From the sequence record PX393109.1: 64,000 bases of DNA; one strand, written 5' to 3'. Below are positions 1 through 64,000 of this stretch, piece after piece. Under the pieces are notes generated by a model. It saw only the letters and a list, made by a program, of their open reading frames with translations, was not told where the DNA came from and searched no databases. A program made the position numbers and the translations under genes. How positions within the stretch are numbered: position 1 is the stretch's first letter; each line of letters begins with the position of its first letter. The stretch comes from a phage.

Positions 1-1164
1 GTTGGTGATGATCGGGAGCGGGTTCGTGAGGCTAATGCTGCTCTTCCGGAATATGAAGATCGTGAGAAGTATGCGATGTTCTACTCTAACACTATCCCAG
101 TTCAGGATAGCACGAAGCGCCTCGCAGTGGTAATGATTAAGATCCGCCGTATGTCAGAGCACGAGTCATCAGAGTTAGGTCTTCTGAGTCTTATCCAGGC
201 ATTGGTAGCTAATCATGCTGATATGAAAGCCTATATCGAAGAGTGCGAAGATCCTACAGTAATCAATAGTGGTTATACAGAGTTCAGCGACTTCTATAAC
301 ACTACGGTGCTGGTGAATCCTCCTAGCTATCGTGATGTTGGCATCAGCAATGGGGTAATGTCGTATCATCCGACTAACTTACTCTACCTGCGAATCCTGC
401 GCCATGCTATCCGTATCAGAAGTATTCGCGATACTGCCGAGGCCAGCGAAGCGTTGTTATCTCTGATTCCTCGTGAATCTATTGTAATGCAGAAGATGGT
501 TAACGGACTAATCCTGGAGGGCACTAAGGACTATCGAGGTAACTTAATTAAGCCGATGATCAATAATCTTAAAGGTAAGGGTGGTCGAATCCGTGGTAAC
601 CTGTTAGGTAAGCGCGTTGATTACTCCGGTCGTTCTGTAGTTACTTCGGCTCCGCATCTTCCGCTGGATACTCTTGGTGTACCGTTCAAGATGATGTACG
701 AATTACTTCAGCCAGACATCCTGGGTGAGCTGGAGAACTTATATGGTGGCCCGACTAACGAAGGGTACAACATGTACGACATCAGCAATAAAGTCCAGCG
801 TATGTACAAGAATAAGTCCCGAGTAGCTCTGGAAGTATGCTGGAGACTGTGTGAGAATGCCACGGTGTTCATGAACCGTGCACCATCCCTACACCGTTAC
901 TCAGTATGGGGATTTAAGGTCAGACCTCACATGGGTAAGGAGATTCAGGTTCCTCCGATGGCTATGGGTGGTCAGAACATGGACGTGGATGGTGATACCG
1001 CAGCAATTCACCGTGTACTGACTGATCGTGCTTGCTGGGAAGTACGTAGCCTGATGATGGTTAACCAGAACATCAACAGCTCTATTGACTTCGATAGTCC
1101 GGTCGTGAAGCCGTCCCACGAAATGGTGGTAGGTCTGTTCCAGGCAACTACGGTGGATATGTAA
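1..1164 (+). CDS. Multisubunit RNA polymerase beta'-like protein, N-terminal-half homolog (5' end outside window)
   Basis: Frame is open from base 1. Motifs [33 protein letters not shown] and MDVDGDTAA match bacterial beta' ([41 protein letters not shown]). Protein stops shortly after the catalytic loop, i.e. a split beta'. Confidence 0.75.
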   Translation, partial: [387 protein letters not shown]

Positions 1165-1694
1165 TGAAGAAACATGCTATCGGTGAGAAAGATGTTGGTA
1201 GAGTTATCCACTTCGAGGGTACTCCCGAACGCGGTCTGGACCCTGCGGGCTATATAACAATCTTCTCAGATGCATCGTACTGTCATAAGAGTAAGGCTGC
1301 TGGTTTCGGAGGATGGATTCGTCTTCCTGGTGAGCAGCGAGCTCATATAACTCGCGGAGGATTTACTGCTGTAGATAATAACTGGGCAGAGCTAGAAGGG
1401 ATCATGAAGACCCTATGGTTTGCCATGACTAAGACAGCATTCGATGGTGTTAGGGTAGTCGTCCAATGCGATTGCGAATGGGCATTAAAGGAATTCATAG
1501 ATAAGCATATGGAAATGCTTCGCGATCTTAACCCTAAGTCCATTAAGGTTAAGCATGTCAAAGGTCATCAGAAGTTCAATAATCCTCGCTACAAAGTAAA
1601 TAATCTCTGTGATGAGATAGCTAAGCAGGAAATGGTTAAGTATAGAAATAAACTTAAAGGATACACAGATGCTGGGATTTTTAGTGGTGCATAA
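1164..1694 (+). CDS. RNase HI-like ribonuclease
   Basis: IFSDAS, NNWAELEG, QCDCEW and KGH..N..CDEIA align with RNase HI catalytic D/E/D/D positions; start overlaps upstream stop. Confidence 0.7.
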   Translation: MKKHAIGEKDVGRVIHFEGTPERGLDPAGYITIFSDASYCHKSKAAGFGGWIRLPGEQRAHITRGGFTAVDNNWAELEGIMKTLWFAMTKTAFDGVRVVVQCDCEWALKEFIDKHMEMLRDLNPKSIKVKHVKGHQKFNNPRYKVNNLCDEIAKQEMVKYRNKLKGYTDAGIFSGA

Positions 1695-1968
1695 GGAGCA
1701 CGGTGCTCTCTGTGGAGTAAACGAGTTTTACACCTCATGGACCGGTCTCGGCTGTAATCCAGATACCACCGCAGCATTCTTCGAGACTTATGAAGAGGCT
1801 GGATTAATATCTGAACTGTTGCAAGATCCAAACGTATCAGTATTCGGACCAATCTATCAAGACTCTGAAGTAACTGATAAGATTCCTGTAAGTATTGTGG
1901 AATCGTTGGGTATCAAATGCTCCTACTATAGGCAGGAGCCCGAAAATAAACTACCATGGCCATGGTGA
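1669..1968 (+). CDS. hypothetical protein
   Basis: ORF in the + gene array; true start uncertain because it overlaps the upstream gene end. Confidence 0.4.
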   Translation: MLGFLVVHKEHGALCGVNEFYTSWTGLGCNPDTTAAFFETYEEAGLISELLQDPNVSVFGPIYQDSEVTDKIPVSIVESLGIKCSYYRQEPENKLPWPW

Positions 1969-2480
1969 TAAAAATGAATAAAGCTGAAGTAGTGTTAGGA
2001 CTTGTACAGTCCGTGGACGAGGGTTACTCCTCGGTAAAATTCTGTCCAGACTCTGATGCCTGGATAGATAATCTTAAGCAGGTTATCTCTGAAGTAGCTG
2101 ATTATGATAAGCTTAACTTCGATACCGGTCACGATAACCACTGCACCCTTATGTATGCTCCGGGGACTGGTGCTCCGGATGAGGGAACTATTGCTGATCT
2201 GGTAGGTAGCAAACTTCATCTGAAGAATCCTCGCTATGAGATCTTCGGTGAGAATGCTAACTACCTGGTGCTGGCGTTCGATAGCGATCTGCTACAATCG
2301 TTTAACTATCGACTCCGTGCATCTGGGGAGGTACCGTCTGAGATCAGTGCGGAATACTCTCCTCACATAACTCTGGCCAAGGACGTAGAGAATCTGGATA
2401 TCTCTACTCTACCAGAATTACCGACCGATCTGTATTTAAACATCACTAGCGTAACTGCTGAGGAAATCAAGAATGACTAA
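1956..2480 (+). CDS. 2H phosphoesterase family protein (LigT / cyclic phosphodiesterase-like; Acb1-like candidate)
   Basis: Two H-x-T-x motifs (HCTLMY and HITLAK) about 76 residues apart in a 174-aa protein. Confidence 0.6.
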   Translation: MAMVIKMNKAEVVLGLVQSVDEGYSSVKFCPDSDAWIDNLKQVISEVADYDKLNFDTGHDNHCTLMYAPGTGAPDEGTIADLVGSKLHLKNPRYEIFGENANYLVLAFDSDLLQSFNYRLRASGEVPSEISAEYSPHITLAKDVENLDISTLPELPTDLYLNITSVTAEEIKND

Positions 2481-2817
2481 GAAGACTACTGGTAACAAAA
2501 TTAACCTGGACATGTTTCATCTGATGTATGCTAAGCAACTGGGTATGGAACCTGCTGCTTACGCTGCTAAGGTTAATTCAGACCAGGAGTTCCGTCACCA
2601 GGTAGAGACTGCGTTCTCTGGGTATGCAGTAGCTGTAAATGCTCTTCGCCTCCAGATCATCGGTGGCTCTAAGCTGTCTATTGAAGAGATAGCTCCTGGT
2701 GTGGCTAAGATCCGTCTGGGAGTGGGTGAGTGGGAGTTAGACAATACTCCTAAGAATACAGAAGTAGCTCTGGATGATTTCCTGATCTCCAGTAACTTTC
2801 TGACTGCCGCCGTTTAA
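2473..2817 (+). CDS. hypothetical protein
   Basis: ORF with overlapping start, followed by a terminator. Confidence 0.55.
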   Translation: MTKKTTGNKINLDMFHLMYAKQLGMEPAAYAAKVNSDQEFRHQVETAFSGYAVAVNALRLQIIGGSKLSIEEIAPGVAKIRLGVGEWELDNTPKNTEVALDDFLISSNFLTAAV

Positions 2818-2825
2818 TACGGTCC

Positions 2826-2875
2826 AAAGGCTGTTAACTTGGGGAACGCCCTCGGTTAACAGCCTATTTTTATTT
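2826..2875 (+). terminator. Rho-independent terminator (stem contains AAAGGCTGTTAAC)
   Basis: aggctgttaac ... gttaacagcct inverted repeat followed by atttttattt. Confidence 0.65.
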
Positions 2876-2892
2876 ACTCGTTAAGGTACGAT

Positions 2893-3198
2893 ATGAAGTC
2901 CACTAAACCAGTCGAATTCTTTGACTTACTGACCACCATGGCCATAGCTGGTTACACATCCGATGATCCCAACATGGTGGTTAAGAATATTGCTCGTCGG
3001 AATAAGAAGTTCTTCCCATCTGCTGATCGTAAGATGCTGGATGTGGTAATTAACCATAAACACCCAGCAGCAACTGTAATTAAGGCGGTATCTAATCTGC
3101 TAGGCACTGAAGTGGACGCTAAGTACATAGCTACTGTAATCCACACTACCGGAAGATTTTATCATAAGGTGGTAGCTAATGATTCTGTATCATCGTAG
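2893..3198 (+). CDS. hypothetical protein
   Basis: ORF after terminator. Confidence 0.55.
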   Translation: MKSTKPVEFFDLLTTMAIAGYTSDDPNMVVKNIARRNKKFFPSADRKMLDVVINHKHPAATVIKAVSNLLGTEVDAKYIATVIHTTGRFYHKVVANDSVSS

Positions 3199-3529
3199 TA
3201 AGCATAAATGGGATTGGCCTAGTTATGAGCTCATCCAGACCTTATCGCAGGGATGGGGTCCGGAGTTAGGCCTATATACCTGTAATGTAGATAATCTCTA
3301 CAATAGCCATGGGACCTATCTTTACGAGATAACTCTGAAGAAGTTCATTCGTCCCAGAGTGATTACAGTTACCGAGCTTAAGCATGTGCGAGATCTTGCC
3401 GCTATGAGAGAAGTCTTTATGGAGCAAGGATGGCAGGTGCTTAAGGTAGTGGAAGATAATGGGGAGTCTGTAATCTTCGTTATCATGGATATGGACTGTA
3501 TTGATACCATCGTTCGACACGAAAAATAA
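3179..3529 (+). CDS. hypothetical protein
   Basis: ORF; overlaps upstream end. Confidence 0.5.
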   Translation: MILYHRSKHKWDWPSYELIQTLSQGWGPELGLYTCNVDNLYNSHGTYLYEITLKKFIRPRVITVTELKHVRDLAAMREVFMEQGWQVLKVVEDNGESVIFVIMDMDCIDTIVRHEK

Positions 3530-3642
3530 AACGTTTTATTTTTCAAATAAACGATTTTTGAACCGTCCTAAAGCCCGTTCTTGTGGGCGGGGGCGTCAAG
3601 GCGCTTCCCGGTTCATCAAATCGTCTAATTTGGGATAAAACT

Positions 3643-3927
3643 ATGAAAATCGCTCAACTGCTCGCTGCTCTGGCAAATGACACTCTGGTAACTGACTACA
3701 TGGGTGTTTCAGTAAACTACAATTCCAACTGGGTAAGTGCGGTTGGTGAAAAGATCATCGGTTTCAAAGCTTACACTGGTCCAGAAGTGTTTCCTGAAGA
3801 AAGTCACTTCGCTTCCGACGGTTCTGATACAGTCGAGATGCTGGACCCAGGTACCGGTGCAGTGGTGGCTAAGTGTGAGGATGGTCTGTTCGAAGCGATC
3901 TTCGAAGAAGTAGACGTCCAGTTCTGA
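3643..3927 (+). CDS. hypothetical protein
   Basis: ATG (MKIAQLL) chosen inside the longer track ORF 3583..3927. Confidence 0.5.
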   Translation: MKIAQLLAALANDTLVTDYMGVSVNYNSNWVSAVGEKIIGFKAYTGPEVFPEESHFASDGSDTVEMLDPGTGAVVAKCEDGLFEAIFEEVDVQF

Positions 3928-3936
3928 TTCCAATCT

Positions 3937-3954
3937 GGAGGACTTCGGTCCTCC
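3937..3954 (+). terminator. Stable hairpin with CUUCGG-type loop
   Basis: ggaggac-ttcg-gtcctcc; followed by a TATAAT-like hexamer and GGAG. Confidence 0.5.
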
Positions 3955-3986
3955 TAATTCTTCCCCTTTATAATTTGGAGCTAATT

Positions 3987-4361
3987 ATGACTAACCAAGA
4001 ATTCATTCAAAAGTTCGACGCTAAAACTGCTTTCGAGAACATGCTGGCAGAAGTAGAATCAATGATCAATATGTCCGATTTGGTGGCTACTCCAGAAGTC
4101 CGCGAAGTACGTGGTCAGGTTTACGTGAGTGGTTCTACCGAGGACGTTATGTGCCAGATGAACATCCCGATGTTCAAATCCATGTGGATCCATATCTCCG
4201 GAGGCCCTCTGGATGACAAGACTGGTGCATGGTTCGAAGTTGGTTACCGCTACGAGCACCACGATGGTGGTTCGAATGGCCACCGTATTGCCCAGTTCGT
4301 GGTTGATATGAGTGGCGAAATCACGGTTCGTCGTCCGACTTTCACTAAAGAAGCAAAATAA
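3987..4361 (+). CDS. hypothetical protein
   Basis: ATG preceded by GGAG. Confidence 0.55.
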   Translation: MTNQEFIQKFDAKTAFENMLAEVESMINMSDLVATPEVREVRGQVYVSGSTEDVMCQMNIPMFKSMWIHISGGPLDDKTGAWFEVGYRYEHHDGGSNGHRIAQFVVDMSGEITVRRPTFTKEAK

Positions 4362-4371
4362 GGGGATCCTC

Positions 4372-4590
4372 ATGAACAAGCTCCGCTACCGTCTTGCTGT
4401 CCAGGTCAATGGTGTCCACTCCTTCACCATCCAGGGTAATGCTCCGAGTGCTCGTAAGCTGATAGAGCAATTCCAGACGTGGTACAAATTTATGGAGCCG
4501 GAGCTTGCTTATCAGGAGATAGAGTATCTACCGATGCGTGCTGACACACGCGACGTTAAAACCGAACTTTCCGTAACTCGTATTGCATAA
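4372..4590 (+). CDS. hypothetical protein
   Basis: ATG (MNKLRY) after upstream stop. Confidence 0.5.
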   Translation: MNKLRYRLAVQVNGVHSFTIQGNAPSARKLIEQFQTWYKFMEPELAYQEIEYLPMRADTRDVKTELSVTRIA

Positions 4591-4602
4591 CTTGGTGATA
4601 AA

Positions 4603-5016
4603 ATGAAGAAATTAATTGCTGCTTCTTTGATTCTGGCATCAGTCACAGCCCATGCTGGTAAAGATCCTCGTGTAGCTTCTGCTATGGAAGCTGATGTCAT
4701 TACTGCACTGTTGGCTAAGTCGTATGTTGAAGAGTGCCCAGAGTACAGTCTTGCTGAAGTGTTGTACTCTGCTAAAGAAGCGATGGTCCTGCCTGTTATG
4801 GATCATGGGCATAAGTCAGCAATCGTCCAGTTTAATGGCATAGGGTCTGATGGTAAGCCAGCAGTGATCCGCTCCCTGATTCATCTGGATCCGGTAGAAG
4901 TAGTTACAACTTTATCCGTAGAGAAAACTGGTGCGACTAAGGAAGATCTCAGTGACGCTAATGATCTGATCCTTCCATCCCTATGCACCGTAGCTGCGAA
5001 CGAATCTTTCCGTTAA
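4603..5016 (+). CDS. secreted/periplasmic protein of unknown function
   Basis: N-terminal signal peptide MKKLIAASLILASVTAHA. Confidence 0.6.
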   Translation: MKKLIAASLILASVTAHAGKDPRVASAMEADVITALLAKSYVEECPEYSLAEVLYSAKEAMVLPVMDHGHKSAIVQFNGIGSDGKPAVIRSLIHLDPVEVVTTLSVEKTGATKEDLSDANDLILPSLCTVAANESFR

Positions 5017-5047
5017 TATAGTATAATCTAATCTGTTAGGAGTTATT

Positions 5048-5359
5048 ATGAAAAACATCGATATCGCTAAACTGTTCCTTATATCTCGTCTGTATCGTCT
5101 GTCTAATTCTTCCTCGATGATTCTGTGGTATATCTCCGGAACCGCTTCGGGAGCCACGATCAACGAGTTAACTGTCTTTGCTGATAGCAAAGCATCACTG
5201 GGTCAAATCCCTCGTACGTCCATCTATTATGTATGTAATAAGTTGGAGAAGGATGGCTGGTTGATCAAAACGACCACTGCCTCGGAAGAGGGTGGTCGTC
5301 CGTGCAATTTATACTCTCTGAGCCATCGTGCTCGTTTCTTCCTCGACCTGAATAAGTAA
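5048..5359 (+). CDS. winged helix-turn-helix DNA-binding protein (putative regulator)
   Basis: ELTVFADSKASLGQIPRTSIYYVCNKLEKDGWLIK resembles a wHTH recognition helix plus wing; SD AGGAG upstream. Confidence 0.5.
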   Translation: MKNIDIAKLFLISRLYRLSNSSSMILWYISGTASGATINELTVFADSKASLGQIPRTSIYYVCNKLEKDGWLIKTTTASEEGGRPCNLYSLSHRARFFLDLNK

Positions 5360-5368
5360 GGTGCCGCT

Positions 5369-5749
5369 ATGTCTGTATACTTCAGAGCCGTAGTTGGTGG
5401 TCACGTAGTCGATGAAGATAACGTCAAGATCGTAACGACGAGTCTTGTTGGGTTACGGGACACTATTAACAAGGATGACCTCCTCCCGATTCACTACAAC
5501 ACTATTGTAGACCAATTAATTCAGGTGGAAACCGAAGATGGTCTATGCGGAAGCTTAGCGGAGCGAGTTGCTCAACCTATAGATCTGCTGGGTCTGTCCT
5601 TAAGGACCTCAGCTCTTCTTGATGAGCAACATGAGAATATGACTGTGGATCAAATTAAGTTCCTGGTCAAATTATCGAAGATGCTTACTGCCTTAGCTGC
5701 AATCAGTCATACCTATACACTGATAACAACAAATCTAATGTGGAGCTAA
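5369..5749 (+). CDS. hypothetical protein
   Basis: ORF. Confidence 0.55.
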   Translation: MSVYFRAVVGGHVVDEDNVKIVTTSLVGLRDTINKDDLLPIHYNTIVDQLIQVETEDGLCGSLAERVAQPIDLLGLSLRTSALLDEQHENMTVDQIKFLVKLSKMLTALAAISHTYTLITTNLMWS

Positions 5750-5751
5750 CC

Positions 5752-6048
5752 ATGCCTTCCGTAATCATTAAGTCTAAGCACCGAGCCCTGCTGCGTGCGG
5801 CTCAGTCCAAGAATCTGACGGAGATCACTAATATCGATCTCCATCCGAATACTCGCTACCATGACTACTTTATCTCCACGACGTTTATCGTGCTGGATAA
5901 AGATAAGGCGAAAGTAATCAAGAGCGTGGATAACCTCTTCGTCGAAGGCGAGATCATCCCTCTCCAGGATCTGTTCTCTAAACTGTCAGATGTGGAGCAG
6001 TCTACTCCTGCTACGAAGCATCCTGTCGACGTCCATATTTCCTTCTGA
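5752..6048 (+). CDS. hypothetical protein
   Basis: ATG with GGAG SD directly after upstream stop. Confidence 0.55.
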   Translation: MPSVIIKSKHRALLRAAQSKNLTEITNIDLHPNTRYHDYFISTTFIVLDKDKAKVIKSVDNLFVEGEIIPLQDLFSKLSDVEQSTPATKHPVDVHISF

Positions 6049-6055
6049 GGTAATT

Positions 6056-6262
6056 ATGGGATATAAGCTCTTTGAAACTAAGGAGCAGGAGGAGCGCTTC
6101 CTGAAGATGATTCGGGAAGGCTCCGCCATGAATACTCCTCGCAGTCCTGACGATCCTGGGTATAGAAGTGGGTGTAAGTCTATTACCCAGGAATTCAGTT
6201 CAACAGTCTACCGCTCGCAACATCCTTACGTGAGCGGAGGCAACTTAACTAAGGTCCGCTAA
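6056..6262 (+). CDS. hypothetical protein
   Basis: ATG (MGYKLF) with SD GAGG. Confidence 0.5.
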   Translation: MGYKLFETKEQEERFLKMIREGSAMNTPRSPDDPGYRSGCKSITQEFSSTVYRSQHPYVSGGNLTKVR

Positions 6263-6423
6263 TGGAATGGGTAAGAGCATTGATGGTCATGAGTAGGCTA
6301 AAGCCTATCTGCCCAGATGACATAATCCGGACTCGTGATGGATTGGTTATGTACCGTCAGGGTCACTTATCTGACCAGGATAAATCTGAAATCGGAATCT
6401 ATAGGTTCACTGATGGCTTTTAA
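6262..6423 (+). CDS. small hypothetical protein (53 aa)
   Basis: ATG overlaps upstream TAA (TAATG); below the ORF-track size cut-off. Confidence 0.3.
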   Translation: MEWVRALMVMSRLKPICPDDIIRTRDGLVMYRQGHLSDQDKSEIGIYRFTDGF

Positions 6424-6790
6424 ATTAATGGACAGAACCAAGATCCTGCATACCGCTGTAGAGAATGGTGGTTATGAATGCCGTACAGATAATAATTCTG
6501 TGAACATGGCAAACATCTCTACCTGCCTTAAGCTGGTGAGTGAAGGATTACTCTTCCACGGAACCACTGAACAGGATGCATATGACAAGCAGGTTAAGTG
6601 GTTCCATCCGACTCTTACTGGTATCTTAGTCGATACCCAGGAGAAACTGGCTTACCTCATTAATCGGGATAAGCCTCTATCTAAGAGGAAGTCTGAGATC
6701 CTGAATGCTAAACGTATTCTGGAAGATAAGCCTAACCTCGCATCTGTATTAAACGAAGATATCTTAAAATTAATTAGGGATTATAAATAA
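6413..6790 (+). CDS. hypothetical protein
   Basis: Start chosen at MAFKLMD inside track ORF 6335..6790. Confidence 0.45.
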   Translation: MAFKLMDRTKILHTAVENGGYECRTDNNSVNMANISTCLKLVSEGLLFHGTTEQDAYDKQVKWFHPTLTGILVDTQEKLAYLINRDKPLSKRKSEILNAKRILEDKPNLASVLNEDILKLIRDYK

Positions 6791-7032
6791 TGGCCATTCT
6801 GGTATTCGCCAAAGATCAACGGCAGTATAACGACTACATCCGTGCCAAGCACCTTACTCGCTCTGATGCTGTCTACGCCAGCTGTGTTAATAAGCTACGT
6901 GGTCTATTTCCTAAGCCTACTGAGATGCACTTGCTGCCTAATTGGGATCATAGTGGACCATCCCAGATGGCTATGGAAAAGGCTAAGACTCTCTTTCCAC
7001 AAGCAGTAGAGAAGTCTATCGAGCAGTGGTAA
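6790..7032 (+). CDS. hypothetical protein
   Basis: ORF; start overlaps upstream stop. Confidence 0.55.
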   Translation: MAILVFAKDQRQYNDYIRAKHLTRSDAVYASCVNKLRGLFPKPTEMHLLPNWDHSGPSQMAMEKAKTLFPQAVEKSIEQW

Positions 7033-7059
7033 AATTATTTTTCAAATAAACGAATTATG

Positions 7060-7085
7060 AACGGGTTTAAAGCCCGTTCTTTTGG
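7060..7085 (+). terminator. Rho-independent terminator
   Basis: aacggg-tttaaag-cccgtt followed by cttttggg. Confidence 0.6.
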
Positions 7086-7146
7086 GTGGGGCGGCTCCGG
7101 CGGCTCCAGTCCACTAACTTAGTATAATCTAATTTTGGAGAAAATA

Positions 7147-7254
7147 ATGTCAACTAAACTCATCCGCTTCGTAGATCGTTACAGCTGGGCTCTGGTATTT
7201 GGTCTGAGCTTTGCATTCTGGGCTGCTGTTGTTGCTATCTTCCACTTCGCATAA
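7147..7254 (+). CDS. small hydrophobic peptide (35 aa)
   Basis: ATG after TATAAT and GGAG; one predicted TM (WALVFGLSFAFWAAVVAIFHF). Confidence 0.4.
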   Translation: MSTKLIRFVDRYSWALVFGLSFAFWAAVVAIFHFA

Positions 7255-7265
7255 GGAACTCTATC

Positions 7266-7637
7266 ATGACTAACTTAGAAAAAGACGTTACCGTTTGTCG
7301 TGTTGATTCTTACCAGCCTGGTAAGCGTACAATGCTGTCTAACTCCACTTATCTGGAGGGAAGTCACTGCCTCGCCTATTTCGTGATGGATCCTAAAGCT
7401 AACCCAGAAGTCTATGATGAGTGGAAGGCTAAAATCCACGAAGCCTCAAAAGCTAATACTGGCCTGATGGTTACATACGGTCCTCGCACTCCTAAGTGGC
7501 CAGGCATCTTCGGTTCTCCGAATCTCTGGTGTGTTGATCTTAGCGAAGGCGACACAGCTCGTTATATCAAGCTGATGTCGATGCTCCTTCCGAGCCTGGA
7601 AGGAATTGTGGGTCTAGAGCAAGTTCAGGTACGATAA
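7266..7637 (+). CDS. hypothetical protein
   Basis: ORF. Confidence 0.55.
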   Translation: MTNLEKDVTVCRVDSYQPGKRTMLSNSTYLEGSHCLAYFVMDPKANPEVYDEWKAKIHEASKANTGLMVTYGPRTPKWPGIFGSPNLWCVDLSEGDTARYIKLMSMLLPSLEGIVGLEQVQVR

Positions 7638-7638
7638 A

Positions 7639-7806
7639 ATGAAAATTCCGACTCTTGATCAATTACTCACCACAGCAATGCACACGGTGATCCGTCGTCT
7701 GGTCTGGAATATCCCTAAAAAGTATTTCTGGATGGTGGTGTTGGCCACCATCATTATCAGCGGATTCGCCACTTTTAGAACTCTGTTTTGGAGCCTGTTA
7801 GGATGA
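7639..7806 (+). CDS. small membrane protein (55 aa)
   Basis: ATG directly after upstream stop; hydrophobic segment WMVVLATIIISGFATF; below ORF-track cut-off. Confidence 0.35.
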   Translation: MKIPTLDQLLTTAMHTVIRRLVWNIPKKYFWMVVLATIIISGFATFRTLFWSLLG

Positions 7807-8561
7807 CCTTCCGTATTGATGCTGTTCGCCACCTTCGCCAAATAGCCGAGCTTAAGAAAGCCCATGGTGATTCCGTGTGGCATGTTAGGGCGTATGATCG
7901 TGCAGCCCGTTCCTTGGATGATTACCCGTATGGTGTAACTTCCCAGATGAACTTCACTACAATCCCATGGATAGGTGCTGGGATTGCTAGCGAGTTAGAA
8001 GCCTTCGCTAAGTATGGCACCATGACTCCTAAGTTCATTGAACTTATGTCTAAAGTCCCAGAAGGTCGTGTTGCTTACTCCACTGAGGTTAAGGATATCA
8101 TTGAGTCCTACCTAACGGAAGTGACCAAACTGAGTCTTGCCGAGGGTAGCTCTGGTCGTATCTCTACAGCTGGTTCGGTACGTCGTGGTAAGATGTGGAT
8201 TCGCGACGTAGACCTGCTTACTACCTTCCCTCCAGAAATAGTTCGCCATGCTTTCCGTCTTACCGGTATGGAGGAACTGTATGGTAAGGATAAAAAGATC
8301 CGATTCGTCCATACTAATACTGGTATGGAATTTGATATCAAGATCTGTCCAGAAGAATCCTGGAACGCGTGCTTACTTCACTCCACAGGATCAATGCAGA
8401 ATAACGTACACATGCGTTCGGTGGCTAAGCGTATGGGCATGACTCTTAATGAGTATGGCCTGTTTAATGTAGAGACCGGTGAACGTGTGGATACTAATTC
8501 CTCTGAGGAAGAACTGTATCAGCTGCTTGGTCTGGAATACGTAGAACCTGAGAATCGCTAA
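7803..8561 (+). CDS. DNA polymerase X family (Pol beta-like) nucleotidyltransferase
   Basis: GSVRRGK plus DVDLL nucleotidyltransferase motifs; HhH-like N-terminus; C-terminal LLHSTGS..N..MR..A...G..L.EYGLF thumb-like motif. Confidence 0.7.
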   Translation: MTFRIDAVRHLRQIAELKKAHGDSVWHVRAYDRAARSLDDYPYGVTSQMNFTTIPWIGAGIASELEAFAKYGTMTPKFIELMSKVPEGRVAYSTEVKDIIESYLTEVTKLSLAEGSSGRISTAGSVRRGKMWIRDVDLLTTFPPEIVRHAFRLTGMEELYGKDKKIRFVHTNTGMEFDIKICPEESWNACLLHSTGSMQNNVHMRSVAKRMGMTLNEYGLFNVETGERVDTNSSEEELYQLLGLEYVEPENR

Positions 8562-8563
8562 TT

Positions 8564-8599
8564 CCGCTCTTTTAGGGTGCTAAAAGGCTGTTAAAGTGT
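8564..8599 (+). promoter_or_regulatory. Conserved motif A copy (candidate phage promoter)
   Basis: ccgctcttttagggtgctaaaaggctgttaaagtgt; SD and ATG (8626) follow within 27 bp. Confidence 0.5.
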
Positions 8600-8625
8600 C
8601 AATCCAACCGTAAGGAATAACAAAG

Positions 8626-17778: not shown

Positions 17779-18322
17779 ACTTAGGTTAGCTCCTCATCTG
17801 TACAATAGAATGCTGAAAGAGTTGATGGATGCCGTAATGACTTATGGCCAGACTCAGCAGCTCCGTACACATCTGGCTAAGGTAGTGGATCAATACGTAG
17901 AGCCGGACCATCCACATACCAGACCCGCTCCTCAGTTTTATCAGGCAACATGGTCTTGGCGTAGCTGGGAAGTAAATGCCGTAATTACTGCAGAAGATTA
18001 CAAACTACTAGAATCTCGTCCGGATGTTAAGGTAGTCATGAGAGACTTCCGTGGCTATGGTAACGATGAGGAGTTCTCCTTCTCAGATTTATCGTTTACT
18101 CCCATCGATGCTGGTATGGCATCTAACTTCGCGGTAATGAGTTGCTCAGTAAACGAAGAGGTACTATTCGATCTCTTATCCGCAGTTAAGTTACAGATTC
18201 AGAGAGATGAGGTAATTGAAGAGATCGGATGCAACCGCTGCGGTGGTGCTGGTCAAGCAGTGATAGACCATGGCGAGCTCGGTATTGAGCATATGGTATG
18301 TCCTCATTGCAATAAGAAATAA
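17765..18322 (+). CDS. hypothetical protein with C-terminal CxxC...CxxC
   Basis: ATG with SD CAGGAG; GCNRCGG...CPHCNKK. Confidence 0.55.
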   Translation: MMNSKLRLAPHLYNRMLKELMDAVMTYGQTQQLRTHLAKVVDQYVEPDHPHTRPAPQFYQATWSWRSWEVNAVITAEDYKLLESRPDVKVVMRDFRGYGNDEEFSFSDLSFTPIDAGMASNFAVMSCSVNEEVLFDLLSAVKLQIQRDEVIEEIGCNRCGGAGQAVIDHGELGIEHMVCPHCNKK

Positions 18323-18332
18323 GGAAGTATCT

Positions 18333-18887
18333 ATGAGTAGTAATCGTAATGTAGTGGAAGAGACTCTGGACTTAATCAACAATCTCTTCCGCAGTAAATT
18401 AAGTGGTGATCTCAATGCTATGGAGTTCACCATGAGCCGTAAAGAAGTAGCAGACATCCTCAATCACGTGAAGATGTCTATCACGAATAACTGCGTCGCT
18501 ATTCCTGATGGTCTGCATCCTGATACTCGTGAGTTGGTTCTGGACTTCGCTGGGAAGATGGCTAAGAAGTTACATAAAGCCCAGGTTAAGTATGGATTCA
18601 CCAACGGATGGCGTCATCCTAACTGGGATACGGCTAAGGGTAATGATCAGTTCGAAGACCCTACCCAGTGCATCATCGCATTTAGCCACCATATCGATAA
18701 GGGTGATCCTGTCGACGTGGCTAACTACTGCGCATTCATGGATTGGCATGGATGGTCCGCTAAATATGTCCCTGCCCCACACACTGTCACCATCGACAAT
18801 AAGGGTATGGTAGGGTCCATTAAACCAGCAACCGAGCCTGGATATGGGACCGATTATGTTGGTAGCATAGGAGACATGCCTCAGTGA
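18333..18887 (+). CDS. hypothetical protein
   Basis: ATG (MSSNRNV) with SD AAGGAAG. Confidence 0.55.
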   Translation: MSSNRNVVEETLDLINNLFRSKLSGDLNAMEFTMSRKEVADILNHVKMSITNNCVAIPDGLHPDTRELVLDFAGKMAKKLHKAQVKYGFTNGWRHPNWDTAKGNDQFEDPTQCIIAFSHHIDKGDPVDVANYCAFMDWHGWSAKYVPAPHTVTIDNKGMVGSIKPATEPGYGTDYVGSIGDMPQ

Positions 18888-19111
18888 ATAAAATAATGAT
18901 GATGGGTATACTCGAAAATATTGTAACCCTTATCTGCATGACTGTTCTAGTATTGGGCCTTTATTATATGGGAGCATCATGGTGGTCGGCTATACCTGGG
19001 CTATTGGTATTCAATCTTAGTTCTGTTAAGTATAAGGAAACTAAGTCTGTTGGTCACCCAGAGAATACCACACCAACTGGGGAGGTTGCTGCTCCTCCTA
19101 AGGACAGATAA
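18884..19111 (+). CDS. small membrane protein
   Basis: Two hydrophobic segments. Confidence 0.5.
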   Translation: MNKIMMMGILENIVTLICMTVLVLGLYYMGASWWSAIPGLLVFNLSSVKYKETKSVGHPENTTPTGEVAAPPKDR

Positions 19112-19422
19112 TGGAACAGTTCCGCATTGAATTAAAGATATGGAGCGCAGATATCGGGGAACGCCCTCCGGAGGGGGACGTTAACTGGAGAACTGCCTAC
19201 TGCATTTTAGGTCCTGTTAATGAAGAAGACTGGACTTTAGATAAAGATAAGGCTACTTTGCTTAGTTATGACCGTCTGGATGAGCTAAATCTGTTCGGTT
19301 TAGCTGCAAGATGCCGTAATTCCCTACGTTTATCTAACTGGGAACTAGGCTCCGTGAACATAATTAAGCTGGTAGATCCTGAGCTTATCCATATCAACAT
19401 AACGATAGATAAAGAGTATTAA
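19111..19422 (+). CDS. hypothetical protein
   Basis: ORF. Confidence 0.5.
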   Translation: MEQFRIELKIWSADIGERPPEGDVNWRTAYCILGPVNEEDWTLDKDKATLLSYDRLDELNLFGLAARCRNSLRLSNWELGSVNIIKLVDPELIHINITIDKEY

Positions 19423-19432
19423 GGAGCTTAAA

Positions 19433-19666
19433 ATGGATAAAGAGTTAAATGGTGCAGAAGAAGATGTTCTGTACAAATTATTCTGGTTCGGACCAGCAGC
19501 AGACGGAGACCTACCATCTAAATCTGGAGCATCTGGCTTGGTAGATAAAGGATTAGCTGCCTGGTTTAAGGGTAATAATCTCTGCCCTAAGATTTATGAT
19601 GACCGTAACATGTGTATGCTTACTTCCCTTGGGGTAGACTTAGCCAGAAATAAGTATACTAAATAA
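19433..19666 (+). CDS. hypothetical protein
   Basis: ORF with SD AAGGAG. Confidence 0.5.
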   Translation: MDKELNGAEEDVLYKLFWFGPAADGDLPSKSGASGLVDKGLAAWFKGNNLCPKIYDDRNMCMLTSLGVDLARNKYTK

Positions 19667-19668
19667 AA

Positions 19669-19704
19669 CCGCTCTTTTGTACGGTCAAAAGGCTGTTAAA
19701 CTGT
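19669..19704 (+). promoter_or_regulatory. Conserved motif A copy (candidate phage promoter)
   Basis: ccgctcttttgtacggtcaaaaggctgttaaactgt. Confidence 0.5.
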
Positions 19705-19714
19705 AGAGGTTATT

Positions 19715-19746
19715 CCTATAGAGCATCTGATGGTGCTCTATGTGAA
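19715..19746 (+). promoter_or_regulatory. Conserved hairpin motif B copy
   Basis: cctatagagca-tctgatgg-tgctctatgtgaa, followed by tandem taggagatat x2 and ATG (19779). Confidence 0.45.
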
Positions 19747-19778
19747 TAGTCTTAGGAGATATTAGGAGATATTAAGAT

Positions 19779-20138
19779 ATGTTTGAGAAATTAAAATCTA
19801 TATTTAAAACTGTTCCAGCAATTCCCTTACTGACTAAATCGGAAGAGCGACTAGCTTATGAGAATATGATCCGTACTGGGGACCCTACCGAATTTATCAG
19901 AATGTTGGATAATGACGAAATCCGGATGATTCGTAAAGATACATGGACTTGGGTAAGCGCTAATGGTGTAATCCATGTCTATAACGATATTTACGGTCCG
20001 GAAGTTAAGCTGGGAGGAGTAAGTGCGTTAATTGACTGTAATGGTGATGCTTACGGTCTATCTTACGAAGATGGTAAGAGAGTATATAACGCAATCTGGG
20101 ACTCCTGCGACCGCTCCAGGAGGATGGCTCATGTTTAA
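19779..20138 (+). CDS. hypothetical protein
   Basis: ORF. Confidence 0.55.
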   Translation: MFEKLKSIFKTVPAIPLLTKSEERLAYENMIRTGDPTEFIRMLDNDEIRMIRKDTWTWVSANGVIHVYNDIYGPEVKLGGVSALIDCNGDAYGLSYEDGKRVYNAIWDSCDRSRRMAHV

Positions 20139-20301
20139 GTTACTTATTATAAGTAGTATTGTTGCTCGGGATGCTCCATCAGTTCACTCGGTAATTGCGG
20201 AATTTGAGACTAAAGATCAAGCAGATCGTGCCTACGACAAAATGGTGGAATCTGCCAACCCTCAGTCCTGGGTATCTAACAAAGTAGTGAAACTTTACTA
20301 A
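20131..20301 (+). CDS. hypothetical small protein
   Basis: ATG after AGGAGG inside track ORF 20032..20301. Confidence 0.35.
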   Translation: MFKLLIISSIVARDAPSVHSVIAEFETKDQADRAYDKMVESANPQSWVSNKVVKLY

Positions 20302-20830
20302 TAGCTGAGTTCTATTAAGGCACCTAACGGCCTAATAGTTGCTCTTCCGTAAAACAGATTCGATAGTCTGGGAAGAGCAGCTATATACTCTCATTAAGTA
20401 ATGCGTATACATAGGGCACGATTAAGTTACGTCTCCGGCTATGGTTGCATTACGAATAGTTAGGTAGTGTCCCTATTCAGATTGTCCGGAACTGGATAGA
20501 GGATGAAGGTATTGTCGAGACCTTAGTGGGGACTGATGCGAACTACACTAAGGTTTATACCCTCTCAACATTCTTAGGGGCATCTACGTAGTATACCTTG
20601 CGTCACGCGTAGGGTGAGCGAGTTAAAGCCCAAAGTGGCTTTAGGGAGCGAATCCCAGGGGGAGGCTCGGGTGGGCAAGGTCAGAGTCTCCGGAGGAGCT
20701 TAGTCTCGTGTACGCGGCGGCTCTGCCAGCCGCCGCTACACTCCAATTGGTTAAATTAGATAAGGGGCCGGTAGTTCCTACGTCCATTAGTTTAGGAGTT
20801 ATTATTTGATTATGTTGAGGAACACTATTA
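20302..20830. other. Long non-coding region with GC-rich hairpins (candidate ncRNA or origin)
   Basis: About 530 bp without a convincing ORF; hairpins aaagcc/ggcttt, cggcggc/gccgccg, gctcttcc/ggaagagc. Confidence 0.35.
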
Positions 20831-21064
20831 ATGATCGTAGTTACTGAAGAGTATATTACCTCCCAGTCTAAGGCTGGTGGGAAGGCTGTTGGAAGAGTAG
20901 CAATAGCTAAACTAACCAATATGGGTTATGTTCCTAAGGACACTCCTAAGCCACCAGCACCATGGATATGGGAAAAGGAGAATGGCAGGATTATGGCTAT
21001 TACCCAGTATATGGGGCCATTCAGACTCAAGATCGAATACTTAGTAGATCTGGAAGATTCGTAG
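20831..21064 (+). CDS. hypothetical protein
   Basis: ORF after the non-coding region. Confidence 0.5.
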   Translation: MIVVTEEYITSQSKAGGKAVGRVAIAKLTNMGYVPKDTPKPPAPWIWEKENGRIMAITQYMGPFRLKIEYLVDLEDS

Positions 21065-21065
21065 G

Positions 21066-21101
21066 CCGCTCTTTTTAGGTGCTGAAAGGCTGTTAAGGTG
21101 T
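21066..21101 (+). promoter_or_regulatory. Conserved motif A copy (candidate phage promoter)
   Basis: ccgctctttttaggtgctgaaaggctgttaaggtgt, then AGGAGA and ATG. Confidence 0.5.
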
Positions 21102-21124
21102 CAGAACTACTGTTAGGAGAAATT

Positions 21125-21319
21125 ATGACTACTGAAGAAAAGATGATCCATATGTACAATCAGGTTCATGGTCCTATCTCTGCTTCCTGTTACTGGGAGT
21201 ATGATGAAGAGACTAACGAATTGATCTGCATGAAAGATGGCCATGAATGCTGGCGGACATCTAGAGAAGAGATTCTGTTTGACTATATCACTAAGGATAT
21301 GACAGATGCCACAGTTTAA
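21125..21319 (+). CDS. hypothetical protein
   Basis: ATG (MTTEEK) with SD AGGAGA. Confidence 0.5.
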   Translation: MTTEEKMIHMYNQVHGPISASCYWEYDEETNELICMKDGHECWRTSREEILFDYITKDMTDATV

Positions 21320-21455
21320 GTGCTCCTGGTGTAAACAACATAAGGATGAGACTCCTATCGATATGTCGGAGTATGGTCTCGAACCAGTATGTCTTACCTG
21401 TATGCAGGTAATCGAAGAGCAGGCTATGGGAGGAGGCTCCGATGATGACGAGGAG
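21306..21455 (+). CDS. small zinc-ribbon-like protein (49 aa)
   Basis: CSWC...CLTC pattern; below ORF-track cut-off; overlaps neighbours. Confidence 0.3.
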
Positions 21456-21663
21456 TAATCCCGTACAGATTAATGCTCTCTGTCTAGATGGTGTCTGGAT
21501 GGCGAGTTGGGAATATTACAAAGCTAAGGATGCTAAGAAAGAGGCTGAGTTTACTGGAGAGCCGAAAGTAATTAAGCGTAGTAAGGCTAACGAAGATTGC
21601 TACTGCGGATCTGGCAAGAAGGTAAAGAATTACCCATGTAAACAATACGTCCTGAAAAGATAA
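21442..21663 (+). CDS. hypothetical protein
   Basis: ORF. Confidence 0.45.
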   Translation: MMTRSNPVQINALCLDGVWMASWEYYKAKDAKKEAEFTGEPKVIKRSKANEDCYCGSGKKVKNYPCKQYVLKR

Positions 21664-21672
21664 GGAATAATT

Positions 21673-21927
21673 ATGTACTTTACTGATAATATGATCGTAG
21701 GACTGATGATTGCTTATGTCATCGGTGGGATCATCGTTTATCCGATTGCTGCTTATGTTACTGGCAGATTCCGTATTAAGCATGGTGGCTACACAGTATT
21801 GGCTACGGTATTTTGGCCGTTAATCCCTTTCGTGATCGTGGCAGTTATCATAACTAAACTGGCCGAAATAGCTTGCACGAAAGGGTTCCACTACCTCCGC
21901 GATCTCGGTGAGAAACATGCCAATTAA
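21673..21927 (+). CDS. small membrane protein (2 TM)
   Basis: Hydrophobic segments MIVGLMIAYVIGGIIVYPIAAYV and VLATVFWPLIPFVIVAVII. Confidence 0.55.
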   Translation: MYFTDNMIVGLMIAYVIGGIIVYPIAAYVTGRFRIKHGGYTVLATVFWPLIPFVIVAVIITKLAEIACTKGFHYLRDLGEKHAN

Positions 21928-22486
21928 TTTCAGTATGCAGAGTCTTGAAGACTTTGTACCAGAGCATGGTAAGAGCGTAGTAGTCTTCTACCACGAGCGA
22001 TTCTATTCCCGAGTAGAAATGCTACAGATGCAAGTAGAGTTCCACTACCAGATGATAGATGGCGATGGCTGCCCAGTTCCTCAGTGGGCATGCTATGATA
22101 ATCGTGACGACATACCGTTCGATAAGCCATTCATCTGGAAAGATAAGCAGGTTAAGTTCCTTACTCTGGACGACTGTATGGAAATACATAATCGTCATCC
22201 CAAGCACCACTATCGTTACTGGTGGGTTAAGGACTGGTTCCTAACTGGCGGAGGAAATAGCCAGTTAAATAGGGAACAGCTGGCGGAGATGTCGTTAGGG
22301 ATTATGAGTGCCGAACAGTTTAGTGCTGAGCTGGATAAGGGATGTGCTGATCTGGAAGCCAAGCGTATCTTACGTGAATTAACTCGTGAATCCCGTACTG
22401 GATATTGTGAGAAGCATGGCACTCGTCAGCTGGGTAAGGACCTATGTGATGTGTGCCGTATTGAACGTGCATTTATGGAGGGATGA
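21908..22486 (+). CDS. hypothetical protein
   Basis: 192-aa ORF directly upstream of the NADAR gene. Confidence 0.55.
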   Translation: MRNMPINFSMQSLEDFVPEHGKSVVVFYHERFYSRVEMLQMQVEFHYQMIDGDGCPVPQWACYDNRDDIPFDKPFIWKDKQVKFLTLDDCMEIHNRHPKHHYRYWWVKDWFLTGGGNSQLNREQLAEMSLGIMSAEQFSAELDKGCADLEAKRILRELTRESRTGYCEKHGTRQLGKDLCDVCRIERAFMEG

Positions 22487-23142
22487 TGCGGATCTGGACC
22501 GACAAGAACTCTATTCTGGAGTTTATCGGAGAGTACCGATTCCTATCTAACTTTTATCCTGTTCCTATTGAGGATAAGAATCCTTACGGGAACGAGACTC
22601 TTCCCTCCCTTACTTACCCTAGTGTGGAGCATGCCTATCAAGCATCTAAGTCTCCATCACTAGCCCATCGTCTTATCATAGCTAGACTTCATACTCCTGG
22701 TGAGGCCAAGAGATATGGACGTAAGCTGCCCATTACTGAATCGTGGAAGGAACAGAGAGTAGATGTGATGGAACACCTACTCCGGATTAAATTCGCGAAA
22801 GGTGGGGAGCTAGCTCAAAAATTGACCGATACTTGGCCTAAGGAGCTGGTCGAAGGAAATACCCACGGAGATTCCTTCTGGGGTATGACTCGTGAGGAGT
22901 ACAAGTCCGTCCTCACTGGTATTAATATGCTCGGACGATTACTGATGAAACTTCGGGAGGAGTTAGTTATGGAACAAATGACCAAGGAGACAGGATCGTT
23001 TGCGGAGTGGCATAAACTGCTGCACCAATACGCTCAGTCTCGTGGCGGTAGCGCTGCTGATGCGGAAGCCTGGCGGGATGATTACGATGAAGGTAAGACC
23101 CCTAAGCAGGCCTACGACGATGAGTGGGGCGAAGAAGACTAA
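22483..23142 (+). CDS. NADAR (YbiA-like, DUF1768) domain protein
   Basis: FLSNFYP ... EHAYQASK ... FAKGGELAQKL ... GDSFWGM matches the NADAR signature. Confidence 0.75.
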   Translation: MMRIWTDKNSILEFIGEYRFLSNFYPVPIEDKNPYGNETLPSLTYPSVEHAYQASKSPSLAHRLIIARLHTPGEAKRYGRKLPITESWKEQRVDVMEHLLRIKFAKGGELAQKLTDTWPKELVEGNTHGDSFWGMTREEYKSVLTGINMLGRLLMKLREELVMEQMTKETGSFAEWHKLLHQYAQSRGGSAADAEAWRDDYDEGKTPKQAYDDEWGEED

Positions 23143-23150
23143 CCTATCTT

Positions 23151-23180
23151 AGCGCTCTTTAGGGAGCGCTATTTTTATTT
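23151..23180 (+). terminator. Rho-independent terminator
   Basis: agcgctc-tttagg-gagcgct followed by atttttattt. Confidence 0.75.
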
Positions 23181-23196
23181 AATGTTGGGAGTAATT

Positions 23197-23436
23197 ATGG
23201 AACAACCTATCCAAGCAGTAACTAATGCGGTTGGGAGCATGCAGATCGTGGGTTATGATACCTATGAGCAAGTAGCTCAATCAGTTAAACTCGATCCTCG
23301 CAAGAAGCGTCGTGGTCATCGTCGAGCAGCTAAGAGTCTGCTTAGTAATGGTGGGGTCTTCAATAACTACTCTGCACCAGGAACTACATTCTGGTGGGTC
23401 GCACAATGGCATCTTAAGAAGGCACGTAATGGCTGA
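23197..23436 (+). CDS. hypothetical protein
   Basis: ATG (MEQPIQ) with SD GGGAG. Confidence 0.5.
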   Translation: MEQPIQAVTNAVGSMQIVGYDTYEQVAQSVKLDPRKKRRGHRRAAKSLLSNGGVFNNYSAPGTTFWWVAQWHLKKARNG

Positions 23437-23782
23437 AGATACTGGGATTCATGACGGACGCTGGGAAGATCGATATAACTCAGTACGACAGGAATTAGAC
23501 ACTACTAAGGCTAATCTGAGTAAGGCTAGAGTAGAGAATGCTGAAAACCGAGCTATGCATCATCGTATTATTCAGATGGCTATTGATGATGGCTGGACTG
23601 GTGATCATAATAGTAATGTTGAGGATGCAGTAAAATTCCTATCGGGTAGAGAGCGTAAAGTAACTACCCCTAAAATTCATTACACAGATCATATCACAAT
23701 AGGTAAGGCATCTCCAGTATATGATGCCGTTGAAGTAGATACATTATTAACCAGTCTAGGGTATACTGTGGATAAGGATTAA
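23429..23782 (+). CDS. hypothetical protein
   Basis: Start at MAEDTG inside track ORF 23312..23782. Confidence 0.45.
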   Translation: MAEDTGIHDGRWEDRYNSVRQELDTTKANLSKARVENAENRAMHHRIIQMAIDDGWTGDHNSNVEDAVKFLSGRERKVTTPKIHYTDHITIGKASPVYDAVEVDTLLTSLGYTVDKD

Positions 23783-23784
23783 TT

Positions 23785-23820
23785 CCGCCGTTTCTTACCC
23801 TCGAAAGGCTGTTAAATTGT
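23785..23820 (+). promoter_or_regulatory. Conserved motif A copy (candidate phage promoter; variant CCGCCGTTT)
   Basis: ccgccgtttcttaccctcgaaaggctgttaaattgt, then AAGGA and ATG (23847). Confidence 0.45.
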
Positions 23821-23846
23821 TGCACCTCAACTGATAAGGATAACCG

Positions 23847-24560
23847 ATGTCTACTAAGATGATGCCACACCATCTGGCTCCGAATAAACTGTTTAACCGA
23901 TTCCTGTCATATCACGACTCCTACCACTGCGCAATTGACATCGAGACCGAGTATCTCGATTTTAAAGAGCCTGGGGTAGTTCTATCTGTAGGTATGGTGA
24001 CGGTTGGTCCTGATCACTACTCCCACGTCTACTTCACTATTGATCGAGAAGAGTCGCTGGCTCTGGGTATGAAGTCTGACCCTAACGTAGTTGAATGGCT
24101 CAACACTCTCCCGAAACCCGTCCGTGATGCTGCATATGCTAATCCAGTATCTGTTGACGAAGCTCTGGATATCATCGAAGAGTACGTAGCTAAGGTACTA
24201 CAGGATCCTGGTTGCCAGATGTTGAACTTCATCGGTAACGCACCAGAGTTCGACCAGGGATTCCTGGATTGGTACTTTAAGGCTAAAGGACGTAAGACCC
24301 CGTTCCTACACTGGATGAATCGAGATTACCGCACTCTGGCTAGTCTGCAGCTGATCTCATTCGATGATCGTCGCATGATTAAAGAAGAACTGAGTAGCCA
24401 GCACGAGTCTATGTCTGATCACCATGCATTGTTCGATGCGATGCTGGAAGCTAAGACTTGGGTTCGCACCATCAATCGTGTAAAAGAGTTACAGGATCTG
24501 GAGCACGAGGTGAATACCATGATTGCTATGCAGGGTAACTCTGTGGAAGATGGAGAGTAA
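23847..24560 (+). CDS. DEDD-type 3'-5' exonuclease (DnaQ-like)
   Basis: AIDIETE (Exo I) and HHALFDA (Exo III, DEDDh) motifs. Confidence 0.65.
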   Translation: MSTKMMPHHLAPNKLFNRFLSYHDSYHCAIDIETEYLDFKEPGVVLSVGMVTVGPDHYSHVYFTIDREESLALGMKSDPNVVEWLNTLPKPVRDAAYANPVSVDEALDIIEEYVAKVLQDPGCQMLNFIGNAPEFDQGFLDWYFKAKGRKTPFLHWMNRDYRTLASLQLISFDDRRMIKEELSSQHESMSDHHALFDAMLEAKTWVRTINRVKELQDLEHEVNTMIAMQGNSVEDGE

Positions 24561-24873
24561 GCTTTGTCGGGTGGTTAATATACGTACCAATCCTAACTAC
24601 GATTTATATGTTGGGAGAGGTACTATATTCGGGAATAAGTGGAGCCATAAAGATTTACCTAACGCTATTAACGTAGGTTCCCGAACATTAGCCATCGCGA
24701 AATACAGACTATGGTTCCACCAGCAAGTAAAAGATGGCCACATAAGCATCTCCTACTTACGGACTCTTAAGGGTAAGACTTTAGGGTGCTCCTGCTTACC
24801 GTTACCATGTCATGCTCAAGTTATAGCTGACTTCGTTAATTCATTACCTGACGAAGATTCCGCTCTTTCGTAG
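24550..24873 (+). CDS. DUF4326-like protein
   Basis: VNIRTNPNYDLYVGRG...GNKWS resembles the DUF4326 N-terminal signature; start overlaps exonuclease end. Confidence 0.45.
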   Translation: MESKLCRVVNIRTNPNYDLYVGRGTIFGNKWSHKDLPNAINVGSRTLAIAKYRLWFHQQVKDGHISISYLRTLKGKTLGCSCLPLPCHAQVIADFVNSLPDEDSALS

Positions 24874-24895
24874 CCTCCAAAGGCTGTTAAACTGT
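24860..24895 (+). promoter_or_regulatory. Conserved motif A copy (candidate phage promoter)
   Basis: ccgctctttcgtagcctccaaaggctgttaaactgt; the 5' half overlaps the stop of the upstream gene. Confidence 0.5.
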
Positions 24896-24911
24896 TGGAA
24901 AGGAAATCTCT

Positions 24912-25136
24912 ATGCAATCACGTCGTATTGGTTTGTTAAGCGGTATCGGTATGGTTCTGGCTGGATTAGGTCATATGTGGCCCACCCCAGCAGTGTCTGC
25001 TAAAGGCTATGACGGATTCCGTCGCGCCTGTACCAAGGTAAGCTGCCCTAAGACTACTACAGCATCTGCATTAAAGCGTGCGGCTAAGAAGGCTAAAGGC
25101 CGTAAGGTTAATAAGCAACGTCACAAGGGTAAATAA
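24912..25136 (+). CDS. small membrane protein with basic tail
   Basis: N-terminal hydrophobic segment; Lys/Arg-rich C-terminus. Confidence 0.5.
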   Translation: MQSRRIGLLSGIGMVLAGLGHMWPTPAVSAKGYDGFRRACTKVSCPKTTTASALKRAAKKAKGRKVNKQRHKGK

Positions 25137-25516
25137 TGTCTCATATGACCCGAGAAGAAATCGTATTGATGGTGGCTAAGGTGTGTCACGAAGCTAATCG
25201 TGCATACTGCCATTCTATCGGAGACTTCACCCAATTAAGCTGGGAAGCAACATCCGATGAAATAAAACAGTCGGCTATTGATGGAGCGTATAACTGCTTA
25301 CACAATAACCGTATCAGCCCAGAAGAGTCCCATGAATTCTGGGTTAAAACTAAAAAGGAGCAGGGCTGGAAGTATGGAGAAATCAAAGATCTCGCAGCTA
25401 AGACGCACCCGTGTATGGTTCCATATTCACGGTTGCCGGAAGAGCATCGAGTCAAAGATCACCTCTTCACCAGCATCTGCGCAGCATTCATTAAACAGTA
25501 CAAAAGGGCATCATGA
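25136..25516 (+). CDS. RyR-domain-like protein
   Basis: [20 protein letters not shown]...[20 protein letters not shown] resembles the bacterial/phage RyR-domain consensus. Confidence 0.45.
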
Positions 25517-25983
25517 TGACCGTAGTTCAAGTAAAGAAAACTATTAACTGGGACGACTCTCTGGAGTTACCGAAATACGCTAAAGCTGGTGATGCTGGTC
25601 TTGATCTTCGTGCGATGATTAAGACTGACGAAATCGATAAAATCGCTGTAAATCCTGGCGAAACTATCCTGGTCCCTACCGGTCTAGCGATCAACATCGG
25701 CGATCCGAACATCGCTTCTGTGATTCTTCCCCGCAGCGGCCTCGGCCATAAAAATGGCATCGTACTGGGTAACTTGGTTGGTCTTATCGACTCCGGCTAT
25801 CAAGGAGAACTGATGGTGTCTGTGTGGAACCGTAGTAACGAATCTTTCGTTATTAACCACGGCGACCGTATCGCTCAAATGGTGTTTCTTCCCGTTATCC
25901 ATCCAGAGCTCCAGCTTGTGGATAAATTCTCTGATGTTTCTGAACGTGGCGACGGTGGGTTTGGCCATTCCGGGATTAAGTAA
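25513..25983 (+). CDS. dut: dUTP diphosphatase (dUTPase)
   Basis: [44 protein letters not shown] and DRIAQMVF motifs. Confidence 0.9.
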
Positions 25984-26013
25984 TCCTGGGGTAGTTAGAC
26001 TACGGTAATTACT

Positions 26014-26039
26014 ATTGACCTCTTTGCGGAGAGGTCAAT
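26014..26039 (+). terminator. Hairpin / putative terminator after dut
   Basis: attgacctct-ttgcgg-agaggtcaat (10-bp stem), followed by a T-rich tract. Confidence 0.5.
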
Positions 26040-26065
26040 GTTATTCTACCATAGAACCGAGGAAT

Positions 26066-26269
26066 ATGATGGATATTGAGCAACTAACTAAGGATCTTAA
26101 TCGTAACCAGATTACGGTTATTCGTTCGGAGCACTTAGCTCCCAAGACTATGATCGTGTCTGATGATATCTGGGGCACATTCAAGAATAATAATAATAAT
26201 AATAATAATAATGCTACTGTAGAAGCTACAGATGAAGAATCTGTTAAGAACATGCTGGAGCATCCGTAA
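26066..26269 (+). CDS. hypothetical protein with poly-Asn tract
   Basis: Start MMDIEQ with SD GAGGA; contains the (AAT)9 repeat. Confidence 0.5.
   Translation: MMDIEQLTKDLNRNQITVIRSEHLAPKTMIVSDDIWGTFKNNNNNNNNNATVEATDEESVKNMLEHP
26185..26211 (+). repeat. (AAT)9 trinucleotide microsatellite
   Basis: aataataataataataataataataat, in frame, encoding N9. Confidence 0.9.
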
Positions 26270-26892
26270 TGATCCTTGGTAAATCTTATATTGAGCAGGC
26301 AATTACTCAAGGATTATGGACCTATCACAGTTATCTGGACAATCAGGAACCACGAATCGGACAGAATAGTGTAGATGTACGCTTAGCTCCGTTCTTCCTG
26401 GTTCCTCAAAAGATGCCTGATGGCCATGTAGTAGATCCCTATAAACCATGTACTCTTCCGGAGTATCGCGAGGTAGAGGCACTATACTACGATCTTAAAC
26501 CTGGGGAGTTCATCTTAGGCTCAGCATCTGAACGTATCGACTGTACTACCATGTTGCCTGAGAAGTGGTTCGAGCATTATGACCCACGATACCGTAACAG
26601 CACTGTAGACCGTGGTGTGGCATTCTGTCAGCATTACGACGGTCGCAGCACTATGGGTCGTCTGGGAATACTGAGCCATGTCAGTGCAGGTTTCGGGGAC
26701 TTTGGATTCAAGGGAGCATTTACTCTAGAGATTGTTAACCTAAGCCCTAACACTATCCGACTGCGTTCTAACATGCGCATCGGTCAGATTTACTTTACTG
26801 AGGTTGCTGGTGGTGGCTACGACCTTTACAAAGGTTACGACCAGACTGACTTTAAACCAGTCGCACCAATCATAGGTCGCGATCGTTTCTAA
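26269..26892 (+). CDS. dCTP deaminase-like protein (dUTPase-fold)
   Basis: VDVRL and DGRSTMGRLGI...LEIVN...IRL..NMRIGQIYF align with Dcd motifs. Confidence 0.6.
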   Translation: MILGKSYIEQAITQGLWTYHSYLDNQEPRIGQNSVDVRLAPFFLVPQKMPDGHVVDPYKPCTLPEYREVEALYYDLKPGEFILGSASERIDCTTMLPEKWFEHYDPRYRNSTVDRGVAFCQHYDGRSTMGRLGILSHVSAGFGDFGFKGAFTLEIVNLSPNTIRLRSNMRIGQIYFTEVAGGGYDLYKGYDQTDFKPVAPIIGRDRF

Positions 26893-26904
26893 TTAGGAGA
26901 AATT

Positions 26905-27282
26905 ATGTACAACGCATTCAACGGACCTCATCCAGAGGCTCTGCCGGTAATCGACGAAGCTAATCTGGTAAAGCGCTTCCGCGAGAGCTATGCTAGCCAG
27001 GTTGATTTAAAACAAATCATAGTTCTGGCATGTAATCAGCGTAAAGCTGCTATCCAGGATAAAATCGACCAGTTAAATAAGGCCAAAGTTCGTTTAATCG
27101 ACAGTCTGGCTGGTGAAGGTACTAAGTTGGGTGCGGCTGATATTAGCGACCAGGTCAGAGGCATGGTCGCAGATACCAATAATCTCCAATCGTTAATCAA
27201 AGAGATTGACGACTCGGTGAACATGGTATTCTCAGCTCTGGGTGGGCTACTGGAAGAGCCCACCACAGAGAAATCTCTGTAA
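26905..27282 (+). CDS. hypothetical protein
   Basis: ORF with SD AGGAGA. Confidence 0.55.
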   Translation: MYNAFNGPHPEALPVIDEANLVKRFRESYASQVDLKQIIVLACNQRKAAIQDKIDQLNKAKVRLIDSLAGEGTKLGAADISDQVRGMVADTNNLQSLIKEIDDSVNMVFSALGGLLEEPTTEKSL

Positions 27283-27313
27283 TCCGTCACGGATGATTAA
27301 TTTGGAATGAACT

Positions 27314-27676
27314 ATGACTTCTGCCGATTGCGTAGCTATGGTCGTCTACTATGAGGCCAGGGGAGAGTCGGAACGTGGGCAGTTAGCTGTAGCCCACGTG
27401 GTACTCAACCGAGCGAAGAAATACGGTATAAGCCCATGTAAGGTAGTTAAAAACAGGAATACCTTTCCGTGGTACCGTCACATCTCTTACCAGAATATGA
27501 AAGATCCTAAATCTAAGGCATCTGCTATTCATATTGCGGCAAGAGTTAAATACAGTGAAGATCCCACATTCGGGGCTACTCACTTTCATAATGTAAAGGT
27601 TAGGCCTAACTGGAAGGGCTATAGAATGACAGCCAGAATAGGCGACCACAAGTTCTATAAGAAGGTAAAGAAATGA
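27314..27676 (+). CDS. SleB/CwlJ-like cell wall hydrolase domain protein
   Basis: VAMVVYYEARGESERGQLAVAHVVLNR matches the Hydrolase_2 N-terminal signature; no signal peptide. Confidence 0.6.
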   Translation: MTSADCVAMVVYYEARGESERGQLAVAHVVLNRAKKYGISPCKVVKNRNTFPWYRHISYQNMKDPKSKASAIHIAARVKYSEDPTFGATHFHNVKVRPNWKGYRMTARIGDHKFYKKVKK

Positions 27677-28227
27677 CTTTGAGTAATATGGATATAGACA
27701 ACCTAATCGGTATGTTGGGAGGTACAGCAGTACTCGTTCTAACAGTCCGTCCTATCGACCAGGCTGAGAGCTATGATATAGTAGTCCGAGAGTCTAGCTT
27801 TGAATTCGAGCAAGCTCTTCGTCATGCTATGCACGATCTGACTATTACCAATAACGGTATTAAGCACCGTCTACTTAAAGTGTCGATAGGTATTAAATCG
27901 TCCGATGTATTCGCTAATCCTGATATCGTAAAGACCTGGGAAATCTGCGATAATCCACACACTCCTAAGATGAACGAAGCTATCGAGCGCGACCAGCAGT
28001 ATCAAGAAGTCGTTCATCAGGCGGTAGAGCTAGTATTTTTACTTAGCAACTGCCAGACTATTTATTCAGCGTATGAAGGCAAGGTCGATATGACTCAAGA
28101 GTCGGTTCGGGAGGCCGTTCGTGTATCTCTTTTCAATATCTTATCTGGTAAGTCAGAAACCAAGATGGATGCTGAAGTAGAGAAGGTAATTAAACCATTC
28201 CGGGAATTATTTGTACGGAGTATCTGA
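27673..28227 (+). CDS. hypothetical protein
   Basis: ORF. Confidence 0.55.
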   Translation: MTLSNMDIDNLIGMLGGTAVLVLTVRPIDQAESYDIVVRESSFEFEQALRHAMHDLTITNNGIKHRLLKVSIGIKSSDVFANPDIVKTWEICDNPHTPKMNEAIERDQQYQEVVHQAVELVFLLSNCQTIYSAYEGKVDMTQESVREAVRVSLFNILSGKSETKMDAEVEKVIKPFRELFVRSI

Positions 28228-28469
28228 TGGACTTGATGAAATTAAACATCAAACTAGAGGGAGTGTGTAAGGCAGGGATAGTGAAGGTATGCTATAACTG
28301 TAAAGAGCACCCCACTCTACGTCTTGACGAGAATAACCACTTACATCTGGAGTGTCCTAACTGTAAATGGGACGACCATGAAGTGGTTACTGATTTAGAT
28401 ATGGAAGATGAAGCAGTTGCTGATCGTGAGCTGGGGCTTATGGTCGAGATGTGGAATCGTCATAACTAA
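28227..28469 (+). CDS. zinc-ribbon protein
   Basis: CYNCKEH...CPNCKW. Confidence 0.5.
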   Translation: MDLMKLNIKLEGVCKAGIVKVCYNCKEHPTLRLDENNHLHLECPNCKWDDHEVVTDLDMEDEAVADRELGLMVEMWNRHN

Positions 28470-28484
28470 ATTAATCTACACAAA

Positions 28485-28519
28485 AATGGGACTCACTCTA
28501 TCACGAGTGAGTCCCATTT
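28485..28519. terminator. Bidirectional rho-independent terminator at the strand convergence point
   Basis: aaatgggactcact-ctatcacg-agtgagtcccattt (14-bp stem) flanked by A-run and T-run. Confidence 0.8.
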
Positions 28520-28521
28520 AT

Positions 28522-28854
28522 TTAGTGCTTAAAGATGCCGATGATGGCGTCGTTAAACAATCCTACCAGTACACTAATAATTGCTAACGCACCACTCCAG
28601 AATTTAATCTTGTCATTTACTTCCTTAATCTCCTTCCTTAGATCATCCTGCTCATCTTCAAGGTCAGAAATCTTCTTAGACATGAAATTCTGTGCAACGA
28701 CTAGCTCACGGATATCCGCTAATATCTCCGTCTGCTTACGAGAAGACTCCATAAGTTGATCAAGGATTACTCCCTGAAACTTCTGGTTAGATTCAAGTCT
28801 CGCTAGCCTATCGAGTTGGTGTCCACCGAACTCAGACTCTTCCCTCTCGCGCAT
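28522..28854 (-). CDS. coiled-coil protein with C-terminal TM (lysis-associated?)
   Basis: Charged helical region followed by GALAIISVLVGLFNDAIIGIF; last gene of the - strand array. Confidence 0.5.
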   Translation of the reverse strand: MREREESEFGGHQLDRLARLESNQKFQGVILDQLMESSRKQTEILADIRELVVAQNFMSKKISDLEDEQDDLRKEIKEVNDKIKFWSGALAIISVLVGLFNDAIIGIFKH

Positions 28855-28864
28855 ACAAGATTCC

Positions 28865-29074
28865 TCACTTCTGATTGCTCTCTAGGCAATCTATATAAGA
28901 TACCAATTTAGCTAATTCAGCGTTAGGAATCCTGATCCCGTCTTTTTCCGCTATCGCTGCTATCGGTGGACGGTCGCACCTTACCTTCGGCGTCTGCATC
29001 TGTACCGGTAGGCTGTTGCAGCTTACCAAACTTAGACTCCCAAGCACCAGTAGGGTCATTTTTAATTTCTTCAT
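28865..29074 (-). CDS. o-spanin-like outer-membrane lipoprotein
   Basis: Signal plus lipobox LSLVSC; short Pro/Cys-containing mature part; located after the endolysin. Confidence 0.55.
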   Translation of the reverse strand: MKKLKMTLLVLGSLSLVSCNSLPVQMQTPKVRCDRPPIAAIAEKDGIRIPNAELAKLVSYIDCLESNQK

Positions 29075-29153
29075 CTTTCTTCTCCCGAGAGCGAGTCTGC
29101 ATAGCAGATACGAGTAGGGTAATAAGCTGAAGAATAAGAGTAAGAGCTTTCAT
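28923..29153 (-). CDS. possible i-spanin-like ORF overlapping the o-spanin in another frame
   Basis: N-terminal TM ALTLILQLITLLVSAM; atypically short, no clear coiled coil. Confidence 0.25.
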   Translation of the reverse strand: MKALTLILQLITLLVSAMQTRSREKKDEEIKNDPTGAWESKFGKLQQPTGTDADAEGKVRPSTDSSDSGKRRDQDS

Positions 29154-29156
29154 ACC

Positions 29157-29573
29157 TTACTCCTTTTTACCCTCTGGATTTTTGATCAGAGACTTACCGT
29201 AATCAAGGGCATCAATAGCCTGGGTAGCCTTACTCACTAGGTGCGGATCATCCTGAGTTTGGACTACGTCGGAAAGAACCTGCTTAGCTTTATCCATGGT
29301 CTGCACTTTCTGCTCATCCTGAGCGGCAGCTTTCTTATCTACCCTGGCAGCTGATTTAGGCAAGTTCAGAGCGACGAAGTTTAAGATGGACGATGCATAA
29401 CCGAGGTATTTCTTAATTACCCCAATGTATTCGTCGTCTTTAGTATTAGGAGTGATCTTAGCGATCTTCTCCAGAGCTTGCACCAGCACTGATGCGAAGC
29501 CGATGATGGCTAGTGCAAGAGCGATGTAATCATCGATCTTGGATCCATCAAGTACATCCAGGATATTGTCCAT
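29157..29573 (-). CDS. membrane protein, holin or i-spanin candidate
   Basis: TM YIALALAIIGFASVLVQAL followed by a charged helical C-terminal domain; immediately downstream of the endolysin. Confidence 0.5.
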   Translation of the reverse strand: MDNILDVLDGSKIDDYIALALAIIGFASVLVQALEKIAKITPNTKDDEYIGVIKKYLGYASSILNFVALNLPKSAARVDKKAAAQDEQKVQTMDKAKQVLSDVVQTQDDPHLVSKATQAIDALDYGKSLIKNPEGKKE

Positions 29574-29587
29574 TATTGATCACCATA

Positions 29588-30235
29588 TTAAAGAGTTAAA
29601 GTCTGATTTGCTCTGCGTAGTACAGGCAGTCGGTCAGGTACGGTCGCAGCAGACCCATTTATCTTCTGGGTTACTTTGGTGAATGCGTCCTGATCTGCTA
29701 ATTGATTTAATTTATTTTTATCCCAGAACCACCCTGCAGTAAGCATGATCGTTTCGAAATCCGTCTCTACTAACTCTGGATCTTCTACCAAACGGTCATC
29801 GCCAAAGATACTCAAAGAGGCCTCTCGATAGTTAGCTTTGCCAGTTAGATGCATAGCTCCACGGCCAATGTACTTATACCCATCTCCGCTAGCTGGAGTT
29901 CCGTTACCCATGCGATTAGCATACACCTGATTGGCTAACTTCTCAGGGTCGCGTATGTAAGCATTAGCATTAAGCTTACCAGGTTCACCGCGAAGAGTAA
30001 ATCTACTCGGCCACACAGCTACCAGACGAGACGCAGAGGTATAATACAGGGACTCCACAAACTTAGTGTAGTCCCGAGTTTCAAAGGCAGTCTGCGCCAT
30101 AAAATAGCGCAGACGACGATTGGTATTGATACCGTAACGCTCGATAGTAGTATTAATGGCGGGTAGCAGCTTTTCCAGCACTTCCGTTGAAGTTGTCGGG
30201 AGGAACTTCTTCAGCTGGTCAAGTGTAACGCTCAT
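29588..30235 (-). CDS. endolysin, glycoside hydrolase family 19-like
   Basis: YFMAQTAFET...DGYKYIGRGAMHLTGKANY matches GH19 endolysin motifs. Confidence 0.8.
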   Translation of the reverse strand: MSVTLDQLKKFLPTTSTEVLEKLLPAINTTIERYGINTNRRLRYFMAQTAFETRDYTKFVESLYYTSASRLVAVWPSRFTLRGEPGKLNANAYIRDPEKLANQVYANRMGNGTPASGDGYKYIGRGAMHLTGKANYREASLSIFGDDRLVEDPELVETDFETIMLTAGWFWDKNKLNQLADQDAFTKVTQKINGSAATVPDRLPVLRRANQTLTL

Positions 30236-30259
30236 ATTATACCCCTACCTAGTTAAGGC

Positions 30260-30436
30260 TCACTTCTGAGCCTGTTTTCTCTGGAGAGCCACCTGTAGTG
30301 ACTCTATTTCGACCCATCCCTGGCCATCGAATCTCCATCTTTTACCCTGCAAAGACTGGAAGATTGAGTTTACCGGCGCTACTGCCGGTATTTCTGTTTC
30401 GAATCCAGTCTTGAACCATGGTTCGTTGCTAGACAT
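30260..30436 (-). CDS. small hypothetical protein (58 aa)
   Basis: ATG with SD AAGGAG between the tail fibre gene and endolysin; no TM. Confidence 0.3.
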   Translation of the reverse strand: MSSNEPWFKTGFETEIPAVAPVNSIFQSLQGKRWRFDGQGWVEIESLQVALQRKQAQK

Positions 30437-30445
30437 GTTTACTCC

Positions 30446-33400
30446 TTAACTAAAGTATGCGCGAACGTTCTTAACGAACGGACGGTTAACTGGGTTGGAT
30501 AGAGACAGGGTGATACGGATGCGGGTATTAGCCACATTTACTCCTGACAGTTTGTAAGGTACAGTGTACCACCCATCTCCCAGAGCGGTTCCGGTACTCC
30601 CTGACAAGGCTACCCATTCGCTATCCTTCTGGTACTGAACGGTTACGCTAGCACCAGATGGTACATACTGATCCAGGATGACGTTAAGAGTTACCGGAGT
30701 AATGTTACCGTTAGGGATACTGAACTGACGCTGGGTATATACCCCAGGAGTATCAGTAGTACCAGAACGGAAGATGACGCCACCGAAGACCTTCGGAGAT
30801 ACGGTAGGATCACCGGTATTAAACTCAGCCATCAGACTGAAAGTACCAGAGAAGTTCTCAGTATACGTTTCAGAGTTAACGTTGAGGTTAATGTTATCAG
30901 TACCGTTAGTGAGATAGAATCTCACGGAGGTATTTGCCGGAGTCTCAATATCAGCAGTAAGCGAAAGACTGTTGGTATTGCTAGCTACCGTTACAGAACC
31001 CAAGTTAACAGTGCGAGTAGAACTATAGTCAGCAGCATGGAGACGATACACCAAGTCTTCATCCTGAACTGGAGACCAGGTAGATTCGTTCGCAGAAGTC
31101 AGAAGAACACCCTGAGCTGGCTGATTCACTACATACTGCTGCTTATCGGGATCATATCCGTTTATCTTAGCTGTGGCTACCTTACCCTGATAGTTAGCCG
31201 TAGCAACTATGATGGCATACTCAGTACCACCAGTCACTGTTACTGGATAACGAAGATTGATCTTGTTCCACCCCAGTACACACTTATTAGCCGGAACTTC
31301 ACCGAAGCCATAAAGCTGAGTGGAGTTAGGGATACCTACCAAAGTAGGGACCAGTTTAATCTGGAGTGTGTTAGTAGGCAGCTCAGTCAGATAGATAGAT
31401 ACTGCGTTAATATCACGAGTAGCCTGGATAGTGAAGGTCTGAGCCACTGGATCGTAACCCCACGGAACAGCACCACCAGTCCAGTTCTGACCGTAGTCGA
31501 CTTTACCAGAGTTGTAGATGGTTACGGTACCGCGAGTAATAGCCTTAGTGGTCTTACCAGTAGCAACATACTGATACGTACCGTTAACCAAACCACCAGA
31601 CAGCATATGAGCATACTGTACAGCACCGTTATCATCCGCAGTCAAGGTAACCACTGGCAGGTTACGGAAAGTAAGATCAATCTGTTCGTTGGCAGCATAC
31701 CCAGATAGCTTAATCGTGATCGTAGTATCTACCGGCAGAAAGCCACCATGGAAGTACGACCAGAAGCTACGAGTATCGATCTTAGCTGGTGAAACAGAGA
31801 TCATCGCCTGAGGTACCTGACCAGACCCAGCATACGGGTTGATGCGGGTGTCCTTAGTACGGAATTCCTGAGACTGAATTACGGTATCAGTGAATGATAA
31901 CATAATACCATCAGGAGCCAGACTGGACTGCCGTGAGAAAGATGCTCCGATGAACAGCTGACCATCATCGATAATGGCGTTGTTGGTTAATCCAGCATCA
32001 CGCATGTTACCGTTAAGCAGGGAGTCAACTACTACACCTTTCTTAGTCGTAGTCGGATCGGTAGAGCGAGTTTCATCACGGAGCGAAAGCTGGGCGATGT
32101 TGTACTGCATGTCGCTTACCAGAGACATCAGATCTTTTAGCTCATTATAAGTAACCACTTCGATGCGGTCATTGTTAATGACCGGATCTTGACCCTTAGT
32201 CAGACGAACAGTTGCGATAGACAGCAACGTAGCTGAAGTACCTGGTAACTGAGCGTTTGCCAAGATTGCCGGAATACCCTTAGTGATCTGAACCGCACCA
32301 GAGGCATCGATAGATACACGGTCATAGCGAGACAGGAAGTAAGAGTAGGTTACGTAGAACGTAGACCCAGATACCAGAGCATCACTGGTGGAAATAGTTA
32401 TGGAGGTATCGTTCCAGGTCGGGATGAACTGATCAATGTACTGATACGTAACCTGGTAAGTAGAACCAGGAGATGGTTCGTTACCAGTAGGTGACCAGTC
32501 TACAGAGTCCCCGTTCTGTACATAGTCACTACCTTTAACATAGACAGTACCACCCTGCTGTACAGAAATAATCTGCAGAACAGGAGTATCCGGAAGTAAG
32601 TCAGACGAACCCGTTGCGGAACCATGAGTCACCGTACGAGTCACCTGCTTAGTACCGGATACAGCAGTTACCTGATCAATTACAGAGTAGCGCAGTTGAT
32701 AGGTGTAAGTACCTGCTGTAAACACGTATGGCTCTGAAGCTACGTTACCAGTATCGTTGATAGGGTCCAGACGCACGGTACTTTCATAGGCGAACAGTGC
32801 TTCGTTTCCGAGTACACGAGCCTTGCCCGCAGACATGTTCAACATAATCTGCTGGGTAGAGCCATCGATGCCTGCATAGGACAGAGTTAATCCGTCCAGA
32901 ACATAGTTACCGTGAGTATCAGAATCGTAGCGACCAAGAAGACCAGAGAACTGGTCGAGATCATTACGAGACTTGGTGGTCTTAACCAGTACGCCATTCT
33001 TGAAATAGAATACTGGGAAGAAGGTATCTCCTTCTGGAACATCATCGGCCAACAGCCAAGTAGTTACCTTCTGGAGACGGTCAGCACCAGCTGAACCATA
33101 GCTCGGAGAGTTCTGATACTGCATGAGGAGCTCAGGATCTTCGAGATAGGTGATTACCTTATCAGAGATAGATACACCTAAAACAGCCTCACCAGCAGTA
33201 GGAAACGATGCATCCGTAACAGCAGGTACATTCATAGCCATACCGGCATAGATTAGCGTACCTTCGGTTATAGAGATTACACCGTCTCCAAGAGCGGAAA
33301 TATCCGCCCCATCAGTAATGGCACCATCACCGACCAAGAAGCCGGACAGTGTAGAGACGTTATTGAGCTGCTGATCCTGAATTTCGTTTAGCTCCGAGCT

Positions 33401-33490
33401 CTGGAGCGGCCTGTCCGCGATAAACAGATGCTTGGCGTAGTTCTTCTTAGCCGCAAATCTGTTAAAGTAATCAGACGGTAAAGTTGCCAT
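30446..33490 (-). CDS. large tail fibre / tailspike protein (1014 aa)
   Basis: Ser/Thr/Gly-rich beta-type composition; sits in the receptor-binding-protein locus. Confidence 0.6.
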   Translation of the reverse strand: MATLPSDYFNRFAAKKNYAKHLFIADRPLQSSELNEIQDQQLNNVSTLSGFLVGDGAITDGADISALGDGVISITEGTLIYAGMAMNVPAVTDASFPTAGEAVLGVSISDKVITYLEDPELLMQYQNSPSYGSAGADRLQKVTTWLLADDVPEGDTFFPVFYFKNGVLVKTTKSRNDLDQFSGLLGRYDSDTHGNYVLDGLTLSYAGIDGSTQQIMLNMSAGKARVLGNEALFAYESTVRLDPINDTGNVASEPYVFTAGTYTYQLRYSVIDQVTAVSGTKQVTRTVTHGSATGSSDLLPDTPVLQIISVQQGGTVYVKGSDYVQNGDSVDWSPTGNEPSPGSTYQVTYQYIDQFIPTWNDTSITISTSDALVSGSTFYVTYSYFLSRYDRVSIDASGAVQITKGIPAILANAQLPGTSATLLSIATVRLTKGQDPVINNDRIEVVTYNELKDLMSLVSDMQYNIAQLSLRDETRSTDPTTTKKGVVVDSLLNGNMRDAGLTNNAIIDDGQLFIGASFSRQSSLAPDGIMLSFTDTVIQSQEFRTKDTRINPYAGSGQVPQAMISVSPAKIDTRSFWSYFHGGFLPVDTTITIKLSGYAANEQIDLTFRNLPVVTLTADDNGAVQYAHMLSGGLVNGTYQYVATGKTTKAITRGTVTIYNSGKVDYGQNWTGGAVPWGYDPVAQTFTIQATRDINAVSIYLTELPTNTLQIKLVPTLVGIPNSTQLYGFGEVPANKCVLGWNKINLRYPVTVTGGTEYAIIVATANYQGKVATAKINGYDPDKQQYVVNQPAQGVLLTSANESTWSPVQDEDLVYRLHAADYSSTRTVNLGSVTVASNTNSLSLTADIETPANTSVRFYLTNGTDNINLNVNSETYTENFSGTFSLMAEFNTGDPTVSPKVFGGVIFRSGTTDTPGVYTQRQFSIPNGNITPVTLNVILDQYVPSGASVTVQYQKDSEWVALSGSTGTALGDGWYTVPYKLSGVNVANTRIRITLSLSNPVNRPFVKNVRAYFS

Positions 33491-33501
33491 TTATTACTCC
33501 A

Positions 33502-34323
33502 TTAGAACGTGAGGATGACAGAATGACCTTCGCGGGTAGTGGACTCACGAATAATTAGGGTGTGGTTCTCGATCCCGAGCATCTCTCCCTTGTCCTTAAT
33601 CATGTCTGGGGTTAGGTAAAGAGAATTCTCATTACCACTCGTGGGTACAGTTCCGATGAAGATAGCGAACTGATAGATCATGTCATCCGCAGCATCAGTA
33701 TAGTTAAACTGAACATGCAGATACAGATGCTTAGTTGGCTTATCGGAGATAGACCACTTCCCTTCTGACGTTTCGATGGTACCGTTAGGATCCGGTTTCA
33801 CATATTCCTTGGTGAGGATCTTACGACGTCCGACTTCAGCATACAGATCAGGCAGCGTCGGGTCCGGATTAGGTGCAGGTTTAGTCCATGCAGACGGGAA
33901 TGTAGTGTTCGTCGTAGGAGGATTAACCTTGCTATCTGGAGTAGTGCTACCATTGTCAGTAAAGCTATTGGAAGTAGACTCACCAATTTTATCATAGGAG
34001 TTGGCACCCTGGCGATAGATGATGTATTTCTCAGCATTCGCAGATGCACCCCAGTTTAACTGAATAGACTGCTGAGAAGCCGAAGCAACGATAGTAGCAG
34101 TGGCTGCCATGGAGGCAGTAGTTTCACCGAATTTGTTAGCTGCAGTAACCACATAGGTATACGTGGCGGGATTTAGAGTACCCCCATCTACCGCGGAGGC
34201 AGACAGGGTTTCTGGAGCAGCTACAGCATCAGGGATGGTACCCCATGCAAAGTGCAGAGTCGCATCATGCACTGTTTTAGCTAAAGCGATGTGGCCACTT
34301 TCGGCCAATACCATAAAGGACAT
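33502..34323 (-). CDS. structural protein with FN3/Ig-like domain
   Basis: YTYVVTAANKFGETTAS...NAEKYIIYRQ resembles a fibronectin type III repeat. Confidence 0.5.
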   Translation of the reverse strand: MSFMVLAESGHIALAKTVHDATLHFAWGTIPDAVAAPETLSASAVDGGTLNPATYTYVVTAANKFGETTASMAATATIVASASQQSIQLNWGASANAEKYIIYRQGANSYDKIGESTSNSFTDNGSTTPDSKVNPPTTNTTFPSAWTKPAPNPDPTLPDLYAEVGRRKILTKEYVKPDPNGTIETSEGKWSISDKPTKHLYLHVQFNYTDAADDMIYQFAIFIGTVPTSGNENSLYLTPDMIKDKGEMLGIENHTLIIRESTTREGHSVILTF

Positions 34324-34339
34324 AGTAGTCTCCGTTTAA

Positions 34340-35794
34340 TTAACTTGCCCAGGTACCCTGAACAGTATCCATCTCCCAGTAACCGGAGATAGCACAAACT
34401 AAGCGTAACCAGGATCCCTTATCCGAGTTGGAAATAGTGGCTTTCCCATTACGGAAGAGATCTGTACCACCAGTTTTTACTGATACGCTGTAGTTGGCAC
34501 CTACAAGAACATCATAGGTCATACCAGGAACAGCGACTGGCAGGGTAACGGTAACAGCAGAAGTGGCACCATCGGTAGTGCAGATAGCACCGGTATCAGC
34601 TGCGGTAAGAGTTACATTAGCTGTAGACGTGATGATCTTCTTAAGAGCACCAGTCATTACACCATCTACTATCTTGATGGTATCCTTACCATTCTGGGTC
34701 AGGACTACTGATCCATCGCCTTTATGGGTTACCTTAGAAGTAAGAGTAGGTCCGTGATAGTAGGTATGAATGATATCATAGCCAGTATTCACTGCATCGT
34801 ATCGAAGAATATGATCCTCTGATGCTCTCTTACCGAAGTGGTAATCGACACCTTCAACTATGGTATCTCGGTTCCATGCGTGAGTCTGGGAAGAGGCTAC
34901 CACACGATAACGAGATTCAGCTCCGCGAAGAACATGCCAGTCACGGTTAGAGTCATCGCTCATACCCGATTCCCAGATCTTAGTTCCGCTTACGCTGTAA
35001 GATACCTTAGCTCTGGCTAACCCGTTATTACTGTTAAGGTTAAGGTTAGCGTTGGACGCAGACGAGATAATTAAACCATCAGTAGAATTACTGATGAATC
35101 TCACTGCAGCCGTCCATGAACTACCGTCCCATCCAGACATATCCAGAATCTGGACACCAGGCTTGATGGTTAAATTAGCGAGGGTATACTTAACACCAGG
35201 GTCGATTATAGCCAGACCAGTGGTGATAGTGGTAAGCATATCCTGAACCTGGCCAGTAGAGTCGGTGAGTTTATCAGGAACAGCACCGAATTCAGTAGCT
35301 CGAAATTCTTTGCTACGACGGACTCTTACCCAACCATTCACTACGTCTTTACTATCAGATGCTATGGAGTCGTTTTCTGTTTTAACTCTGAACTCACCAC
35401 CACCAGGGGTACCCTCCCCGAAGTAGCCTTTCACTATCACTCTGTCCCCATCTTTAGGAGTGATAGTTTTCAGATCTTCTACAGAGTTTACCTGACCAAT
35501 GTAGCGCCAGGAAGTAGAAGACCCGAACATTGAAATAATGAAGTCTACTGCATTAGTCTGGGCGAAGATCTCGTATCCAGCTTTAAGAGTAGTTTGTTCG
35601 GCATCGGCATACGGAGTTTCACCGTCGGTGGTGTGGGGGATATCCCCCACCCACTTAACCAACACCTTCTTACCATCAGTGCGCACAAATCTGAGAATGC
35701 AGTGGTTACCGTTTAGATAGATACCAGCCGCATAGTCACCTTTGTACTTAAGGCTGCTTAACTGCAGACTATCTGGCAATTGGGTGGACATCAA
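34340..35794 (-). CDS. tail fibre / tailspike protein (484 aa)
   Basis: In the receptor-binding locus; Gly/Ser/Thr-rich. Confidence 0.55.
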   Translation of the reverse strand: MMSTQLPDSLQLSSLKYKGDYAAGIYLNGNHCILRFVRTDGKKVLVKWVGDIPHTTDGETPYADAEQTTLKAGYEIFAQTNAVDFIISMFGSSTSWRYIGQVNSVEDLKTITPKDGDRVIVKGYFGEGTPGGGEFRVKTENDSIASDSKDVVNGWVRVRRSKEFRATEFGAVPDKLTDSTGQVQDMLTTITTGLAIIDPGVKYTLANLTIKPGVQILDMSGWDGSSWTAAVRFISNSTDGLIISSASNANLNLNSNNGLARAKVSYSVSGTKIWESGMSDDSNRDWHVLRGAESRYRVVASSQTHAWNRDTIVEGVDYHFGKRASEDHILRYDAVNTGYDIIHTYYHGPTLTSKVTHKGDGSVVLTQNGKDTIKIVDGVMTGALKKIITSTANVTLTAADTGAICTTDGATSAVTVTLPVAVPGMTYDVLVGANYSVSVKTGGTDLFRNGKATISNSDKGSWLRLVCAISGYWEMDTVQGTWAS

Positions 35795-35815
35795 GAATCT
35801 CCTCAGTTTAATCTA

Positions 35816-38437
35816 TTAAACTGTCTTAAAGGCTGGCGTATCTACGGAAGTTAATACTGCGCCATCAGGAACGTTAGACTGAAGTGCTGGGTACACATCA
35901 AAGTAATAATTACCACCATTGACATAACCACTGCGGACGATAGTACCGACGTAATCAGCGCCATCCGCACCACCACCTCCTGCTATTTTAACCTTACATC
36001 CGGCAGTCTTATAATACTGGCCAGTCCAGTTAAGGTTAGTCTTAGAGCGAATAGAGTTAGATCCAGAAGTAGCGGCAGCGACAGTTTCGTTGGAGTAGAA
36101 CAGAGCTCCAGGAGCAGTCACAGTAAACATAGTTCCGTCACTAGCAACAATAGTGTCGCCAGCCAGCAGAGCCATGCCATAAGGAGTACCGGTCTTGGTA
36201 TGGTAAATCACACCGTTCTGACGCCATGCTGGAGTACCACGGTAATGAGTCGCGGTAGTGGTCTTCTGAATAGGGAAGTTACAATCAGAGACCTCCAGAG
36301 TATCCACCGTGATGTTCTGGACAGTAACGTTAGCCGCACCGGTATTAGGATCAAGGCATTTCATGTTGGAGATGTTAGCAACCATCCACTTGTTACGGCG
36401 GTAGTTATCTCGAGCATCACCAGACGTGTATCGGAAGTCGAGAATGATTTTCTCAGCTGACCAGTCCGAGAGACGATACTCGGATGCCATACCCTGGAGA
36501 GATATGGTGGTAGCTTTGATATTCTTCATCTCGACAGTAGAGTTCAGAGTATCGGTAGTACATACCTCAACATGAACAGTACCAGTGATATTTACGTTAC
36601 GAATACGGATATTACGATGAGCGAAGGTATAGGCATTACTCACTGTACCCCACAGGAAGCGAATCATTTCCTCAGTACCATTAACTGGGGAGCCGATTAC
36701 GCCATCCACATCGATATCCTTACAACCGTAGGCGATAAGGCCTCCAGTATCCAGACCTACACCAGTTGACTTATTGGCATCTGGGTAAATCTCGATGTCT
36801 CGGATAGTGATGTTGCGGCATTTCTCCATATGGATACACTGCTTAGCACCCTTAACCTTAACGTTACTGATTACCACGTCTGACATATACTCGGAATCTG
36901 GAGCAGTCAGAGAGTAGTTACCAGTACCAGCCAGACCAATTGCAATACCCCAGTTGGCGTTACCAGTGCTAGTTGCGTCGACATTATCTACAGTGATGTT
37001 ATCGATTCTGGTATTGGTATCTGCTACTGCCAGGTTAATCTCAATAGGGTCGCTCTTCATGTCGAAGAACTGCAAGTTCTGCAGCAGAGTCGCAGTGAGC
37101 GGCTTGGAGGATGCAGGACTACCCTGACGGAGGTAACCATAATTACAGCGACGCATAATACCGTTAGTGACGAACAGCTGGCTATTAGCCGCTAATTGCT
37201 GACACAGCAGAGCAGCAGTCGCAGAACAGTCATTAATCTCGAACTGGTCGAGTTTAAAAATACCGTTTATGTGACGAATACCGCATTTGCTAAGGTTCAG
37301 CTTAGTTATGTCAGTATCACCATTAACCAGCAGCTGTGAACTAGCACCGGTACCAACTATGGTTAGGTTCTCGATCACTACACCGGAGATATCCACCGAT
37401 TGGTTAGCGATCTTGTAAGTACCCATACCCATAAGCTTAAGACCATAAGTCTTAGCCAGAGTAACAGCGGAGCGAAGAGCTGCTGTATCGTCCGTAGTAC
37501 CGTCGCCTTTAGCTCGAGCCATTTCTGGGGTGATGTATCGAATACCATCAGCCACCGTGCCACCATATCTCAGATAGACAATAGCAGCACCAGTAGTTTC
37601 GCCAGCAGTCATGAGCTCTGACTTAAGAGCACCAGAACCTACAGGAATCCACTTACCAGTCCCCTGTTCAGACTGAGATGGCTCCGGATCTCCATAATTA
37701 ACAACTTTAGGAAGAACACCATCCCATTTATAATACTCCCCATTTACTGAGAAGCTTACAGTCTGGACTCGGGTAGTGAGAGTCAGGCTCTGACCTTCAG
37801 ACAGATCAGTAAGTTTATAATTAACGAAACCTACTTTTTCTGAGATCTCTCTGGTAAGGCTATCGATGCGATCCTGGGTAACGCTAAGAGCATCACGAGA
37901 GTTCAGCTCGGCAGTCACCAGGACGCCCTTCGACAGCTTAATCTTAGTAAGAGTGATCTTGCGACTAATAACATCGATAGTGTAATCTTCTACGCGAGTA
38001 AGGCGGACACCACCTACGAATAGACGTACGCTGGTAAAGGAATAAGGAATATTAAACTCGAATTCCCCATCCTCCTGTACCTCGTAACTCCACTCGATAC
38101 CGCTCTGTACTCCTCCAGTCCAGTAGGATTCTTCGTAGAAGTTACCAGTAGTGGTAAACGGTACAGGACCAGTCCAGTAGTACAGCAGATTATCATATCT
38201 GACATACTGGCGGTCGTTCTCGATCACCATTCCGGAGGCATAGTTACCGAGGATATACATAGACTGACCAGCAGTCTGTTGCAACTCGTTAACGTTGCCT
38301 ATTGTTTCGGCAAGAGTCTCGTCTAATACTTTCTGCTGATTTTCTAACTCTCGAATATCGAGAGTCTGGTTATCATGCTGATAAGTATTAAGAGGAGCTC
38401 CGCCTAGTTCGCTAAATAACTTAGAACGACCGCCCAT
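35816..38437 (-). CDS. tailspike with right-handed beta-helix (pectate-lyase-like) domain
   Basis: Repetitive N/G/T-rich beta-helix-type coils; N-terminal region shares the YYWTG.P motif with other fibres. Confidence 0.6.
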   Translation of the reverse strand: MGGRSKLFSELGGAPLNTYQHDNQTLDIRELENQQKVLDETLAETIGNVNELQQTAGQSMYILGNYASGMVIENDRQYVRYDNLLYYWTGPVPFTTTGNFYEESYWTGGVQSGIEWSYEVQEDGEFEFNIPYSFTSVRLFVGGVRLTRVEDYTIDVISRKITLTKIKLSKGVLVTAELNSRDALSVTQDRIDSLTREISEKVGFVNYKLTDLSEGQSLTLTTRVQTVSFSVNGEYYKWDGVLPKVVNYGDPEPSQSEQGTGKWIPVGSGALKSELMTAGETTGAAIVYLRYGGTVADGIRYITPEMARAKGDGTTDDTAALRSAVTLAKTYGLKLMGMGTYKIANQSVDISGVVIENLTIVGTGASSQLLVNGDTDITKLNLSKCGIRHINGIFKLDQFEINDCSATAALLCQQLAANSQLFVTNGIMRRCNYGYLRQGSPASSKPLTATLLQNLQFFDMKSDPIEINLAVADTNTRIDNITVDNVDATSTGNANWGIAIGLAGTGNYSLTAPDSEYMSDVVISNVKVKGAKQCIHMEKCRNITIRDIEIYPDANKSTGVGLDTGGLIAYGCKDIDVDGVIGSPVNGTEEMIRFLWGTVSNAYTFAHRNIRIRNVNITGTVHVEVCTTDTLNSTVEMKNIKATTISLQGMASEYRLSDWSAEKIILDFRYTSGDARDNYRRNKWMVANISNMKCLDPNTGAANVTVQNITVDTLEVSDCNFPIQKTTTATHYRGTPAWRQNGVIYHTKTGTPYGMALLAGDTIVASDGTMFTVTAPGALFYSNETVAAATSGSNSIRSKTNLNWTGQYYKTAGCKVKIAGGGGADGADYVGTIVRSGYVNGGNYYFDVYPALQSNVPDGAVLTSVDTPAFKTV

Positions 38438-38561
38438 TGGTGATCTCCATAAAAATATTACATGATGTACAAATACTTAGTAACTTTAGGGTAGTGATTA
38501 GTTTAAGTTAAATCTTAAATTGAAGCCTCTCCCTTCTACTACCTACGGTAAAAGTCTTTAT

Positions 38562-41549
38562 TTACTGCTTCTTTTCAAGATCGGAAAGTCTGGCTTCGAT
38601 TCTTTCCAGTCTTCTTCTCTGGAATGCTGCCTCAGCAAAGAAAATTCCATCAGGTCTCACTCCCCACTCCTCACCCTCTTCGTGAATAACCACCTCGGTG
38701 TATACAGGCTCTTCCGTGGTAGTGACATTACCCTCCTCGTCAGTATGTTCAACGACTTCATAGTGAGAGAATACCATGTCTGTCATGCGAGGATATTTGT
38801 CGTAACACAGAACAGCATATCGGCAATCCGTGCTGTCCTCATCCATCAGACCGTGAGCAATGAATACATCACGGATCTGCTGAGCAATTACGCCAAAATG
38901 GATTCTAGCTTCATTCCCTTTTAGGTGTACAGAATCCAACCACTGGTACATAATGTAATGAACGTCTCCCCAAGCATCTAAAAAAGCATCATCAAAAACT
39001 ACCGGCTCTGTTTTCTTCTCTCCGTTAGAAGTAACAATAGGGTTGCTTCCGAGGTATGCAGTGGTGAAACGGTTGCTAGGACCACCAAGCGCAATGACGT
39101 TATCGTTATAAGGCTTAACATCAGCACTCCGAAACAGGTGCTCATCTCCGTTGTAAACTATCCTGCGAGAAGCTGTGTTACTCGCACCGTAAAGCGTAAT
39201 CTGTGCACCAGTAGAAGAACTGGTGCCGTCTCCTCCGCAAAATATGATACGCTGTCCTGCGGGGTTATTAGTCGGTACAGATTTCCCGATAAACCCATAC
39301 TCACCCTCCATTAAAACTTCAGAGCGAATGTTACTACTGGTGCTGGCTCTAATGACCACATGACCTAAACCCAAATCCCCTGTAAATTCCATTGGCGCAG
39401 GAACAGTGCGAGTTCCATTCGTATCAAAAAACACTGGAACCGCTCTGTCAGGTACAGCACCATACCTGAAATCACGAGAAACGCGATTGTCTGGACCGAT
39501 TTTCATTTTGTAACAATACAAATCTGAGGGATGACCGTCTGATTTGAATGGGTCCTTCTCTAAGTTATCTCCATACGTCCATGGGTTCAGATGGTCTTCC
39601 CCACCGAACATGTAATAGATATAACTATCTTTCACGACAACCGATCCGACACCGACTCCAGAGTTAACAATACCACCCTGATAAATCTGATCAGAGATGT
39701 TTACCCACTGAGTATTATCCAAGTTCCAGGTGTCGAGGTTCACTCGCGTGTAGAACGTTCGTGGGTAAGAACTGAAATATCGTTGATCCGGTGCGTTTGC
39801 TTCCCACTCGTTGTCTGCGCGTTCAGTACCGAAAAGAATCAGTTCGTTTCCTACCTTAGCGAATGGCAGGGTAGAGTGGTGTACGTTATTCGGAAACCTC
39901 AGCGATTGCCAGGTAATCCCCAGGTCGTTACTGCGATGAAGAGAACTACCAAGACGATCAGACCTGGTTCCACGGGTTACAACATAAAGAACACCGTCAA
40001 AATACTTAACGCAGGGTTCTGACGCATCTGGCTCATATTCAGCAGGAATACGTCGTTTCTGGTAAAGACCAGGATTGTTGAACGCATCAGGGAAATACAA
40101 CATACCTACTTCACGCGGAGCAACATCACCCTGGTGGTACCCCATCATGAATGAGTCGTTATTGATGGCGGTAAAACTATGAACCTCGGTAACCATAGGG
40201 ATCAATCCAAGACTGGTTTTACGCCATGGTGACTGATGGAACGATGTCCCCATATGCCAGCGGTTGGTAGAGTTATTTTGGTCGAATGCTTGTTGATTTG
40301 GTGTGGTAACTGTGAACGTGTTGCGGTCAATAACTGAAGTTACAGTCATATTCCCAGAAACTCCAGTCACCCCAGAGTTTGAGAAGTTAACAAAATCCCC
40401 AGCAAAAAGACCGTGTTCGGGGATGGTAATTACAGCCACAGACTGGTTGGCCGCTTTTGTTATACCACCTGTCAGATGGTAGTTACGGGACATGGGGCGA
40501 TCCCACAACTCACAGGTCACTAATGCGTTAGCTGCTAAAGTACGGGTCTCAATCATCGCAAAGAGACGATTACGCATCACTCCCATACTCATACAGTGGT
40601 AGTTAACTGTTGGGTAATTAGGGTGTAGGTCAGTTAGCCACTCCGGGGTCGTCCAGGTCTGCCCGTCATCTCCTGAGCGAACCCAGGATACATGAAGCCT
40701 GCTAACCCCGTGCCGATCGCTAGCCATGAACGGACAGTAAATAACATCGTCGTAAACGAACGCTTTATCCTGAGGCCAAGCATTGTAATAAGGGGTATCG
40801 GTTATTTTAATTAACTCGCCCTGAACAAACTCGTCAGACACATAATAAAGCGGCTGGCCAGGAATACGCTCATAAACGAAACGAGTGTTGACGAATCTGC
40901 TAATATCTGGAAGCGCGGATACTTTATAGGTTCTACCGTTACCATTAATTTTCTGACCTACTGGAGCAGCGCTTAACAGATTATTAAGAGCCACAGTATC
41001 ATCGACTAATCCATCACCTTTAGCTCCCCAACCACGAGGGTCGAAAATGTCACGCCATCGAGCAATCTGCAATTCGGGGTATTTTGTTGCACCATCCGGG
41101 TCTGATATTTGCCCTCGCAGTGCGGTATCACCAATACTAGCCCAAGCATCAGAAGAGACACCACCAGTAGTTAGCGGTGATGAGTTAGCATATACAGTTT
41201 TAGGGAACACACCACCCCACACGTAGCACTGGCCACCATCAATATGCCAGACAGCATCCTTTTTACTGTTTACTGTAGCACCTTCTTCAAAAGTGCCAAC
41301 AAGAGTTAGTCCTAAGTCACCTAGTAATAACTTCCACTGTTCTTTAGTATTATTAATTATCGATAAATTAGACTTTTTTAAAATGGAGGTTCTAGTAGCT
41401 AATTGGGTTATTGGATGATTAATATGTCCGGATACTGGTTCATCCTTAGAATTAGTAACTAGTTGACCGCCTTCTGCCCTATCCGTCTTTTCTAAGCGGC
41501 GAATAGTCTCGGGCCAAGTTGACCCTTCTACAATTGGATTATAAGACAT
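38562..41549 (-). CDS. sialidase-like (BNR/Asp-box) tailspike with C-terminal intramolecular chaperone domain
   Basis: Asp-boxes SGDDGQTW and SNDLGITW; C-terminal HFGVIAQQI and terminal coiled coil resemble an S74-type auto-processing chaperone; N-terminal CYVWGGVFPKTV motif. Confidence 0.6.
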   Translation of the reverse strand: MSYNPIVEGSTWPETIRRLEKTDRAEGGQLVTNSKDEPVSGHINHPITQLATRTSILKKSNLSIINNTKEQWKLLLGDLGLTLVGTFEEGATVNSKKDAVWHIDGGQCYVWGGVFPKTVYANSSPLTTGGVSSDAWASIGDTALRGQISDPDGATKYPELQIARWRDIFDPRGWGAKGDGLVDDTVALNNLLSAAPVGQKINGNGRTYKVSALPDISRFVNTRFVYERIPGQPLYYVSDEFVQGELIKITDTPYYNAWPQDKAFVYDDVIYCPFMASDRHGVSRLHVSWVRSGDDGQTWTTPEWLTDLHPNYPTVNYHCMSMGVMRNRLFAMIETRTLAANALVTCELWDRPMSRNYHLTGGITKAANQSVAVITIPEHGLFAGDFVNFSNSGVTGVSGNMTVTSVIDRNTFTVTTPNQQAFDQNNSTNRWHMGTSFHQSPWRKTSLGLIPMVTEVHSFTAINNDSFMMGYHQGDVAPREVGMLYFPDAFNNPGLYQKRRIPAEYEPDASEPCVKYFDGVLYVVTRGTRSDRLGSSLHRSNDLGITWQSLRFPNNVHHSTLPFAKVGNELILFGTERADNEWEANAPDQRYFSSYPRTFYTRVNLDTWNLDNTQWVNISDQIYQGGIVNSGVGVGSVVVKDSYIYYMFGGEDHLNPWTYGDNLEKDPFKSDGHPSDLYCYKMKIGPDNRVSRDFRYGAVPDRAVPVFFDTNGTRTVPAPMEFTGDLGLGHVVIRASTSSNIRSEVLMEGEYGFIGKSVPTNNPAGQRIIFCGGDGTSSSTGAQITLYGASNTASRRIVYNGDEHLFRSADVKPYNDNVIALGGPSNRFTTAYLGSNPIVTSNGEKKTEPVVFDDAFLDAWGDVHYIMYQWLDSVHLKGNEARIHFGVIAQQIRDVFIAHGLMDEDSTDCRYAVLCYDKYPRMTDMVFSHYEVVEHTDEEGNVTTTEEPVYTEVVIHEEGEEWGVRPDGIFFAEAAFQRRRLERIEARLSDLEKKQ

Positions 41550-41624
41550 TTAATCACCCTATGATATTGTCAACACTTCGTTTATCATAACCCATGTACA
41601 AGTTGCACCTGCTATTGTAGCTAT

Positions 41625-42248
41625 TTATTTAGCTCGAACGATGTACAGAAATGCTACGTTCTTTGGTACAATTTCATTGGTGCCGTTTCGTCCATATACT
41701 GAAGATGATCGTGATGCCAAGAAGTTAATTACTGTAGGATACTTAGAGGTATCGTTAATATCCATTGGAAGTCCAGCTAATCTATAATACTGACCTTTAG
41801 TATTAGTACCGTAGAGTGATCCAGAACCAAATCCTGATGCTGTGCTTTCCCAGATTGATGCATTCTCAGTATTAACAGTCCTGAACCACCCAAATATTTC
41901 TGGGGCAGAATCTGACTGACCAGTATTGATCGTTCGCCCTGCATCCATGCCTCTGCCATCATCATAACCACGGATAAATTGTGCACGTAGATCTTGTAAC
42001 TGATTAGTTGTCCATAGCTTAGCCAGTTCTGGGTATGTTTCTGGATCGAATACCTGACCATTCATCTTCAGAAATCGCATACCTTTCATTGAGGTGAATA
42101 TCTCATCAGGCATCTTGGTAGGATGGACCCATGGGAATGGTACTCCGATTAATGGAGCTCCATTACCGATACCTAGCTGGCGTAGATATGCTTCAACTTC
42201 AGCATCTGTACCTTCGTTCATTAAGTACTTAAGACGAGTGAGGCTCAT
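41625..42248 (-). CDS. stand-alone tail-fibre tip paralog (collar-like domain)
   Basis: GVPFPW..PTKMPDE...KGMRF...FIRGYDDGRGMDAGRTI is homologous to the C-terminus of the 480-aa fibre. Confidence 0.55.
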   Translation of the reverse strand: MSLTRLKYLMNEGTDAEVEAYLRQLGIGNGAPLIGVPFPWVHPTKMPDEIFTSMKGMRFLKMNGQVFDPETYPELAKLWTTNQLQDLRAQFIRGYDDGRGMDAGRTINTGQSDSAPEIFGWFRTVNTENASIWESTASGFGSGSLYGTNTKGQYYRLAGLPMDINDTSKYPTVINFLASRSSSVYGRNGTNEIVPKNVAFLYIVRAK

Positions 42249-42323
42249 AATGACACCTCACTTACAATCATGATACTATCTGGAGTCATGTAATTAATTG
42301 ACATAACTACCCCTTATTAAATA

Positions 42324-42932
42324 TTACTTGGCAGGTGCTTCTGGCCATACGATAGTATCAGGATCAGTAGTTTCAATAGCTTCTACTTCCTCTTGATAAT
42401 CTAGCCATAAATTGAACTTGACTTTATCAGCATCGCTCAGTCGACCCATTGCCAGTTTGGATGGCCACTGCTTACTATTGATATAAGCATTAGCATCTTC
42501 AATCAGTGCTACTTTCTTAGCATCAGCTGCAGCTACCTTAGATTCGTACTCGGCAACCTCATCCAGTACCCAAGCACTCGTATCTTCATCCCACTTATCA
42601 TGGATTGAAGTAGGTGCGATGATCGTATAAGTGTCATCGATAGGACCAAGCTCCTGGATAGTGACCTTAGTTTGATCATCTTTTGAGTAAACTTCTACTC
42701 CACGGTGATCTTCTACGTATTCCCACTTCTTGGTATCTTCATGATATACTCGTGCATATCCTTCACGTTCTTCAAGTACTGGAACGATGGTGGAGTGAGC
42801 TGGTACTGATACGCCTACGTAGATAAACTCTTCACGATTAAACGTGAACTCATGAGTGTTCTCATTGTAGTTATAAACCATCACCTTACCAGAAGTGGTG
42901 GCAAAACCTTGATCGTTAAATTCAATACTCAT
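42324..42932 (-). CDS. tail fibre assembly protein (Tfa-like chaperone)
   Basis: C-terminal KVKFNLWLDYQEEVEAIETTDPDTIVWPEAP is typical of the Tfa family; directly downstream of a fibre gene. Confidence 0.75.
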   Translation of the reverse strand: MSIEFNDQGFATTSGKVMVYNYNENTHEFTFNREEFIYVGVSVPAHSTIVPVLEEREGYARVYHEDTKKWEYVEDHRGVEVYSKDDQTKVTIQELGPIDDTYTIIAPTSIHDKWDEDTSAWVLDEVAEYESKVAAADAKKVALIEDANAYINSKQWPSKLAMGRLSDADKVKFNLWLDYQEEVEAIETTDPDTIVWPEAPAK

Positions 42933-44374
42933 TATAATGCCCTTACAATAATGTTGTATGCGACGTTACGTGGACGTGTCTCATTCGGAAGATTATCAAC
43001 TATGTTAGTAGTCCTCATATTCTTACTAAGATCATCCAACTCACCACGAGCTCCGGCATGTAGCGTGACATTGTAAGAATTACCTGGTAGCTGAACTGGA
43101 CTGCCATTAGTTTTGATCTGAGTATTATGAATATGTTCCTGAATAGATTGTGATTGACTACTCAAGATAGTTCTTCCTGCATCAACGTTTCTACCGTCAT
43201 CCCAACCACGTATAAATTCACCACGTAGATCAGGTAACTTATTAGTAGGATAAACAGTAGCTAACTTAGGATACAGTTCAGCATCGAAGTTATCACCACG
43301 AGCTTGGATGAAGTGCATACCTTTCAGTTCAGGATATACTTCATCCGGCATCTTATCCGATGGCCAGTAGAAGGGTACACCAATCATCGGTACACCGAAT
43401 TCATACTTGGTCTTATCCATCTTACCAGCTAATGTGACCAGTACTTGCTGCAGATCTGCCACACCAGCATTAGCGATACCTGCGAATAACTTGACTACCC
43501 AGCATCCAATAGCCGCATTAGGACGTACTTCATCAGTACCGTCACGACCATAAGATGGACTAGATACTGAAGCATCAATTCTTATATCTAGTACTCCACT
43601 ATTAGTACTAGATACAGCATTAGACATTTTACCATTATACTCAGCGATTATCGATGAGTTAGATGGTACACCTGATCCGAAGATGTTAACTATATTACTA
43701 ACTGAGCCAGTAATATTAGGTGCACCATTCTGTAGTACTTTACCGGTACGAGCTGTATCACCATTATCACCACGGATGTGCAATCCCTTTATGGAATCAC
43801 TCAGCTTACCATTTAGGTCAGGTACTCGAAAAGTAGTCGTACCATCACCAGTAGTATAACAGTGACGCTTAGTAGGATCAGCTACCCAGTCAGCTTCAGG
43901 ACATACTTGTACTAGTCCAGCATTAATTGCTGCCCAAGTATCAGGATACAAGATACGTGAGAAGATACCACCATCAGCTGCTACGAATCCACCCCATAAT
44001 GGTGACCCTAATAACTTACGAGAGGATAACCACTTAACTTCCAATAAGTTACCAGCACCCATTTGGTCGATCGACCAAGGTACCCAGTTAGAATGGGTGA
44101 TAGGTGCGTTTGCAATATCTACTGGGAAGTTACCCTTCCATGAATATGCACGCTGACGATCAAGAGATACTACTAGATCGAATCGGTTAGATAAGATACC
44201 ACCGAACTCAAAAGTAGCTGCCAGATTGTAACCACAATCGGCTAAGTCATTCGCCCACAACTCGATGATGTTATCTTGGTTGTTCTTAATCTTAGGAGTC
44301 AATTCATTACGAAGTTCACCAGCACCATCAGATGGATTGAAACCAATATAACCACCCATATTAGTTCTCCACAA
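42932..44374 (-). CDS. tail fibre protein with C-terminal collar-like domain
   Basis: GVPFYWPSDKMPDEVYPELKGMHF...LPDLRGEFIRGWDDGR; N-terminal YSWKGNFP motif. Confidence 0.65.
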   Translation of the reverse strand: MWRTNMGGYIGFNPSDGAGELRNELTPKIKNNQDNIIELWANDLADCGYNLAATFEFGGILSNRFDLVVSLDRQRAYSWKGNFPVDIANAPITHSNWVPWSIDQMGAGNLLEVKWLSSRKLLGSPLWGGFVAADGGIFSRILYPDTWAAINAGLVQVCPEADWVADPTKRHCYTTGDGTTTFRVPDLNGKLSDSIKGLHIRGDNGDTARTGKVLQNGAPNITGSVSNIVNIFGSGVPSNSSIIAEYNGKMSNAVSSTNSGVLDIRIDASVSSPSYGRDGTDEVRPNAAIGCWVVKLFAGIANAGVADLQQVLVTLAGKMDKTKYEFGVPMIGVPFYWPSDKMPDEVYPELKGMHFIQARGDNFDAELYPKLATVYPTNKLPDLRGEFIRGWDDGRNVDAGRTILSSQSQSIQEHIHNTQIKTNGSPVQLPGNSYNVTLHAGARGELDDLSKNMRTTNIVDNLPNETRPRNVAYNIIVRAL

Positions 44375-44702
44375 TGGAAAGAGTCAGGTCTACCATGTTC
44401 GAGTTATTAGAAGTATCTACAGCGGATGCTGAAGCTACTACCTGATCACCATCCATGAGAATTACCTTAGCAGAATCGATATTCAATGCCGACTTCTGAG
44501 GAAGATTAGTGTCTTTACCTAGCAGGTAGACATCATTTCCAGATGCTGGTTTAATCTTAAGCTGGAACTGAGCTGCAGCATCTGTAACACCATTATGGGC
44601 TGCCAGGATTCCAACGATTATAGCACCAGTAGCCGGAGTAGTATAAATGGTAGATTCAGATTTAGTTAGCGTAGCGCTAGCTCGTTTAAATTTAGCTGCC
44701 AT
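44361..44702 (-). CDS. small structural protein
   Basis: ORF within the fibre locus. Confidence 0.45.
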   Translation of the reverse strand: MAAKFKRASATLTKSESTIYTTPATGAIIVGILAAHNGVTDAAAQFQLKIKPASGNDVYLLGKDTNLPQKSALNIDSAKVILMDGDQVVASASAVDTSNNSNMVDLTLSIVEN

Positions 44703-44711
44703 GAGTATTCC

Positions 44712-45629
44712 TTAGAAAATTAGAGCATTTATGAAAGCTGCATTTTCTACTTCGTTTATGCGAGTAGTTAGAGCATTCTCTACACTATCTAACTGGGCAA
44801 CAGTAGCATAGCGATACAGAGCACCAGTCTTAACAGGAACCCATTTACCATCACCAATACCGTCCGCTTCAGGAGTACTGTTAGCATTTACGGTCTTCGG
44901 AAAATCGCCATCCCAGCGATACAGAACACCATCATGCATAACTATGCAGTGGTTCTGACGTAGAGTAAAGCCAGTACTGAAGTCGCCTCCAGTAAAGTAC
45001 TTATACTCTTCTAATTCGACGGCGTAAGCAGATAAGTCTACTCCACCATTGCTATGTACGAACCATCCGCCAGCTGTTAAGCTAACGATAGTTGATCCCT
45101 CTGGAATACCCATCGGCAAACGATAGGCTTCCTGGGAGGCTAAGTCATACAATACACGAAAGCCGTCGAGAGGACGACCTACTTTCATGAACTGGACTTC
45201 TTCGGTCTTAACTCGGAATGCCCGAGCAACCATGTCCACTTGACGTTGGTTTACCGGAATCACCTCAGTCCATAACCCATCAGGATTACTTTCTGGGTCG
45301 AAAATCCCACCGGTATCTTCTGGAGATGAGTTCTCGGCGACCGATTTGGGGAAGGAGCCTAGCCAGTAATACCACTTGCCAGACACCTCGTCATACACAC
45401 CATCCCCAGAGTCCTGGAGATCAAACCCTATCCCGAAAGTACCTACTGGGTTAATCCCATAGATATCCAGGAATGAATTCAATGCCAGACTACGGAGATA
45501 TGTAGTTCTGTCGGTAAGATTCTTAATGGGTACGTTATCAATACCGTCATCACCACCCGACACTTTGTCAGTACGTTCGAAGGTATAGATGTCCTCTACG
45601 TACTGATTTTTACCCTGATAAGTACCCAT
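44712..45629 (-). CDS. tail fibre protein (paralog family, internal repeat)
   Basis: N-terminus FERTDKVSGGDDGIDNVPIKNLTDRTTYLRSLA; two copies of the W.G.FPK.V...S.PE motif. Confidence 0.6.
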   Translation of the reverse strand: MGTYQGKNQYVEDIYTFERTDKVSGGDDGIDNVPIKNLTDRTTYLRSLALNSFLDIYGINPVGTFGIGFDLQDSGDGVYDEVSGKWYYWLGSFPKSVAENSSPEDTGGIFDPESNPDGLWTEVIPVNQRQVDMVARAFRVKTEEVQFMKVGRPLDGFRVLYDLASQEAYRLPMGIPEGSTIVSLTAGGWFVHSNGGVDLSAYAVELEEYKYFTGGDFSTGFTLRQNHCIVMHDGVLYRWDGDFPKTVNANSTPEADGIGDGKWVPVKTGALYRYATVAQLDSVENALTTRINEVENAAFINALIF

Positions 45630-45641
45630 TTCGATATCCTA

Positions 45642-46409
45642 TTATATAGTGTAAGAGAACGTGTATCTCAGAGACAGCTCGTCTGTACTACCCTGATTAA
45701 TCTCAAGAACAGCCACACTACTGTCCACATCGGCATAAATCTGACCAGCTACTATACCAACGCCAACTCCTGAGAGGCTTGAGTCATCTGAGAAGGTAGC
45801 GTTAATAGGTAAGCCAATTCCTATTTTCATTACTTCTCCGGCATCGGTAGCAGAAGCAGTGATCTTGCCGTTAACAGTAACCACATTCCCTAGTCGGGTA
45901 TATATGGCTTCTGCTATGTCTAGATTGGAGACATTCTCAATCTTAACGAAGGCTGGATTGTACTTACCGCTATACAGATTACCAGGAGCAGCTGCTGTAG
46001 GGATCTTAACCCCAGCACCCAGGTCTAGAACACTGAGATCAATAGCCACCCACTTACCGCTAGGATTGGTGATCGGATCATAGATACCACCAGTAGTTTC
46101 TGGCTTAGAAGACTTAACCACTACTTTAGGTAGAGATCCTGTCCACTTAAACCACTTACCGGAGATCTCGTCGAAGACCGCATACCCAGCCACGTTAATC
46201 TGGAATCCTTGTTTGAACGAGCCGAGAGGATTAAGATTGAACAGCTTAAGGAATGTAAAGTCAGCAAGAGCCTTAAGATAAAACGTACGATCCGACAGCT
46301 GGGTAAGAGGTACGTTATCAATGCCGTCCGGGCCACCTTTAACCACATCACTTTCTTCAAATTGGTACACCTGAGCATGAAAGTTAAATGCCCCAGTATA
46401 ATTGCTCAT
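45642..46409 (-). CDS. tail fibre protein (paralog family)
   Basis: N-terminus FEESDVVKGGPDGIDNVPLTQLSDRTFYLKALA, homologous to the downstream 305-aa protein. Confidence 0.6.
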   Translation of the reverse strand: MSNYTGAFNFHAQVYQFEESDVVKGGPDGIDNVPLTQLSDRTFYLKALADFTFLKLFNLNPLGSFKQGFQINVAGYAVFDEISGKWFKWTGSLPKVVVKSSKPETTGGIYDPITNPSGKWVAIDLSVLDLGAGVKIPTAAAPGNLYSGKYNPAFVKIENVSNLDIAEAIYTRLGNVVTVNGKITASATDAGEVMKIGIGLPINATFSDDSSLSGVGVGIVAGQIYADVDSSVAVLEINQGSTDELSLRYTFSYTI

Positions 46410-46417
46410 CTAATCAC

Positions 46418-47911
46418 CTATAGATTGGCATCGCGATAGTAAGTATCATCGTGACTAATAACGTCGTTGTACAGAGGTTCGAATCCGTAACGAGTTACTT
46501 TCTCACCGCGATTATAAGTTCCGTCATGGAGAATAGTCCCATCCCGTTTCTCTAAGAGTCTTTCGGTCTTATGAGTGGTTAGGAACATAGCTTCTCGGTA
46601 GCTAGACCAATGAGTATACCAATCGTATACTTTGATCTTTTTAATGAACTCCTGGTGAAGATAACGAGTACCATCCAGCAGGTAAGACCCATTAATGAAG
46701 TCCATACCTTCGAAGTGTAGCCAGTCTATTTCTGGCAATCCGTAATAAGCCGTCCCGCTACGCTGAGTTTGGCCATCACGATGAGGCTGAATTACATACA
46801 GGCTATCGTATTCGAAGCTCTGATAGTTAGTTAAATCGTAACCCTCAGCGTAATTACCACCTTCATATCCGTAGTTTACTTGCTCTACTCCCTTGGATAA
46901 GTGGTCTATCTTCCTATCCATATAATTCTCGAACCCAAACTCTGATAGGTCGATATCCAAGAACAGGAAGATCTCACGCAGCATAGAGGACTTAAACTCC
47001 AACCCAGCTACCAAGTCTGATAAGTCCAGTAAGGACTCAATCTCAGTAGTTCTGGAATCGGCGCTTAAATCTACATTAAACTTAGCCAATGAGCTATAGA
47101 GTCTGCTGTGAGCAGTGTCGGTATTCTGGAGATCTAAGTATGTACCCATATCCAGAATAAGACCATTATCTAGCTTGATAGTTCTCCTATCGAATACAGT
47201 CAGATAAGAGTTCATCAGACGATCTGAGAAGCGATCAATCAACACTTCAAGAGGTACTTCCATCTCCGACATAATATCGAGACAGAATCGCAGCCATAGA
47301 GTATCCGAAATATCTGGGACTCGTATACCTACTGAACCATCCAGGATTGATGTGTCTAGCAACCAACTGGTGTCCAAGGAGGCGCTTCCGAGAGATTCAA
47401 CGCCATCTGGAAGACAGTTAGCGATACCGGTAAGTCTTACGCATATCGGAAATACCTTACGCGACAGACGATCAATTAGCTTAATCTGCCGAGTAGACAA
47501 GATCACGTTCTTAGGAAGCAGGATGGTTGCCAGTGAGCAGCCTTCCGGAGTCTTCTGATACAAGATCTCTTCTATCTCTACATTTATCAGCTTAAAGATA
47601 AGATCAACCCCATCCTTCATACCCTTGTTATCAAGGATACTTGGGAGGAGTACAGATACTGAGTTTTGGTCTACCTCTGTAGTTATGAGATCTGCTAAGT
47701 CTGGTTGACCCAGTAGCTCCAGGATGTAAATCGGATCATAAGACGGTTTACTAGGATCATAAATCGCCGTATTTTTATCCATCTCTGGAAAGACAACAGT
47801 CTCTAGACCATGATCCAGCACCTGCGAGAAGAACTTATATAACTCGTTCCCTCTAAGGTTAGGAGAGAAGTAATCTAGAGTGTTGAACTTAGCCATACTC
47901 ATACCCCGCAT
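46418..47911 (-). CDS. baseplate protein (gpI / Mu gp48-like position)
   Basis: Synteny: immediately after the J-like gene and before the fibres. Confidence 0.45.
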   Translation of the reverse strand: MRGMSMAKFNTLDYFSPNLRGNELYKFFSQVLDHGLETVVFPEMDKNTAIYDPSKPSYDPIYILELLGQPDLADLITTEVDQNSVSVLLPSILDNKGMKDGVDLIFKLINVEIEEILYQKTPEGCSLATILLPKNVILSTRQIKLIDRLSRKVFPICVRLTGIANCLPDGVESLGSASLDTSWLLDTSILDGSVGIRVPDISDTLWLRFCLDIMSEMEVPLEVLIDRFSDRLMNSYLTVFDRRTIKLDNGLILDMGTYLDLQNTDTAHSRLYSSLAKFNVDLSADSRTTEIESLLDLSDLVAGLEFKSSMLREIFLFLDIDLSEFGFENYMDRKIDHLSKGVEQVNYGYEGGNYAEGYDLTNYQSFEYDSLYVIQPHRDGQTQRSGTAYYGLPEIDWLHFEGMDFINGSYLLDGTRYLHQEFIKKIKVYDWYTHWSSYREAMFLTTHKTERLLEKRDGTILHDGTYNRGEKVTRYGFEPLYNDVISHDDTYYRDANL

Positions 47912-49262
47912 TCTTATCTGTGCCTCCGGAATCTACCAGAGTCCGATCTTCCGTATAACTGATCTCCAGTTTGCGGAGCTTATAGTACTCATTGTACTTA
48001 GCCTGTCGGTCAAGAATAGGCTGCTTAATGTAGATACGTCTAACTCGAAGAGACTCTGGCAGAGTCATATCGTTAACCGTAAAGAATGCACCGTTAGTCA
48101 TGCACTTTTTATTGATGGTTTCACGAATCTTCTTGGTAATGGCATCCGTATCAGCTCCGGAGTCAATAACCACTCGCATCTTAACATCGACCATGATCCT
48201 TATAGGGTCTATAACATTTATGTTAGAACCCAGCATGGCGTACTGCAGCATATACTTCTCGAAATCTGCCTTCATAGCATCATTCATGGTTAATTCGTCG
48301 GCTCGTAGGTACGAGACGTTAACCGAGCAGCAAGAAGTAGTCGGAAGAGCAGCGTTAGCACTTATCACACCCTGATAAGAAGCACCTATCGAAGCGTAAT
48401 CGTCCAGAGTAACCAGACGTCTCTTGGCTGAATAATAACCAGGAGCAACAGCAACGATCTTCTCAGGACTATCAGGGTCTGACCCAGGGTATTTAACTTC
48501 AGATGAGTAACTCGTATTTTCAACGTATAACTGAATCTTGGTAGGATCCAGAGTTAACCCATCTAGTTTATCAGCTGGAGCAACGTACTCTATCTTAAGT
48601 ACCTGGTTAACAGCAGCCTTCCTGCCCAGTGACCCGTTCCCGAAGATAATGAATATTCCCGAGAAGTAAGAACGAATTAGGACATTGTCCGAATCCATAT
48701 CTTCCGCAGCTGTGGTGTAGGAGATCTTCTCTCCATCGATATACAGGTTAACCAGATTATTATCAGGCTGAATAGGTACGTTGATACCTTTAAAATCCTT
48801 AGCATCGGTGATGGTTATCTCTTGAGAGACCCAATCACCGATAGCAACTACAATAGTATTCACGCCAACTTCTATTTGGGTAGAGTTGGTGAGAACCATG
48901 GAACGACCCATGTAGTTACCGATGGGATCTTCCTTATCCCAGTAAACTTGCTCCGTAGATGTGAACGTAATCTGGAGAAGAGGAGCAGACTTACGATTAT
49001 ATACATAACCTAAGGCTGAACCAATCGACACGATGGTCGAAGTCATGTTGCCGAAATCCAGTAATGAATCTCGGCGGTTCATGTAGGCAGCATAGGCCAG
49101 GAATGCTGTAATACCAGCACCGGTATTAAGTACCGTTTCGCCAGCACCAGCCTCGTAGAAGTCCTTCCACTTAGTCTCATAATCTGGAAGAGACTTAATA
49201 TAGTTCTCTAAATCCGTTCTGATCTGGTCGAAGGATAGAGAGGAATCTTGAATTATGTTCAT
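47889..49262 (-). CDS. baseplate J-like protein
   Basis: Size and position after the W-like gene match the Mu/P2 V-W-J-I order. Confidence 0.5.
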   Translation of the reverse strand: MNIIQDSSLSFDQIRTDLENYIKSLPDYETKWKDFYEAGAGETVLNTGAGITAFLAYAAYMNRRDSLLDFGNMTSTIVSIGSALGYVYNRKSAPLLQITFTSTEQVYWDKEDPIGNYMGRSMVLTNSTQIEVGVNTIVVAIGDWVSQEITITDAKDFKGINVPIQPDNNLVNLYIDGEKISYTTAAEDMDSDNVLIRSYFSGIFIIFGNGSLGRKAAVNQVLKIEYVAPADKLDGLTLDPTKIQLYVENTSYSSEVKYPGSDPDSPEKIVAVAPGYYSAKRRLVTLDDYASIGASYQGVISANAALPTTSCCSVNVSYLRADELTMNDAMKADFEKYMLQYAMLGSNINVIDPIRIMVDVKMRVVIDSGADTDAITKKIRETINKKCMTNGAFFTVNDMTLPESLRVRRIYIKQPILDRQAKYNEYYKLRKLEISYTEDRTLVDSGGTDKNAGYEYG

Positions 49263-49630
49263 CGTTTCAGACCCACCTCGTAGTTAAATTCTTGACCATC
49301 GATTCCTTTAACAGAGAACCATAAGTCTACCCAGAATATGTGATTATCCGGATCAGGAGTAACCTTAGTTTTACCTCGGTCTAATAGGGCTCTTGGCTCC
49401 CATCTCGTAACAGCGTCGACCACCTCTGCATAAACTTGCAGGCCAGTGATATCGTCGCATGGTTCCATGATGATATCTTCGAGATTAGAACCAAACTCCA
49501 TATTAAACATTCTGGTACCTTTGCGAGTCTTCAGTACATTAACTATGGCCTGAAATACTGCATCACCATCCTTAAGAGAGTTACGCTTAAGGGTCTGGTC
49601 TATATCTCGATAAATTGGCTGAACCATCAT
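49259..49630 (-). CDS. baseplate wedge protein, gpW/gp25-like
   Basis: RKGTRMFNMEFGSNLEDIIMEP...WEPR resembles the GPW_gp25 family; start trimmed to avoid overlap with the upstream gene. Confidence 0.55.
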   Translation of the reverse strand: MMVQPIYRDIDQTLKRNSLKDGDAVFQAIVNVLKTRKGTRMFNMEFGSNLEDIIMEPCDDITGLQVYAEVVDAVTRWEPRALLDRGKTKVTPDPDNHIFWVDLWFSVKGIDGQEFNYEVGLKR

Positions 49631-49634
49631 GAAC

Positions 49635-50294
49635 CTACTGTTTAGAGTTAGGCGGAGATGTACTACCACCACTATCGCCAACATGATCGTGACCGTTGTA
49701 GATAGCGCGATCTTCCGACATCTTGCGAACCTTGTCCTTGATCTCTCCTGTTCCATCGACAAGAGGAGTATCCAGTTTGATATGCTCTTTGGCGATTATC
49801 TCCAGAGCTTTAGCGATATCGACCTTACCTCCTCCTGGGGTGGTAAGAGTAAAATTAGCTTCTTGGTCAATATCGAACTGAAATCCAGAACAGTGCTTAA
49901 AATGAACTTCCTTAGACACTTTATCTATATAGAATACAGTGCCGGTAGAATCCTTAAATCCATACCTGTTGGGATAATTCTCTTTAAACTCTTCCGGTAC
50001 TTCCTTAGAGTGCCATCTACCAGTGTAGAATGGGAAATGCTGATCTCCTGTGGGGAACGAGACAGATACCTCAGTACCTACTTCTGGTATTTCAACACGG
50101 TCAGATTCCCCATCCCCCAGGAATGCAGATGCAATAGGAATGGCCCATGGGATACCATCACCATCGAGTACCCCAGGAACCCTAACCTTTACTCTGCATT
50201 TTTGGGCAGGGTCGTTATTATCAACGACTACCCCCTTATGGATGGCCTTCAGAGGATCCTGACCATTGCGCATGAGGTCTATAATATTTATCAT
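49635..50294 (-). CDS. baseplate spike / assembly protein V-like
   Basis: GVVVDNNDPAQKCRVKVRVPGVLDGDGIPWAIP resembles the gpV OB-fold N-terminus. Confidence 0.6.
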   Translation of the reverse strand: MINIIDLMRNGQDPLKAIHKGVVVDNNDPAQKCRVKVRVPGVLDGDGIPWAIPIASAFLGDGESDRVEIPEVGTEVSVSFPTGDQHFPFYTGRWHSKEVPEEFKENYPNRYGFKDSTGTVFYIDKVSKEVHFKHCSGFQFDIDQEANFTLTTPGGGKVDIAKALEIIAKEHIKLDTPLVDGTGEIKDKVRKMSEDRAIYNGHDHVGDSGGSTSPPNSKQ

Positions 50295-50296
50295 AC

Positions 50297-51421
50297 TTAA
50301 ACCTCTCTGGAATTATTCATCCCATCTCTGCACAACGTAAGGACGGTACATAAGTCTTTATTAGTGAAGATCCTACACACCTTCTGGGTTAGCCAAAGAC
50401 CGGACGAATCCATATTGGCTTCCTTACGACGAGCATCAGAGTCTTCTTTAAGTAACACAGAATCGAGAACTCGGATATTGAAATAATACCCAGTAATCTC
50501 GACCTTGGCTTTCATCATGGATAATCGGAGGAGGTTTCGGATGTTGTAATCGAAGGACGAATGGTAGGAAGAATGTACATTCTCATTAAGGATGGATACT
50601 CCTCCCAGACGCCGTCCCGTATCCGAGACTTCCTGATTACTCGATACTGATAGGATAGGGGATCCCTGAGGAGTGGAGTAGAACGACTGATTGTCGCTCT
50701 GATTGTGAACAATCCTGGATTTGGCATAGCCACCAAGAGCATTTACTGCTCCTGAATCGCTATAGATGTTAGGTGGCTTATCGTAATAAATAGCACCAGC
50801 ATCTTTGGTCTCTAGGGAAGTTAACTTCCAGTTAGGATTATTCCTGTCCACTGCTGTAGAGATAGACCGGACCCTAAACAAACCATCAGTAGTAATACCT
50901 ACCAATGGAGTATCGGAGTTTAAATTACTGTGAAGCCATAACTGGTTAACGAAATCTCGATCGTTAATGTTATTCTGCAGCCAGTTCATCTTGTTATCAG
51001 ATGCTGGGCAGTTGAAGTCTGCCTTAAAATACTTAGAGACTATAGACTTCATCACCTCTATTGAGGTACCAGTATGACTTGCTGCCTGGGAATCTATTCT
51101 GTACGGAACAGCTCCGAAGACTCCCAGTACTCTGAGGATTTGAGACCCTACTCCGAAATTAGTTTTCTGACGTTTTAGGATGGCTAACTTAACGTTAATC
51201 ATGCTAGCTTCGTTACGACCGAAACTGGCATAAATGAAATTACCTTCCTTGAGTACTGAGACTATTTGCTCATCTCGGCACTCGAAAACTAGCTCATAAG
51301 TAGGCATAACGTTACCAGCCTCTTCGATGATCTTAAACTGGATAAGATCTCTAGGGCCGATGAAGTCTTTAAAGTCGCCAATCTTAAACATGGCAACATA
51401 TTGACCTTTTACACCTATCAT
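50297..51421 (-). CDS. baseplate hub-like protein
   Basis: Position between tape measure and the V-like gene. Confidence 0.4.
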   Translation of the reverse strand: MIGVKGQYVAMFKIGDFKDFIGPRDLIQFKIIEEAGNVMPTYELVFECRDEQIVSVLKEGNFIYASFGRNEASMINVKLAILKRQKTNFGVGSQILRVLGVFGAVPYRIDSQAASHTGTSIEVMKSIVSKYFKADFNCPASDNKMNWLQNNINDRDFVNQLWLHSNLNSDTPLVGITTDGLFRVRSISTAVDRNNPNWKLTSLETKDAGAIYYDKPPNIYSDSGAVNALGGYAKSRIVHNQSDNQSFYSTPQGSPILSVSSNQEVSDTGRRLGGVSILNENVHSSYHSSFDYNIRNLLRLSMMKAKVEITGYYFNIRVLDSVLLKEDSDARRKEANMDSSGLWLTQKVCRIFTNKDLCTVLTLCRDGMNNSREV

Positions 51422-51795
51422 GATAAGCTCTCCACTTTAGCAGTAGCGGAGACAGATGACACATCTGGAGTCAGCGAGAAGTAAATATCTTCCAGATCGT
51501 CAATCAGTGGATATCTCAGAACTAAGTTCATGGTTAAGTCCCATGGGAACCGCAACTCATTCACCATCATAAGAATCCACCAGTACTGAGTCAATCCAGC
51601 ACCATAGATTCGTTCTGAGAGTAGGTCGGGTCTACCCACTTCTGAGATCACTGTATATGTACCATACCGAGAAAGATTCTTCAGTTTGTACATAAATTCA
51701 GAATCAACAGAGTCCAAGATAGACCCATTCTCATTAGACATGAATTTAGAGATATCATACCTCTGAGCCAATTTGTCTGAGTCTATCTTGAACAT
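51418..51795 (-). CDS. tail protein, unknown role
   Basis: ORF in the tail module. Confidence 0.45.
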   Translation of the reverse strand: MFKIDSDKLAQRYDISKFMSNENGSILDSVDSEFMYKLKNLSRYGTYTVISEVGRPDLLSERIYGAGLTQYWWILMMVNELRFPWDLTMNLVLRYPLIDDLEDIYFSLTPDVSSVSATAKVESLS

Positions 51796-51802
51796 AAGTC
51801 AC

Positions 51803-52438
51803 CTATTTAATAAACCAGGATCTTACATGATCCTCATCCGGCAGATATGCTGGGGTGAAGGACAGTTGCACCTTAGCCCATAACGGCTGACCAGTAGAGC
51901 GAGCTATTTCCTTGCTGTACTGAGTCGACACGTTCACAAGTATAAGGCTAGTTGCCCTGAACCACTGGCCGATCTGCAGAGTCCATGTACCTGTTATAGC
52001 GGTATCCGGATTGAAATTACCAGTCGCCTTGGTTACAGAGTACCCATTAGGAGCTCCGAACATAAGTCCGTTCTTGGTAGTGTATGTTACCCCAGCCAGG
52101 AACTCTTTAACTATGTCCAAAGGTCTGATGGATGGATTGTATGAGATAATTGTCAGAGGCACTGGAAATACTGGTTTGGTACTTCCTCGCCACTGAGCGA
52201 TAGTTTCACGAATATTTCGTATAACCATCTGATCCATACCCACGGTATTAGCTACCGCGTTAGCACCTCGCGTTAAGGTACCAGCCATCAAGTTTTCACC
52301 AGATTCAAACAGAGACGAAATATCGAATCCGAAATCCGTCTCTATAAGACCTACAGTACGGGACTTGTTACCAGGATGGACTAAGACAATTCTAGCATCT
52401 GGATTCGCGTATAGCTTCTCGATGTCTAATACTGCCAT
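51803..52438 (-). CDS. tail protein, unknown role
   Basis: ORF immediately downstream of the tape measure gene. Confidence 0.45.
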   Translation of the reverse strand: MAVLDIEKLYANPDARIVLVHPGNKSRTVGLIETDFGFDISSLFESGENLMAGTLTRGANAVANTVGMDQMVIRNIRETIAQWRGSTKPVFPVPLTIISYNPSIRPLDIVKEFLAGVTYTTKNGLMFGAPNGYSVTKATGNFNPDTAITGTWTLQIGQWFRATSLILVNVSTQYSKEIARSTGQPLWAKVQLSFTPAYLPDEDHVRSWFIK

Positions 52439-55296
52439 TATGAGAACACCATCTTGTTGAAGAACGCCAGACCATAGTCATCAATAGTGTCACTCTTATC
52501 CGTAACCACTGAAGGTACGTTAGGAGTTATAGCAGCAGGATCCTGGTTCCTGGTGGAACCAGCAGCCATAGCGGCCAATTGATTATTCTGATCTTGACGT
52601 TGTTTATTAACATCGTCTGTAGGGGTAGGAGCCTTAGGGACCTCGAGAGGTACGTTCTGAGCAACCTGGGTAGCTCCTGACTTAGATGCCTCAGCATCAG
52701 AACCATTCTTCATCCATTCTGCAGTATATGCAGCACGGTCTGCTAACCCATTATACCCACCATTGACCGCCTTAGTTGCTACTTCAACAGTAGCTCCTTT
52801 CTTCTCCATCTGTGGTCGCACACGATCTTTCCAATATGCAACCGCTAACTTATTGGCGATTTCAGGATCTTCAGCCATCTCAGGATTATTTTCGAGATCT
52901 ATACCCAGCATCTTACCATACTTCTGGTAATTAGCCCTACCAGTAAGCTGTATCCAGCCACGACCCTTATAACGAACCCCGTCCCCAGGATTTACGTTAC
53001 CCAGGTCTTTACGACCCTCGTACGCTTTACCAGAGGCTAGTTCTTTATTATAACGGAAGTTACCAGACTCATGCTGAACCTGGCCCATGAATAGAGCCAG
53101 TTCTTTATCGTCGATTCCCTGCTGCTTAGCATACTCTGCCAGACTATTCTTACGCTCCGTCTGCTCCTTAGAGCTGGGGAGGTATCGAGAGGCATTCTGC
53201 ATAGCGGACTGTAGGATACTACCACCGGCATCAACAGCACTGTCATAACCATTGGATATTATTCCACCAACAGTTCTTGCGCCATTAACTATGGAGGCAC
53301 CTGCTCCGATAATCCCATTGGATACCGCAACAGCTCCTTTCTTAAGTCCTTTAAAGAAGTCACCGACTACCGGTAGGTCTGATAGCCAATCAAATAGGCC
53401 ACCAATACCTTCACCTATAGACTTCATAGGATCATTTATAAATTCTGTAACCAAGTTAGATAATTCACTGATTTCTCCGGTTATGGACTTGGTTACCGAG
53501 TCGTAACTATCGGAGAACCACTTAGAGGTATCGGAGACGGACTTGGAAAGCCAGTCGGATGCATTCTTATACATCCCTGAGAATGACGCCGTTAGGTTAT
53601 TTGCAATATTAACCGCACCTTCGTATGTCTTCTGTACAGTATCTACAGCAGACTTAGCGACATTCACTACATCCTCTGGAGAGGCTAACCCGAAAGTTAA
53701 CCCAGAGGCTAGTGAGGCTGCCGATGAGCCAGCCTTAGCCCAGTTATCATCGCTGCCGAATAGCTCCTTAGCCTTATCTCCATCCCATCCAGAGACAGCA
53801 TCGTAAACTCCCATACCAGCAGTTACGGCTAACCCAATTCCTGGAATGAACTTAGCTCCTCTAAGGCCAGCTCTCAGAAGCGCACCACCTCCACGAGCAG
53901 CGCCTCTCGCAAGTCCTCCGGTGGCAGCTGCGTCGACTGCTCTGCCTGCCATCCTGCCAAGTCTACCGAACCTGCTGAGTCCACGACCGAGACGAGTCCT
54001 GCCTCTTCTTCCCCTACTTCTTCTACCTCTGCGGCCACGCTCATCGCCACCGCCGATAAGATCATCAAAGATAGAATCAGCAGCACCCTGCTTCTGTTCG
54101 TTAGCGAAAGGATCAATTTCTTCATGGTTAGCTCTTCCATTAGCTCTGGTTACCGATACCAGTTGCTCATCGATATCCACCAAAGTAGACTGACCATTAA
54201 TTAACTGAGTCTGCTTACGGGACAGTTCGTCCTGGCCAGACCTAGTCTCATTAATTAACTCTCGAATGCTGTTGTTAATCTCGTCCAGCTTCTGATTCTG
54301 CTCCTCTTCTGGAGTAGGTCCGAAACTGGGTTTTGGATTTACGGTAGCATCTGGAGTAGTAATCTCGACCTTAGTCTCTTTACCGTCGACTTTAGCAGAG
54401 GCCTCAGTGGAAGATTCTCCATCGGGTTTATTTTCTGATTTAAGAATCTCTCGAGATATGGCCTTTAATTCTTCGTCAGTAGTATCCGGTTCGTCTTTCC
54501 TTTTACGGAACATGGATGATATTGCACCATCCAATTTATCAGATATACCGAATACACTATCCAGGTCCCCTAAACCTAAGGCACCTAGACCAGATGAGAG
54601 TGCTTCCTTGCGGACAGAACCTACGGAAAACTGCGATGGGGTATTAAGGAACGAATCCCTTAAATTACGGCCAGTTTGACGTATGTTAAATCTGTCAAGA
54701 GTATCCCTCTCATCCTTACTCCTGTTCGTTAAGTTAGCAACCTTTACCGTATCAGAATATTTAATCTTTACGTTCTGATTGGCTAACTCAGCTCTAGCTT
54801 GCTCAATGATGCGGTTATTCTTCCGCATATTGATAGTACTAAGTGAGGAATTGGATACGTTAAGTACTCGAAGTAACCCACTCAGTTCTCTCATAGCAGT
54901 CATACGGACGCCACGAGTAAGTCTAGAGTCATTTAATATTGACTGATAGGTGTCGAGTAAAGATTCTGCAGCGATGGCCTTTTGATCCTCGGCAGTAGCG
55001 TACATATCCGCAACCTGGCCTACTTTATCTCTTAAGGAGATCAGCTGCTCAGCTTCCTGGGTAGAGAACTTAGCCCTACCGTAAAACTTACCCATCAGTG
55101 TATTCAGGGTCTTAACTTCATCAGAGCTAAGACCGACATCTACATCGTTGCTGGAGAGTATCTTAACAGTAGAACGAATCCCGATAAGATCTTCTTCCAG
55201 TTTAGACCTGGCATGCTCGTAATCAGAGGCATCCTTAATCGGATCGGTAGCTTCTGTACGAGCAATCCCAGATATGCCTCTAACTATGCTAACCAT
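52438..55296 (-). CDS. tail tape measure protein with C-terminal GH19 lysozyme-like domain
   Basis: 952 aa; helical N-terminus; Arg/Gly-rich low-complexity block; C-terminal FMGQVQHESGNF...YKGRGWIQLTGRANY homologous to the endolysin GH19 core. Confidence 0.7.
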   Translation of the reverse strand: MVSIVRGISGIARTEATDPIKDASDYEHARSKLEEDLIGIRSTVKILSSNDVDVGLSSDEVKTLNTLMGKFYGRAKFSTQEAEQLISLRDKVGQVADMYATAEDQKAIAAESLLDTYQSILNDSRLTRGVRMTAMRELSGLLRVLNVSNSSLSTINMRKNNRIIEQARAELANQNVKIKYSDTVKVANLTNRSKDERDTLDRFNIRQTGRNLRDSFLNTPSQFSVGSVRKEALSSGLGALGLGDLDSVFGISDKLDGAISSMFRKRKDEPDTTDEELKAISREILKSENKPDGESSTEASAKVDGKETKVEITTPDATVNPKPSFGPTPEEEQNQKLDEINNSIRELINETRSGQDELSRKQTQLINGQSTLVDIDEQLVSVTRANGRANHEEIDPFANEQKQGAADSIFDDLIGGGDERGRRGRRSRGRRGRTRLGRGLSRFGRLGRMAGRAVDAAATGGLARGAARGGGALLRAGLRGAKFIPGIGLAVTAGMGVYDAVSGWDGDKAKELFGSDDNWAKAGSSAASLASGLTFGLASPEDVVNVAKSAVDTVQKTYEGAVNIANNLTASFSGMYKNASDWLSKSVSDTSKWFSDSYDSVTKSITGEISELSNLVTEFINDPMKSIGEGIGGLFDWLSDLPVVGDFFKGLKKGAVAVSNGIIGAGASIVNGARTVGGIISNGYDSAVDAGGSILQSAMQNASRYLPSSKEQTERKNSLAEYAKQQGIDDKELALFMGQVQHESGNFRYNKELASGKAYEGRKDLGNVNPGDGVRYKGRGWIQLTGRANYQKYGKMLGIDLENNPEMAEDPEIANKLAVAYWKDRVRPQMEKKGATVEVATKAVNGGYNGLADRAAYTAEWMKNGSDAEASKSGATQVAQNVPLEVPKAPTPTDDVNKQRQDQNNQLAAMAAGSTRNQDPAAITPNVPSVVTDKSDTIDDYGLAFFNKMVFS

Positions 55297-55374
55297 TATT
55301 TACTCTCCGCAGCAACTATTTCTTGATAATGGTGGAACGCCTCGGAAAAGTCCATCCTTTTCACGTGGTAAAGA

Positions 55375-56205
55375 TCAACCATGTTTCTTCTTGCCAAAAG
55401 AGATGAGATGTTTAATAGAGACTTCATCTCTACGAAACGGTTCCGCCAGTTGGCTTACCCCCTTGACCGTTACTTCGGCCTTATGTCCACACTTAGGGCA
55501 AGCACATTCAATATACTGGCGACCAAAGTCAAGAATCTCGTCGATCATCTGAAGAGCCTGAATTATATCAGAGTCTTTATTCTCGAGGATAATCTTCTTG
55601 GCTTCTTCGTAGGTCTTATTACGGACCATCTTAGGCAACTCTACTTCCGCAGAGCGCTCGGGAGAGATACGACGGCACACCATCATATCATCAACCGTAA
55701 ACGGAGTGAATTCCAGAGTATCCCCATTAGGAAGATCGAGGATAATAGGCAATTCTTCTATTTCGGTTAAGTCCTGGAAGATAATCTCGCTTAAGCTACG
55801 GCTAGAGGAGATATATTCCTGGCAACCTGGGCATGTGTAGGAAAGACGCCACTCGTTCTTAGAGAACGTGGTTAACTTACGGAGTACCATAATAAGGAGG
55901 AGATCTTCGAATACGATCTGTCCCTTAGTTATACCGCGAGTTTCGATGTTGGCGAAGGTCAGTTCGATCTTCTGCTCAAGAGTCATCTTACCGTGGGACC
56001 ATCTTTCTACTTCGCCGAAGCTGTAGGGCTTATACGAAATAGTGGTACCAGCAGGGTAAGCTAAGAACCGAGACGGAAGCTGTTCCGCGGTAATCAGAAT
56101 ACCAGTAGAGTCTGACGTAGCCGGATCGACTACGGGAGTCGCAGCAACGACTTCCTCGGAAGCCTTCTGGGACGCTAATTCTTCACGAGATACAGTTTCC
56201 ATCAT
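55375..56205 (-). CDS. tail-associated protein with Cys4 zinc-ribbon motifs
   Basis: CPGCQEY...CACPKCGHK; lies between tube and tape measure. Confidence 0.45.
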   Translation of the reverse strand: MMETVSREELASQKASEEVVAATPVVDPATSDSTGILITAEQLPSRFLAYPAGTTISYKPYSFGEVERWSHGKMTLEQKIELTFANIETRGITKGQIVFEDLLLIMVLRKLTTFSKNEWRLSYTCPGCQEYISSSRSLSEIIFQDLTEIEELPIILDLPNGDTLEFTPFTVDDMMVCRRISPERSAEVELPKMVRNKTYEEAKKIILENKDSDIIQALQMIDEILDFGRQYIECACPKCGHKAEVTVKGVSQLAEPFRRDEVSIKHLISFGKKKHG

Positions 56206-56211
56206 TGATCC

Positions 56212-56688
56212 TTAGTTCTTACCTGCTATGATGAAGTTCATTGTGAAGTTGACTTGATCCGAATTGGACGAGCCACTTCTGTTTACCGCACCGTCTGGGA
56301 ATACATAGAATGTCTCTAACAACACTCTCTGTCTTTGACGATTTAAGGTAGCTACTATAACTGGTCTAACGCACTCAGCTAAAGTAAGTACTCCGGAAGA
56401 TTCCTGGTATATTTCATCGAACCAATGCTGATACCACTCATGGAGTGTCATCTTCTCATCGTCCAATACCTGGAATGTTAAATCCGGAGATCCCTTACTC
56501 TGGGGGAACTTAAAATCTCGCATGTAAAACTGCTGAGACATAGCTAACCCAGTTACTGAGTTCAACTGATAATCCGTAGCAGGAAACCAGTCGGAGAATG
56601 GGGACGGAGCATCAGGGAATCTTACATCCCACAAGTGCATTTGTCCCCATTCGATAGACCGTACTTGTTGAACATTATTCAAAAACAC
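56212..56688 (-). CDS. tail protein (assembly chaperone position)
   Basis: Between tube and tape measure. Confidence 0.45.
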   Translation of the reverse strand: MFLNNVQQVRSIEWGQMHLWDVRFPDAPSPFSDWFPATDYQLNSVTGLAMSQQFYMRDFKFPQSKGSPDLTFQVLDDEKMTLHEWYQHWFDEIYQESSGVLTLAECVRPVIVATLNRQRQRVLLETFYVFPDGAVNRSGSSNSDQVNFTMNFIIAGKN

Positions 56689-56702
56689 GGTCTACCTCTC
56701 TA

Positions 56703-57227
56703 TTAAAGAGCTCCTTCCTTGAAGTCGTCGTAGGACAACGTCAGGACTGGTTTCAGTACGTCAGCCGAAGTAGAGCCCAGCTGGCCACCAGCATCATAAT
56801 CTTCCAGGAATACACCTTCGAGATCATAATACCAGATACCGACTTTCTGACGATTCAGGCGTTTAAGACGCAGTTTCGCCTTAACATCCTGAGTACGGCC
56901 AGCAACACCAGTACCAGTCTGGTAGCACATTTCACGCCAGTTAGCAATCTGCTGAGCGATTGCGTTATCCACAGTTTCGTTACAGGTTAGTGTAAGAGTC
57001 TGAGGAGGAGCGTAAATCCCAGGCTGTTTAACCGGCACCAGACCACGAATCTGGATAGATGTGGAAGTACCAGTCTTTTTCGGAATATCCGAAGATTCGC
57101 AACGCAGGAAGACTGCATCCGACAGATTATTCAGGCCGGAAGGTACAGTGATGAACTGTAATTCCCAGTCGACGATCGTGGCGAAGTCTCCCAGATTGCG
57201 GACTTGATCCAAAGTAATAGGCGGCAT
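56703..57227 (-). CDS. tail tube protein
   Basis: Immediately downstream of the sheath; start trimmed to MPPITLDQ. Confidence 0.55.
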   Translation of the reverse strand: MPPITLDQVRNLGDFATIVDWELQFITVPSGLNNLSDAVFLRCESSDIPKKTGTSTSIQIRGLVPVKQPGIYAPPQTLTLTCNETVDNAIAQQIANWREMCYQTGTGVAGRTQDVKAKLRLKRLNRQKVGIWYYDLEGVFLEDYDAGGQLGSTSADVLKPVLTLSYDDFKEGAL

Positions 57228-57237
57228 CCTGATCTCC

Positions 57238-59037
57238 TTACAGTGCTTCCGCGGCCAGATCGAAGTCCACACTGTTATTGGTAATACCAATAGTCAGAGG
57301 GATGTATTCGGTCGAGTTATTCGGGCAAACCAGCAGGCTTACTCGCAGGATATGGTTATCCACATCGCTTGCAGTGTTGTTGGTATCATCACAGATAGTG
57401 ACGTACTTAGTAACACCGCGACGAGCCATGATCGAATCCATATAGGTATCGACCATACCTTTAGCCAGTGCACGAGTATCCGCATCGTTGAATTCGAACA
57501 GGAAGTTCGCCAACAGTTTACGGATAGCCGGACCGATGGTAACCAGCAGGAGTCGGACGTTCAGGCGATCCAGCATGGAGCTAGCGTACTGAAGAGTCTT
57601 CTGACCCCAGATCTTGATACCTTCGCCTTCTTCGAATACGATAGGGTTAATACCCGCATCATACAGAAGATCCTGGTCAGAGTCGAGCAGGTGTACGTAC
57701 GTATCCAGCACGTTAACCACACCACGCTTGTTACCACCCACTGGGTACCAGATCTCGAAGTTAGACGCAGTATCGAAGATAGCCTTCGTCGCAACGCCGT
57801 CCGGAGATACCCACAGATTACGGTCGTTGTAACGATCGTAGATCTTAACGTGAGGTGCATACATGGCAGCATAACTGGTATCCCAGTTAGTGTCGTGCTT
57901 ACGATAGTTAACCATAGACTGGGCAGGAGATACGCCACCCTGTGCAGTCAGAGGAACCGAGGTAATACCGACGCAGTCAGCACGGGACTCTGCCAGTGCG
58001 ATGATCGCTGAACCGTATGCCTGAGAAGTACGACCACCGTTCATGATCACTTTAATAGCGAATTCACGAGGGTTGTTGAGCTTATTCAGAGCACGAATAC
58101 AGTCTCCATCGGTAACCGGAGATCCGTTAGAACCACCACCCAATGCTGCTGGGATAACGATGTCAGCCACCGGATCAGTGTTCAGAGGGTTATTAAACAC
58201 CTGAGCATAGATATTGTCGGCAGTAACATCTTCGATGTACAGAGACTTATTGTCCTGATCCTTAAGACCATTGATCTTAGAACCGATTACGTCCAGCACC
58301 GGATTAACCAGATCGTCCGCTTTAAATACCCGCAGATTGAAGGTATTGGGGATCTTGGTGTACTCCACAGCCGGAGATACGATAACTCCGGTAGCATCGG
58401 ACACGGTCAATGTAACAGGAGTAGATGCGGTAGCATTAGCTCGGCTGGTTGCCAGCTTAATACCACCAGTAGCAGGTACTGCGAAGTAAGTGGTGTAATC
58501 ATTAACTTCAGCAGGCAAGTTAGAGCCAGCCAGTTTAACCGGATAACCAGCACCCCATTTCTGGGTAGACTTAAGAATACCACCAGTTACGGCGACAGTC
58601 TCAGTAGCTTTATAGCCGAGTACCTGGAAGCGGAGTTCATCACCCCAAAGACCCTGGTTAGCTGCTGCGATCAGGAAGGACTCGTCGTCCATATCCACTG
58701 CAGACGGATCTTTAATATCACTGGCAGTAACGACGGTACCGTCTTTATTTACCAGAGCGCCTGAATAGCGAGCATCAGCAGAAGCAGCACGAACTACCAC
58801 CACGCTGGAGTATTTCTCCAACACGGTTAGCGCAGAGAAGTGCGCAGTAGACATACCGATGTCGATTTGCTCATTTGGCGTAAAGATTTTCAGGAAGTTG
58901 GGAGCATTGCCAGGCACGATCGGTTTCTCTACCGGACCTTTAACAGCATCAACTACGATAGCCGCATAAATAGTCTCAGTGGCAGGAACGTACGCACTCA
59001 GATCGCGCTCCGCATAGCTTACGCGTGGTGCAGACAT
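57238..59037 (-). CDS. contractile tail sheath protein
   Basis: 599 aa with sheath-like signatures (GINPIVFEEGEGIKIWGQKTL) and gene order. Confidence 0.8.
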   Translation of the reverse strand: MSAPRVSYAERDLSAYVPATETIYAAIVVDAVKGPVEKPIVPGNAPNFLKIFTPNEQIDIGMSTAHFSALTVLEKYSSVVVVRAASADARYSGALVNKDGTVVTASDIKDPSAVDMDDESFLIAAANQGLWGDELRFQVLGYKATETVAVTGGILKSTQKWGAGYPVKLAGSNLPAEVNDYTTYFAVPATGGIKLATSRANATASTPVTLTVSDATGVIVSPAVEYTKIPNTFNLRVFKADDLVNPVLDVIGSKINGLKDQDNKSLYIEDVTADNIYAQVFNNPLNTDPVADIVIPAALGGGSNGSPVTDGDCIRALNKLNNPREFAIKVIMNGGRTSQAYGSAIIALAESRADCVGITSVPLTAQGGVSPAQSMVNYRKHDTNWDTSYAAMYAPHVKIYDRYNDRNLWVSPDGVATKAIFDTASNFEIWYPVGGNKRGVVNVLDTYVHLLDSDQDLLYDAGINPIVFEEGEGIKIWGQKTLQYASSMLDRLNVRLLLVTIGPAIRKLLANFLFEFNDADTRALAKGMVDTYMDSIMARRGVTKYVTICDDTNNTASDVDNHILRVSLLVCPNNSTEYIPLTIGITNNSVDFDLAAEAL

Positions 59038-59047
59038 TTAAATCTCC

Positions 59048-59239
59048 TTATTTCATCTTAACGCCAGCAGGAAGTTTGACATCTTCCAGCCACTCTTTAG
59101 GAACATCCTTCAGGATACCCTTAGGAGGAACGAGGATAGTTTGACCACCTTTAATGGTGATCTCGACGTCATAATCCACAATAGAGAACAGGCGAACCTT
59201 TTCGCTAACTGGGGCGTCGGTTTTATTTTGTTCAGACAT
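59048..59239 (-). CDS. small virion-associated protein
   Basis: Start MSEQNK chosen inside track ORF 59048..59377. Confidence 0.4.
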   Translation of the reverse strand: MSEQNKTDAPVSEKVRLFSIVDYDVEITIKGGQTILVPPKGILKDVPKEWLEDVKLPAGVKMK

Positions 59240-59240
59240 C

Positions 59241-59906
59241 TTAATCTCCGAGATCTGTAATTGTAAACTTATCCGGAAGTACTCCGCCATTACAGGACTG
59301 GAGTTGGAACTCAACCACCTCGATAAGGTTATTGAGGTCATCCTCACCCAGTTCCGTGGCTGATATAACCGGTCCACTAATCTCCGCAGAGCCAGTTAAG
59401 GCTTTGTAGTAATTAGTCTCCAGATTAAAGGTTATATCTTCCAGAGACATGCCCCAGTTTAAGGCGAAGGTAAATTCACCTAGCGACTGCCCCATGTTCA
59501 CTGTAGCATTCGTAATCCCGTTTAACCCACGCTGCGTTAACCAGTCAACCTCAAACTGCTCAACATCTTTCATATTCGTGGCGAAGAATACGAATCTGTA
59601 GTCCATCTTCATCATGGCTACAGTTACGTTGTACCATTTACCATCGGCGCCTTTCATCTTCTGAGATATGGTTTTACCCATATCCCCTCTGCGGAAGGGC
59701 GTCCGGTTCCACGACAGAATCGGCATCGTGGATTTAGCCTCACGATAGTTATTCAATTGAATACTCGTGGCTCTGACATTCTCTATGGATGTTTCATAAC
59801 CAGCCATAGGATCAAACACGATACTCTTAACAGTCTTATAGTTAGTAGCTAACCACTTATTAAGAGCAGCAATTACATCAGCAGGAGTGATCGCCAAACT
59901 AGCCAT
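59241..59906 (-). CDS. neck / tail completion protein
   Basis: Position between head and sheath genes. Confidence 0.45.
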   Translation of the reverse strand: MASLAITPADVIAALNKWLATNYKTVKSIVFDPMAGYETSIENVRATSIQLNNYREAKSTMPILSWNRTPFRRGDMGKTISQKMKGADGKWYNVTVAMMKMDYRFVFFATNMKDVEQFEVDWLTQRGLNGITNATVNMGQSLGEFTFALNWGMSLEDITFNLETNYYKALTGSAEISGPVISATELGEDDLNNLIEVVEFQLQSCNGGVLPDKFTITDLGD

Positions 59907-59907
59907 A

Positions 59908-60471
59908 TCAATCCCCTATGTTTGATAATTGGAATCTGGTAACGATATCCACTTTTCGACCAAGAGATACCGGCTTAATTACTCGGAATCTCGCGAGAGC
60001 TCCGTCTTTCCTGTCGAACTCTACGACATCACCTGTCTTTAAGTCCTTGGAGGTAAGAGCAAAAGCATACCCGCTATCCTCGAGGAAGCCTCCCTCATAG
60101 CCCGCTACTATTCGCCATTGAGATGCGGTAAGCAGTACTCGGAACTCGTCTTCTACTTCGTAACCCGAAGAGACGTCGATTTCGTTCTGAGCTAGCGCAC
60201 CGTCCTCTAAAGTACCCAAGCTGGATAAGTCCAGCGACGAACCTGATGCCGATGCAACTGCATTATCCATGCCAGAATACACCGAGTTCGCTGTAATGGG
60301 GATTAGTTCGTCGACTCCTCCGTAATTGCCGTAGACCTCATCACGTAGGTCGTTGACTTTACGATACAACCGACAATATATACCAGCAGTTTTCACTGCT
60401 AAAGGTATTTGAACTAATGCGAACTTGCGGGAAGCCTCCTCCAGTCTATCCTGGTGAGTTCTCTTCTCCAT
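59908..60471 (-). CDS. neck / head-tail joining protein
   Basis: Position. Confidence 0.45.
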   Translation of the reverse strand: MEKRTHQDRLEEASRKFALVQIPLAVKTAGIYCRLYRKVNDLRDEVYGNYGGVDELIPITANSVYSGMDNAVASASGSSLDLSSLGTLEDGALAQNEIDVSSGYEVEDEFRVLLTASQWRIVAGYEGGFLEDSGYAFALTSKDLKTGDVVEFDRKDGALARFRVIKPVSLGRKVDIVTRFQLSNIGD

Positions 60472-60480
60472 AAAAGCCTC

Positions 60481-61110
60481 TTACATAGAAGCCAACATGT
60501 AATCGCTCTGGGTTTTAAGATCTTCCATAGCCTGATCATACATCTGTTGGCCGTCCGCTATTAGTGCATCACCATCCATCAGTATAGGACTATCACTGAT
60601 CTGGAAGGCTCGTCGGGACCTGCCTAAGACTTGCATCATCTTACCATGAACCATGCTCATGAACGTAGTTGCTGTTAAGTCTAAGGAGTCGATTGACTTA
60701 GTTTCTTTATTATAGGTGTGCGCTACTGCATACTCACACAAGTACTGCCCATCTTCCATATACATATTGAACACTCCGTTATCGAAGCGCCAGTAGTTCT
60801 GGGAGATGGTACCGAATCTATTGTTGGTGATTAAGCGAGTAAAACCACCATTAACGAATAGTCGGTGAATTACGATAGGGATGGGCTCAGGATTACCGTG
60901 CTCATCCTTACCAGTAAATCTTCGGTTATTCCAGAGATTCAAAGCTCCAGTAACCAGATTAGGTTTATATCTGGAGTAGGTGGCCAGCTCTTTAGCTATG
61001 ATAAGCTCCACTCGGTCCTGCGTAAGAGCAGTATCATCCAGACTATCCAGAATAAATTGCCCTGATTCTAACAGGAACGATTCAACGAGTTCATCATAGC
61101 TCAGACTCAT
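60481..61110 (-). CDS. head completion / neck protein
   Basis: Position. Confidence 0.45.
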   Translation of the reverse strand: MSLSYDELVESFLLESGQFILDSLDDTALTQDRVELIIAKELATYSRYKPNLVTGALNLWNNRRFTGKDEHGNPEPIPIVIHRLFVNGGFTRLITNNRFGTISQNYWRFDNGVFNMYMEDGQYLCEYAVAHTYNKETKSIDSLDLTATTFMSMVHGKMMQVLGRSRRAFQISDSPILMDGDALIADGQQMYDQAMEDLKTQSDYMLASM

Positions 61111-61394
61111 AACCCCATAGCCTCTCTGCGACGAATTGATTTAGCGCGTTTCAGCTTAACCGTGGCCTTACGCTGTACCTTACGGACAGCTTTAGAACGC
61201 TTACGGTGCTCAGTAGCTGTCATCTTCTCGATGTTGCCAGTCTGAGGATTACGCTTAAATCCTGGCTTAGGTGCCGGACCAGCGTACTGACGCTTCTGAC
61301 GAATCACCAGACGACCGTCACGAATCTGTTTGATGCGCTTGATCGTATAAGTGGCTTCGTCAACAGACGAAAGAACTTCTGCTGCAGTTACCAT
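61107..61394 (-). CDS. small basic protein
   Basis: Lys/Arg-rich C-terminus KRSKAVRKVQRKATVKLKRAKSIRRR. Confidence 0.45.
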   Translation of the reverse strand: MVTAAEVLSSVDEATYTIKRIKQIRDGRLVIRQKRQYAGPAPKPGFKRNPQTGNIEKMTATEHRKRSKAVRKVQRKATVKLKRAKSIRRREAMGL

Positions 61395-61930
61395 TATATA
61401 CTCCTAGTTGGTCTTGATAAGTACTCTTGTACCTGAGAATCAGGCTGGAGAACTCCCATAGAAAACAGATTCTTCACGAGAGCCAGAGCATGTTTACACA
61501 TTCCTGGTACGTTGCCTGGGTTTCTAGGAGGACGATCCGTTGTTTTACGTACATACGGCTTAAATCTACCCAGGAGAGCACCCTTAGACTTATTAGGGTA
61601 CTGCCACATGAAATAATCGTCCTTACAAGAACATCTGATCTGGACAGTATTCCGAGTGGTAGGCTTCTGAAGATAAATCTTCCCGTTAGGAGAATTGTAC
61701 GTCAGAGGGAAATCAGGAGACGGAACATCAGAATAACCTACTCCAGAGAATACAATCTGGGACTGATATGCCGAATACGATTCACCACTGGAAGGGCGTG
61801 CCTGAGATTTAACGATGAGCTGTTTATTTCTCATAACATAGTTAAAATCGAACGAGCCTACTTTACCAGTAGGATATTGATTCTTCCTGAGAGTATCTGT
61901 TCCCTGGAGAACTAAACTGCGAATATCCAT
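61394..61930 (-). CDS. structural protein
   Basis: Position. Confidence 0.45.
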   Translation of the reverse strand: MDIRSLVLQGTDTLRKNQYPTGKVGSFDFNYVMRNKQLIVKSQARPSSGESYSAYQSQIVFSGVGYSDVPSPDFPLTYNSPNGKIYLQKPTTRNTVQIRCSCKDDYFMWQYPNKSKGALLGRFKPYVRKTTDRPPRNPGNVPGMCKHALALVKNLFSMGVLQPDSQVQEYLSRPTRSI

Positions 61931-61963
61931 ACTATGCTCCGTAGGCTCGTTGAATTTTAGCTA

Positions 61964-62674
61964 TTACTTGGTTACTTTAGCATCCAGAATAGCGGTGATC
62001 GCTTCACCTTTGTTGGTGTAATCAATACCGTTAGATTCCGCGATGCTCTTAACGGTGGCCCAGTGAGTAGATTCCAGCTCTTCGCGAGTGTACTGCTCAC
62101 CTTCGCCATCTTCTTCAGATTTGGTGGGTTCTTCACCGGTAAACTGACGGATGCCAGAGTCGGATTTATCTGCAGAAGCATCTTCCGCATTACCAGCACC
62201 CTGATCTTCACCACCAGCAGCAGCGCCAGCGTTATTTAATTCTGCGTCGGTCACTTCTTTAGGAGCGACGTTAGACTCGCCACCAGTTTTAGGTGCAGCA
62301 GCATCCTGGTTAGCGCCAACTACCGCAGTATCGGGCACTTTGTCATTGATCTTATGATCAGAGCGCTCAGCAGCAGTGTTAATTTCTTCTTTGGTCAGAG
62401 CAGTACCCTGGATAACAGTACCTGGCTCTTTGTCCAGAGAGTTCGGATGTTCAGGCTCAGCTGCGACCACTTCGTCTTTATCGGTCTGATCGCCAGACGC
62501 ATCACCACTTACTTCCGTATAGGAAAGCAGGTTAGATACGCGACCGATCTCTTTAACGAAATCGCGAGACGGGTTACGAATGGTCAGACTCTCTTTAGGA
62601 GCGATGCTTACCGGACCGTCTGCGGACAGGTTAGCTTGAACAGTGTACTCGGACTTATTAGTTACCTTATACAT
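61964..62674 (-). CDS. acidic head-associated protein (decoration or scaffold-like), Rho-N/SAP-like C-terminus
   Basis: Highly acidic low-complexity middle; C-terminal ELESTHWATVKSIAESNGIDYT; directly downstream of the capsid-type gene. Confidence 0.45.
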   Translation of the reverse strand: MYKVTNKSEYTVQANLSADGPVSIAPKESLTIRNPSRDFVKEIGRVSNLLSYTEVSGDASGDQTDKDEVVAAEPEHPNSLDKEPGTVIQGTALTKEEINTAAERSDHKINDKVPDTAVVGANQDAAAPKTGGESNVAPKEVTDAELNNAGAAAGGEDQGAGNAEDASADKSDSGIRQFTGEEPTKSEEDGEGEQYTREELESTHWATVKSIAESNGIDYTNKGEAITAILDAKVTK

Positions 62675-62759
62675 ATCTACCTCTTTGGTTGGTGGTTAGT
62701 GCTAGTGTGTCGTCCTGACTAAATTTAGTTTGACTAATCGAGATATGTCAAAGTAAATT

Positions 62760-62797
62760 AAAACAAGAAAAACTACGGCCTCAATAAGAGGCCGTAG
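62760..62797 (-). terminator. Rho-independent terminator downstream of the capsid-type gene
   Basis: - strand reads gctacggcctc-ttatt-gaggccgtag followed by tttttcttgtttt. Confidence 0.75.
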
Positions 62798-62823
62798 CTA
62801 ATGCCAACTTAACGCATCAAATC

Positions 62824-64000
62824 TTAGCTACCAGAGAAGTTAGCCAGTTTGAAGGTCAGTTTGGTTACCAGGTTCGGGTTCAGCTGGGTCATACCAGCCC
62901 AAACGCCAGCAGCTTTAGTACCGCGGAACGGGTTGTTCGGGTTCTGGATGGTATCGGTAACGATCAGCGGCATGAACGGAGAGTATGCCAGCGGGCAGTT
63001 GAAATAACCGTCCGGGTTGCAGATCAGATAAGCAGCGTTATCTTCGATAACACCAGTTGCACGAATTACCGGCACGCCGTCGTAGAAGCCATACAGAGAT
63101 ACGGAAGTACCGACAGACTGACCTGCTGGGGTGAACTCAGGCATACCACGGAATACCGCAGCAGCAGAGCGACCGCAGATGATACGGTTCACCGAGCCTA
63201 CACCAGCGTTGTTGTGCAACACGGATTCAGCACGAGCGAAGGTATCAACCAGAGTCAGTTTGTGTTCCGCATAGGAAACACCAGCAGGAGGAGTCTGATC
63301 CCAGATAGTTTCGCCGATAGCCATCGCAGCGATCTGTTTGATAGCACGAACGTTCAGAACGTTAGTGATTTCGTTGGACAGATCGGATGCGACTTCATCT
63401 TCTGCAGAACGACCGAAGCGGTTCTGGAAGGCGAAGTTAGCGAAGGTACCGATATCAGCAGCCAGGGTCCAGATTTCCGCACGGATATCTTTGGAGATCA
63501 GGCCAGCCTGGATTTTATCCAGGTTATCCAGCAGATCAACATCAACGTCGAAGCGAACAGCAACCTGAGCAGTGTTAGGAACAGCTGCTTTAGCTGCGAT
63601 AGTGATCGCGCCAGTTTTGTAGTTGATGGTACCATCGAAGCCGAAGCCCAGGATCTTACCGTTACCGTCGTCCTGACCGTTACCAACACCAGGGATGTTG
63701 ACGAAGACCATGTTCGGACGAACCGGATACAGTTCCAGAGTAGCGGCGAAGTTAGTTTCGCTGCCGTTACCGGTACCAATTACCTGCTGACGACGCTGGG
63801 CACCCAGGGTACCTTCACCAGGATTATCACGAGACAGCGGATCACGGATCACGTCGCCTGCAGTGTAACCGCCGGAGGTCTGGGATGCTTTAATCTGGCG
63901 ATAGTAAACAATACCATGCTCTTCAGGGATCGGCTGGATAGAGCAGACCAGAGGCAGGATAGAGTTACCGACAGATGCGGTGATAACATCCAGAGCGATT
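62824..64000 (-). CDS. major capsid-type structural protein (N-terminus outside window)
   Basis: Frame stays open on the - strand to base 64000; followed by a strong terminator; position ahead of neck and tail genes. Confidence 0.5.
   Translation of the reverse strand, partial: IALDVITASVGNSILPLVCSIQPIPEEHGIVYYRQIKASQTSGGYTAGDVIRDPLSRDNPGEGTLGAQRRQQVIGTGNGSETNFAATLELYPVRPNMVFVNIPGVGNGQDDGNGKILGFGFDGTINYKTGAITIAAKAAVPNTAQVAVRFDVDVDLLDNLDKIQAGLISKDIRAEIWTLAADIGTFANFAFQNRFGRSAEDEVASDLSNEITNVLNVRAIKQIAAMAIGETIWDQTPPAGVSYAEHKLTLVDTFARAESVLHNNAGVGSVNRIICGRSAAAVFRGMPEFTPAGQSVGTSVSLYGFYDGVPVIRATGVIEDNAAYLICNPDGYFNCPLAYSPFMPLIVTDTIQNPNNPFRGTKAAGVWAGMTQLNPNLVTKLTFKLANFSGS

What the first reader, a model, noticed from the sequence alone, without database searches (positions are those of the whole stretch)
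1..1164. Phage-encoded split multisubunit RNA polymerase beta' homolog
The first ORF carries the beta' double-psi beta-barrel catalytic region (GRSVV..., [8 protein letters not shown], DVDGD) and stops shortly after the catalytic loop. That is the arrangement of split beta' subunits of jumbo-phage RNAPs (phiKZ-type), yet it sits next to a compact Mu/P2-like tail module. The combination implies host-independent transcription and is unusual for this tail architecture.
Basis: partly seen in the sequence, partly recalled or inferred. Interest (0 to 1): 0.6.

Follow-up and report, generated by a model that had tools for sequence, protein, structure and literature searches.

The report
Phage split β′ without a β subunit

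Summary
Window 1-1164 (+) is the last 387 codons plus stop of a 522-aa gene, with [13 protein letters not shown] and the catalytic loop NMDVDGD (Pfam Rpb1 domain 2, E=1.6e-23). The window is 97.9% identical to Escherichia phage vB_EcoM_IME392 (116 kb). There a separate 504-aa gene 1.9 kb upstream encodes the β′ C-half, so β′ really is split.

The phiKZ interpretation does not hold. The nearest solved relatives are bacterial β′ (E. coli, E=4e-50). AR9 is marginal and phiKZ undetected. In relatives β′ is unsplit (Va2, RHph_Y65) or split in the other gene order (RP13).

No β subunit is detectable in the complete IME392 or Ab1-TPeters genomes by tblastn, unfiltered phmmer, motif scan or profile-profile comparison. 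About 50 YerA41/Arash-type loci all carry an obvious β beside β′. The β-less lineage instead conserves three unknown proteins next to the β′ genes. It also has a ~35-nt promoter-like element, 25 copies on one strand.

Best reading (about 0.45): the phage β′ pairs with host β/α/ω as a hybrid polymerase. Main rival (about 0.25): a cryptic β among the unknown proteins. The tail module is generic and starts 29 kb away.

The parts
1..1164 (+). 3' part (387 codons plus stop) of the gene for the N-terminal half of a split, bacterial-type RNAP β′ (Rpb1 domains 1-2). The full gene is 522 codons; its first 135 codons lie upstream of the window.
   Evidence: Translation. Pfam Rpb1_2 E=1.6e-23. Full-length orthologue has Rpb1_1 E=5e-14 plus Rpb1_2 E=3e-23. 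E. coli β′ E=4e-50. P0001 is 100% identical over the fragment. Purifying selection shown.
628..642 (+). GRSVV, within the conserved [12 protein letters not shown] block that precedes the double-psi β-barrel
   Evidence: K339 R340 D342 S344 G345 R346 are invariant in the 13-member family alignment.
874..897 (+). NRAPSLHR motif (NRAPTLHR in E. coli)
   Evidence: N427-S436 are invariant in the family.
976..996 (+). Catalytic Mg-binding loop NMDVDGD, a variant of NADFDGD with the Asp triad intact
   Evidence: N461 and D463 are invariant and D465, G466, D467 nearly invariant; the family consensus is NADFDGD.
1164..1694 (+). RNase H-like gene whose ATG overlaps the β′-N stop codon (ATGTAATG). It is probably co-transcribed and translationally coupled. 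The synteny is kept in metagenomic relative L014.
   Evidence: Pfam RNase_H E=1.8e-8. A faint RNase_H gene lies directly after β′-N in L014.
2807..2842 (+). Promoter-like element CCGCcgTTT-N10-AAAGGCTGTTAAC. The core pairs with an inverted copy at 2855-2867 followed by a T-run, giving a terminator-like hairpin.
8564..8599 (+). Promoter-like element CCGCTCTTT-N10-AAAGGCTGTTAAA-gTGT, upstream of the NAD-ligase gene
14600..14635 (+). Promoter-like element, same consensus
19669..19704 (+). Promoter-like element, same consensus
21066..21101 (+). Promoter-like element, same consensus (core AAAGGCTGTTAAG)
23785..23820 (+). Promoter-like element, same consensus
24860..24895 (+). Promoter-like element, same consensus

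Best explanation
Shown: window 1-1164 encodes the C-terminal 387 residues of the N-terminal half (β′-N, 522 aa) of a split, bacterial-type RNA polymerase β′. It belongs to a ~115 kb E. coli myovirus of the IME392/EP_H11 group, whose DNA is probably thymidine-hypermodified. β′-N carries the zinc finger, clamp helices, the [12 protein letters not shown] block and the Mg-binding Asp triad. A separate 504-aa protein (β′-C), encoded 1.9 kb upstream of β′-N outside the window, supplies the bridge helix, the second zinc site and the trigger-loop Arg/His. No β subunit is encoded. Inferred: because a β′ cannot form an active centre without the second double-psi β-barrel and its lysine pair, the two β′ pieces most likely assemble with the host's β, α2 and ω. 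They would displace or out-compete host β′ and create a hybrid polymerase. Three lineage-specific proteins that always sit beside the β′ genes would act as assembly and/or promoter-specificity factors. These are A486 (~400-486 aa, all-α), B251 (directly upstream of β′-N) and C228 (directly downstream of β′-C). The hybrid would read the phage's own CCGCTCTTT-N10-AAAGGCTGTTAAA promoters on modified DNA while host transcription is shut down. The identity of the gene is near certain. The hybrid mechanism is an inference with no direct evidence.
For: Identity: Pfam Rpb1_2 at 84 bits and Rpb1_1 at 53 bits on the full-length protein; E. coli β′ E=4e-50 with aligned zinc finger and catalytic region; β′-C aligns to E. 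coli β′ 570-939, including the bridge helix, all four Zn2 cysteines and the trigger-loop R/H. Functional and under selection: 34 synonymous to 0 nonsynonymous and 88 to 9 codon differences; Asp triad and Cys4 conserved in 13 family members; in Ab1-TPeters a group I intron sits inside the NAD|FDGD codons and splicing would restore the motif. No β: tblastn of E. coli RpoB gives no hit at E<=10 in the whole IME392 genome, while RpoC gives 1e-50 and 1e-27. Unfiltered phmmer with YerA41, Arash and E. coli β finds nothing in IME392, the window or the whole Ab1-TPeters genome. No RHGNKG, GEME, NxEDS or NMQRQ motif occurs in any frame. The phage-collection tblastn searches list no IME392-type or Rhizobium-phage hits. 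Contrast: all ~50 YerA41/Arash-type viral loci have β fused or adjacent at E<=1e-67, and the 9 β-less loci with A/B/C hits do not. Accessory module: A486, B251 and C228 are syntenic with the β′ genes in IME392, EP_H11, Ab1-TPeters, RP13, L014, L015, L016 and L018. They are not β: hhalign probability is below 1%, none has an invariant Lys, and the A486 model is all-α with no fold match. Own promoter class: 25 copies on one strand and none on the other, mostly 25-90 nt upstream of a likely start codon (one at 179 nt and one with none found), with a related core in Ab1-TPeters; σ70-type sites are depleted, 25 against 40.3±5.8. No σ, α or ω homologue was found among about 70 other proteins. From established knowledge: E. 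coli β′ split artificially in this same inter-domain region still assembles into active enzyme, and cyanobacteria split it naturally there.
Against: There is no direct evidence of any contact with host β. The phage β′ is only about 31% identical to E. coli β′, which is more divergent than bacterial β′ proteins are from each other, so compatibility with host β is not obvious. The lineage infects α-, β- and γ-proteobacteria, so the interface would have to be re-tuned repeatedly. I found no precedent for β′ replacement by a phage in the literature I could search. The folds of B251 and C228 remain untested: the C228 model failed at pLDDT 29.5. The three accessory proteins total about 840-965 aa, close to the 924-aa YerA41 β. 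A486 gave a faint Rpb2_3 hit at E=0.097. The last ~160 residues of β′-C cannot be aligned to E. coli β′, so the C-terminal clamp and ω-binding region may differ.
Confidence: 0.45

Rival explanations
1. A complete, host-independent phage RNAP. The β function would be supplied by phage proteins diverged beyond recognition: A486, B251 and C228, or other unknown ORFs, acting as a fragmented β. This gives a five-subunit enzyme analogous to phiKZ or AR9 nvRNAP, and it is the first reader's functional claim.
For: Five genes (β′-N, β′-C, A486, B251, C228) form a conserved module in every close relative. The accessory proteins sum to about 840-965 aa, close to the minimal 924-aa β of YerA41. A486 shows a faint Rpb2_3 match at E=0.097. 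The folds of B251 and C228 could not be determined. Known phage RNAPs such as the crAss-like enzymes escaped sequence detection for years (own knowledge).
Against: hhalign of each family against a 40-sequence β profile gives probability below 1%. Profile searches against PDB sequences find nothing. None of the three families has an invariant lysine, whereas the β barrel needs a conserved Lys pair. The A486 model is all-α with no RNAP-like fold match. A β that had vanished from sequence space while its partner β′ kept E=1e-50 similarity to bacteria would be an unprecedented rate asymmetry. In the sister YerA41-type lineage both subunits stay easily detectable.
Confidence: 0.25
2. A non-polymerising role. 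The phage β′ would act as a decoy or dominant-negative subunit that sequesters host β, σ or elongation factors to shut off host transcription, or as a scaffold for other phage factors, without synthesising RNA itself.
For: Absence of β. The clamp-helix region that binds σ is retained (alignment). Phages commonly target host RNAP (general knowledge).
Against: Every catalytic element is conserved across a family only 34-48% identical to the window's protein apart from one 75% relative. This covers the Asp triad, the NRAPSLHR block, the bridge helix and the trigger-loop Arg/His. A decoy would not need these. The group I intron insertion in the catalytic-loop codons is typical of essential catalytic sites. 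A 1,026-aa two-gene decoy is an expensive solution.
Confidence: 0.1
3. A phiKZ/AR9-type jumbo-phage msRNAP subunit carried by a reduced genome.
For: β′ is split after the catalytic barrel as in phiKZ and AR9. There are weak tblastn hits to AR9/PBS1 and Staphylococcus jumbo-phage β′ at E=1e-4 to 1e-6.
Against: Bacterial β′ scores about 45 orders of magnitude better than AR9, and phiKZ is not detected. There are no β halves, no second (virion) set, and the genome is 111-116 kb. Members of the same lineage have an unsplit β′ (Va2 1192 aa, RHph_Y65 1127 aa, L019-L023) or the opposite gene order (RP13, L015, L016). The split therefore arose within this lineage.
Confidence: 0.03
4. A pseudogene or recently captured fragment of host rpoC.
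For: The nearest solved relative is E. coli β′. The ORF corresponds to only the first ~518 residues of RpoC.
Against: Identity to E. coli RpoC is only 31-35%. The complementary C-half is present as its own gene. Purifying selection is strong. Orthologues of 34-75% identity occur in phages of Acinetobacter and Ralstonia and in metagenomes.
Confidence: 0.01

Closest known systems
Bacterial RNAP β′ subunit (RpoC), e.g. E. coli
   Same: Same domain order and motifs: zinc finger, lid and clamp helices, [11 protein letters not shown], NRAP(T/S)LHR, the Asp-triad loop, bridge helix, second Zn site and trigger-loop R/H. It is the best-scoring solved relative.
   Different: Only about 31% identical. 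It is encoded as two proteins (522 + 504 aa = 1,026 aa against 1,407) and lacks the SI3 trigger-loop insertion. The last ~160 aa cannot be aligned. It is phage-encoded with no cognate rpoB beside it.
Cyanobacterial/chloroplast split β′ (RpoC1/γ + RpoC2)
   Same: β′ is divided between the catalytic barrel (Rpb1 domain 2) and domain 3. Residue 53 of phage β′-C aligns with residue 13 of Synechococcus RpoC2 (8syi_Z).
   Different: The phage break lies roughly 40-50 residues earlier, at about E. coli residue 518-537 by my estimate. The origin is independent, since relatives are unsplit. Gene order is C-half before N-half here. The cyanobacterial enzyme has its own β.
YerA41/Carin-5/Arash-type phage msRNAP (mid-sized phages with hypermodified T)
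   Same: Mid-sized myoviruses (143-181 kb), related A-family DNA polymerase, T-hypermodification genes, bacterial-like β′ split at the same place (YerA41 556 + 518 aa).
   Different: Those phages always carry an obvious β, either adjacent (YerA41, 924 aa) or fused to β′-N (Arash gp206 and about 45 IMG/VR loci). They lack A486, B251 and C228. β′-N is only about 24% identical to the window's protein.
phiKZ/AR9 non-virion and virion msRNAPs of jumbo phages
   Same: Phage-encoded double-psi β-barrel RNAP with β′ split after the catalytic barrel, plus an extra phage-specific subunit (gp68/gp226) that could be functionally analogous to A486, B251 or C228 (own knowledge).
   Different: The sequences are far more divergent (AR9 E=7e-5, phiKZ undetected). 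Those enzymes have split β subunits and two enzyme sets, and the genomes exceed 200 kb. None of that is found here.
YonO-type single-polypeptide β′-like RNAP (SPβ prophage)
   Same: A phage/prophage RNAP related to β′ that works without a separate β (own knowledge).
   Different: YonO carries both barrels in one chain and lacks most β′ domains. The protein here is a full-architecture β′ with only the β′-type barrel.

Membership tests
RNAP β′ / Rpb1 superfamily, N-terminal half | Pfam RNA_pol_Rpb1_2 (catalytic double-psi β-barrel) above the gathering score | tested here: met
   84.3 bits against a cut-off of 25.3, E=1.6e-23, covering the full profile 1-166.
RNAP β′ / Rpb1 superfamily, N-terminal half | Pfam RNA_pol_Rpb1_1 (clamp core with zinc finger) above the gathering score | tested here: met
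   The window fragment alone scores 20.1 bits, below the 39.7 cut-off, because the N-terminus is cut off. The full-length orthologue scores 52.7 bits. The four Cys are invariant in the family.
RNAP β′ / Rpb1 superfamily, N-terminal half | Mg-binding Asp triad in the NADFDGD loop | tested here: met
   NMDVDGD at nt 976-996. D463 is invariant and D465 and D467 nearly invariant in 13 homologues.
Split β′ (two-gene β′) | Domains 3-5 encoded by a separate gene in the same genome | tested here: met
   A 504-aa protein at L001 8203-9717 has Rpb1_3, Rpb1_4 and Rpb1_5 hits and aligns to E. coli β′ 570-939. It lies outside the window.
phiKZ/AR9-type jumbo-phage msRNAP | Closest sequence affinity to phiKZ/AR9 β′ proteins | tested here: not met
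   The listed PDB hits are all chains deposited as bacterial-type β′. Against phages, AR9/PBS1 score E=7e-5 over 31% of the query and phiKZ is absent at E<1e-3.
phiKZ/AR9-type jumbo-phage msRNAP | Cognate β subunit (split into N and C parts) encoded by the phage | tested here: not met
   No β by tblastn, unfiltered phmmer or motif scan in the complete IME392 and Ab1-TPeters genomes or in the window.
phiKZ/AR9-type jumbo-phage msRNAP | Two paralogous sets (virion and non-virion RNAP) | tested here: not met
   RpoC and β′ queries find exactly one β′-N and one β′-C in the genome.
phiKZ/AR9-type jumbo-phage msRNAP | Jumbo genome above 200 kb | tested here: not met
   IME392 is 116,460 bp and EP_H11 is 111,373 bp.
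YerA41-type mid-sized phage msRNAP | β gene adjacent to or fused with β′-N | tested here: not met
   This holds in YerA41, Arash and about 50 IMG/VR loci, but not in IME392, Ab1, RP13, L014-L016 or L018.
Self-sufficient multisubunit RNAP of any kind | A second double-psi β-barrel subunit supplying the conserved Lys pair | tested here: not met
   The accessory families have no invariant Lys and below 1% hhalign probability against β. The folds of B251 and C228 are undetermined, so the absence of any barrel is not proven.
Hybrid phage-β′/host-core RNAP (proposed, no known precedent) | Physical association of phage β′ with host β, α and ω | not testable with these tools
   This needs complex prediction or co-purification. 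Only single-chain prediction was available.

The most novel reading that the evidence does not exclude
A lineage of mid-sized phages with hypermodified DNA (IME392, EP_H11, Ab1-TPeters, RP13, probably Va2 and the Rhizobium RHph phages) encodes only the β′ subunit of RNA polymerase. It swaps this into the host core enzyme (host β, α2, ω) to make a chimeric polymerase. Three lineage-specific proteins retarget that enzyme to a phage-specific promoter class. This would be a previously undescribed way of taking over host transcription, lying between factor-based hijacking and bringing a complete polymerase.
Probability: 0.4. Interest if true: 0.85.

Novelty: new variant of a known kind. Interest (0 to 1): 0.62.

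Why it matters
Phages are known to control transcription in three ways. They modify the host polymerase with small factors, they bring a single-subunit polymerase, or (jumbo phages and YerA41-like phages) they bring a full multisubunit enzyme. A catalytically intact β′ under strong selection in genomes with no β fits none of these.

If the phage β′ replaces host β′, that is a new takeover strategy. It would also be a natural experiment in RNAP subunit compatibility. It makes a practical prediction: transcription stays rifampicin-sensitive but becomes insensitive to inhibitors or phage factors that target host β′. It could also explain how hypermodified thymidine DNA is transcribed.

If instead the three conserved unknown proteins are an unrecognisable β, they would be the most divergent β known, which bears on RNAP evolution.

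Either way, the annotation needs correcting. In the IME392 record this gene is labelled a β subunit, and the unqualified β′ label is given to the C-terminal half of β′.

Tried and rejected
1. phiKZ/AR9 affiliation: rejected on similarity scores and on the absence of β and of a second enzyme set.

2. Host-derived pseudogene: rejected.

3. Searching for β. I used tblastn with E. coli RpoB and unfiltered phmmer with E. coli, YerA41 and Arash β on all stop-to-stop ORFs of 50 aa or more. I ran a regex scan for four invariant β motifs in six frames. I ran Pfam or PHROGs on 20 candidate proteins and on most of the remaining proteome as concatenated ORFs. All were negative. The GS linkers I used produced spurious 'Serglycin' hits.

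B251 therefore could not be folded.

7. Literature: the IME392 paper (Arch Virol 2021) is not held. Searches for β′-only or hybrid phage polymerases found nothing relevant.

8. The exact promoter core is not conserved in more distant relatives (RP13, Va2, RHph, L018). I did not derive their own consensus sequences.

9. My by-eye alignment of the last ~160 residues of β′-C to the E. coli C-terminal conserved region was not supported by BLAST, and I dropped it.
Full report
**1. What is at the coordinates**

Frame 1 of the + strand is open from base 1 to the TAA at 1162-1164. The 387 translated residues contain [12 protein letters not shown] (GRSVV at nt 628-642), NRAPSLHR (nt 874-897) and NMDVDGD (nt 976-996). 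The ORF ends 55 codons after that loop.

Pfam gives RNA_pol_Rpb1_2 at E=1.6e-23, 84 bits against a cut-off of 25, over the whole profile. The C-terminal end of Rpb1_1 matches immediately before it.

**2. Where the window comes from, and the whole gene**

The first 6 kb of the window are 97.9% identical to Escherichia phage vB_EcoM_IME392 (116,460 bp) and 93% identical to phage EP_H11 (111,373 bp). The whole window is collinear with IME392 apart from two short replaced segments.

In both records the gene is 522 codons, so the window lacks its first 135 codons. A protein identical to the window's fragment and 522 aa long also exists in a public assembly (P0001). The full-length protein has Rpb1 domain 1 (E=5e-14) and domain 2 (E=3e-23) and nothing further.

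A separate 504-aa gene ends 1.9 kb upstream of β′-N, outside the window. It has Rpb1 domains 3, 4 and 5 and aligns to E. coli β′ residues 570-939. The aligned region includes the bridge helix, all four cysteines of the second zinc site, and the trigger-loop Arg and His. There is no SI3 insertion.

So β′ is truly split between domains 2 and 3. Here the C-half gene precedes the N-half gene. IME392's GenBank record calls the N-half a 'β subunit', which is a mislabel.

**3. The gene is functional**
- Against IME392, the 387 codons in the window differ at 34 codons, all synonymous.
- Against EP_H11 the count is 88 synonymous to 9 nonsynonymous. β′-C and the neighbouring C228 gene show the same pattern.
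- In an alignment of 13 homologues, 12 of them 34-48% identical to the window's protein and one 75%, the Asp triad, the NRAPSLHR block and the four zinc-finger cysteines are invariant or nearly so.
- In the relative Ab1-TPeters, β′-N is interrupted by a group I intron (Rfam RF00028, 66 bits, E=2e-16). It is inserted between the codons for NAD and FDGD, and splicing would restore the motif.

This rules out the pseudogene and host-fragment refutation condition. Identity to E. coli RpoC is only 31-35%.

**4. It is not phiKZ-like**

By phmmer against all PDB sequences, the best 60 listed hits for β′-N are all chains deposited as bacterial-type β′, with E. coli first at E=4e-50. No phiKZ or AR9 polymerase chain is among them.

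By tblastn against 50,697 phage records, the full-length relatives are mostly mid-sized phages:
- Ab1-TPeters, 110 kb, 37.6% identity
- RP13, 171 kb
- Vibrio phages 1.031.O, Va2 and 150E35-1
- the Rhizobium RHph phages, up to 207 kb

YerA41, GN1, Carin-5 and Arash match only the barrel region. AR9/PBS1 and Staphylococcus jumbo phages are marginal (E=1e-4 to 1e-6). phiKZ itself is not found.

In Va2 (1192 aa), RHph_Y65 (1127 aa) and five IMG/VR contigs, β′ is one unsplit protein. In RP13, L015 and L016 it is split with the N-half first. In IME392, EP_H11 and L014 the C-half comes first. In Ab1-TPeters the halves are 40 kb apart. The split is therefore a feature that arose inside this lineage, not an inheritance from jumbo phages.

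It falls in the same inter-domain region as the cyanobacterial RpoC1/RpoC2 split: β′-C residue 53 aligns with RpoC2 residue 13. The position is not identical.

**5. The unexpected result: no β**

tblastn with E. coli RpoB against the complete IME392 genome (reassembled from L001, L004 and L003), the window and the 29-kb EP_H11 locus (L002) gave no hit even at E=10. RpoC found both β′ halves at 1e-50 and 1e-27.

Other tests were also negative:
- YerA41 carries β′-N, β′-C and a 924-aa β in one operon, and Arash carries a β-β′N fusion. Using these closer β sequences with HMMER's filters off, against every stop-to-stop ORF of 50 aa or more, still found nothing. This covered IME392, the window and the complete Ab1-TPeters genome.
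- The invariant β motifs (RHGNKG, GQRxGEME, NxEDS, NMQRQ) occur in no reading frame.
- Collection-wide tblastn with E. coli β and YerA41 β finds β in YerA41-type and jumbo phages. No IME392-type phage is listed, and none of the ten Rhizobium records appears.
- Among 66 IMG/VR loci recovered with the β′-N family profile, about 50 YerA41/Arash-type loci all have β fused or adjacent at E<=1e-67. The IME392-type loci have none within 10 kb.

**6. What accompanies β′ instead**

In IME392, EP_H11, Ab1-TPeters, L014, L015, L016 and L018, three families of unknown proteins sit beside the β′ genes, and two of them (B251, C228) are weakly detected in RP13:
- A486, about 385-486 aa
- B251, about 193-251 aa, directly upstream of β′-N in seven of these eight genomes (in RP13 the weak hit follows C228)
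- C228, about 220-229 aa, directly downstream of β′-C in seven of these eight genomes (in Ab1-TPeters the weak hit lies ~80 kb away)

Together they are about 840-965 aa, similar to a minimal β, so I tested whether they are a fragmented β. The results were negative:
- hhalign against a 40-sequence β profile gives below 1% probability for each family.
- Profile searches against PDB sequences give nothing.
- Pfam has no hit on record for them.
- None has an invariant lysine.

The C228 model failed at pLDDT 29.5 with a two-sequence alignment. B251 could not be submitted. Their folds remain unknown, and that is the main gap in this analysis.

No σ, α, ω or other RNAP-related family was found among about 70 further proteins.

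**7. Transcription signals**

σ70-type promoter matches are depleted in window 1-20000: 25 found against 40.3±5.8 in shuffles.

De novo k-mer analysis of intergenic regions found AAAGGCTGTTAAA, with 8 matches at up to 2 mismatches against 1.25±1.0 expected. It is the core of a ~35-nt bipartite element, aA..CCGCTcTTTT.a.G.gTCgAAAGGCTGTTAAa.TGT.

The element occurs 25 times in IME392, always on the strand of the early/middle genes and never on the other. Most copies lie 25-90 nt upstream of a likely start codon. These include the genes for A486, the DNA polymerase and the ligase. It is the commonest 11-mer in the genome.

Ab1-TPeters has a related core, AAAGCTGTTTAAAGTGT, in the same kind of position with a different upstream half. 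L014 keeps the IME392 form before its DNA polymerase gene. I read this as a lineage-specific promoter class. Which polymerase reads it is not shown.

**8. Mechanism**

A β′ alone cannot form the active centre. The second double-psi β-barrel, with its lysine pair, comes from β (established knowledge, summarised in PMC7824862).

The evidence is a catalytically intact, strongly selected β′, no β, a conserved set of accessory proteins, and a private promoter class. The most economical explanation is that β′-N and β′-C assemble with host β, α2 and ω into a hybrid enzyme. The accessory proteins would direct that enzyme to phage promoters, possibly as an adaptation to thymidine-hypermodified DNA.

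The genome encodes a 5-hmdU DNA kinase, a thymidylate-synthase homologue, dCTP deaminase, dUTPase and glycosyltransferases. Its DNA polymerase groups with that of YerA41 (PMC12686479).

I give this model about 0.45. Evidence against it:
- Identity to host β′ is only about 31%.
- The lineage has a wide host range.
- I found no precedent in the literature I could search.

The main rival, a cryptic β among the accessory proteins, gets about 0.25. A non-catalytic decoy gets about 0.1.

Rifampicin binds β, so a hybrid would remain rifampicin-sensitive.

**9. Context claim**

The tail genes are on the opposite strand. The late/structural block starts near 28.5 kb, its large structural ORFs begin at about 30.4 kb, and the Pfam-identified tail genes lie at about 47.9-59 kb. 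It is a generic contractile tail: sheath, gpV-type spike, gp25/W-type wedge and a T4-type baseplate protein. It is not adjacent to the β′ gene and not specifically Mu- or P2-like.

Multisubunit RNAP genes in non-jumbo myoviruses are already documented for YerA41 (PMC7354516). That combination alone is therefore not novel.

**10. Verdict**

The gene is real, and in outline it is already annotated in GenBank, though mislabelled in IME392. The phiKZ-type, host-independent reading is not supported.

What appears new is a split or unsplit bacterial-type β′ in a phage lineage with no β. It comes with a conserved three-protein accessory module and a dedicated promoter-like element. I rate it a new variant of a known kind, interest 0.62. 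The hybrid-polymerase reading has probability about 0.4 and would deserve about 0.85 if true.

Noticed in passing
window 2807-2842, 8564-8599, 14600-14635, 19669-19704, 21066-21101, 23785-23820, 24860-24895 (+ strand); 25 copies in IME392: A ~35-nt bipartite element, CCGCTCTTT-N10-AAAGGCTGTTAAA-nTGT, lies upstream of early/middle genes, always on one strand. It is the most frequent 11-mer in the genome. The downstream half resembles an extended -10 (TGtTAAAgT). A related core, AAAGCTGTTTAAAGTGT, occurs in Acinetobacter phage Ab1-TPeters. It is probably a lineage-specific promoter.
   Followed up: partly
L012 15135-15446 (Ab1-TPeters record 64135-64446): A group I intron (Rfam RF00028, 66 bits, E=2e-16) interrupts the β′-N gene of Ab1-TPeters exactly between the codons for NAD and FDGD of the catalytic loop. 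The record annotates the pieces as three hypothetical proteins.
   Followed up: partly
L001 11596-13164 and 8203-9717 (IME392 record MH719082): The GenBank annotation of IME392 calls the β′ N-half a 'β subunit' and gives the unqualified β′ label to what is only the C-terminal half of β′. No β exists in the genome.
   Followed up: yes
L009 6215-10792 (Arash gp206) and about 45 IMG/VR loci (L024-L077): In most YerA41/Arash-type viral contigs, β is fused in frame to the β′ N-half (ORFs of about 1,450-1,800 aa), with β′-C as a separate gene. In some contigs β and the whole of β′ appear to be in one ORF of about 2,000-2,600 aa (for example L039, L074).
   Followed up: no
window 1164-1694 (+): An RNase H-like gene (Pfam E=1.8e-8) has a start codon that overlaps the β′-N stop (ATGTAATG). 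The same gene follows β′-N in metagenomic relative L014, which suggests co-expression with the polymerase subunit.
   Followed up: partly
window 1956-2480 (+): A 174-aa protein matches the anti-CBASS nuclease Acb1 (Pfam PF23474, E=1.4e-6, just above the gathering score).
   Followed up: no
L004 4744-5712 (-); window 25513-25983, 26269-26892, 13009-13977 (+): A thymidine-hypermodification toolkit: 5-hmdU DNA kinase (PF18723, E=3e-35), a thymidylate-synthase homologue, dUTPase, dCTP deaminase and glycosyltransferases. This agrees with the published grouping of the IME392 DNA polymerase with that of YerA41.
   Followed up: partly
window 1-20000: σ70-type promoter matches are under-represented: 25 found against 40.3±5.8 in dinucleotide-preserving shuffles.
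   Followed up: no
window 2826-2867 (+): One copy of the promoter core and an inverted copy 17 nt downstream form a perfect GGCTGTTAAC/GTTAACAGCC hairpin followed by a T-run. This is a terminator-like structure built from the promoter motif.
   Followed up: no
L002 4491-5402 (EP_H11) versus IME392: EP_H11 has an extra 303-aa ORF just upstream of the A486 gene, with a weak GIY-YIG match (E=0.026), that IME392 does not annotate. It may be a homing endonuclease insertion.
   Followed up: no
window 16712-18263 and 42976-43808: These two segments are not collinear with IME392 at the nucleotide level. The second lies in the tail-fibre region, consistent with host-range module exchange between close relatives.
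   Followed up: no

What the first reader, a model, noticed from the sequence alone, without database searches (positions are those of the whole stretch)
3535..7132. Roughly 55-bp repeated intergenic element plus shared -10-like box
tatttttcaaataaacgaWttWtgaacSgKYYtaaagcccgttcttKtgggYgggg occurs twice (3535-3596 and 7032-7096), each time just after a stop codon. A 13-mer agtataatctaat containing TATAAT occurs at about 5017 and 7120, both around 20 bp upstream of an ATG. This suggests a second promoter class (host sigma70-type) interleaved with motif A.
Basis: seen in the sequence. Interest (0 to 1): 0.45.

Follow-up and report, generated by a model that had tools for sequence, protein, structure and literature searches.

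The report
Conserved phage early-gene regulatory cassette
The repeated ~55-bp intergenic element is real. It belongs to a small family of phage-specific regulatory cassettes, most likely promoters with a 5' stem-loop leader, that also sit in front of the phage's own RNA polymerase genes; it is not a host sigma70 promoter, and the shared TATAAT 13-mer is probably a coincidence of ribosome-binding-site context.

Summary
The window is a close relative (94-98% identity) of Escherichia phages vB_EcoM_IME392 and EP_H11, myoviruses of the YerA41/RP13 group with thymidine-hypermodification genes and a split beta'-like RNA polymerase. Both copies of the element exist (3536-3592 and 7035-7091) and are far beyond chance. 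Homology runs across the whole ~115-nt intergenic region to the start codon. Complete genomes carry five canonical copies plus one degenerate copy, all co-oriented with the genes. Each has an AT-rich box (TTATTTTTCAAATAA), a box ACGATTTTTG, a near-invariant core TAAAGCCCGTTCTTTTGGGTGG, a GC-rich stem-loop starting in GGGTGG, and a shared ribosome-binding region. Two copies precede the beta' gene clusters. Ralstonia phage RP13 (43% beta' identity) has seven cassettes of the same layout, four at syntenic positions. A profile built from them retrieves the E. coli phage copies as its three best hits. I read the element as a second, ancient, phage-specific promoter-plus-leader class, probably early. 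No copy has a sigma70 -35/-10 pair. The 13-mer occurs only twice, is not enriched, lacks a -35, is not conserved among paralogous cassettes, and abuts the Shine-Dalgarno. The transcription start site and the polymerase are unresolved.

The parts
3518..3642 (+). Cassette copy 1 (copy D of the genome-wide family): whole intergenic unit from its left homology edge to the base before the ATG at 3643
   Evidence: Homology with EP_H11 resumes at window 3518 after a 618-bp indel. nhmmer profile hit 3547-3592, E 2.6e-14.
3521..3544 (.). Perfect 24-bp AT-rich palindrome GAAAAATAAAACGTTTTATTTTTC overlapping the AT box
   Evidence: Read directly. Similar inverted repeats of GAAAAATAA occur in copies A, B and C but in different arrangements.
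3536..3550 (+). AT-rich box TTATTTTTCAAATAA (copy 1)
   Evidence: Exact 19-mer shared with copy 2. The 12-mer ATTTTTCAAATA is also present in an RP13 class II cassette.
3551..3560 (+). Upstream box ACGATTTTTG (copy 1)
   Evidence: Conserved as (A/C)CGAWYTWTG in all five copies, 21 nt before AAGCCCG.
3569..3590 (+). Core TAAAGCCCGTTCTTGTGGGCGG (copy 1; two substitutions relative to the other four copies)
3585..3614 (+). GC-rich stem-loop whose 5' arm is the GGGCGG of the core (copy 1)
   Evidence: RNAfold -14.3 kcal/mol, z -1.7. All five copies fold at this position, mean z -2.6.
3624..3635 (+). Shared ribosome-binding region TCTAATTTGGGA; ATG at 3643 (94-aa ORF to 3927)
   Evidence: The gene matches EP_H11 CDS 33126-33410.
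7033..7146 (+). Cassette copy 2 (copy E): whole intergenic unit; ATG at 7147 (35-aa hydrophobic ORF to 7254)
   Evidence: nhmmer 7047-7091, E 9.2e-14. Best hit in the window of the RP13 class II profile, 7030-7091, E 0.0034.
7035..7049 (+). AT-rich box TTATTTTTCAAATAA (copy 2)
7050..7059 (+). Upstream box ACGAATTATG (copy 2)
7059..7083 (+). Copy-specific hairpin GAACGGGTTTAAAGCCCGTTC followed by TTTT (terminator-like); its 3' arm lies in the core
   Evidence: Terminator scan. Centroid fold -12.9 kcal/mol. The other four copies have only a 4-5-bp GRRC...GTTC helix here.
7068..7089 (+). Core TAAAGCCCGTTCTTTTGGGTGG (copy 2, consensus form)
7084..7112 (+). GC-rich stem-loop starting in GGGTGG (copy 2)
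   Evidence: RNAfold -18.6 kcal/mol, z -2.3. The C/T differences among window, IME392 and EP_H11 change G-C to G.U and keep the pairing.
7121..7133 (+). 13-mer AGTATAATCTAAT, overlapping the ribosome-binding region TCTAATTTTGGAG (7128-7140)
5020..5032 (+). Second copy of the 13-mer, in the 31-nt spacer between the stop at 5014-5016 and the ATG at 5048; not part of a cassette
2804..2870 (+). Nearest motif-A site (CCGCCGTTT...AAAGGCTGTTAAC), given for context. Its core is the 5' arm of a terminator-like hairpin. It forms the left boundary of the indel whose right boundary is cassette copy 1.

Best explanation
The element is one class (called B here) of a phage-specific transcription-initiation cassette. 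It is distinct from the abundant motif A and unrelated to sigma70 promoters. Each cassette contains, in order: an AT-rich box; a second box (ACGATTTTTG); the near-invariant core TAAAGCCCGTTCTTTTGGGTGG; a 9-10-bp GC-rich stem-loop whose 5' arm is the GGGTGG; and a shared ribosome-binding region. My reading is that a pre-existing polymerase starts transcription inside the cassette. Because no sigma70 signal is present, that polymerase is most likely the phage's own multisubunit enzyme delivered with the virion, or host polymerase redirected by a phage factor. The start would be either at the GGG after the core, or about 6 nt after the AT box as in the virion-polymerase promoters of phiKZ and AR9. 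The mRNA would then carry the stem-loop at or near its 5' end as a stabilising or insulating leader. The cassettes drive early operons, including the two beta' polymerase gene clusters and clusters of small ORFs. In copy 2 an extra hairpin plus T4 inside the cassette probably also stops read-through from upstream. Shown: family size, layout, orientation, folding, cross-genus conservation and synteny. Inferred: promoter activity, the start site, early timing and the polymerase.
For: There are 5 canonical copies plus 1 degenerate copy per complete genome. All are intergenic and on the coding strand; only 2 lie in the window. The core is identical in 4 of 5 copies, and there are no intermediates to motif A. 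Canonical terminators sit immediately upstream of copies A and B, so a new transcript is needed. Copies B and C precede the clusters containing beta'C and beta'N (Pfam). A stem-loop forms at the same position in 5 of 5 copies (mean z -2.6, against -0.6 for motif-A sites and -0.17 for random 36-mers), and substitutions between genomes keep the pairing. RP13 has 7 cassettes with the same order: AT box AAAATATTTTTAC, then N6, then GAAATGTTAG, then AGTTANTTTGG, then a GC hairpin and a shared RBS. Four are at syntenic places: after the SbcC/SMC ATPase gene, before both annotated polymerase subunit genes, and before the PolX cluster. The RP13 profile's three best hits in EP_H11 are copies A, E and C (E 4.8e-4, 2.1e-3, 9.8e-3), and its best hit in the window is copy 2. 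One RP13 cassette lies 70 nt before ORF1 inside the sequence duplicated at both ends of the record. In the more distant relative YerA41, polymerase subunit genes are early and their products are particle-associated (PMC7354516). AT-rich boxes with a start 6 nt downstream define virion-polymerase early promoters in phiKZ and AR9 (PMC7598289, PMC5312081). The + strand block of the window has no good sigma70 promoter.
Against: There is no transcript data, so promoter activity, start site and timing are all inferred. A motif-A profile does not retrieve the B copies even at E 100, so the shared pattern I saw (CG.T.TTT-N10-AAG.C.GTT at equal spacing) is only suggestive. RNAalifold on a MAFFT alignment found no compensatory pairs in the stem-loop. 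Two of the five hairpins are not clearly better than shuffles (z -1.3 and -1.7). The permissive terminator scan also flags the stem-loops of copies A and B as terminator-like. No second (virion) polymerase set and no beta-like subunit was detected. No cassette-like motif was seen around the YerA41 polymerase genes. Acinetobacter phage Ab1-TPeters shows only one weak B-like site.
Confidence: 0.6

Rival explanations
1. Transcribed regulatory leader. Only the AT-rich box is the promoter (virion-polymerase type, start about 6 nt downstream). The conserved boxes, core and stem-loop then act as RNA: an attenuator, a processing site or a protein-binding site that tunes expression of polymerase and early genes. 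This overlaps the best explanation and differs in the start site and in what the core does.
For: The RP13 and E. coli phage AT boxes fit AAAATATTTTT(A/C)(C/A)-N6-purine, like AR9's AAATATATATTAT-(6N)-G. The spacing from AT box to core varies (33, 33, 33, 44, 54 nt), which a leader tolerates. In RP13 the segment contains three GTTAG repeats. A U-rich tract followed by a stable hairpin is a common RNA-level signal. In copy 2 the leader would contain a terminator-like hairpin.
Against: The spacing steps of 11 and 21 nt equal one and two helical turns, which fits DNA-level phasing equally well. Ab1-TPeters sites with GGG plus a hairpin directly after the downstream box have no AT box and follow stop codons directly. 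There was no Rfam match. No conserved pairing was found beyond the terminal stem-loop.
Confidence: 0.2
2. Intrinsic terminator or insulator. The hairpins end the upstream transcription unit, and the sequence conservation reflects a terminator shared by duplication.
For: Copy 2 has a 9-bp hairpin followed by TTTT. The stem-loops of EP_H11 copies A and B pass the permissive terminator scan. Every copy follows a stop codon.
Against: Four of five copies lack the copy-2 hairpin. The conserved stem-loop is followed by TTC, TGC or AGT rather than a T run. Copies A and B already have canonical terminators just upstream. A terminator does not explain the invariant 20-nt single-stranded core, the AT box, or the shared RBS. 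The conserved T tract lies before the stem-loop, not after it.
Confidence: 0.08
3. Host sigma70 early promoters, with AGTATAATCTAAT as the -10 box.
For: A perfect TATAAT occurs at 5022-5027 and 7123-7128. Copy B also has TATAAT and copy C has GATAAT about 20 nt before the ATG. The upstream region is AT-rich and could act like an UP element.
Against: There is no -35 or TGn at either site. The 13-mer is not enriched. It is absent from copies D and A. The predicted start would fall in or just before the Shine-Dalgarno, and after the GGAG in copy B. TCTAAT plus an SD recurs inside operons. The sigma70 scan is at background in this region (18 found, 20.3 expected). The phage DNA is predicted to carry hypermodified thymidine (PMC12686479; Pfam 5-hmdU kinase).
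Confidence: 0.05
4. The repeats are chiefly recombination substrates, that is, mobile regulatory cassettes like the PeSLs of T4-type phages. Their repetition would reflect gene shuffling more than a dedicated regulatory class. This is compatible with promoter function.
For: The 618-bp indel (window 2900-3517, two genes absent from EP_H11) ends exactly at the left edge of copy 1. EP_H11 has a 209-bp insertion carrying a small gene directly after the stem-loop of copy A. Only the intergenic unit is repeated, not the flanking genes.
Against: Only 2 of about 7 indel junctions in the + block touch a cassette. Four cassette positions are syntenic with RP13 across genera, which points to stable regulatory roles rather than mobility.
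Confidence: 0.07

Closest known systems
Early (virion RNA polymerase) promoters of phiKZ- and AR9-type phages that encode multisubunit polymerases
   Same: A highly conserved AT-rich box upstream of early operons, found by motif over-representation. In AR9 it is AAATATATATTAT-(6N)-G+1 (PMC5312081; PMC7598289). Here and in RP13 there is an AT box followed by N6 and usually a purine. The cassettes sit upstream of phage polymerase subunit genes.
   Different: The genomes are 111-116 kb, not jumbo. Only one detectable beta' set exists, and no virion polymerase has been shown. The cassette has about 45 more conserved bases (two boxes and a stem-loop) that phiKZ and AR9 promoters lack. No start site has been mapped.
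PeSLs (promoter-early stem-loops) of T4-type phages
   Same: Short composite stem-loop-plus-promoter units repeated between small early genes, found at indel junctions between close relatives (PMC2839356; PMC4122927).
   Different: PeSLs carry a sigma70 early promoter and a terminator stem-loop upstream of it. Here no sigma70 elements exist and the conserved stem-loop lies downstream of the conserved core. The link to indels rests on two junctions.
T7-type late promoters with a 5' stem-loop leader (for example the phi10 leader). This comparison is recalled from general knowledge and was not tested here.
   Same: A roughly 20-nt near-invariant recognition sequence, then GGG, then a stem-loop beginning at or next to the putative +1, then a strong RBS.
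   Different: T7 uses a single-subunit polymerase, and none is evident in this phage. There is no sequence similarity.
Motif A of the same phage (CCGCTCTTTT-N9-AAAGGCTGTTAAAnTGT; 24 per genome)
   Same: Same strand, same intergenic placement, and a two-box layout with the same 20-21-nt offset. It shares CG.T.TTT and AAG.C.GTT. One motif-A site lies 31 nt before the first gene of the + block in a divergent region, so it behaves as a promoter.
   Different: A motif-A profile does not detect the B copies. B has an AT box and an obligatory stem-loop, whereas only 7 of 24 A sites are followed by a stable hairpin. Positions 11-14 after AAAG are CTTT in B instead of AAAn.

Membership tests
Bacterial sigma70 promoter | -35 hexamer resembling TTGACA, 16-18 bp upstream of the -10 | tested here: not met
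   None is present upstream of TATAAT at 5022 or 7123, or at a homologous position in the five cassettes. Region-wide count is 18 against 20.3 expected.
Bacterial sigma70 promoter | -10 hexamer TAnnnT conserved across members of the class | tested here: not met
   TATAAT is present in copies E and B and GATAAT in copy C. It is replaced by CAAATCG in copy D and ATCTTC in IME392 copy A. The core has TCTTTT at the -10-equivalent position.
Bacterial sigma70 promoter | Start site about 7 nt downstream of the -10, leaving a usable leader | tested here: inconclusive
   The predicted start falls in or just before the SD (5037-5043; 7138-7141) and just after the GGAG in copy B. No transcript data are available.
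Intrinsic (factor-independent) terminator | GC-rich hairpin immediately followed by a T/U run | tested here: not met
   This is met only by the copy-2-specific hairpin at 7059-7083, which has just T4. The conserved stem-loop is followed by TTC, TGC or AGT in all copies, and the T tract precedes it. The permissive scan flags EP_H11 copies A and B.
Virion-RNAP early promoters of phiKZ/AR9-like phages | Over-represented, highly conserved AT-rich element of about 10-13 nt upstream of early operons | tested here: met
   TTATTTTTCAAATAA occurs in copies C, D and E, with variants in A and B. RP13 has AAAATATTTTTAC in 7 cassettes, one of them 70 nt before ORF1 in the terminally duplicated sequence.
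Virion-RNAP early promoters of phiKZ/AR9-like phages | Transcription start 6 nt downstream of the element; transcription independent of host RNAP and of new protein synthesis | not testable with these tools
   This needs dRNA-seq or primer extension with and without rifampicin and chloramphenicol.
Virion-RNAP early promoters of phiKZ/AR9-like phages | Phage encodes a virion-packaged multisubunit RNAP | tested here: inconclusive
   Only one beta'N/beta'C pair was detected, and no beta-like domain was found. In the distant relative YerA41 the RNAP subunits are particle-associated (PMC7354516).
PeSL (T4-type mobile promoter/terminator cassette) | Composite terminator stem-loop plus sigma70 early promoter | tested here: not met
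   There are no sigma70 elements, and the stem-loop lies downstream of the conserved core.
PeSL (T4-type mobile promoter/terminator cassette) | Located at indel or replacement junctions between close relatives | tested here: inconclusive
   Two junctions coincide with cassette edges, and about five others do not.
Known RNA families (Rfam 15) | Covariance-model match | tested here: not met
   Only three chance-level hits to eukaryotic snoRNA/miRNA models in 2700-8700, none at the cassettes.

The most novel reading that the evidence does not exclude
The cassette defines the early promoters of a virion-delivered multisubunit RNA polymerase in a non-jumbo phage lineage with hypermodified thymidine. 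The conserved core and stem-loop would form a transcribed leader that autoregulates or insulates the polymerase and early operons. That would be an ancient bipartite promoter-plus-leader switch shared by Escherichia and Ralstonia phages, with no described counterpart in phiKZ or AR9.
Probability: 0.25. Interest if true: 0.6.

Novelty: new member of a known kind. Interest (0 to 1): 0.4.

Why it matters
I found no published description of transcription signals for the IME392/EP_H11/RP13 group. These phages carry thymidine-hypermodification genes and encode a split multisubunit RNA polymerase in a genome of about half jumbo size. The analysis gives two discrete signal classes. The rarer class sits in front of the polymerase genes and is conserved in layout and position across host genera. 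That yields a concrete map of where to look for start sites. It also offers a way to ask which enzyme starts the infection programme, and provides candidate orthogonal promoter and leader parts. The practical lesson is that a TATAAT next to a Shine-Dalgarno is not evidence for a host promoter.

Tried and rejected
- Rfam scan of 2700-8700: nothing relevant.
- Exact-pattern scans for the 20-nt core: IMG/VR gave 9 hits, all unrelated coding sequence. JGI metagenomes and GTDB genomes gave none.
- A motif-A pattern scan found only one 1.2-kb metagenome fragment of a close relative plus one chance hit. No extra sequences were available for covariation analysis.
- RNAalifold on the stem-loop: the MAFFT alignment was structurally poor and showed no compensatory pairs.
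- Motif-A HMM against the B copies: no hits, so I dropped the claim that B is a demonstrable derivative of A.
- Host alternative sigma factors (sigma54, sigma32, sigmaE, sigma28) were checked by eye against the core and rejected. This check is my own inference, with no tool result behind it.
- lambda boxA/nut resemblance of the motif-A upstream box (CGCTCTTT) was considered and set aside. Twenty-four copies, one of them ahead of the first gene of a divergent block, fit a promoter better.
- Search for beta-like or sigma-like subunits in about 50 proteins with Pfam, PHROGs and PDB: only beta'N and beta'C were found.
- YerA41 polymerase region: no cassette-like motif.
- Literature on IME392, EP_H11, RP13 and YerA41 promoters: none found.

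Full report
**What the window is.** Megablast places the region in two E. coli myoviruses: vB_EcoM_IME392 (98.1% identity) and EP_H11 (94.3%). The window corresponds to IME392 17620 downwards, on its minus strand. Genes run on the + strand to about 28.5 kb and on the minus strand (structural genes) after that. Pfam finds a beta'-type RNA polymerase fragment at 76-1164 and a K1 endosialidase tailspike. Two papers group IME392 and EP_H11 with YerA41, RP13 and SP-15. This group has a UDG-fused PolA and predicted hypermodified thymidine (PMC12686479; bioRxiv 2025.03.26.645540).

**Checking the observation.** Both copies of the repeat are present.
- TATTTTTCAAATAAACGA occurs at 3537 and 7036 (0.11 expected).
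- TAAAGCCCGTTCTT occurs at 3569 and 7068 (0.32 expected).
- The copies are 86% identical over 57 nt.
- Similarity continues to the start codons at 81% over 141 columns. The repeated unit is therefore the whole ~115-nt intergenic region (3518-3642 and 7033-7146).
- The downstream genes (94 aa and 35 aa) are unrelated to each other.

The 13-mer is at 5020-5032 and 7121-7133 but is not enriched. At <=2 mismatches, 3 matches were found against 3.46 expected. Shuffles give about 10 repeated 14-mers per window, and several other repeated 14-15-mers are also ribosome-binding regions.

**Family size.** A sensitive blastn found five places in each complete genome. They lie at EP_H11 2260, 25016, 28840, 33055 and 36553 (copies A-E; D and E are the window copies), all on the coding strand. 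A profile HMM finds these five at E about 1e-13, one degenerate sixth copy at EP_H11 ~25353-25394 (E 0.042), and nothing else in the window. No sequences are intermediate between the two classes.

**Anatomy.** Each cassette contains, in order:
1. An AT-rich box, TTATTTTTCAAATAA. In copies A, B, C and D it forms part of perfect or near-perfect inverted repeats of GAAAAATAA, in differing arrangements.
2. A box (A/C)CGAWYTWTG.
3. Twenty-one nt further on, the core (T)AAAGCCCGTTCTTTTGGGTGG, identical in four copies.
4. A GC-rich stem-loop of 9-10 pairs whose 5' arm is GGGTGG.
5. TCTAAT-TTGGRR-N8-ATG.

The AT box lies 33 nt before the core in copies C, D and E, 44 nt before it in A, and 54 nt before it in B. 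These steps equal about one and two helical turns.

**The stem-loop.** It folds at -14 to -19 kcal/mol with z-scores of -1.3 to -4.3. All five copies fold at this position, with a mean z of -2.6. Motif-A sites give -0.6 and random 36-mers give -0.17. Differences between genomes convert G-C to G.U or G.U to A-U and keep the pairing. RNAalifold gave no formal covariation.

**The copy-2 hairpin.** The terminator-like hairpin that a scan finds in copy 2 (7059-7079 followed by TTTT) is specific to that copy.

**Context.**
- Canonical terminators lie directly upstream of copies A and B.
- Copy B precedes the cluster containing beta'C, and copy C precedes the cluster containing beta'N.
- Copy E leads to a PolX-like gene.
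- Two indels between close genomes end at cassette edges. The window carries 618 bp (2900-3517) that EP_H11 lacks, ending at the left edge of copy D. EP_H11 carries 209 bp directly after the stem-loop of copy A.

**Motif A behaves as a promoter.** One site lies 31 nt before the first gene of the + block, in the divergent region next to the structural genes. The B boxes share CG.T.TTT and AAG.C.GTT with motif A at the same offset. A motif-A HMM nevertheless does not retrieve B, so I treat this resemblance as suggestive only.

**Distant relatives.** tblastn with the beta' fragment finds Ralstonia phage RP13 (42.6% identity) and Acinetobacter phage Ab1-TPeters (44.3%).

RP13 has two classes of signal.
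- An abundant two-box class: ACGACTCTAT-N9-AGACCTTGTAAG, about 25 sites, oriented with the genes.
- Seven unique cassettes of a second class. Their order is AAAATATTTTTAC-N6-GGAAATGTTAGNAGT-N8-AGTTANTTTGG(G), then a GC hairpin, then a shared RBS.

The second RP13 class matches the E. coli phage cassettes in several respects.
- One RP13 cassette even contains TTATTTTTCAAATA, at the same 41-nt distance from GTTNNTTTGG as in copy D.
- Four RP13 cassettes are syntenic with the E. coli phage copies: after the SbcC/SMC ATPase gene, before both annotated polymerase subunit genes, and before the PolX cluster.
- One lies 70 nt before ORF1, inside the sequence duplicated at both ends of the record.
- An HMM of the seven RP13 cassettes, searched against EP_H11, gives copies A, E and C as its three best hits (E 4.8e-4, 2.1e-3, 9.8e-3). 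Its best hit in the window is copy 2 (E 0.0034).

Ab1-TPeters has analogous two-box sites, often followed by GGG plus a hairpin. It has only one weak B-like site, upstream of its polymerase cluster.

**Sigma70 reading.**
- The scan of 1-12000 is at background (18 found, 20.3 expected) and has no + strand hit at either TATAAT.
- My own scan finds no good sigma70 promoter in the + block, and only one in the whole window, at 62751 on the minus strand.
- The TATAAT lacks a -35 and a TGn, and it is not conserved among cassettes.
- It sits against the Shine-Dalgarno.
- TCTAAT followed by an SD also occurs at operon-internal junctions.

**Interpretation.** The element is a second, ancient, phage-specific initiation cassette, probably early. 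Three lines of evidence support early timing.
- It precedes polymerase genes.
- In YerA41 those genes are early and their products are in the particle (PMC7354516).
- Its AT box with N6 and a purine resembles the virion-polymerase promoters of AR9 and phiKZ.

I cannot decide whether transcription starts after the AT box, which would make the core an RNA leader, or at the GGG after the core. I also cannot say which polymerase is used. Only one beta' set and no beta-like subunit were detectable.

Noticed in passing
window 2826-2870: The core of a motif-A site (AGGCTGTTAAC) is the 5' arm of a hairpin (...GTTAACAGCCT) followed by ATTTTTATTT. This looks like a terminator overlapping a putative promoter, so read-through transcripts could terminate while transcripts that start downstream of the 5' arm would not form the hairpin.
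   Followed up: partly
window 8561-8600, 14597-14636, 19666-19705 and other motif-A sites: The two boxes of motif A are partly complementary (GC(T)CTTTT ... AAAAGGC). Flanking bases covary between sites and between genomes: CTTTTG/CAAAAG in the window at 19675-19692 corresponds to CTTTC/GAAAG at the orthologous EP_H11 site. The upstream box CGCTCTTT also resembles lambda/rrn boxA.
   Followed up: partly
L006 (EP_H11) 12422-13393: Pfam PF18723, the 5-hmdU DNA kinase helical domain, matches at E 4e-35. The preprint 10.1101/2025.03.26.645540 states that this kinase could not be detected in the group.
   Followed up: no
L006 (EP_H11) 22571-24926 and whole genome: Only beta'N and beta'C polymerase fragments are recognisable. 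No beta-like (Rpb2) domain was found in about 50 proteins scanned. Two adjacent unknown proteins (303 and 483 aa) just upstream of cassette B are untested candidates.
   Followed up: partly
window 62751 (minus strand): This is the only good sigma70-like promoter in the window (TTGACA-18-TAAATT). It follows a terminator and lies upstream of gene 61964-62674(-), next to the capsid gene region.
   Followed up: no
window 20139-20640: A 502-nt stretch has no ORF of >=50 aa by crude gene calling. No tRNA was found anywhere in the window.
   Followed up: partly
window 26186-26212: An (AAT)9 microsatellite lies in the 285-nt gap between ORFs 25513-25983 and 26269-26892.
   Followed up: no
window 35816-41549 (minus strand): A full K1 endosialidase tailspike (38562-41549) sits next to a second tailspike-like protein (35816-38437). 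Several further proteins carry the Tail_spike_N adaptor domain, which suggests a branched, multi-receptor tail-fibre set.
   Followed up: no
L006 (EP_H11) 2297-2330: A (CTT)n run (cttcttcttcttcttcttct) lies directly after the stem-loop of cassette copy A, at the left junction of a 209-bp insertion that IME392 lacks.
   Followed up: no

What the first reader, a model, noticed from the sequence alone, without database searches (positions are those of the whole stretch)
20302..20830. About 530-bp ORF-free, hairpin-rich region
This is the largest coding gap in an otherwise tightly packed gene array and contains several GC-rich perfect hairpins (aaagcc/ggcttt, cggcggc-tctgcca-gccgccg, gctcttcc...ggaagagc). 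It could encode a structured ncRNA or act as a replication origin or packaging site. I could not fit a tRNA cloverleaf (no TPsiC-loop consensus).
Basis: seen in the sequence. Interest (0 to 1): 0.55.

Follow-up and report, generated by a model that had tools for sequence, protein, structure and literature searches.

The report
New large structured RNA in coliphage
The 530-bp gene-free stretch of this E. coli phage most likely encodes a conserved, roughly 490-nucleotide, multi-domain folded RNA that matches no known RNA family; it is clearly under selection, but its function is still unknown.

Summary
Positions 20302-20830 are the largest non-coding stretch of the window, and the three quoted hairpins are there. 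The window is an E. coli myophage of the EP_H11 / vB_EcoM_IME392 clade, which has T-hypermodified DNA and its own RNA polymerase.

The gap is kept at the same locus in every relative I could recover: 9 sequences, 4-5 lineages, down to 76% identity. Between the two main lineages, third-codon positions of the flanking genes are only 45-51% identical. The gap nevertheless keeps identical runs of 22, 22, 19 and 18 nt, separated by helices whose sequences differ but still pair. My curated structure has 89 pairs and 97.7% of cells paired. Twenty-one pairs changed on both sides, against 1-4 in slid controls and 0/500 shuffles.

G·U pairs (43 cells, versus 3 A·C) place the RNA on the + strand. There is no conserved ORF, no codon periodicity, no tRNA/tmRNA and no Rfam match. 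A repeated promoter-like motif puts the element inside an operon.

Best reading: a new family of large structured RNA, probably acting as an autonomous RNA rather than a gene-specific leader. Origin and packaging-site readings are not supported. Function is unproven, and the family is narrow.

The parts
20302..20790 (+). The whole conserved structured RNA element, about 490 nt. Conservation starts right after the stop codon of the 56-aa gene. It ends about 40 nt before the start codon of the next gene.
   Evidence: Alignments A2/A3, pair counts, identity runs.
20305..20332 (+). 5' block CTGAGTTCTATTAAGGCACCTAACGGCC, nearly invariant. It contains ACCTAAC (20322-20328), which could pair with GTTAGGT (20459-20465). 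I call this P2; it would close domain I. It is tentative because both strands are invariant.
   Evidence: helix 1: 7 pairs, none vary.
20335..20384 (+). H2, a long hairpin: outer stem 20335-48/20371-84 and inner stem 20355-60/20365-70. The stem sequence differs in each of three lineages but still pairs. The apical CAGATTCG..AG.CTG is conserved.
   Evidence: 11 of 14 outer pairs changed on both sides. IME392 has one C·A mismatch.
20385..20397 (+). Conserved junction ATACTCTCATTAA between H2 and H3.
20398..20453 (+). H3 (20398-403/20448-53) and H4 (20410-14/20439-43). They enclose the invariant apical block GCACGATTAAGTTACGTC.
   Evidence: H3: 2 compensatory pairs and 1 A-U to G·U change. The apical block is an 18-nt invariant run.
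20467..20583 (+). Domain II, a three-way junction. P4 is 20467-75/20575-83 and is tentative; a competing local hairpin is 20469-80/20492-504. H5 is 20476-80/20492-96. The long arm is P6 (20498-501/20562-65 and 20508-12/20557-61) plus H7 (20518-28/20546-56).
   Evidence: H7 has 4 compensatory pairs (ACCTTAGTG/CACTAAGGT becomes GCTGTAGAG/CTCTACAGC) and one G·U to A-U change. P6 and P4 are mostly invariant. This domain also holds the invariant 22-nt run TAGAGGATGAAGGTATTGTCGA.
20595..20681 (+). Domain III, a four-way junction closed by P8 (ACCTTGC 20595-601 / GCAAGGT 20675-81). It encloses a variable hairpin (about 20602-20620), H9 (20625-30/20637-42, loop CAAAGT) and H10 (20654-58/20666-71, G-rich loop GGGGAGG).
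   Evidence: P8: CC/GG becomes GG/CC in L005 and L077. H9: A-U becomes G-C in L006. H10 pairs in all four lineages. The variable hairpin differs in four lineages.
20688..20698 (+). H11, CTCC-GGA-GGAG hairpin.
   Evidence: C-G becomes A-U in L005 and L077.
20708..20741 (+). H12, a long GC-rich hairpin (GTGTA-C-GCGGCGGCT / loop CTGCC / AGCCGCCGC-TACAC). No U tract follows it in this lineage.
   Evidence: It is kept with different sequence in L005 and L077 (AGAGTA..GCGCGGCT / AGCCGCGC..TACTCT), with no mismatches. The loop is reverse-complemented in EP_H11. The terminator scan does not call it.
20743..20750 (+). 8-nt perfect palindrome CCAATTGG. L005 and L077 have a different 8-nt palindrome, AAGCGCTT, at the same place. 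Meaning unknown.
   Evidence: Palindromes are not enriched overall.
20764..20778 (+). H13, GGGGC-CGGTA-GTTCC hairpin, followed by conserved ACGT. This is the 3' limit of conservation.
   Evidence: GGGGA/TCCTC in L005 and L077, all pairs kept; C-G becomes A-U.
20131..20301 (+). Upstream 56-aa gene (phrog_7747). It lies immediately 5' of the element in every lineage.
20831..21064 (+). Downstream 77-aa gene. L077 has an unrelated 62-aa gene here instead. Homologs of the 77-aa gene in Seuratvirus-like phages have no such element upstream.
19689..19704 (+). Promoter-like motif AAGGCTGTTAAACTGT, upstream of the unit that contains the element.
   Evidence: 7 copies on the + strand against 0.48 expected. 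The motif is kept in L005 and L077 on both sides of the same unit.
21086..21101 (+). Next copy of the promoter-like motif, marking the start of the following unit.

Best explanation
Positions 20302 to about 20790 encode, on the + strand, a conserved structured RNA of about 490 nt belonging to a previously undescribed family.

Shown: the region is non-coding, it is under purifying selection, and it forms at least eight helices that are maintained by compensatory substitutions. The helices are arranged in three junction domains followed by a tail of three hairpins. The variable-sequence stems carry invariant loops and junctions.

Inferred: it is transcribed as part of a + strand operon, in the order promoter-like motif at 19689, 119-aa gene, 56-aa gene, element, 77-aa gene, next motif at 21086. 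The long hairpins H2 and H12 that bracket the core probably define or protect the ends of a processed, stable RNA.

Most likely mode of action (inferred): the folded RNA works as an autonomous molecule during early or middle infection. It would act as a protein-binding scaffold or decoy, or possibly a catalytic or self-assembling RNA, through its invariant loops and junctions. It is less likely to be a regulator of one neighbouring gene.
For: Conservation of the locus: the gap is kept at the same place in all relatives found. These are EP_H11, IME392, L079, L085 and L086 (98-99%), L006 (95%), L078 (partial), L005 (77%) and L077 (76%).

Selection: between the window and L005, third-codon positions of the flanking genes are only 0.45-0.51 identical. 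The element nevertheless has identical runs of 22, 22, 19, 18, 15 and 14 nt, against at most 17 in the coding flanks.

Structure: RNAalifold predicts 124 pairs, 24 of them with compensatory changes. My curated 13-helix structure has 97.7% of 700 cells paired. Twenty-one pairs changed on both sides, against 1-4 when partners are slid by 1-3 columns, and 0/500 shuffles reach the observed value. A long-range helix, P8, was found purely from covariation: ACCUUGC/GCAAGGU versus AGGUUGC/GCAACCU. H10, H12 and H13 pair without mismatch in all lineages despite different sequences.

Strand: 43 G·U cells in 11 pairs, against 3 A·C cells in 2 pairs. Folding energy is -185 kcal/mol on the + strand and -153 on the - strand.

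Not coding: 6-16 stops per frame across the lineages, no shared ORF, substitutions spread evenly over the three phases (51/46/50, p = 0.89), and many 1-nt indels.

Independence from the downstream gene: L077 keeps the element in front of an unrelated 62-aa gene. Homologs of the 77-aa gene elsewhere lack the element.

Operon context.
Against: There is no transcript data, so the ends, the stability and even the existence of a discrete RNA are inferred.

Only 4-5 lineages are available, and they fall into two main groups. Many compensatory changes therefore trace back to a single split and are not independent events.

Local folding z-scores are not outliers for this genome.

Two proposed long-range helices, P2 and P4, are invariant and so untested. 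P4 also competes with a local hairpin.

IME392 carries a C·A mismatch in H2.

The element lies inside an operon and has no promoter-like motif of its own, which fits a cis-acting role equally well.

The family is confined to one small phage clade.
Confidence: 0.55

Rival explanations
1. The element is a cis-acting part of the polycistronic mRNA. It would be an unusually large intercistronic element that controls processing, stability, or the relative expression of the genes on either side. For example, H2 and H12 could be RNase III- or RNase E-type processing or barrier hairpins, or the 3' tail could gate the ribosome-binding site downstream.
For: The element lies inside a transcription unit, between two copies of the promoter-like motif, and has no motif of its own. 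It starts directly at the stop codon of the 56-aa gene in every lineage and ends about 40 nt before the next Shine-Dalgarno sequence. Two long hairpins bracket the core.
Against: The downstream gene has been exchanged for an unrelated one in L077 while the element is kept. Homologs of the 56-aa gene (Merlin, SenASZ3) and of the 77-aa gene in other phages lack any such element. About 490 nt with three junction domains and 18-22-nt invariant unpaired blocks is far more than known processing sites or leaders need.
Confidence: 0.27
2. The element acts at the DNA level, as a replication origin, a packaging (pac) site, or another protein-binding region whose hairpins form as cruciforms.
For: It is the largest non-coding region of the window. 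The loop of H12 is exactly inverted in EP_H11, so this palindrome has behaved as a DNA hairpin at least once. Two sites carry lineage-specific perfect palindromes.
Against: G·U pairs are common and are kept on the + strand only (43 cells, against 3 A·C cells); in DNA they would be mismatches. GC is higher than in the surroundings (0.54-0.58 against about 0.42). There is no AT-rich unwinding stretch, no iterons and no significant direct repeats, and the cumulative GC skew does not turn. Palindromes are not enriched.
Confidence: 0.06
3. The region is only a spacer holding ordinary terminators and promoters, or selectively neutral leftover DNA. The apparent structure would then reflect relatedness of the sequences.
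For: Folding z-scores are ordinary for this genome. Few lineages are available, so shuffling controls overstate significance (see the caveat).
Against: Invariant runs reach 22 nt where neutral sites are about 50% identical. Slid-partner controls, which keep relatedness, give 1-4 double-changed pairs against 21 observed. The scans found no intrinsic terminator and only one weak sigma-70-like site.
Confidence: 0.04
4. The region holds a missed or decayed protein-coding gene, or small ORFs with unusual start codons.
For: There are stop-free stretches of up to 62 codons. One 43-codon frame, LGSVPIQ..EDEGIVE, is partly shared between lineages.
Against: There are 6-16 stops in every frame. No ORF is shared in frame, and 1-nt indels occur between lineages. 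Substitutions show no three-base periodicity. The partly shared frame is invariant at the nucleotide level, including third positions, and it has no start codon.
Confidence: 0.03
5. The element is a self-splicing intron (group I or II) or another known ribozyme or RNA class that is too diverged for the models to detect.
For: The size and the multi-junction architecture with a possible pseudoknot are compatible with this.
Against: There is no Rfam match, even at E up to 10, in the window or in the diverged relatives. The flanking genes are complete, separate genes. The 56-aa protein aligns end to end with PHROG profiles, and the 77-aa protein has uninterrupted stand-alone homologs.
Confidence: 0.03

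Closest known systems
Large 'ornate' bacterial and phage RNAs of unknown function (ROOL, GOLLD, OLE; Weinberg et al. 2017, PMC5737381; cryo-EM structures, PMC12286853)
   Same: It is a non-coding RNA of more than 400 nt with several multi-helix junctions. Variable stems carry highly conserved loops and junctions. It is phage-borne, as many ROOL and GOLLD copies are. Its function cannot be read from the genomic context.
   Different: It has no sequence or structure match to the Rfam models of these families. It is not next to tRNA genes; there are none in the window. It is found in an E. coli myophage with T-hypermodified DNA, inside an operon of small genes. Oligomerisation is untested. The two lineage-specific palindromes are only a hint and are not statistically supported.
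phi29 packaging RNA (pRNA)
   Same: It is a phage-encoded structured RNA transcribed from the non-structural gene region, whose helices covary between relatives.
   Different: pRNA is about 170 nt, is restricted to phi29-like podoviruses, and has a defined ring-forming loop-loop interaction. There is no Rfam pRNA match here, and the size and architecture are quite different. No link to packaging is shown.
Intercistronic RNase III processing hairpins of T7-like early mRNAs
   Same: Long, imperfect hairpins (H2, H12) lie between cistrons of a polycistronic phage transcript.
   Different: Those sites are single hairpins of about 40-60 nt. Here two such hairpins bracket about 320 nt of additional conserved, junction-rich structure.
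Group I self-splicing introns of phages
   Same: The size is similar (a few hundred nt), the fold is multi-domain, and a long-range pairing is possible.
   Different: It does not interrupt a gene. There is no Rfam Intron_gpI match, and no homing-endonuclease ORF.

Membership tests
Any Rfam 15 family (4227 models, including ROOL, GOLLD, OLE, pRNA, RNase P, tmRNA, 6S, group I/II introns, riboswitches and small ribozymes) | Covariance-model score at or above the family's gathering threshold | tested here: not met
   There are no gathering-level hits in the whole window. At E up to 10, the 1.2 kb around the gap gives only a chance snoRNA hit inside the next gene. Nothing falls in the element in the diverged relatives L005 and L077.
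tRNA / tmRNA | Cloverleaf, or tRNA-like domain with a tag reading frame | tested here: not met
   ARAGORN finds 0 genes in 64 kb.
Group I intron | Interrupts a host gene, so that the flanking exons form one reading frame or RNA | tested here: not met
   The 56-aa protein aligns end to end with PHROG profiles. The 77-aa protein has its own Shine-Dalgarno sequence and ATG, and has uninterrupted stand-alone homologs.
Group I intron | Conserved catalytic core (P3-P9 with the G-binding P7), as captured by RF00028 | tested here: not met
   No match at E up to 10. A manual check of the core was not possible with these tools.
ROOL / GOLLD / OLE-type large ornate RNA (as a kind, not one family) | A non-coding RNA of more than 400 nt with multiple junctions supported by covariation | tested here: met
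   About 490 nt, 13 curated helices, 21 pairs with changes on both sides, controls passed.
ROOL / GOLLD / OLE-type large ornate RNA (as a kind, not one family) | Homo-oligomeric assembly | not testable with these tools
   The only hint is lineage-specific palindromes at two sites. Palindromes are not enriched overall.
ROOL / GOLLD | Frequent location next to tRNA genes in phages or prophages | tested here: not met
   No tRNA gene in the window. The neighbours are small hypothetical genes.
Replication origin | AT-rich unwinding element, iterons or initiator boxes, and a change in strand-composition skew | tested here: not met
   GC is 0.54-0.58 in 20500-20800, against about 0.42 around it. The cumulative skew rises monotonically. 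Only short two-copy direct repeats of chance type are found.
Intrinsic terminator | GC-rich hairpin directly followed by a U tract | tested here: not met
   The scan finds no + strand terminator in 19500-21500. H12 is followed by TCCAATTGG.
Retron, DGR or CRISPR-type RNA loci | An adjacent reverse transcriptase or cas gene, or a repeat array | tested here: not met
   The neighbouring proteins have no such domains. There are no direct-repeat families in the gap.

The most novel reading that the evidence does not exclude
This is the founding member of a new class of large, autonomous structured RNAs, comparable in size and complexity to ROOL, GOLLD and OLE. It is carried by a lytic E. coli phage with hypermodified DNA. 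Its invariant loops and junctions would mediate a biochemical activity such as catalysis, self-assembly, or capture of a host or phage protein. Because the host is E. coli, the function of a large 'ornate' RNA could be tested directly by genetics.
Probability: 0.4. Interest if true: 0.8.

Novelty: new variant of a known kind. Interest (0 to 1): 0.62.

Why it matters
Structured non-coding RNAs longer than 400 nt are rare outside rRNA, RNase P, tmRNA and introns. The few known classes (OLE, GOLLD, ROOL) still lack a clear function and mostly occur in organisms that are hard to work with. Here a new RNA of similar size and complexity sits in a culturable lytic phage of E. coli. Deletion, trans-complementation, pull-downs and structure probing are all straightforward in that system.

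The element also shows that current annotations of this phage clade, which mark nothing at this locus, miss a strongly selected genetic element. In addition, the work yields a candidate promoter motif for a poorly studied group of phages that encode their own RNA polymerase.

Tried and rejected
1. Rfam at gathering and permissive thresholds, on the window and on diverged relatives: nothing. ARAGORN: nothing.

2. Paralogs in the window, or copies in E. coli genomes: none.

3. Pattern scans with invariant blocks:
- IMG/VR, five patterns: 0 hits. A protein-based scan also found nothing.
- GTDB genomes, two patterns: 0 hits.
- Metagenome contigs with AGGATGAAGGTATTGTCG: 62 hits. None extends into the element by nhmmer. 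The two best hits, which I read, are acidic coding repeats encoding EDEGIVE.

4. Homologs of the 77-aa gene: most are Seuratvirus-like contexts without the element.

5. Distant homologs of the 56-aa gene (phages Merlin, SenASZ3): no large gap downstream.

6. YerA41 positions 1-50,000, the syntenic NADAR/exonuclease region: no nhmmer hit and no promoter-like motif.

7. Thermodynamic outlier test: the region is not an outlier, so I dropped fold energy as evidence.

8. Dimerisation by palindromes: palindromes of 6 or 8 nt or more are at shuffle expectation. I kept this only as an unexplained note.

9. A closing helix between the 5' CTGAGTT and 20697-20703, as in the single-sequence MFE: not conserved in L005 or L077, so I dropped it.

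10. AlphaFold model of the 56-aa neighbour: pLDDT 60, unusable, so no fold search was run. Pfam gives nothing significant for the neighbours.

11. Looking for the 3' half of the L078 variant through 77-aa-gene contigs: only window-like sequences came back.

Full report
**What the window is.** The region is 97.5-99% identical to Escherichia phages vB_EcoM_IME392 (116 kb) and EP_H11 (111 kb), and nothing is annotated at this locus in either record. The literature places these two phages in the YerA41/RP13/SP-15-like group, which has hypermodified thymidine (PMC12686479; bioRxiv 10.1101/2025.03.26.645540). The window encodes an RNA-polymerase beta-like protein, a NAD-dependent ligase, a tail sheath and tailspikes. 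Genes from 1 to about 29.4 kb are on the + strand. They are mostly small and tightly packed.

**Checking the observation.**
- The upstream 56-aa gene ends at 20301, and the 77-aa gene starts at 20831 behind a GAGGAA ribosome-binding site.
- The 529 nt between them have 7-15 stops in every frame.
- Other gaps in my crude gene call are open reading frames or are 233 nt or shorter. This is therefore the largest non-coding stretch.
- The three quoted hairpins are present.
- GC rises to 0.54-0.58 in 20500-20800, against about 0.42 nearby.
- ARAGORN finds no tRNA or tmRNA. Rfam gives nothing, even at E up to 10.
- The whole gap folds better than shuffles: + strand -185 kcal/mol, z = -3.8; - strand -153, z = -3.1.
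- A sliding-window control shows that such z-scores are common in this genome: mean -0.92, sd 1.3, and eight windows at -3.6 or below. Fold energy alone is therefore not evidence.

**Finding relatives.**
- GenBank phages hold only the two near-identical genomes. E. coli genomes, IMG/VR and GTDB genomes hold nothing.
- Searching the flanking proteins in the large protein collection and fetching their contigs gave the useful sequences. These are L079, L085 and L086 (about 99%), L006 (95%, divergent around 20600-20680), L078 (truncated, with a different variable hairpin), L005 (77%) and L077 (76%).
- Synteny is kept in all of them: the 56-aa gene, then a gap of about 510-530 nt, then a small gene.
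- The single metagenome pattern scan returned 62 loci. None extends into the element by nhmmer, and the two best, which I read, are chance matches in coding acidic repeats.

**Evidence for selection.**
- Between the window and L005, third-codon positions of the three flanking genes are 0.45-0.51 identical, which is close to saturation.
- The element is 67% identical overall but contains identical runs of 22, 22, 19, 18, 15 and 14 nt. The coding flanks reach at most 10-17 nt.
- Substitutions show no codon periodicity (51/46/50, p = 0.89), and 1-nt indels are frequent. No ORF is shared. The constraint therefore acts on the nucleotide sequence, not on a protein.

**Evidence for RNA structure.**
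- The variable stretches between the invariant blocks are helices whose two strands change together.
- RNAalifold on the 8-sequence alignment A3 predicts 124 pairs, 24 with compensatory changes.
- A covariation-only scan also revealed a long-range helix, P8. It reads ACCUUGC/GCAAGGU in the window lineage and AGGUUGC/GCAACCU in L005 and L077.
- My curated structure has 13 helices and 89 pairs. It scores 97.7% paired cells and 21 pairs with changes on both sides. Controls with partners slid by 1-3 columns, which preserve relatedness, give 1-4 such pairs. None of 500 shuffles reaches the observed values.
- Best supported helices:

| Helix | Window coordinates | Support |
|---|---|---|
| H2 | 20335-48/20371-84 | 11 covarying pairs; three different stem sequences |
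| H7 | 20518-28/20546-56 | 4 compensatory pairs |
| H3 | 20398-403/20448-53 | 2 compensatory pairs |
| P8 | 20595-601/20675-81 | 2 compensatory pairs |
| H9 | 20625-30/20637-42 | 1 compensatory pair, in L006 |
| H11 | 20688-91/20695-98 | 1 compensatory pair |

- H10, H12 (20708-41) and H13 (20764-68/20774-78) pair without mismatch in every lineage despite different sequences.
- P2 (20322-28/20459-65), P4 and P6 are invariant, so they remain plausible but untested. P4 also competes with a local hairpin.
- The resulting picture has three junction domains, at about 20322-20465, 20467-20583 and 20595-20681, followed by a tail of three hairpins. Invariant loops and junctions sit on variable stems.

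**Which strand, and RNA or DNA?** In the curated helices, 43 cells in 11 pairs are G·U, and 3 cells in 2 pairs are A·C. G·U to A-U and G·U to G-C changes recur. These pairs would be mismatches on the opposite strand or in a DNA cruciform, so the functional molecule is + strand RNA. All surrounding genes are on the + strand.

**Transcriptional context.**
- The motif AAGGCTGTTAAnnTGT occurs 7 times against 0.48 expected. All copies are on the + strand, and those I checked lie in the gaps upstream of genes.
- One copy is at 19689 and the next at 21086. L005 and L077 keep the motif at the corresponding places, and no copy lies inside the element.
- If the motif is a promoter, which is inferred and not shown, the element lies within a single unit: motif, 119-aa gene, 56-aa gene, element, 77-aa gene.
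- The scans find no + strand intrinsic terminator and only one weak sigma-70-like site in 19500-21500.

**Cis or trans?**
- L077 is a mosaic. Its 56-aa gene and the first 30 nt or so of the element are 94-98% window-like. The rest of the element is L005-like, and the downstream gene is an unrelated 62-aa ORF.
- Homologs of the 77-aa gene in Seuratvirus-like phages, and distant homologs of the 56-aa gene in Merlin and SenASZ3, have no comparable non-coding region.
- The element is therefore not a dedicated leader of the 77-aa gene. Its size and its invariant unpaired blocks also exceed what known processing sites or leaders need.
- I therefore favour an autonomous RNA matured from the operon transcript, with the long hairpins H2 and H12 defining or protecting its ends (confidence 0.55).
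- A cis-acting intercistronic element remains a serious rival (0.27).
- DNA-level roles are unlikely (0.06). There is no AT-rich stretch, no iterons, no skew change and no palindrome enrichment.

**Comparison with known systems.**
- The element is not a member of any Rfam family.
- It is not an intron, because the flanking genes are complete.
- It is not a terminator.
- In kind it resembles the large ornate RNAs ROOL, GOLLD and OLE: size, junction-rich fold, phage association and unknown function (PMC5737381, PMC12286853).
- It differs from them in sequence, architecture, host, lack of tRNA neighbours and operon-internal position.

**Limits.**
- Only 4-5 lineages in two main groups are available, so the covariation events are partly non-independent.
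- There is no expression data.
- The family is confined to one small clade. The nearby exonuclease-like gene has close relatives in GenBank only in EP_H11 and IME392, and the syntenic part of YerA41 lacks the element.
- The function is not established.

**Verdict.** The region is best explained as a new, strongly conserved RNA of about 490 nt with a multi-domain fold. It is moderately to highly interesting because RNAs of this size are rare and this one sits in a tractable E. coli phage.

Noticed in passing
window 2827, 8584, 14620, 19689, 21086, 23805, 24880 (+ strand); L005 2 and 1869; L077 2560 and 3896: A repeated intergenic motif, AAAGGCTGTTAAnnTGT, often has a CCGCTCTTTT-like T-rich block about 20 nt upstream. 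There are 7 copies against 0.48 expected. All are on the + strand and all fall in the early/middle gene region. It is probably a class-specific promoter of this phage, which encodes its own RNA-polymerase subunit(s). The motif is absent from the first 50 kb of YerA41.
   Followed up: partly
window 20723-20727; L001 (EP_H11) 4624-4628: The 5-nt loop of hairpin H12 is CTGCC in the window and its exact reverse complement, GGCAG, in EP_H11. The stem is unchanged. This is the signature of a palindrome-mediated loop inversion at the DNA level. It also shows that the loop sequence is not constrained.
   Followed up: no
L077 3001-3873: This is a mosaic relative. The 56-aa gene and the first 30 nt or so of the element are 94-98% identical to the window. 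The rest of the element follows the L005 lineage at 36-88% identity to the window (50-nt windows). The 77-aa gene is replaced by an unrelated 62-aa ORF. The recombination junctions lie in the invariant 5' block and just after H13.
   Followed up: partly
L078 1960-2013 (contig ends inside the element): In this variant lineage the 5' strand of helix P8 reads GGGTTAG instead of ACCTTGC, and the variable hairpin is replaced. The 3' partner lies beyond the end of the contig. The structure model predicts a CTAACCC-like sequence there.
   Followed up: partly
window 20485-20490 and 20743-20750; L005 1282-1289 and 1551-1558: Two sites carry perfect palindromes that differ between lineages but sit at the same place. 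In the H5 loop they are TCCGGA versus GAGATCTC, and just 3' of H12 they are CCAATTGG versus AAGCGCTT. This could hint at RNA dimerisation or protein binding. However, palindromes as a whole are at chance frequency in the element.
   Followed up: partly
window 20339 and 20380 (compared with IME392): IME392 changed both partners of one H2 pair from U·G to C·A. That breaks the pair on the + strand and would give G·U on the - strand. It is the only clear exception to the + strand pairing pattern.
   Followed up: no
window 11150-11185 and 7050-7130: Two textbook intrinsic terminators lie in other gaps. One is CATAGGGAGACTTCGGTCTCCCTTATTTTT. The other is AACGGGTTTAAAGCCCGTTCTTTT, followed by TAGTATAAT and a 43-codon ORF in the second-largest gap (7033-7265).
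   Followed up: no
window about 26190-26215: An (AAT)8 microsatellite lies inside a frame that is almost fully open (one stop across 25984-26268). It would encode an Asn run and could be a site of length variation.
   Followed up: no
window 20793-20847: The window lineage has a 26-nt insertion relative to L005 and L077 just before the 77-aa gene. The insertion creates a second Shine-Dalgarno-like site (TAGGAG) and an 11-codon upstream ORF (ATG at 20812) that overlaps the real start codon at 20831.
   Followed up: no
window 22483-23142, 23847-24560, 25513-25983, 26269-26892: The genes downstream of the element include a NADAR-domain protein, an Rv2179c-like 3'-5' exoribonuclease, a dUTPase and a dCTP-deaminase-like protein. 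YerA41 has genes annotated as NADAR-like, 3'-5' exonuclease and dUTPase in the same order. The exoribonuclease-like protein has close relatives in GenBank only in EP_H11 and IME392.
   Followed up: partly

What the first reader, a model, noticed from the sequence alone, without database searches (positions are those of the whole stretch)
21908..24873. Candidate counter-defence island: NADAR, DEDD exonuclease, DUF4326-like
A NADAR (YbiA-like) protein (22483-23142) has a clear signature; NADAR enzymes can remove ADP-ribose from guanine and neutralise DarT-type toxins. It is flanked by an uncharacterised 192-aa protein upstream and, downstream, by a DEDDh exonuclease and a DUF4326-like protein translationally coupled to each other. 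Two motif-A copies and a strong terminator partition the block. The set looks like an accessory anti-defence cassette rather than core replication.
Basis: partly seen in the sequence, partly recalled or inferred. Interest (0 to 1): 0.7.

Follow-up and report, generated by a model that had tools for sequence, protein, structure and literature searches.

The report
Phage NADAR anti-DarT gene with neighbours
This stretch of a lytic E. coli phage carries one credible anti-defence gene, an enzyme predicted to strip toxic ADP-ribose off phage DNA, of a kind already described in other phages; the exonuclease and DUF4326 genes beside it show no evidence of being its partners.

Summary
The window is a lytic E. 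coli phage, 96% identical to vB_EcoM_IME392. At the stated coordinates it encodes:
- a 189-aa orphan protein
- a NADAR protein (Pfam E 8e-27)
- an intrinsic terminator
- a complete DEDDh exonuclease (Rv2179c-like)
- an overlapping DUF4326 gene (T4 NrdA.1 family)
- two copies of a conserved 38-nt promoter-like motif

The NADAR keeps every mutagenesis-tested catalytic residue. It is 44% identical to the NADAR of phage Bas32, taken here to be the AdfN shown to neutralise DarT1. It is therefore a new member of the known AdfN counter-defence class, fused here to a 48-aa C-terminal module. In metagenomic relatives the slot between NADAR and exonuclease gains Lar-like anti-restriction genes, which fits an accessory region.

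The three-gene cassette idea is not supported. T5-like phages keep the same exonuclease family whether or not they carry NADAR. DUF4326 sits beside nucleotide-metabolism or early genes in five other phages and was absent from eight other NADAR loci. Here it lies next to dUTPase and dCTP-deaminase-like genes of a predicted thymidine-hypermodifying phage.

Ordinary to moderately interesting.

The parts
21066..21103 (+). Motif A copy (promoter-like) that opens the transcription unit ending at the terminator after NADAR
   Evidence: CCGCTCTTT-N10-AAAGGCTGTTAA. The copy is conserved at the same place in EP_H11 and IME392.
21673..21927 (+). 84-aa hydrophobic (membrane-like) ORF. Its end overlaps the start of the 189-aa ORF by 11 nt.
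   Evidence: In EP_H11 a 4-bp deletion fuses it in frame to the 189-aa ORF.
21917..22486 (+). 189-aa lineage-specific protein of unknown function, translationally coupled to NADAR. It has an N-terminal conserved domain of about 140 aa and a C-terminal CxxH...CxxC element.
22483..23142 (+). NADAR (YbiA-class) ADP-ribosyl-nucleobase glycohydrolase, of the AdfN-like orphan antitoxin type. The NADAR domain spans aa 1-165.
   Evidence: Pfam 7.9e-27. Residues E49, K56, K76, R80, W88, R92, E124, D130 and W133 align with the ADPr-contact and catalytic residues of PnNADAR (residues from PMC11543638). It is 44% identical to Bas32 bas32_0066.
22996..23139 (+). C-terminal 48-aa acidic/aromatic module fused to the NADAR (FAEWH...AEAWRDDYDEGKTPKQAYDDEWGEED)
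   Evidence: It matches phrog_519 at 1.6e-19. It is 44% identical to the C-terminus of Kuttervirus Se-B gp155, an otherwise unrelated small protein. It is absent from the NADAR of relative L003.
23150..23181 (+). Intrinsic terminator (9-bp GC-rich stem, loop of 4, T-run)
   Evidence: dG -14.1 kcal/mol, z = -3.3.
23197..23436 (+). 79-aa basic ORF (KKRRGHRRAAK), conserved in relatives
   Evidence: It is preceded by a GGGAG ribosome-binding site. No family was assigned.
23429..23782 (+). 117-aa ORF lying in the variable slot between NADAR and exonuclease
   Evidence: In relative L003 its C-terminal module of about 35 aa is fused to the 189-aa protein homologue. Relatives L003 and L004 carry extra genes here, including Lar_restr_allev at 1.1e-9.
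23785..23822 (+). Motif A copy upstream of the exonuclease-DUF4326 unit
   Evidence: It is conserved in L001-L004 at the same place.
23847..24560 (+). DEDDh 3'-5' exonuclease of the Rv2179c-like family
   Evidence: Pfam 9.8e-19. RNase T structures match at 1e-4. The catalytic set is D31/E33/D136/H192/D197. The gene is conserved in all relatives. The same family occurs in T5-like phages.
24550..24873 (+). DUF4326 protein (T4 NrdA.1 family), start overlapping the exonuclease stop by 11 nt
24860..24897 (+). Motif A copy that opens the next unit (74-aa ORF, RyR-domain protein, dUTPase, dCTP-deaminase-like)

Best explanation
The block is a stretch of the early/middle (+ strand) gene arm of a lytic E. 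coli myovirus of the IME392/EP_H11 group. It is made of separate transcription units, not one cassette.

**Unit 1 (motif A at 21066 to the terminator at 23150).** It ends with a 189-aa orphan protein co-translated with a YbiA-class NADAR.
- Inferred mechanism, by homology to AdfN and DarG1: the NADAR binds ADP-ribose attached to guanine N2 of phage DNA by DarT1-type toxins, possibly also to cytosine. It hydrolyses the N-glycosidic bond using E49/K56/E124. This releases free ADP-ribose and restores a replicable template, so the phage escapes DarTG1 abortive infection.
- The fused 48-aa C-terminal module and the co-translated 189-aa protein are lineage-specific additions of unknown role. They may act in targeting or partner binding.

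**Variable slot.** A slot follows that in relatives holds Lar-like anti-restriction genes.

**Unit 2 (motif A at 23785).** It encodes a DEDDh 3'-5' exonuclease overlapped by DUF4326.
- I read these as nucleic-acid end-processing or nucleotide-salvage enzymes of the neighbouring nucleotide-metabolism cluster (dUTPase, dCTP-deaminase-like). That cluster feeds thymidine hypermodification in this phage group.
- I do not read them as partners of the NADAR.

**Shown versus inferred.** Shown: domain identities, catalytic residues, gene overlaps, terminator, motif conservation, comparative gene content. Inferred: all activities and the DarT1 target.
For: **NADAR identity and likely activity**
- Family hit and matches to solved NADAR structures.
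- All three positions whose mutation abolishes G-ADPr hydrolysis are kept, plus six further ADPr-contact residues (against PMC11543638).
- It is 44% identical over 154 aa (E 5e-31) to the single NADAR ORF found in the scanned half of Bas32. AdfN-Bas32 neutralises DarT1 and rescues three phages on DarTG1 hosts.
- All NADAR classes tested hydrolyse G-ADPr in vitro, and YbiA-class enzymes also hydrolyse C-ADPr.

**DNA-directed, accessory context**
- The closest phage NADARs sit in DNA replication or repair modules: next to PolA in Tedan and RXM, next to a RadD-like helicase in LPKP33, next to RNase H in T5-likes and Achelous.
- NADAR is a presence/absence polymorphism in T5-likes. T5 itself lacks it while the flanking RNase H and exonuclease remain.
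- A Lar-like gene occupies the slot in L003 and L004.
- An Acb1-like gene elsewhere in the same arm shows that the arm carries counter-defence genes.

**Separate units**
- Terminator and motif A copies.

**DUF4326 context**
- It lies between td and nrdA in T4-likes. It lies near dUTPase in XD2, near dNMP kinase in KIT04, and near dUTPase/dCTP deaminase in YerA41.
- This phage group is predicted to hypermodify thymidine (PMC12686479; bioRxiv 2025.03.26.645540).
Against: - No activity was measured.
- In-vitro-active NADARs do not all protect cells. E. coli YbiA and the T4 NADAR failed to rescue DarT1 toxicity on their own.
- The protein scores 73.5 bits against the NCBIfam riboflavin-intermediate N-glycosidase model, whose cut-off is 73.7. 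A metabolite-repair role is therefore not excluded.
- NADAR is present in all five contigs of this phage group, so within the group it is not variable. However, IME392 carries a stop at codon 156.
- The roles assigned to the exonuclease and DUF4326 rest on context only.
- Iyer et al. report repeated fusions of DUF4326 to NADAR, Macro and SLOG domains in other viruses. That argues for some link to ADP-ribose chemistry.
Confidence: 0.55

Rival explanations
1. One functional ADP-ribose-processing cassette. NADAR removes ADP-ribose from DNA. DUF4326 dephosphorylates or otherwise processes the released ADP-ribose or a ribose-phosphate remnant. The DEDDh exonuclease trims ADP-ribosylated or blocked 3' ends at stalled forks.
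For: - Iyer et al. 2022 report DUF4326 fused to NADAR, Macro and SLOG domains and predict that it processes phosphates on ADP-ribose products.
- NADAR and a DEDDh exonuclease lie within 1.5 kb of each other in three phage groups: this one, T5-likes and Citromicrobium RXM.
- The exonuclease-DUF4326 overlap is conserved in relatives.
Against: - A terminator and a separate promoter-like motif divide the NADAR from the exonuclease and DUF4326.
- T5-likes keep the exonuclease without NADAR.
- No DUF4326 was found within 4 kb of the NADAR in eight other loci.
- No DEDDh gene was found next to DUF4326 in four other DUF4326 loci.
- NADAR hydrolysis leaves an intact base, so no further repair step is required (PMC11543638).
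Confidence: 0.15
2. The NADAR does not act on DNA. It either destroys soluble ADP-ribose-derived immune signals (products of TIR, Thoeris or Sir2-type systems), or it acts as a YbiA-type N-glycosidase on reactive riboflavin-pathway intermediates.
For: [quoted passage not shown]
- The protein is YbiA-class, with Glu at position 124, and it nearly reaches the TIGR02464 cut-off.
Against: - The tested phage NADARs, including the related Bas32 one, act on DarT1-modified DNA.
- The closest homologues sit in replication and repair modules.
- No riboflavin genes are present in the window.
Confidence: 0.15
3. The genes are housekeeping parts of the phage's own DNA hypermodification and nucleotide pathway. 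They would be N-glycosidase, exonuclease and phosphatase-like steps that supply or proofread modified thymidine, not counter-defence.
For: - The block abuts dUTPase and dCTP-deaminase-like genes.
- The phage group is predicted to hypermodify T.
- The block is collinear in all relatives.
- YerA41 also has a DUF4326 near its dUTPase and dCTP deaminase genes.
Against: - YerA41 has no orthologue of this NADAR, of the exonuclease or of the 189-aa protein.
- The same NADAR clade occurs in many phages not known to modify thymidine, and it is dispensable in T5-likes.
Confidence: 0.1

Closest known systems
AdfN (anti-DarT factor NADAR), especially AdfN-Bas32 of T5-like phages (Johannesman et al. 2025, PMC11825919)
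   Same: It is an orphan phage NADAR without a DarT partner and keeps all catalytic residues. It is 44% identical to the Bas32 NADAR ORF. It is a single free-standing enzyme in the early/replication gene region.
   Different: It carries a 13-residue insertion in the N-terminal part and a fused 48-aa C-terminal module (phrog_519 type). It is co-translated with a 189-aa orphan protein. It sits in a phage predicted to have hypermodified thymidine. Its activity is untested.
E. coli YbiA and the YbiA subfamily of NADAR (2b3w; riboflavin-intermediate N-glycosidase, G/C-ADPr hydrolase in vitro)
   Same: It has Glu at the subfamily-defining position (E124), a phmmer match of 2e-14, and a near-threshold TIGR02464 score.
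   Different: It is phage-encoded, it is not in the LexA-controlled dinG-ybiB operon, and it has an extra C-terminal module.
DarG1, the NADAR antitoxin of DarTG1
   Same: Same superfamily and same predicted chemistry (guanine-N2 ADP-ribose hydrolysis).
   Different: There is no adjacent DarT1. The class-defining residue is Glu, not Asp. The basic N-terminal DNA-binding extension described for DarG1 was not examined here.
T5-family exonuclease of the Rv2179c-like family (bas32_0070, phiP4 gp133); Mycobacterium Rv2179c; RNase T
   Same: It has the DEDDh catalytic set and the family motifs GN(A/G)PEFD and H-x4-D, and it lies downstream of RNase H and NADAR in T5-likes.
   Different: BLASTP aligns only 102 aa of the T5-like protein, at 22% identity (E 0.01). 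Here it is translationally coupled to DUF4326, which was not seen elsewhere.
T4 NrdA.1 / DUF4326 (assigned by Iyer et al. 2022 to the rhodanese-phosphatase superfamily; from my own recollection, Burroughs & Aravind 2023 group it in a RapZ-C/DUF488/DUF4326 clade)
   Same: It is a stand-alone protein of about 100 aa with the invariant G-C-x-C-x-P-x2-C-H motif, placed beside nucleotide-metabolism genes.
   Different: It overlaps a DEDDh exonuclease gene. No function has been shown for any member of the family.

Membership tests
NADAR superfamily (PF08719) | Sequence match above the curated threshold, and homology to solved NADAR structures | tested here: met
   94.9 bits against a cut-off of 35.1. 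2b3w matches at 2.2e-14 and 8bau at 1.7e-10.
NADAR superfamily (PF08719) | Catalytic and ADPr-contact residues (PnNADAR E43, K50, E125, plus K75, R79, W89, R93, D130, W133) | tested here: met
   E49, K56, E124, K76, R80, W88, R92, D130 and W133 align. Y84 and D86 are not conserved, as is also the case in YbiA and other phage NADARs.
YbiA subfamily of NADAR | Glu at the position of PnNADAR E125 (Asp in DarG1/BC4488, His in T4-type) | tested here: met
   E124. The rule comes from PMC11543638.
YbiA subfamily of NADAR | NCBIfam TIGR02464 equivalog-domain cut-off | tested here: inconclusive
   73.5 bits against a cut-off of 73.7.
AdfN (phage orphan anti-DarT1 NADAR) | Phage-encoded NADAR with no adjacent DarT/ART toxin | tested here: met
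   No ART was found in the block by Pfam, PADLOC or NCBIfam. No homologue of the YerA41 ART occurs in the window.
AdfN (phage orphan anti-DarT1 NADAR) | Homology to an experimentally validated AdfN | tested here: met
   44% identity, E 5e-31, to bas32_0066. That ORF is the only NADAR hit in Bas32 positions 50-100 kb. Its identity with AdfN-Bas32 is inferred from PMC11825919. The other half of the Bas32 genome was not scanned.
AdfN (phage orphan anti-DarT1 NADAR) | Removes ADP-ribose from guanine in DNA and restores phage growth on DarTG1 hosts | not testable with these tools
   This needs enzyme and plaque assays.
DarTG1 toxin-antitoxin system | Adjacent DarT1 ADP-ribosyltransferase gene | tested here: not met
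   The neighbouring ORFs have no ART or DarT domain.
DEDDh exonuclease (Rv2179c-like, PF16473) | Family match above threshold and the five catalytic residues D-E-D-D-h | tested here: met
   68.2 bits against a cut-off of 27. D31, E33, D136, H192 and D197 were placed by alignment to RNase T.
DUF4326 (PF14216) | Family match above threshold and the conserved G-C-x-C-x-P-x2-C-H motif | tested here: met
   63.7 bits against a cut-off of 25. The invariant columns are listed.
Rhodanese-phosphatase superfamily (claimed for DUF4326) | Fold similarity to solved members | tested here: inconclusive
Phage anti-defence island (variable accessory hot-spot) | Gene content varies between close relatives and includes known anti-defence genes | tested here: inconclusive
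   The window, IME392 and EP_H11 are collinear over 19419-26876. Relatives whose 189-aa protein is 74-78% identical (L003, L004) insert 2-4 genes between NADAR and exonuclease, including a Lar-like gene. The NADAR, exonuclease and DUF4326 themselves are constant.

The most novel reading that the evidence does not exclude
The 189-aa orphan protein, the tailed NADAR and the exonuclease-DUF4326 pair together form a dedicated pathway that clears ADP-ribose and other bulky adducts from hypermodified phage DNA.
- The 189-aa protein or the C-terminal module would recruit the NADAR to replication forks.
- DUF4326 would be a cysteine-dependent enzyme that processes ribose-phosphate or blocked DNA ends for the exonuclease. 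Its predicted fold weakly resembles RapZ-C and NADAR.

This would give the first function for the very widespread DUF4326/NrdA.1 family.
Probability: 0.08. Interest if true: 0.7.

Novelty: new member of a known kind. Interest (0 to 1): 0.35.

Why it matters
- If the NADAR is active against DarT1, it extends the AdfN counter-defence class to a fourth, poorly studied E. coli phage lineage, one predicted to carry hypermodified thymidine.
- One idea (my inference, not tested here): thymidine hypermodification could blunt thymine-specific DarT2, leaving guanine-specific DarT1 as the threat that needs an enzyme.
- The tail fusion and the co-translated orphan protein may explain why some phage NADARs need extra phage factors, as reported for AdfN-T4.
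- The negative result also matters. DUF4326 and the DEDDh exonuclease should not be annotated as anti-defence on the basis of proximity.

Tried and rejected
- **Single-sequence word-index search with DUF4326** found only two close relatives. A profile query was needed.
It was repeated with database hits.
- **PADLOC** gave no meaningful defence-system match for any block protein.
- **Rfam and tRNA scans of the window** found nothing.
- **Motif A as an RNA structure** was rejected. Its folding energies are no better than shuffled sequence.
- **Orthologues in YerA41,** a related predicted T-hypermodified phage. Only the dCTP-deaminase-like gene and a weak DUF4326 match were found; there is no orthologous NADAR, exonuclease or 189-aa protein.
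- **Papers not available.** The AdfN supplementary tables are not held. The Burroughs & Aravind 2023 paper is not held, so its content is cited from memory only. Its existence is confirmed by a reference list.


Full report
**What the window is.** The region 21500-25500 is 96.2% identical to Escherichia phage vB_EcoM_IME392 (116 kb) and 92.4% identical to EP_H11 (111 kb). These are the only close relatives among 50,697 phage records. The + strand arm (1-28 kb) encodes:
- an RNA polymerase beta' fragment, RNase H, a Pol X and an NAD-dependent ligase
- a DUF7217/glycosyltransferase block
- dUTPase and a dCTP-deaminase-like protein

Two papers place IME392 and EP_H11 among phages with an SP-15/YerA41/RP13-like DNA polymerase and predict hypermodified thymidine (PMC12686479; bioRxiv 2025.03.26.645540).

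**Check of the observation.**
- The NADAR ORF (22483-23142) hits Pfam NADAR at 7.9e-27. The next large ORF hits Rv2179c-like at 9.8e-19, and the one after hits DUF4326 at 2.5e-17.
- The upstream ORF most likely starts at ATG 21917 (189 aa), as annotated in IME392. Its stop overlaps the NADAR start (ATGA).
- DUF4326 starts at ATG 24550, 11 nt before the exonuclease stop.
- The terminator at 23150-23171 has a 9-bp stem, dG -14.1 kcal/mol and z -3.3, followed by a T-run.
- Motif A is a bipartite element, CCGCyyTTT-N10-AAAGGCTGTTAA-N2-TGT. It has seven copies, all on the + strand and all between genes. The 19-nt core gave 6 matches where 0.04 are expected.
- The two copies in the block are conserved at the same positions in relatives whose 189-aa protein is down to 74% identical. 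The motif has no stable fold. I read it as a phage promoter, but that is an inference.
- The block therefore splits into units: motif A (21066) ... 189-aa ORF-NADAR-terminator; two small ORFs; motif A-exonuclease/DUF4326; motif A-74-aa ORF/RyR/dUTPase.

**The NADAR.**
- Schuller et al. give the ADPr-contact residues of the Phytophthora NADAR and show that the equivalents of E43, K50 and E125 are needed for guanine de-ADP-ribosylation (PMC11543638).
- In my alignment the window protein has E49, K56, K76, R80, W88, R92, E124, D130 and W133 at those positions. The Glu at 124 puts it in the YbiA class rather than the DarG1 (Asp) or T4 (His) classes.
- NCBIfam's riboflavin-intermediate N-glycosidase model scores 73.5 bits, 0.2 below its cut-off.
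- Johannesman et al. showed that phage NADARs (AdfN) remove DarT1-made ADP-ribose from phage DNA. They also showed that AdfN-Bas32 (from a T5-like phage) and AdfN-Bas60 neutralise DarT1 without other phage factors (PMC11825919).
- I retrieved Bas32 (IrisVonRoten, MZ501075). Only positions 50-100 kb of it were scanned, and they hold a single NADAR ORF, bas32_0066. That ORF is 44% identical to the window protein over 154 aa, E 5e-31.
- The nearest phage NADARs outside the group are in Ruegeria phage Tedan (49%) and Citromicrobium phage RXM (46%).

**Genomic context of this NADAR clade.** It sits in replication and repair modules, which fits a DNA substrate:
- directly next to DNA polymerase A in Tedan and RXM
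- overlapping a RadD-like helicase gene in Klebsiella phage LPKP33
- next to RNase H in T5-likes and Vibrio phage Achelous

In T5-likes the gene is accessory. A 3.2-kb Bas32 probe spanning RNase H to the exonuclease is fully covered in some phages. In many others, including T5, it is covered in two or three pieces with a missing stretch that fits the size of the NADAR gene. The annotations in those records list RNase H and the exonuclease but no NADAR-type gene.

**Lineage-specific additions.**
- Residues 172-219 form a 48-aa acidic/aromatic module. It matches phrog_519 (1.6e-19). It is 44% identical to the C-terminus of an unrelated 149-aa Kuttervirus protein.
- The metagenomic relative L003 has the NADAR without this tail.
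- The co-translated 189-aa protein belongs to a tiny family, with 10 clusters among 1.8 billion representatives. Homologues at about 36% identity occur in Phapecoctavirus-like phages, where they are not next to a NADAR.

**Variability.**
- The window, IME392 and EP_H11 are collinear from 19419 to 26876.
- Two metagenomic contigs whose 189-aa protein is 74-78% identical show change between the NADAR and the exonuclease. L004 adds a Lar-like gene and a 97-aa gene. L003 replaces the 117-aa gene with 189-aa, 100-aa and Lar-like genes, and it inserts a 101-aa gene before the NADAR.
- The Lar-like protein hits Pfam Lar_restr_allev at 1.1e-9.
- So there is a variable slot that accepts anti-restriction genes, flanked by constant genes.
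- IME392 has a stop codon at NADAR codon 156, within the last helix of the domain. This could be decay or a sequencing error.

**The exonuclease and DUF4326.**
- The exonuclease has the full DEDDh set, D31, E33, D136, H192 and D197.
- The same Pfam family occurs 1.2 kb downstream of the NADAR in Bas32 and phiP4. It stays in T5-likes that lack NADAR, so the proximity is not evidence of coupling.
- DUF4326 is the T4 NrdA.1 family. tblastn finds it in 1829 phage records, and a profile search finds more than 7600 proteins, the best 120 all stand-alone and about 100 aa long.
- In the five other phages I looked at, DUF4326 lies:
  - between td and nrdA (RB14)
  - near dUTPase (XD2)
  - near dNMP kinase and an NMN transporter (KIT04)
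  - as the second early gene (N4-like Pollock)
  - near dUTPase, dCTP deaminase and an ART (YerA41)
- It was absent within 4 kb of the NADAR in eight other loci, and no DEDDh gene adjoined it in four other DUF4326 loci.
- The exonuclease-DUF4326 overlap is, however, conserved in every relative of this phage.
- Iyer et al. assign DUF4326 to the rhodanese-phosphatase superfamily. They note fusions to NADAR, Macro and SLOG and predict action on phosphates of ADP-ribose products (PMC9503650; PMC7824862).
- From my own recollection, not checked because the paper is not held, Burroughs & Aravind 2023 define a RapZ-C/DUF488/DUF4326 clade and predict DNA-end processing. The RapZ-C hit would agree with that.

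**Verdict.**
- The NADAR is a credible AdfN-type counter-defence enzyme and a new member of a known kind.
- The counter-defence island label holds only loosely. The arm does carry accessory anti-defence genes: Lar-like genes in relatives, and an Acb1-like gene at 1956-2480.
- The exonuclease and DUF4326 are better read as end-processing or nucleotide-salvage enzymes of the adjacent nucleotide cluster.
- No activity was measured, and all mechanisms are inferred.

Noticed in passing
window 1956-2480 (+): A 174-aa ORF matches Pfam Acb1 (anti-CBASS 2H phosphodiesterase) at E 1.4e-6, 28.5 bits, just above the cut-off of 27. It is a second candidate counter-defence gene in the same gene arm, 20 kb upstream of the block.
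   Followed up: no
window 2805, 8563, 14599, 19668, 21066, 23785, 24860 (+): Seven copies of motif A (CCGCyyTTT-N10-AAAGGCTGTTAA-N2-TGT) lie on the + strand only and always between genes. They are probably a phage-specific promoter class. In the copy at 2829 the core is also one arm of a palindrome (GGCTGTTAAC...GTTAACAGCC) followed by a T-run, so it looks like a terminator as well.
   Followed up: partly
window 76-1164, 7788-8561, 8626-10569, 11204-14597 (+): The arm encodes an RNA polymerase beta' fragment (Rpb1 domain 2), a Pol X, an NAD-dependent DNA ligase, and a DUF7217/MptE-like/glycosyltransferase block. These fit the published prediction of hypermodified thymidine in this phage group.
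   Followed up: no
L002 (IME392) 5912-6570, equivalent to window 22483-23142: The IME392 NADAR gene has an in-frame stop at codon 156, in the last helix of the domain. It is otherwise 98.6% identical to the window gene. This may be natural decay of an accessory gene or a sequencing error. AdfN of RB69 is truncated in a similar way.
   Followed up: no
L001 (EP_H11) 6174-6983, equivalent to window 21673-22486: A 4-bp deletion in EP_H11 fuses the 84-aa membrane ORF in frame to the 189-aa ORF, giving a 269-aa protein.
   Followed up: no
L003 1333-2025 and window 23429-23782: In relative L003 the homologue of the 189-aa protein carries, at its C-terminus, the last 35 or so residues of the window's 117-aa protein (HxTDHITxGKxSPVYDA...LGY). 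This domain shuffling links the two proteins.
   Followed up: no
window 22996-23139 and L011 (Kuttervirus Se-B) 2276-2725: The 48-aa C-terminal module of the NADAR recurs at the end of otherwise unrelated small proteins of Kuttervirus phages, at 44% identity in the Se-B gp155 comparison. It is a mobile module of unknown function.
   Followed up: partly
window 25136-25516 (+): A 126-aa protein consists of a ryanodine-receptor (RyR) domain (Pfam 5.8e-13). It is conserved in all relatives, immediately upstream of dUTPase.
   Followed up: no
window 26876-26893 and 19412-19419: There are indel hot-spots relative to relatives. EP_H11 carries an extra 216-aa gene after the dCTP-deaminase-like gene. 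EP_H11 and IME392 both carry about 580 bp of extra sequence at 19412.
   Followed up: no
L016 (YerA41) 32046-32420 and 33146-33466: The related phage YerA41 encodes an annotated mono-ADP-ribosylating toxin about 700 bp upstream of its DUF4326 gene (Pfam 6.5e-11). Both lie downstream of its dUTPase/dCTP-deaminase gene. No homologue of that toxin is present in the window.
   Followed up: partly
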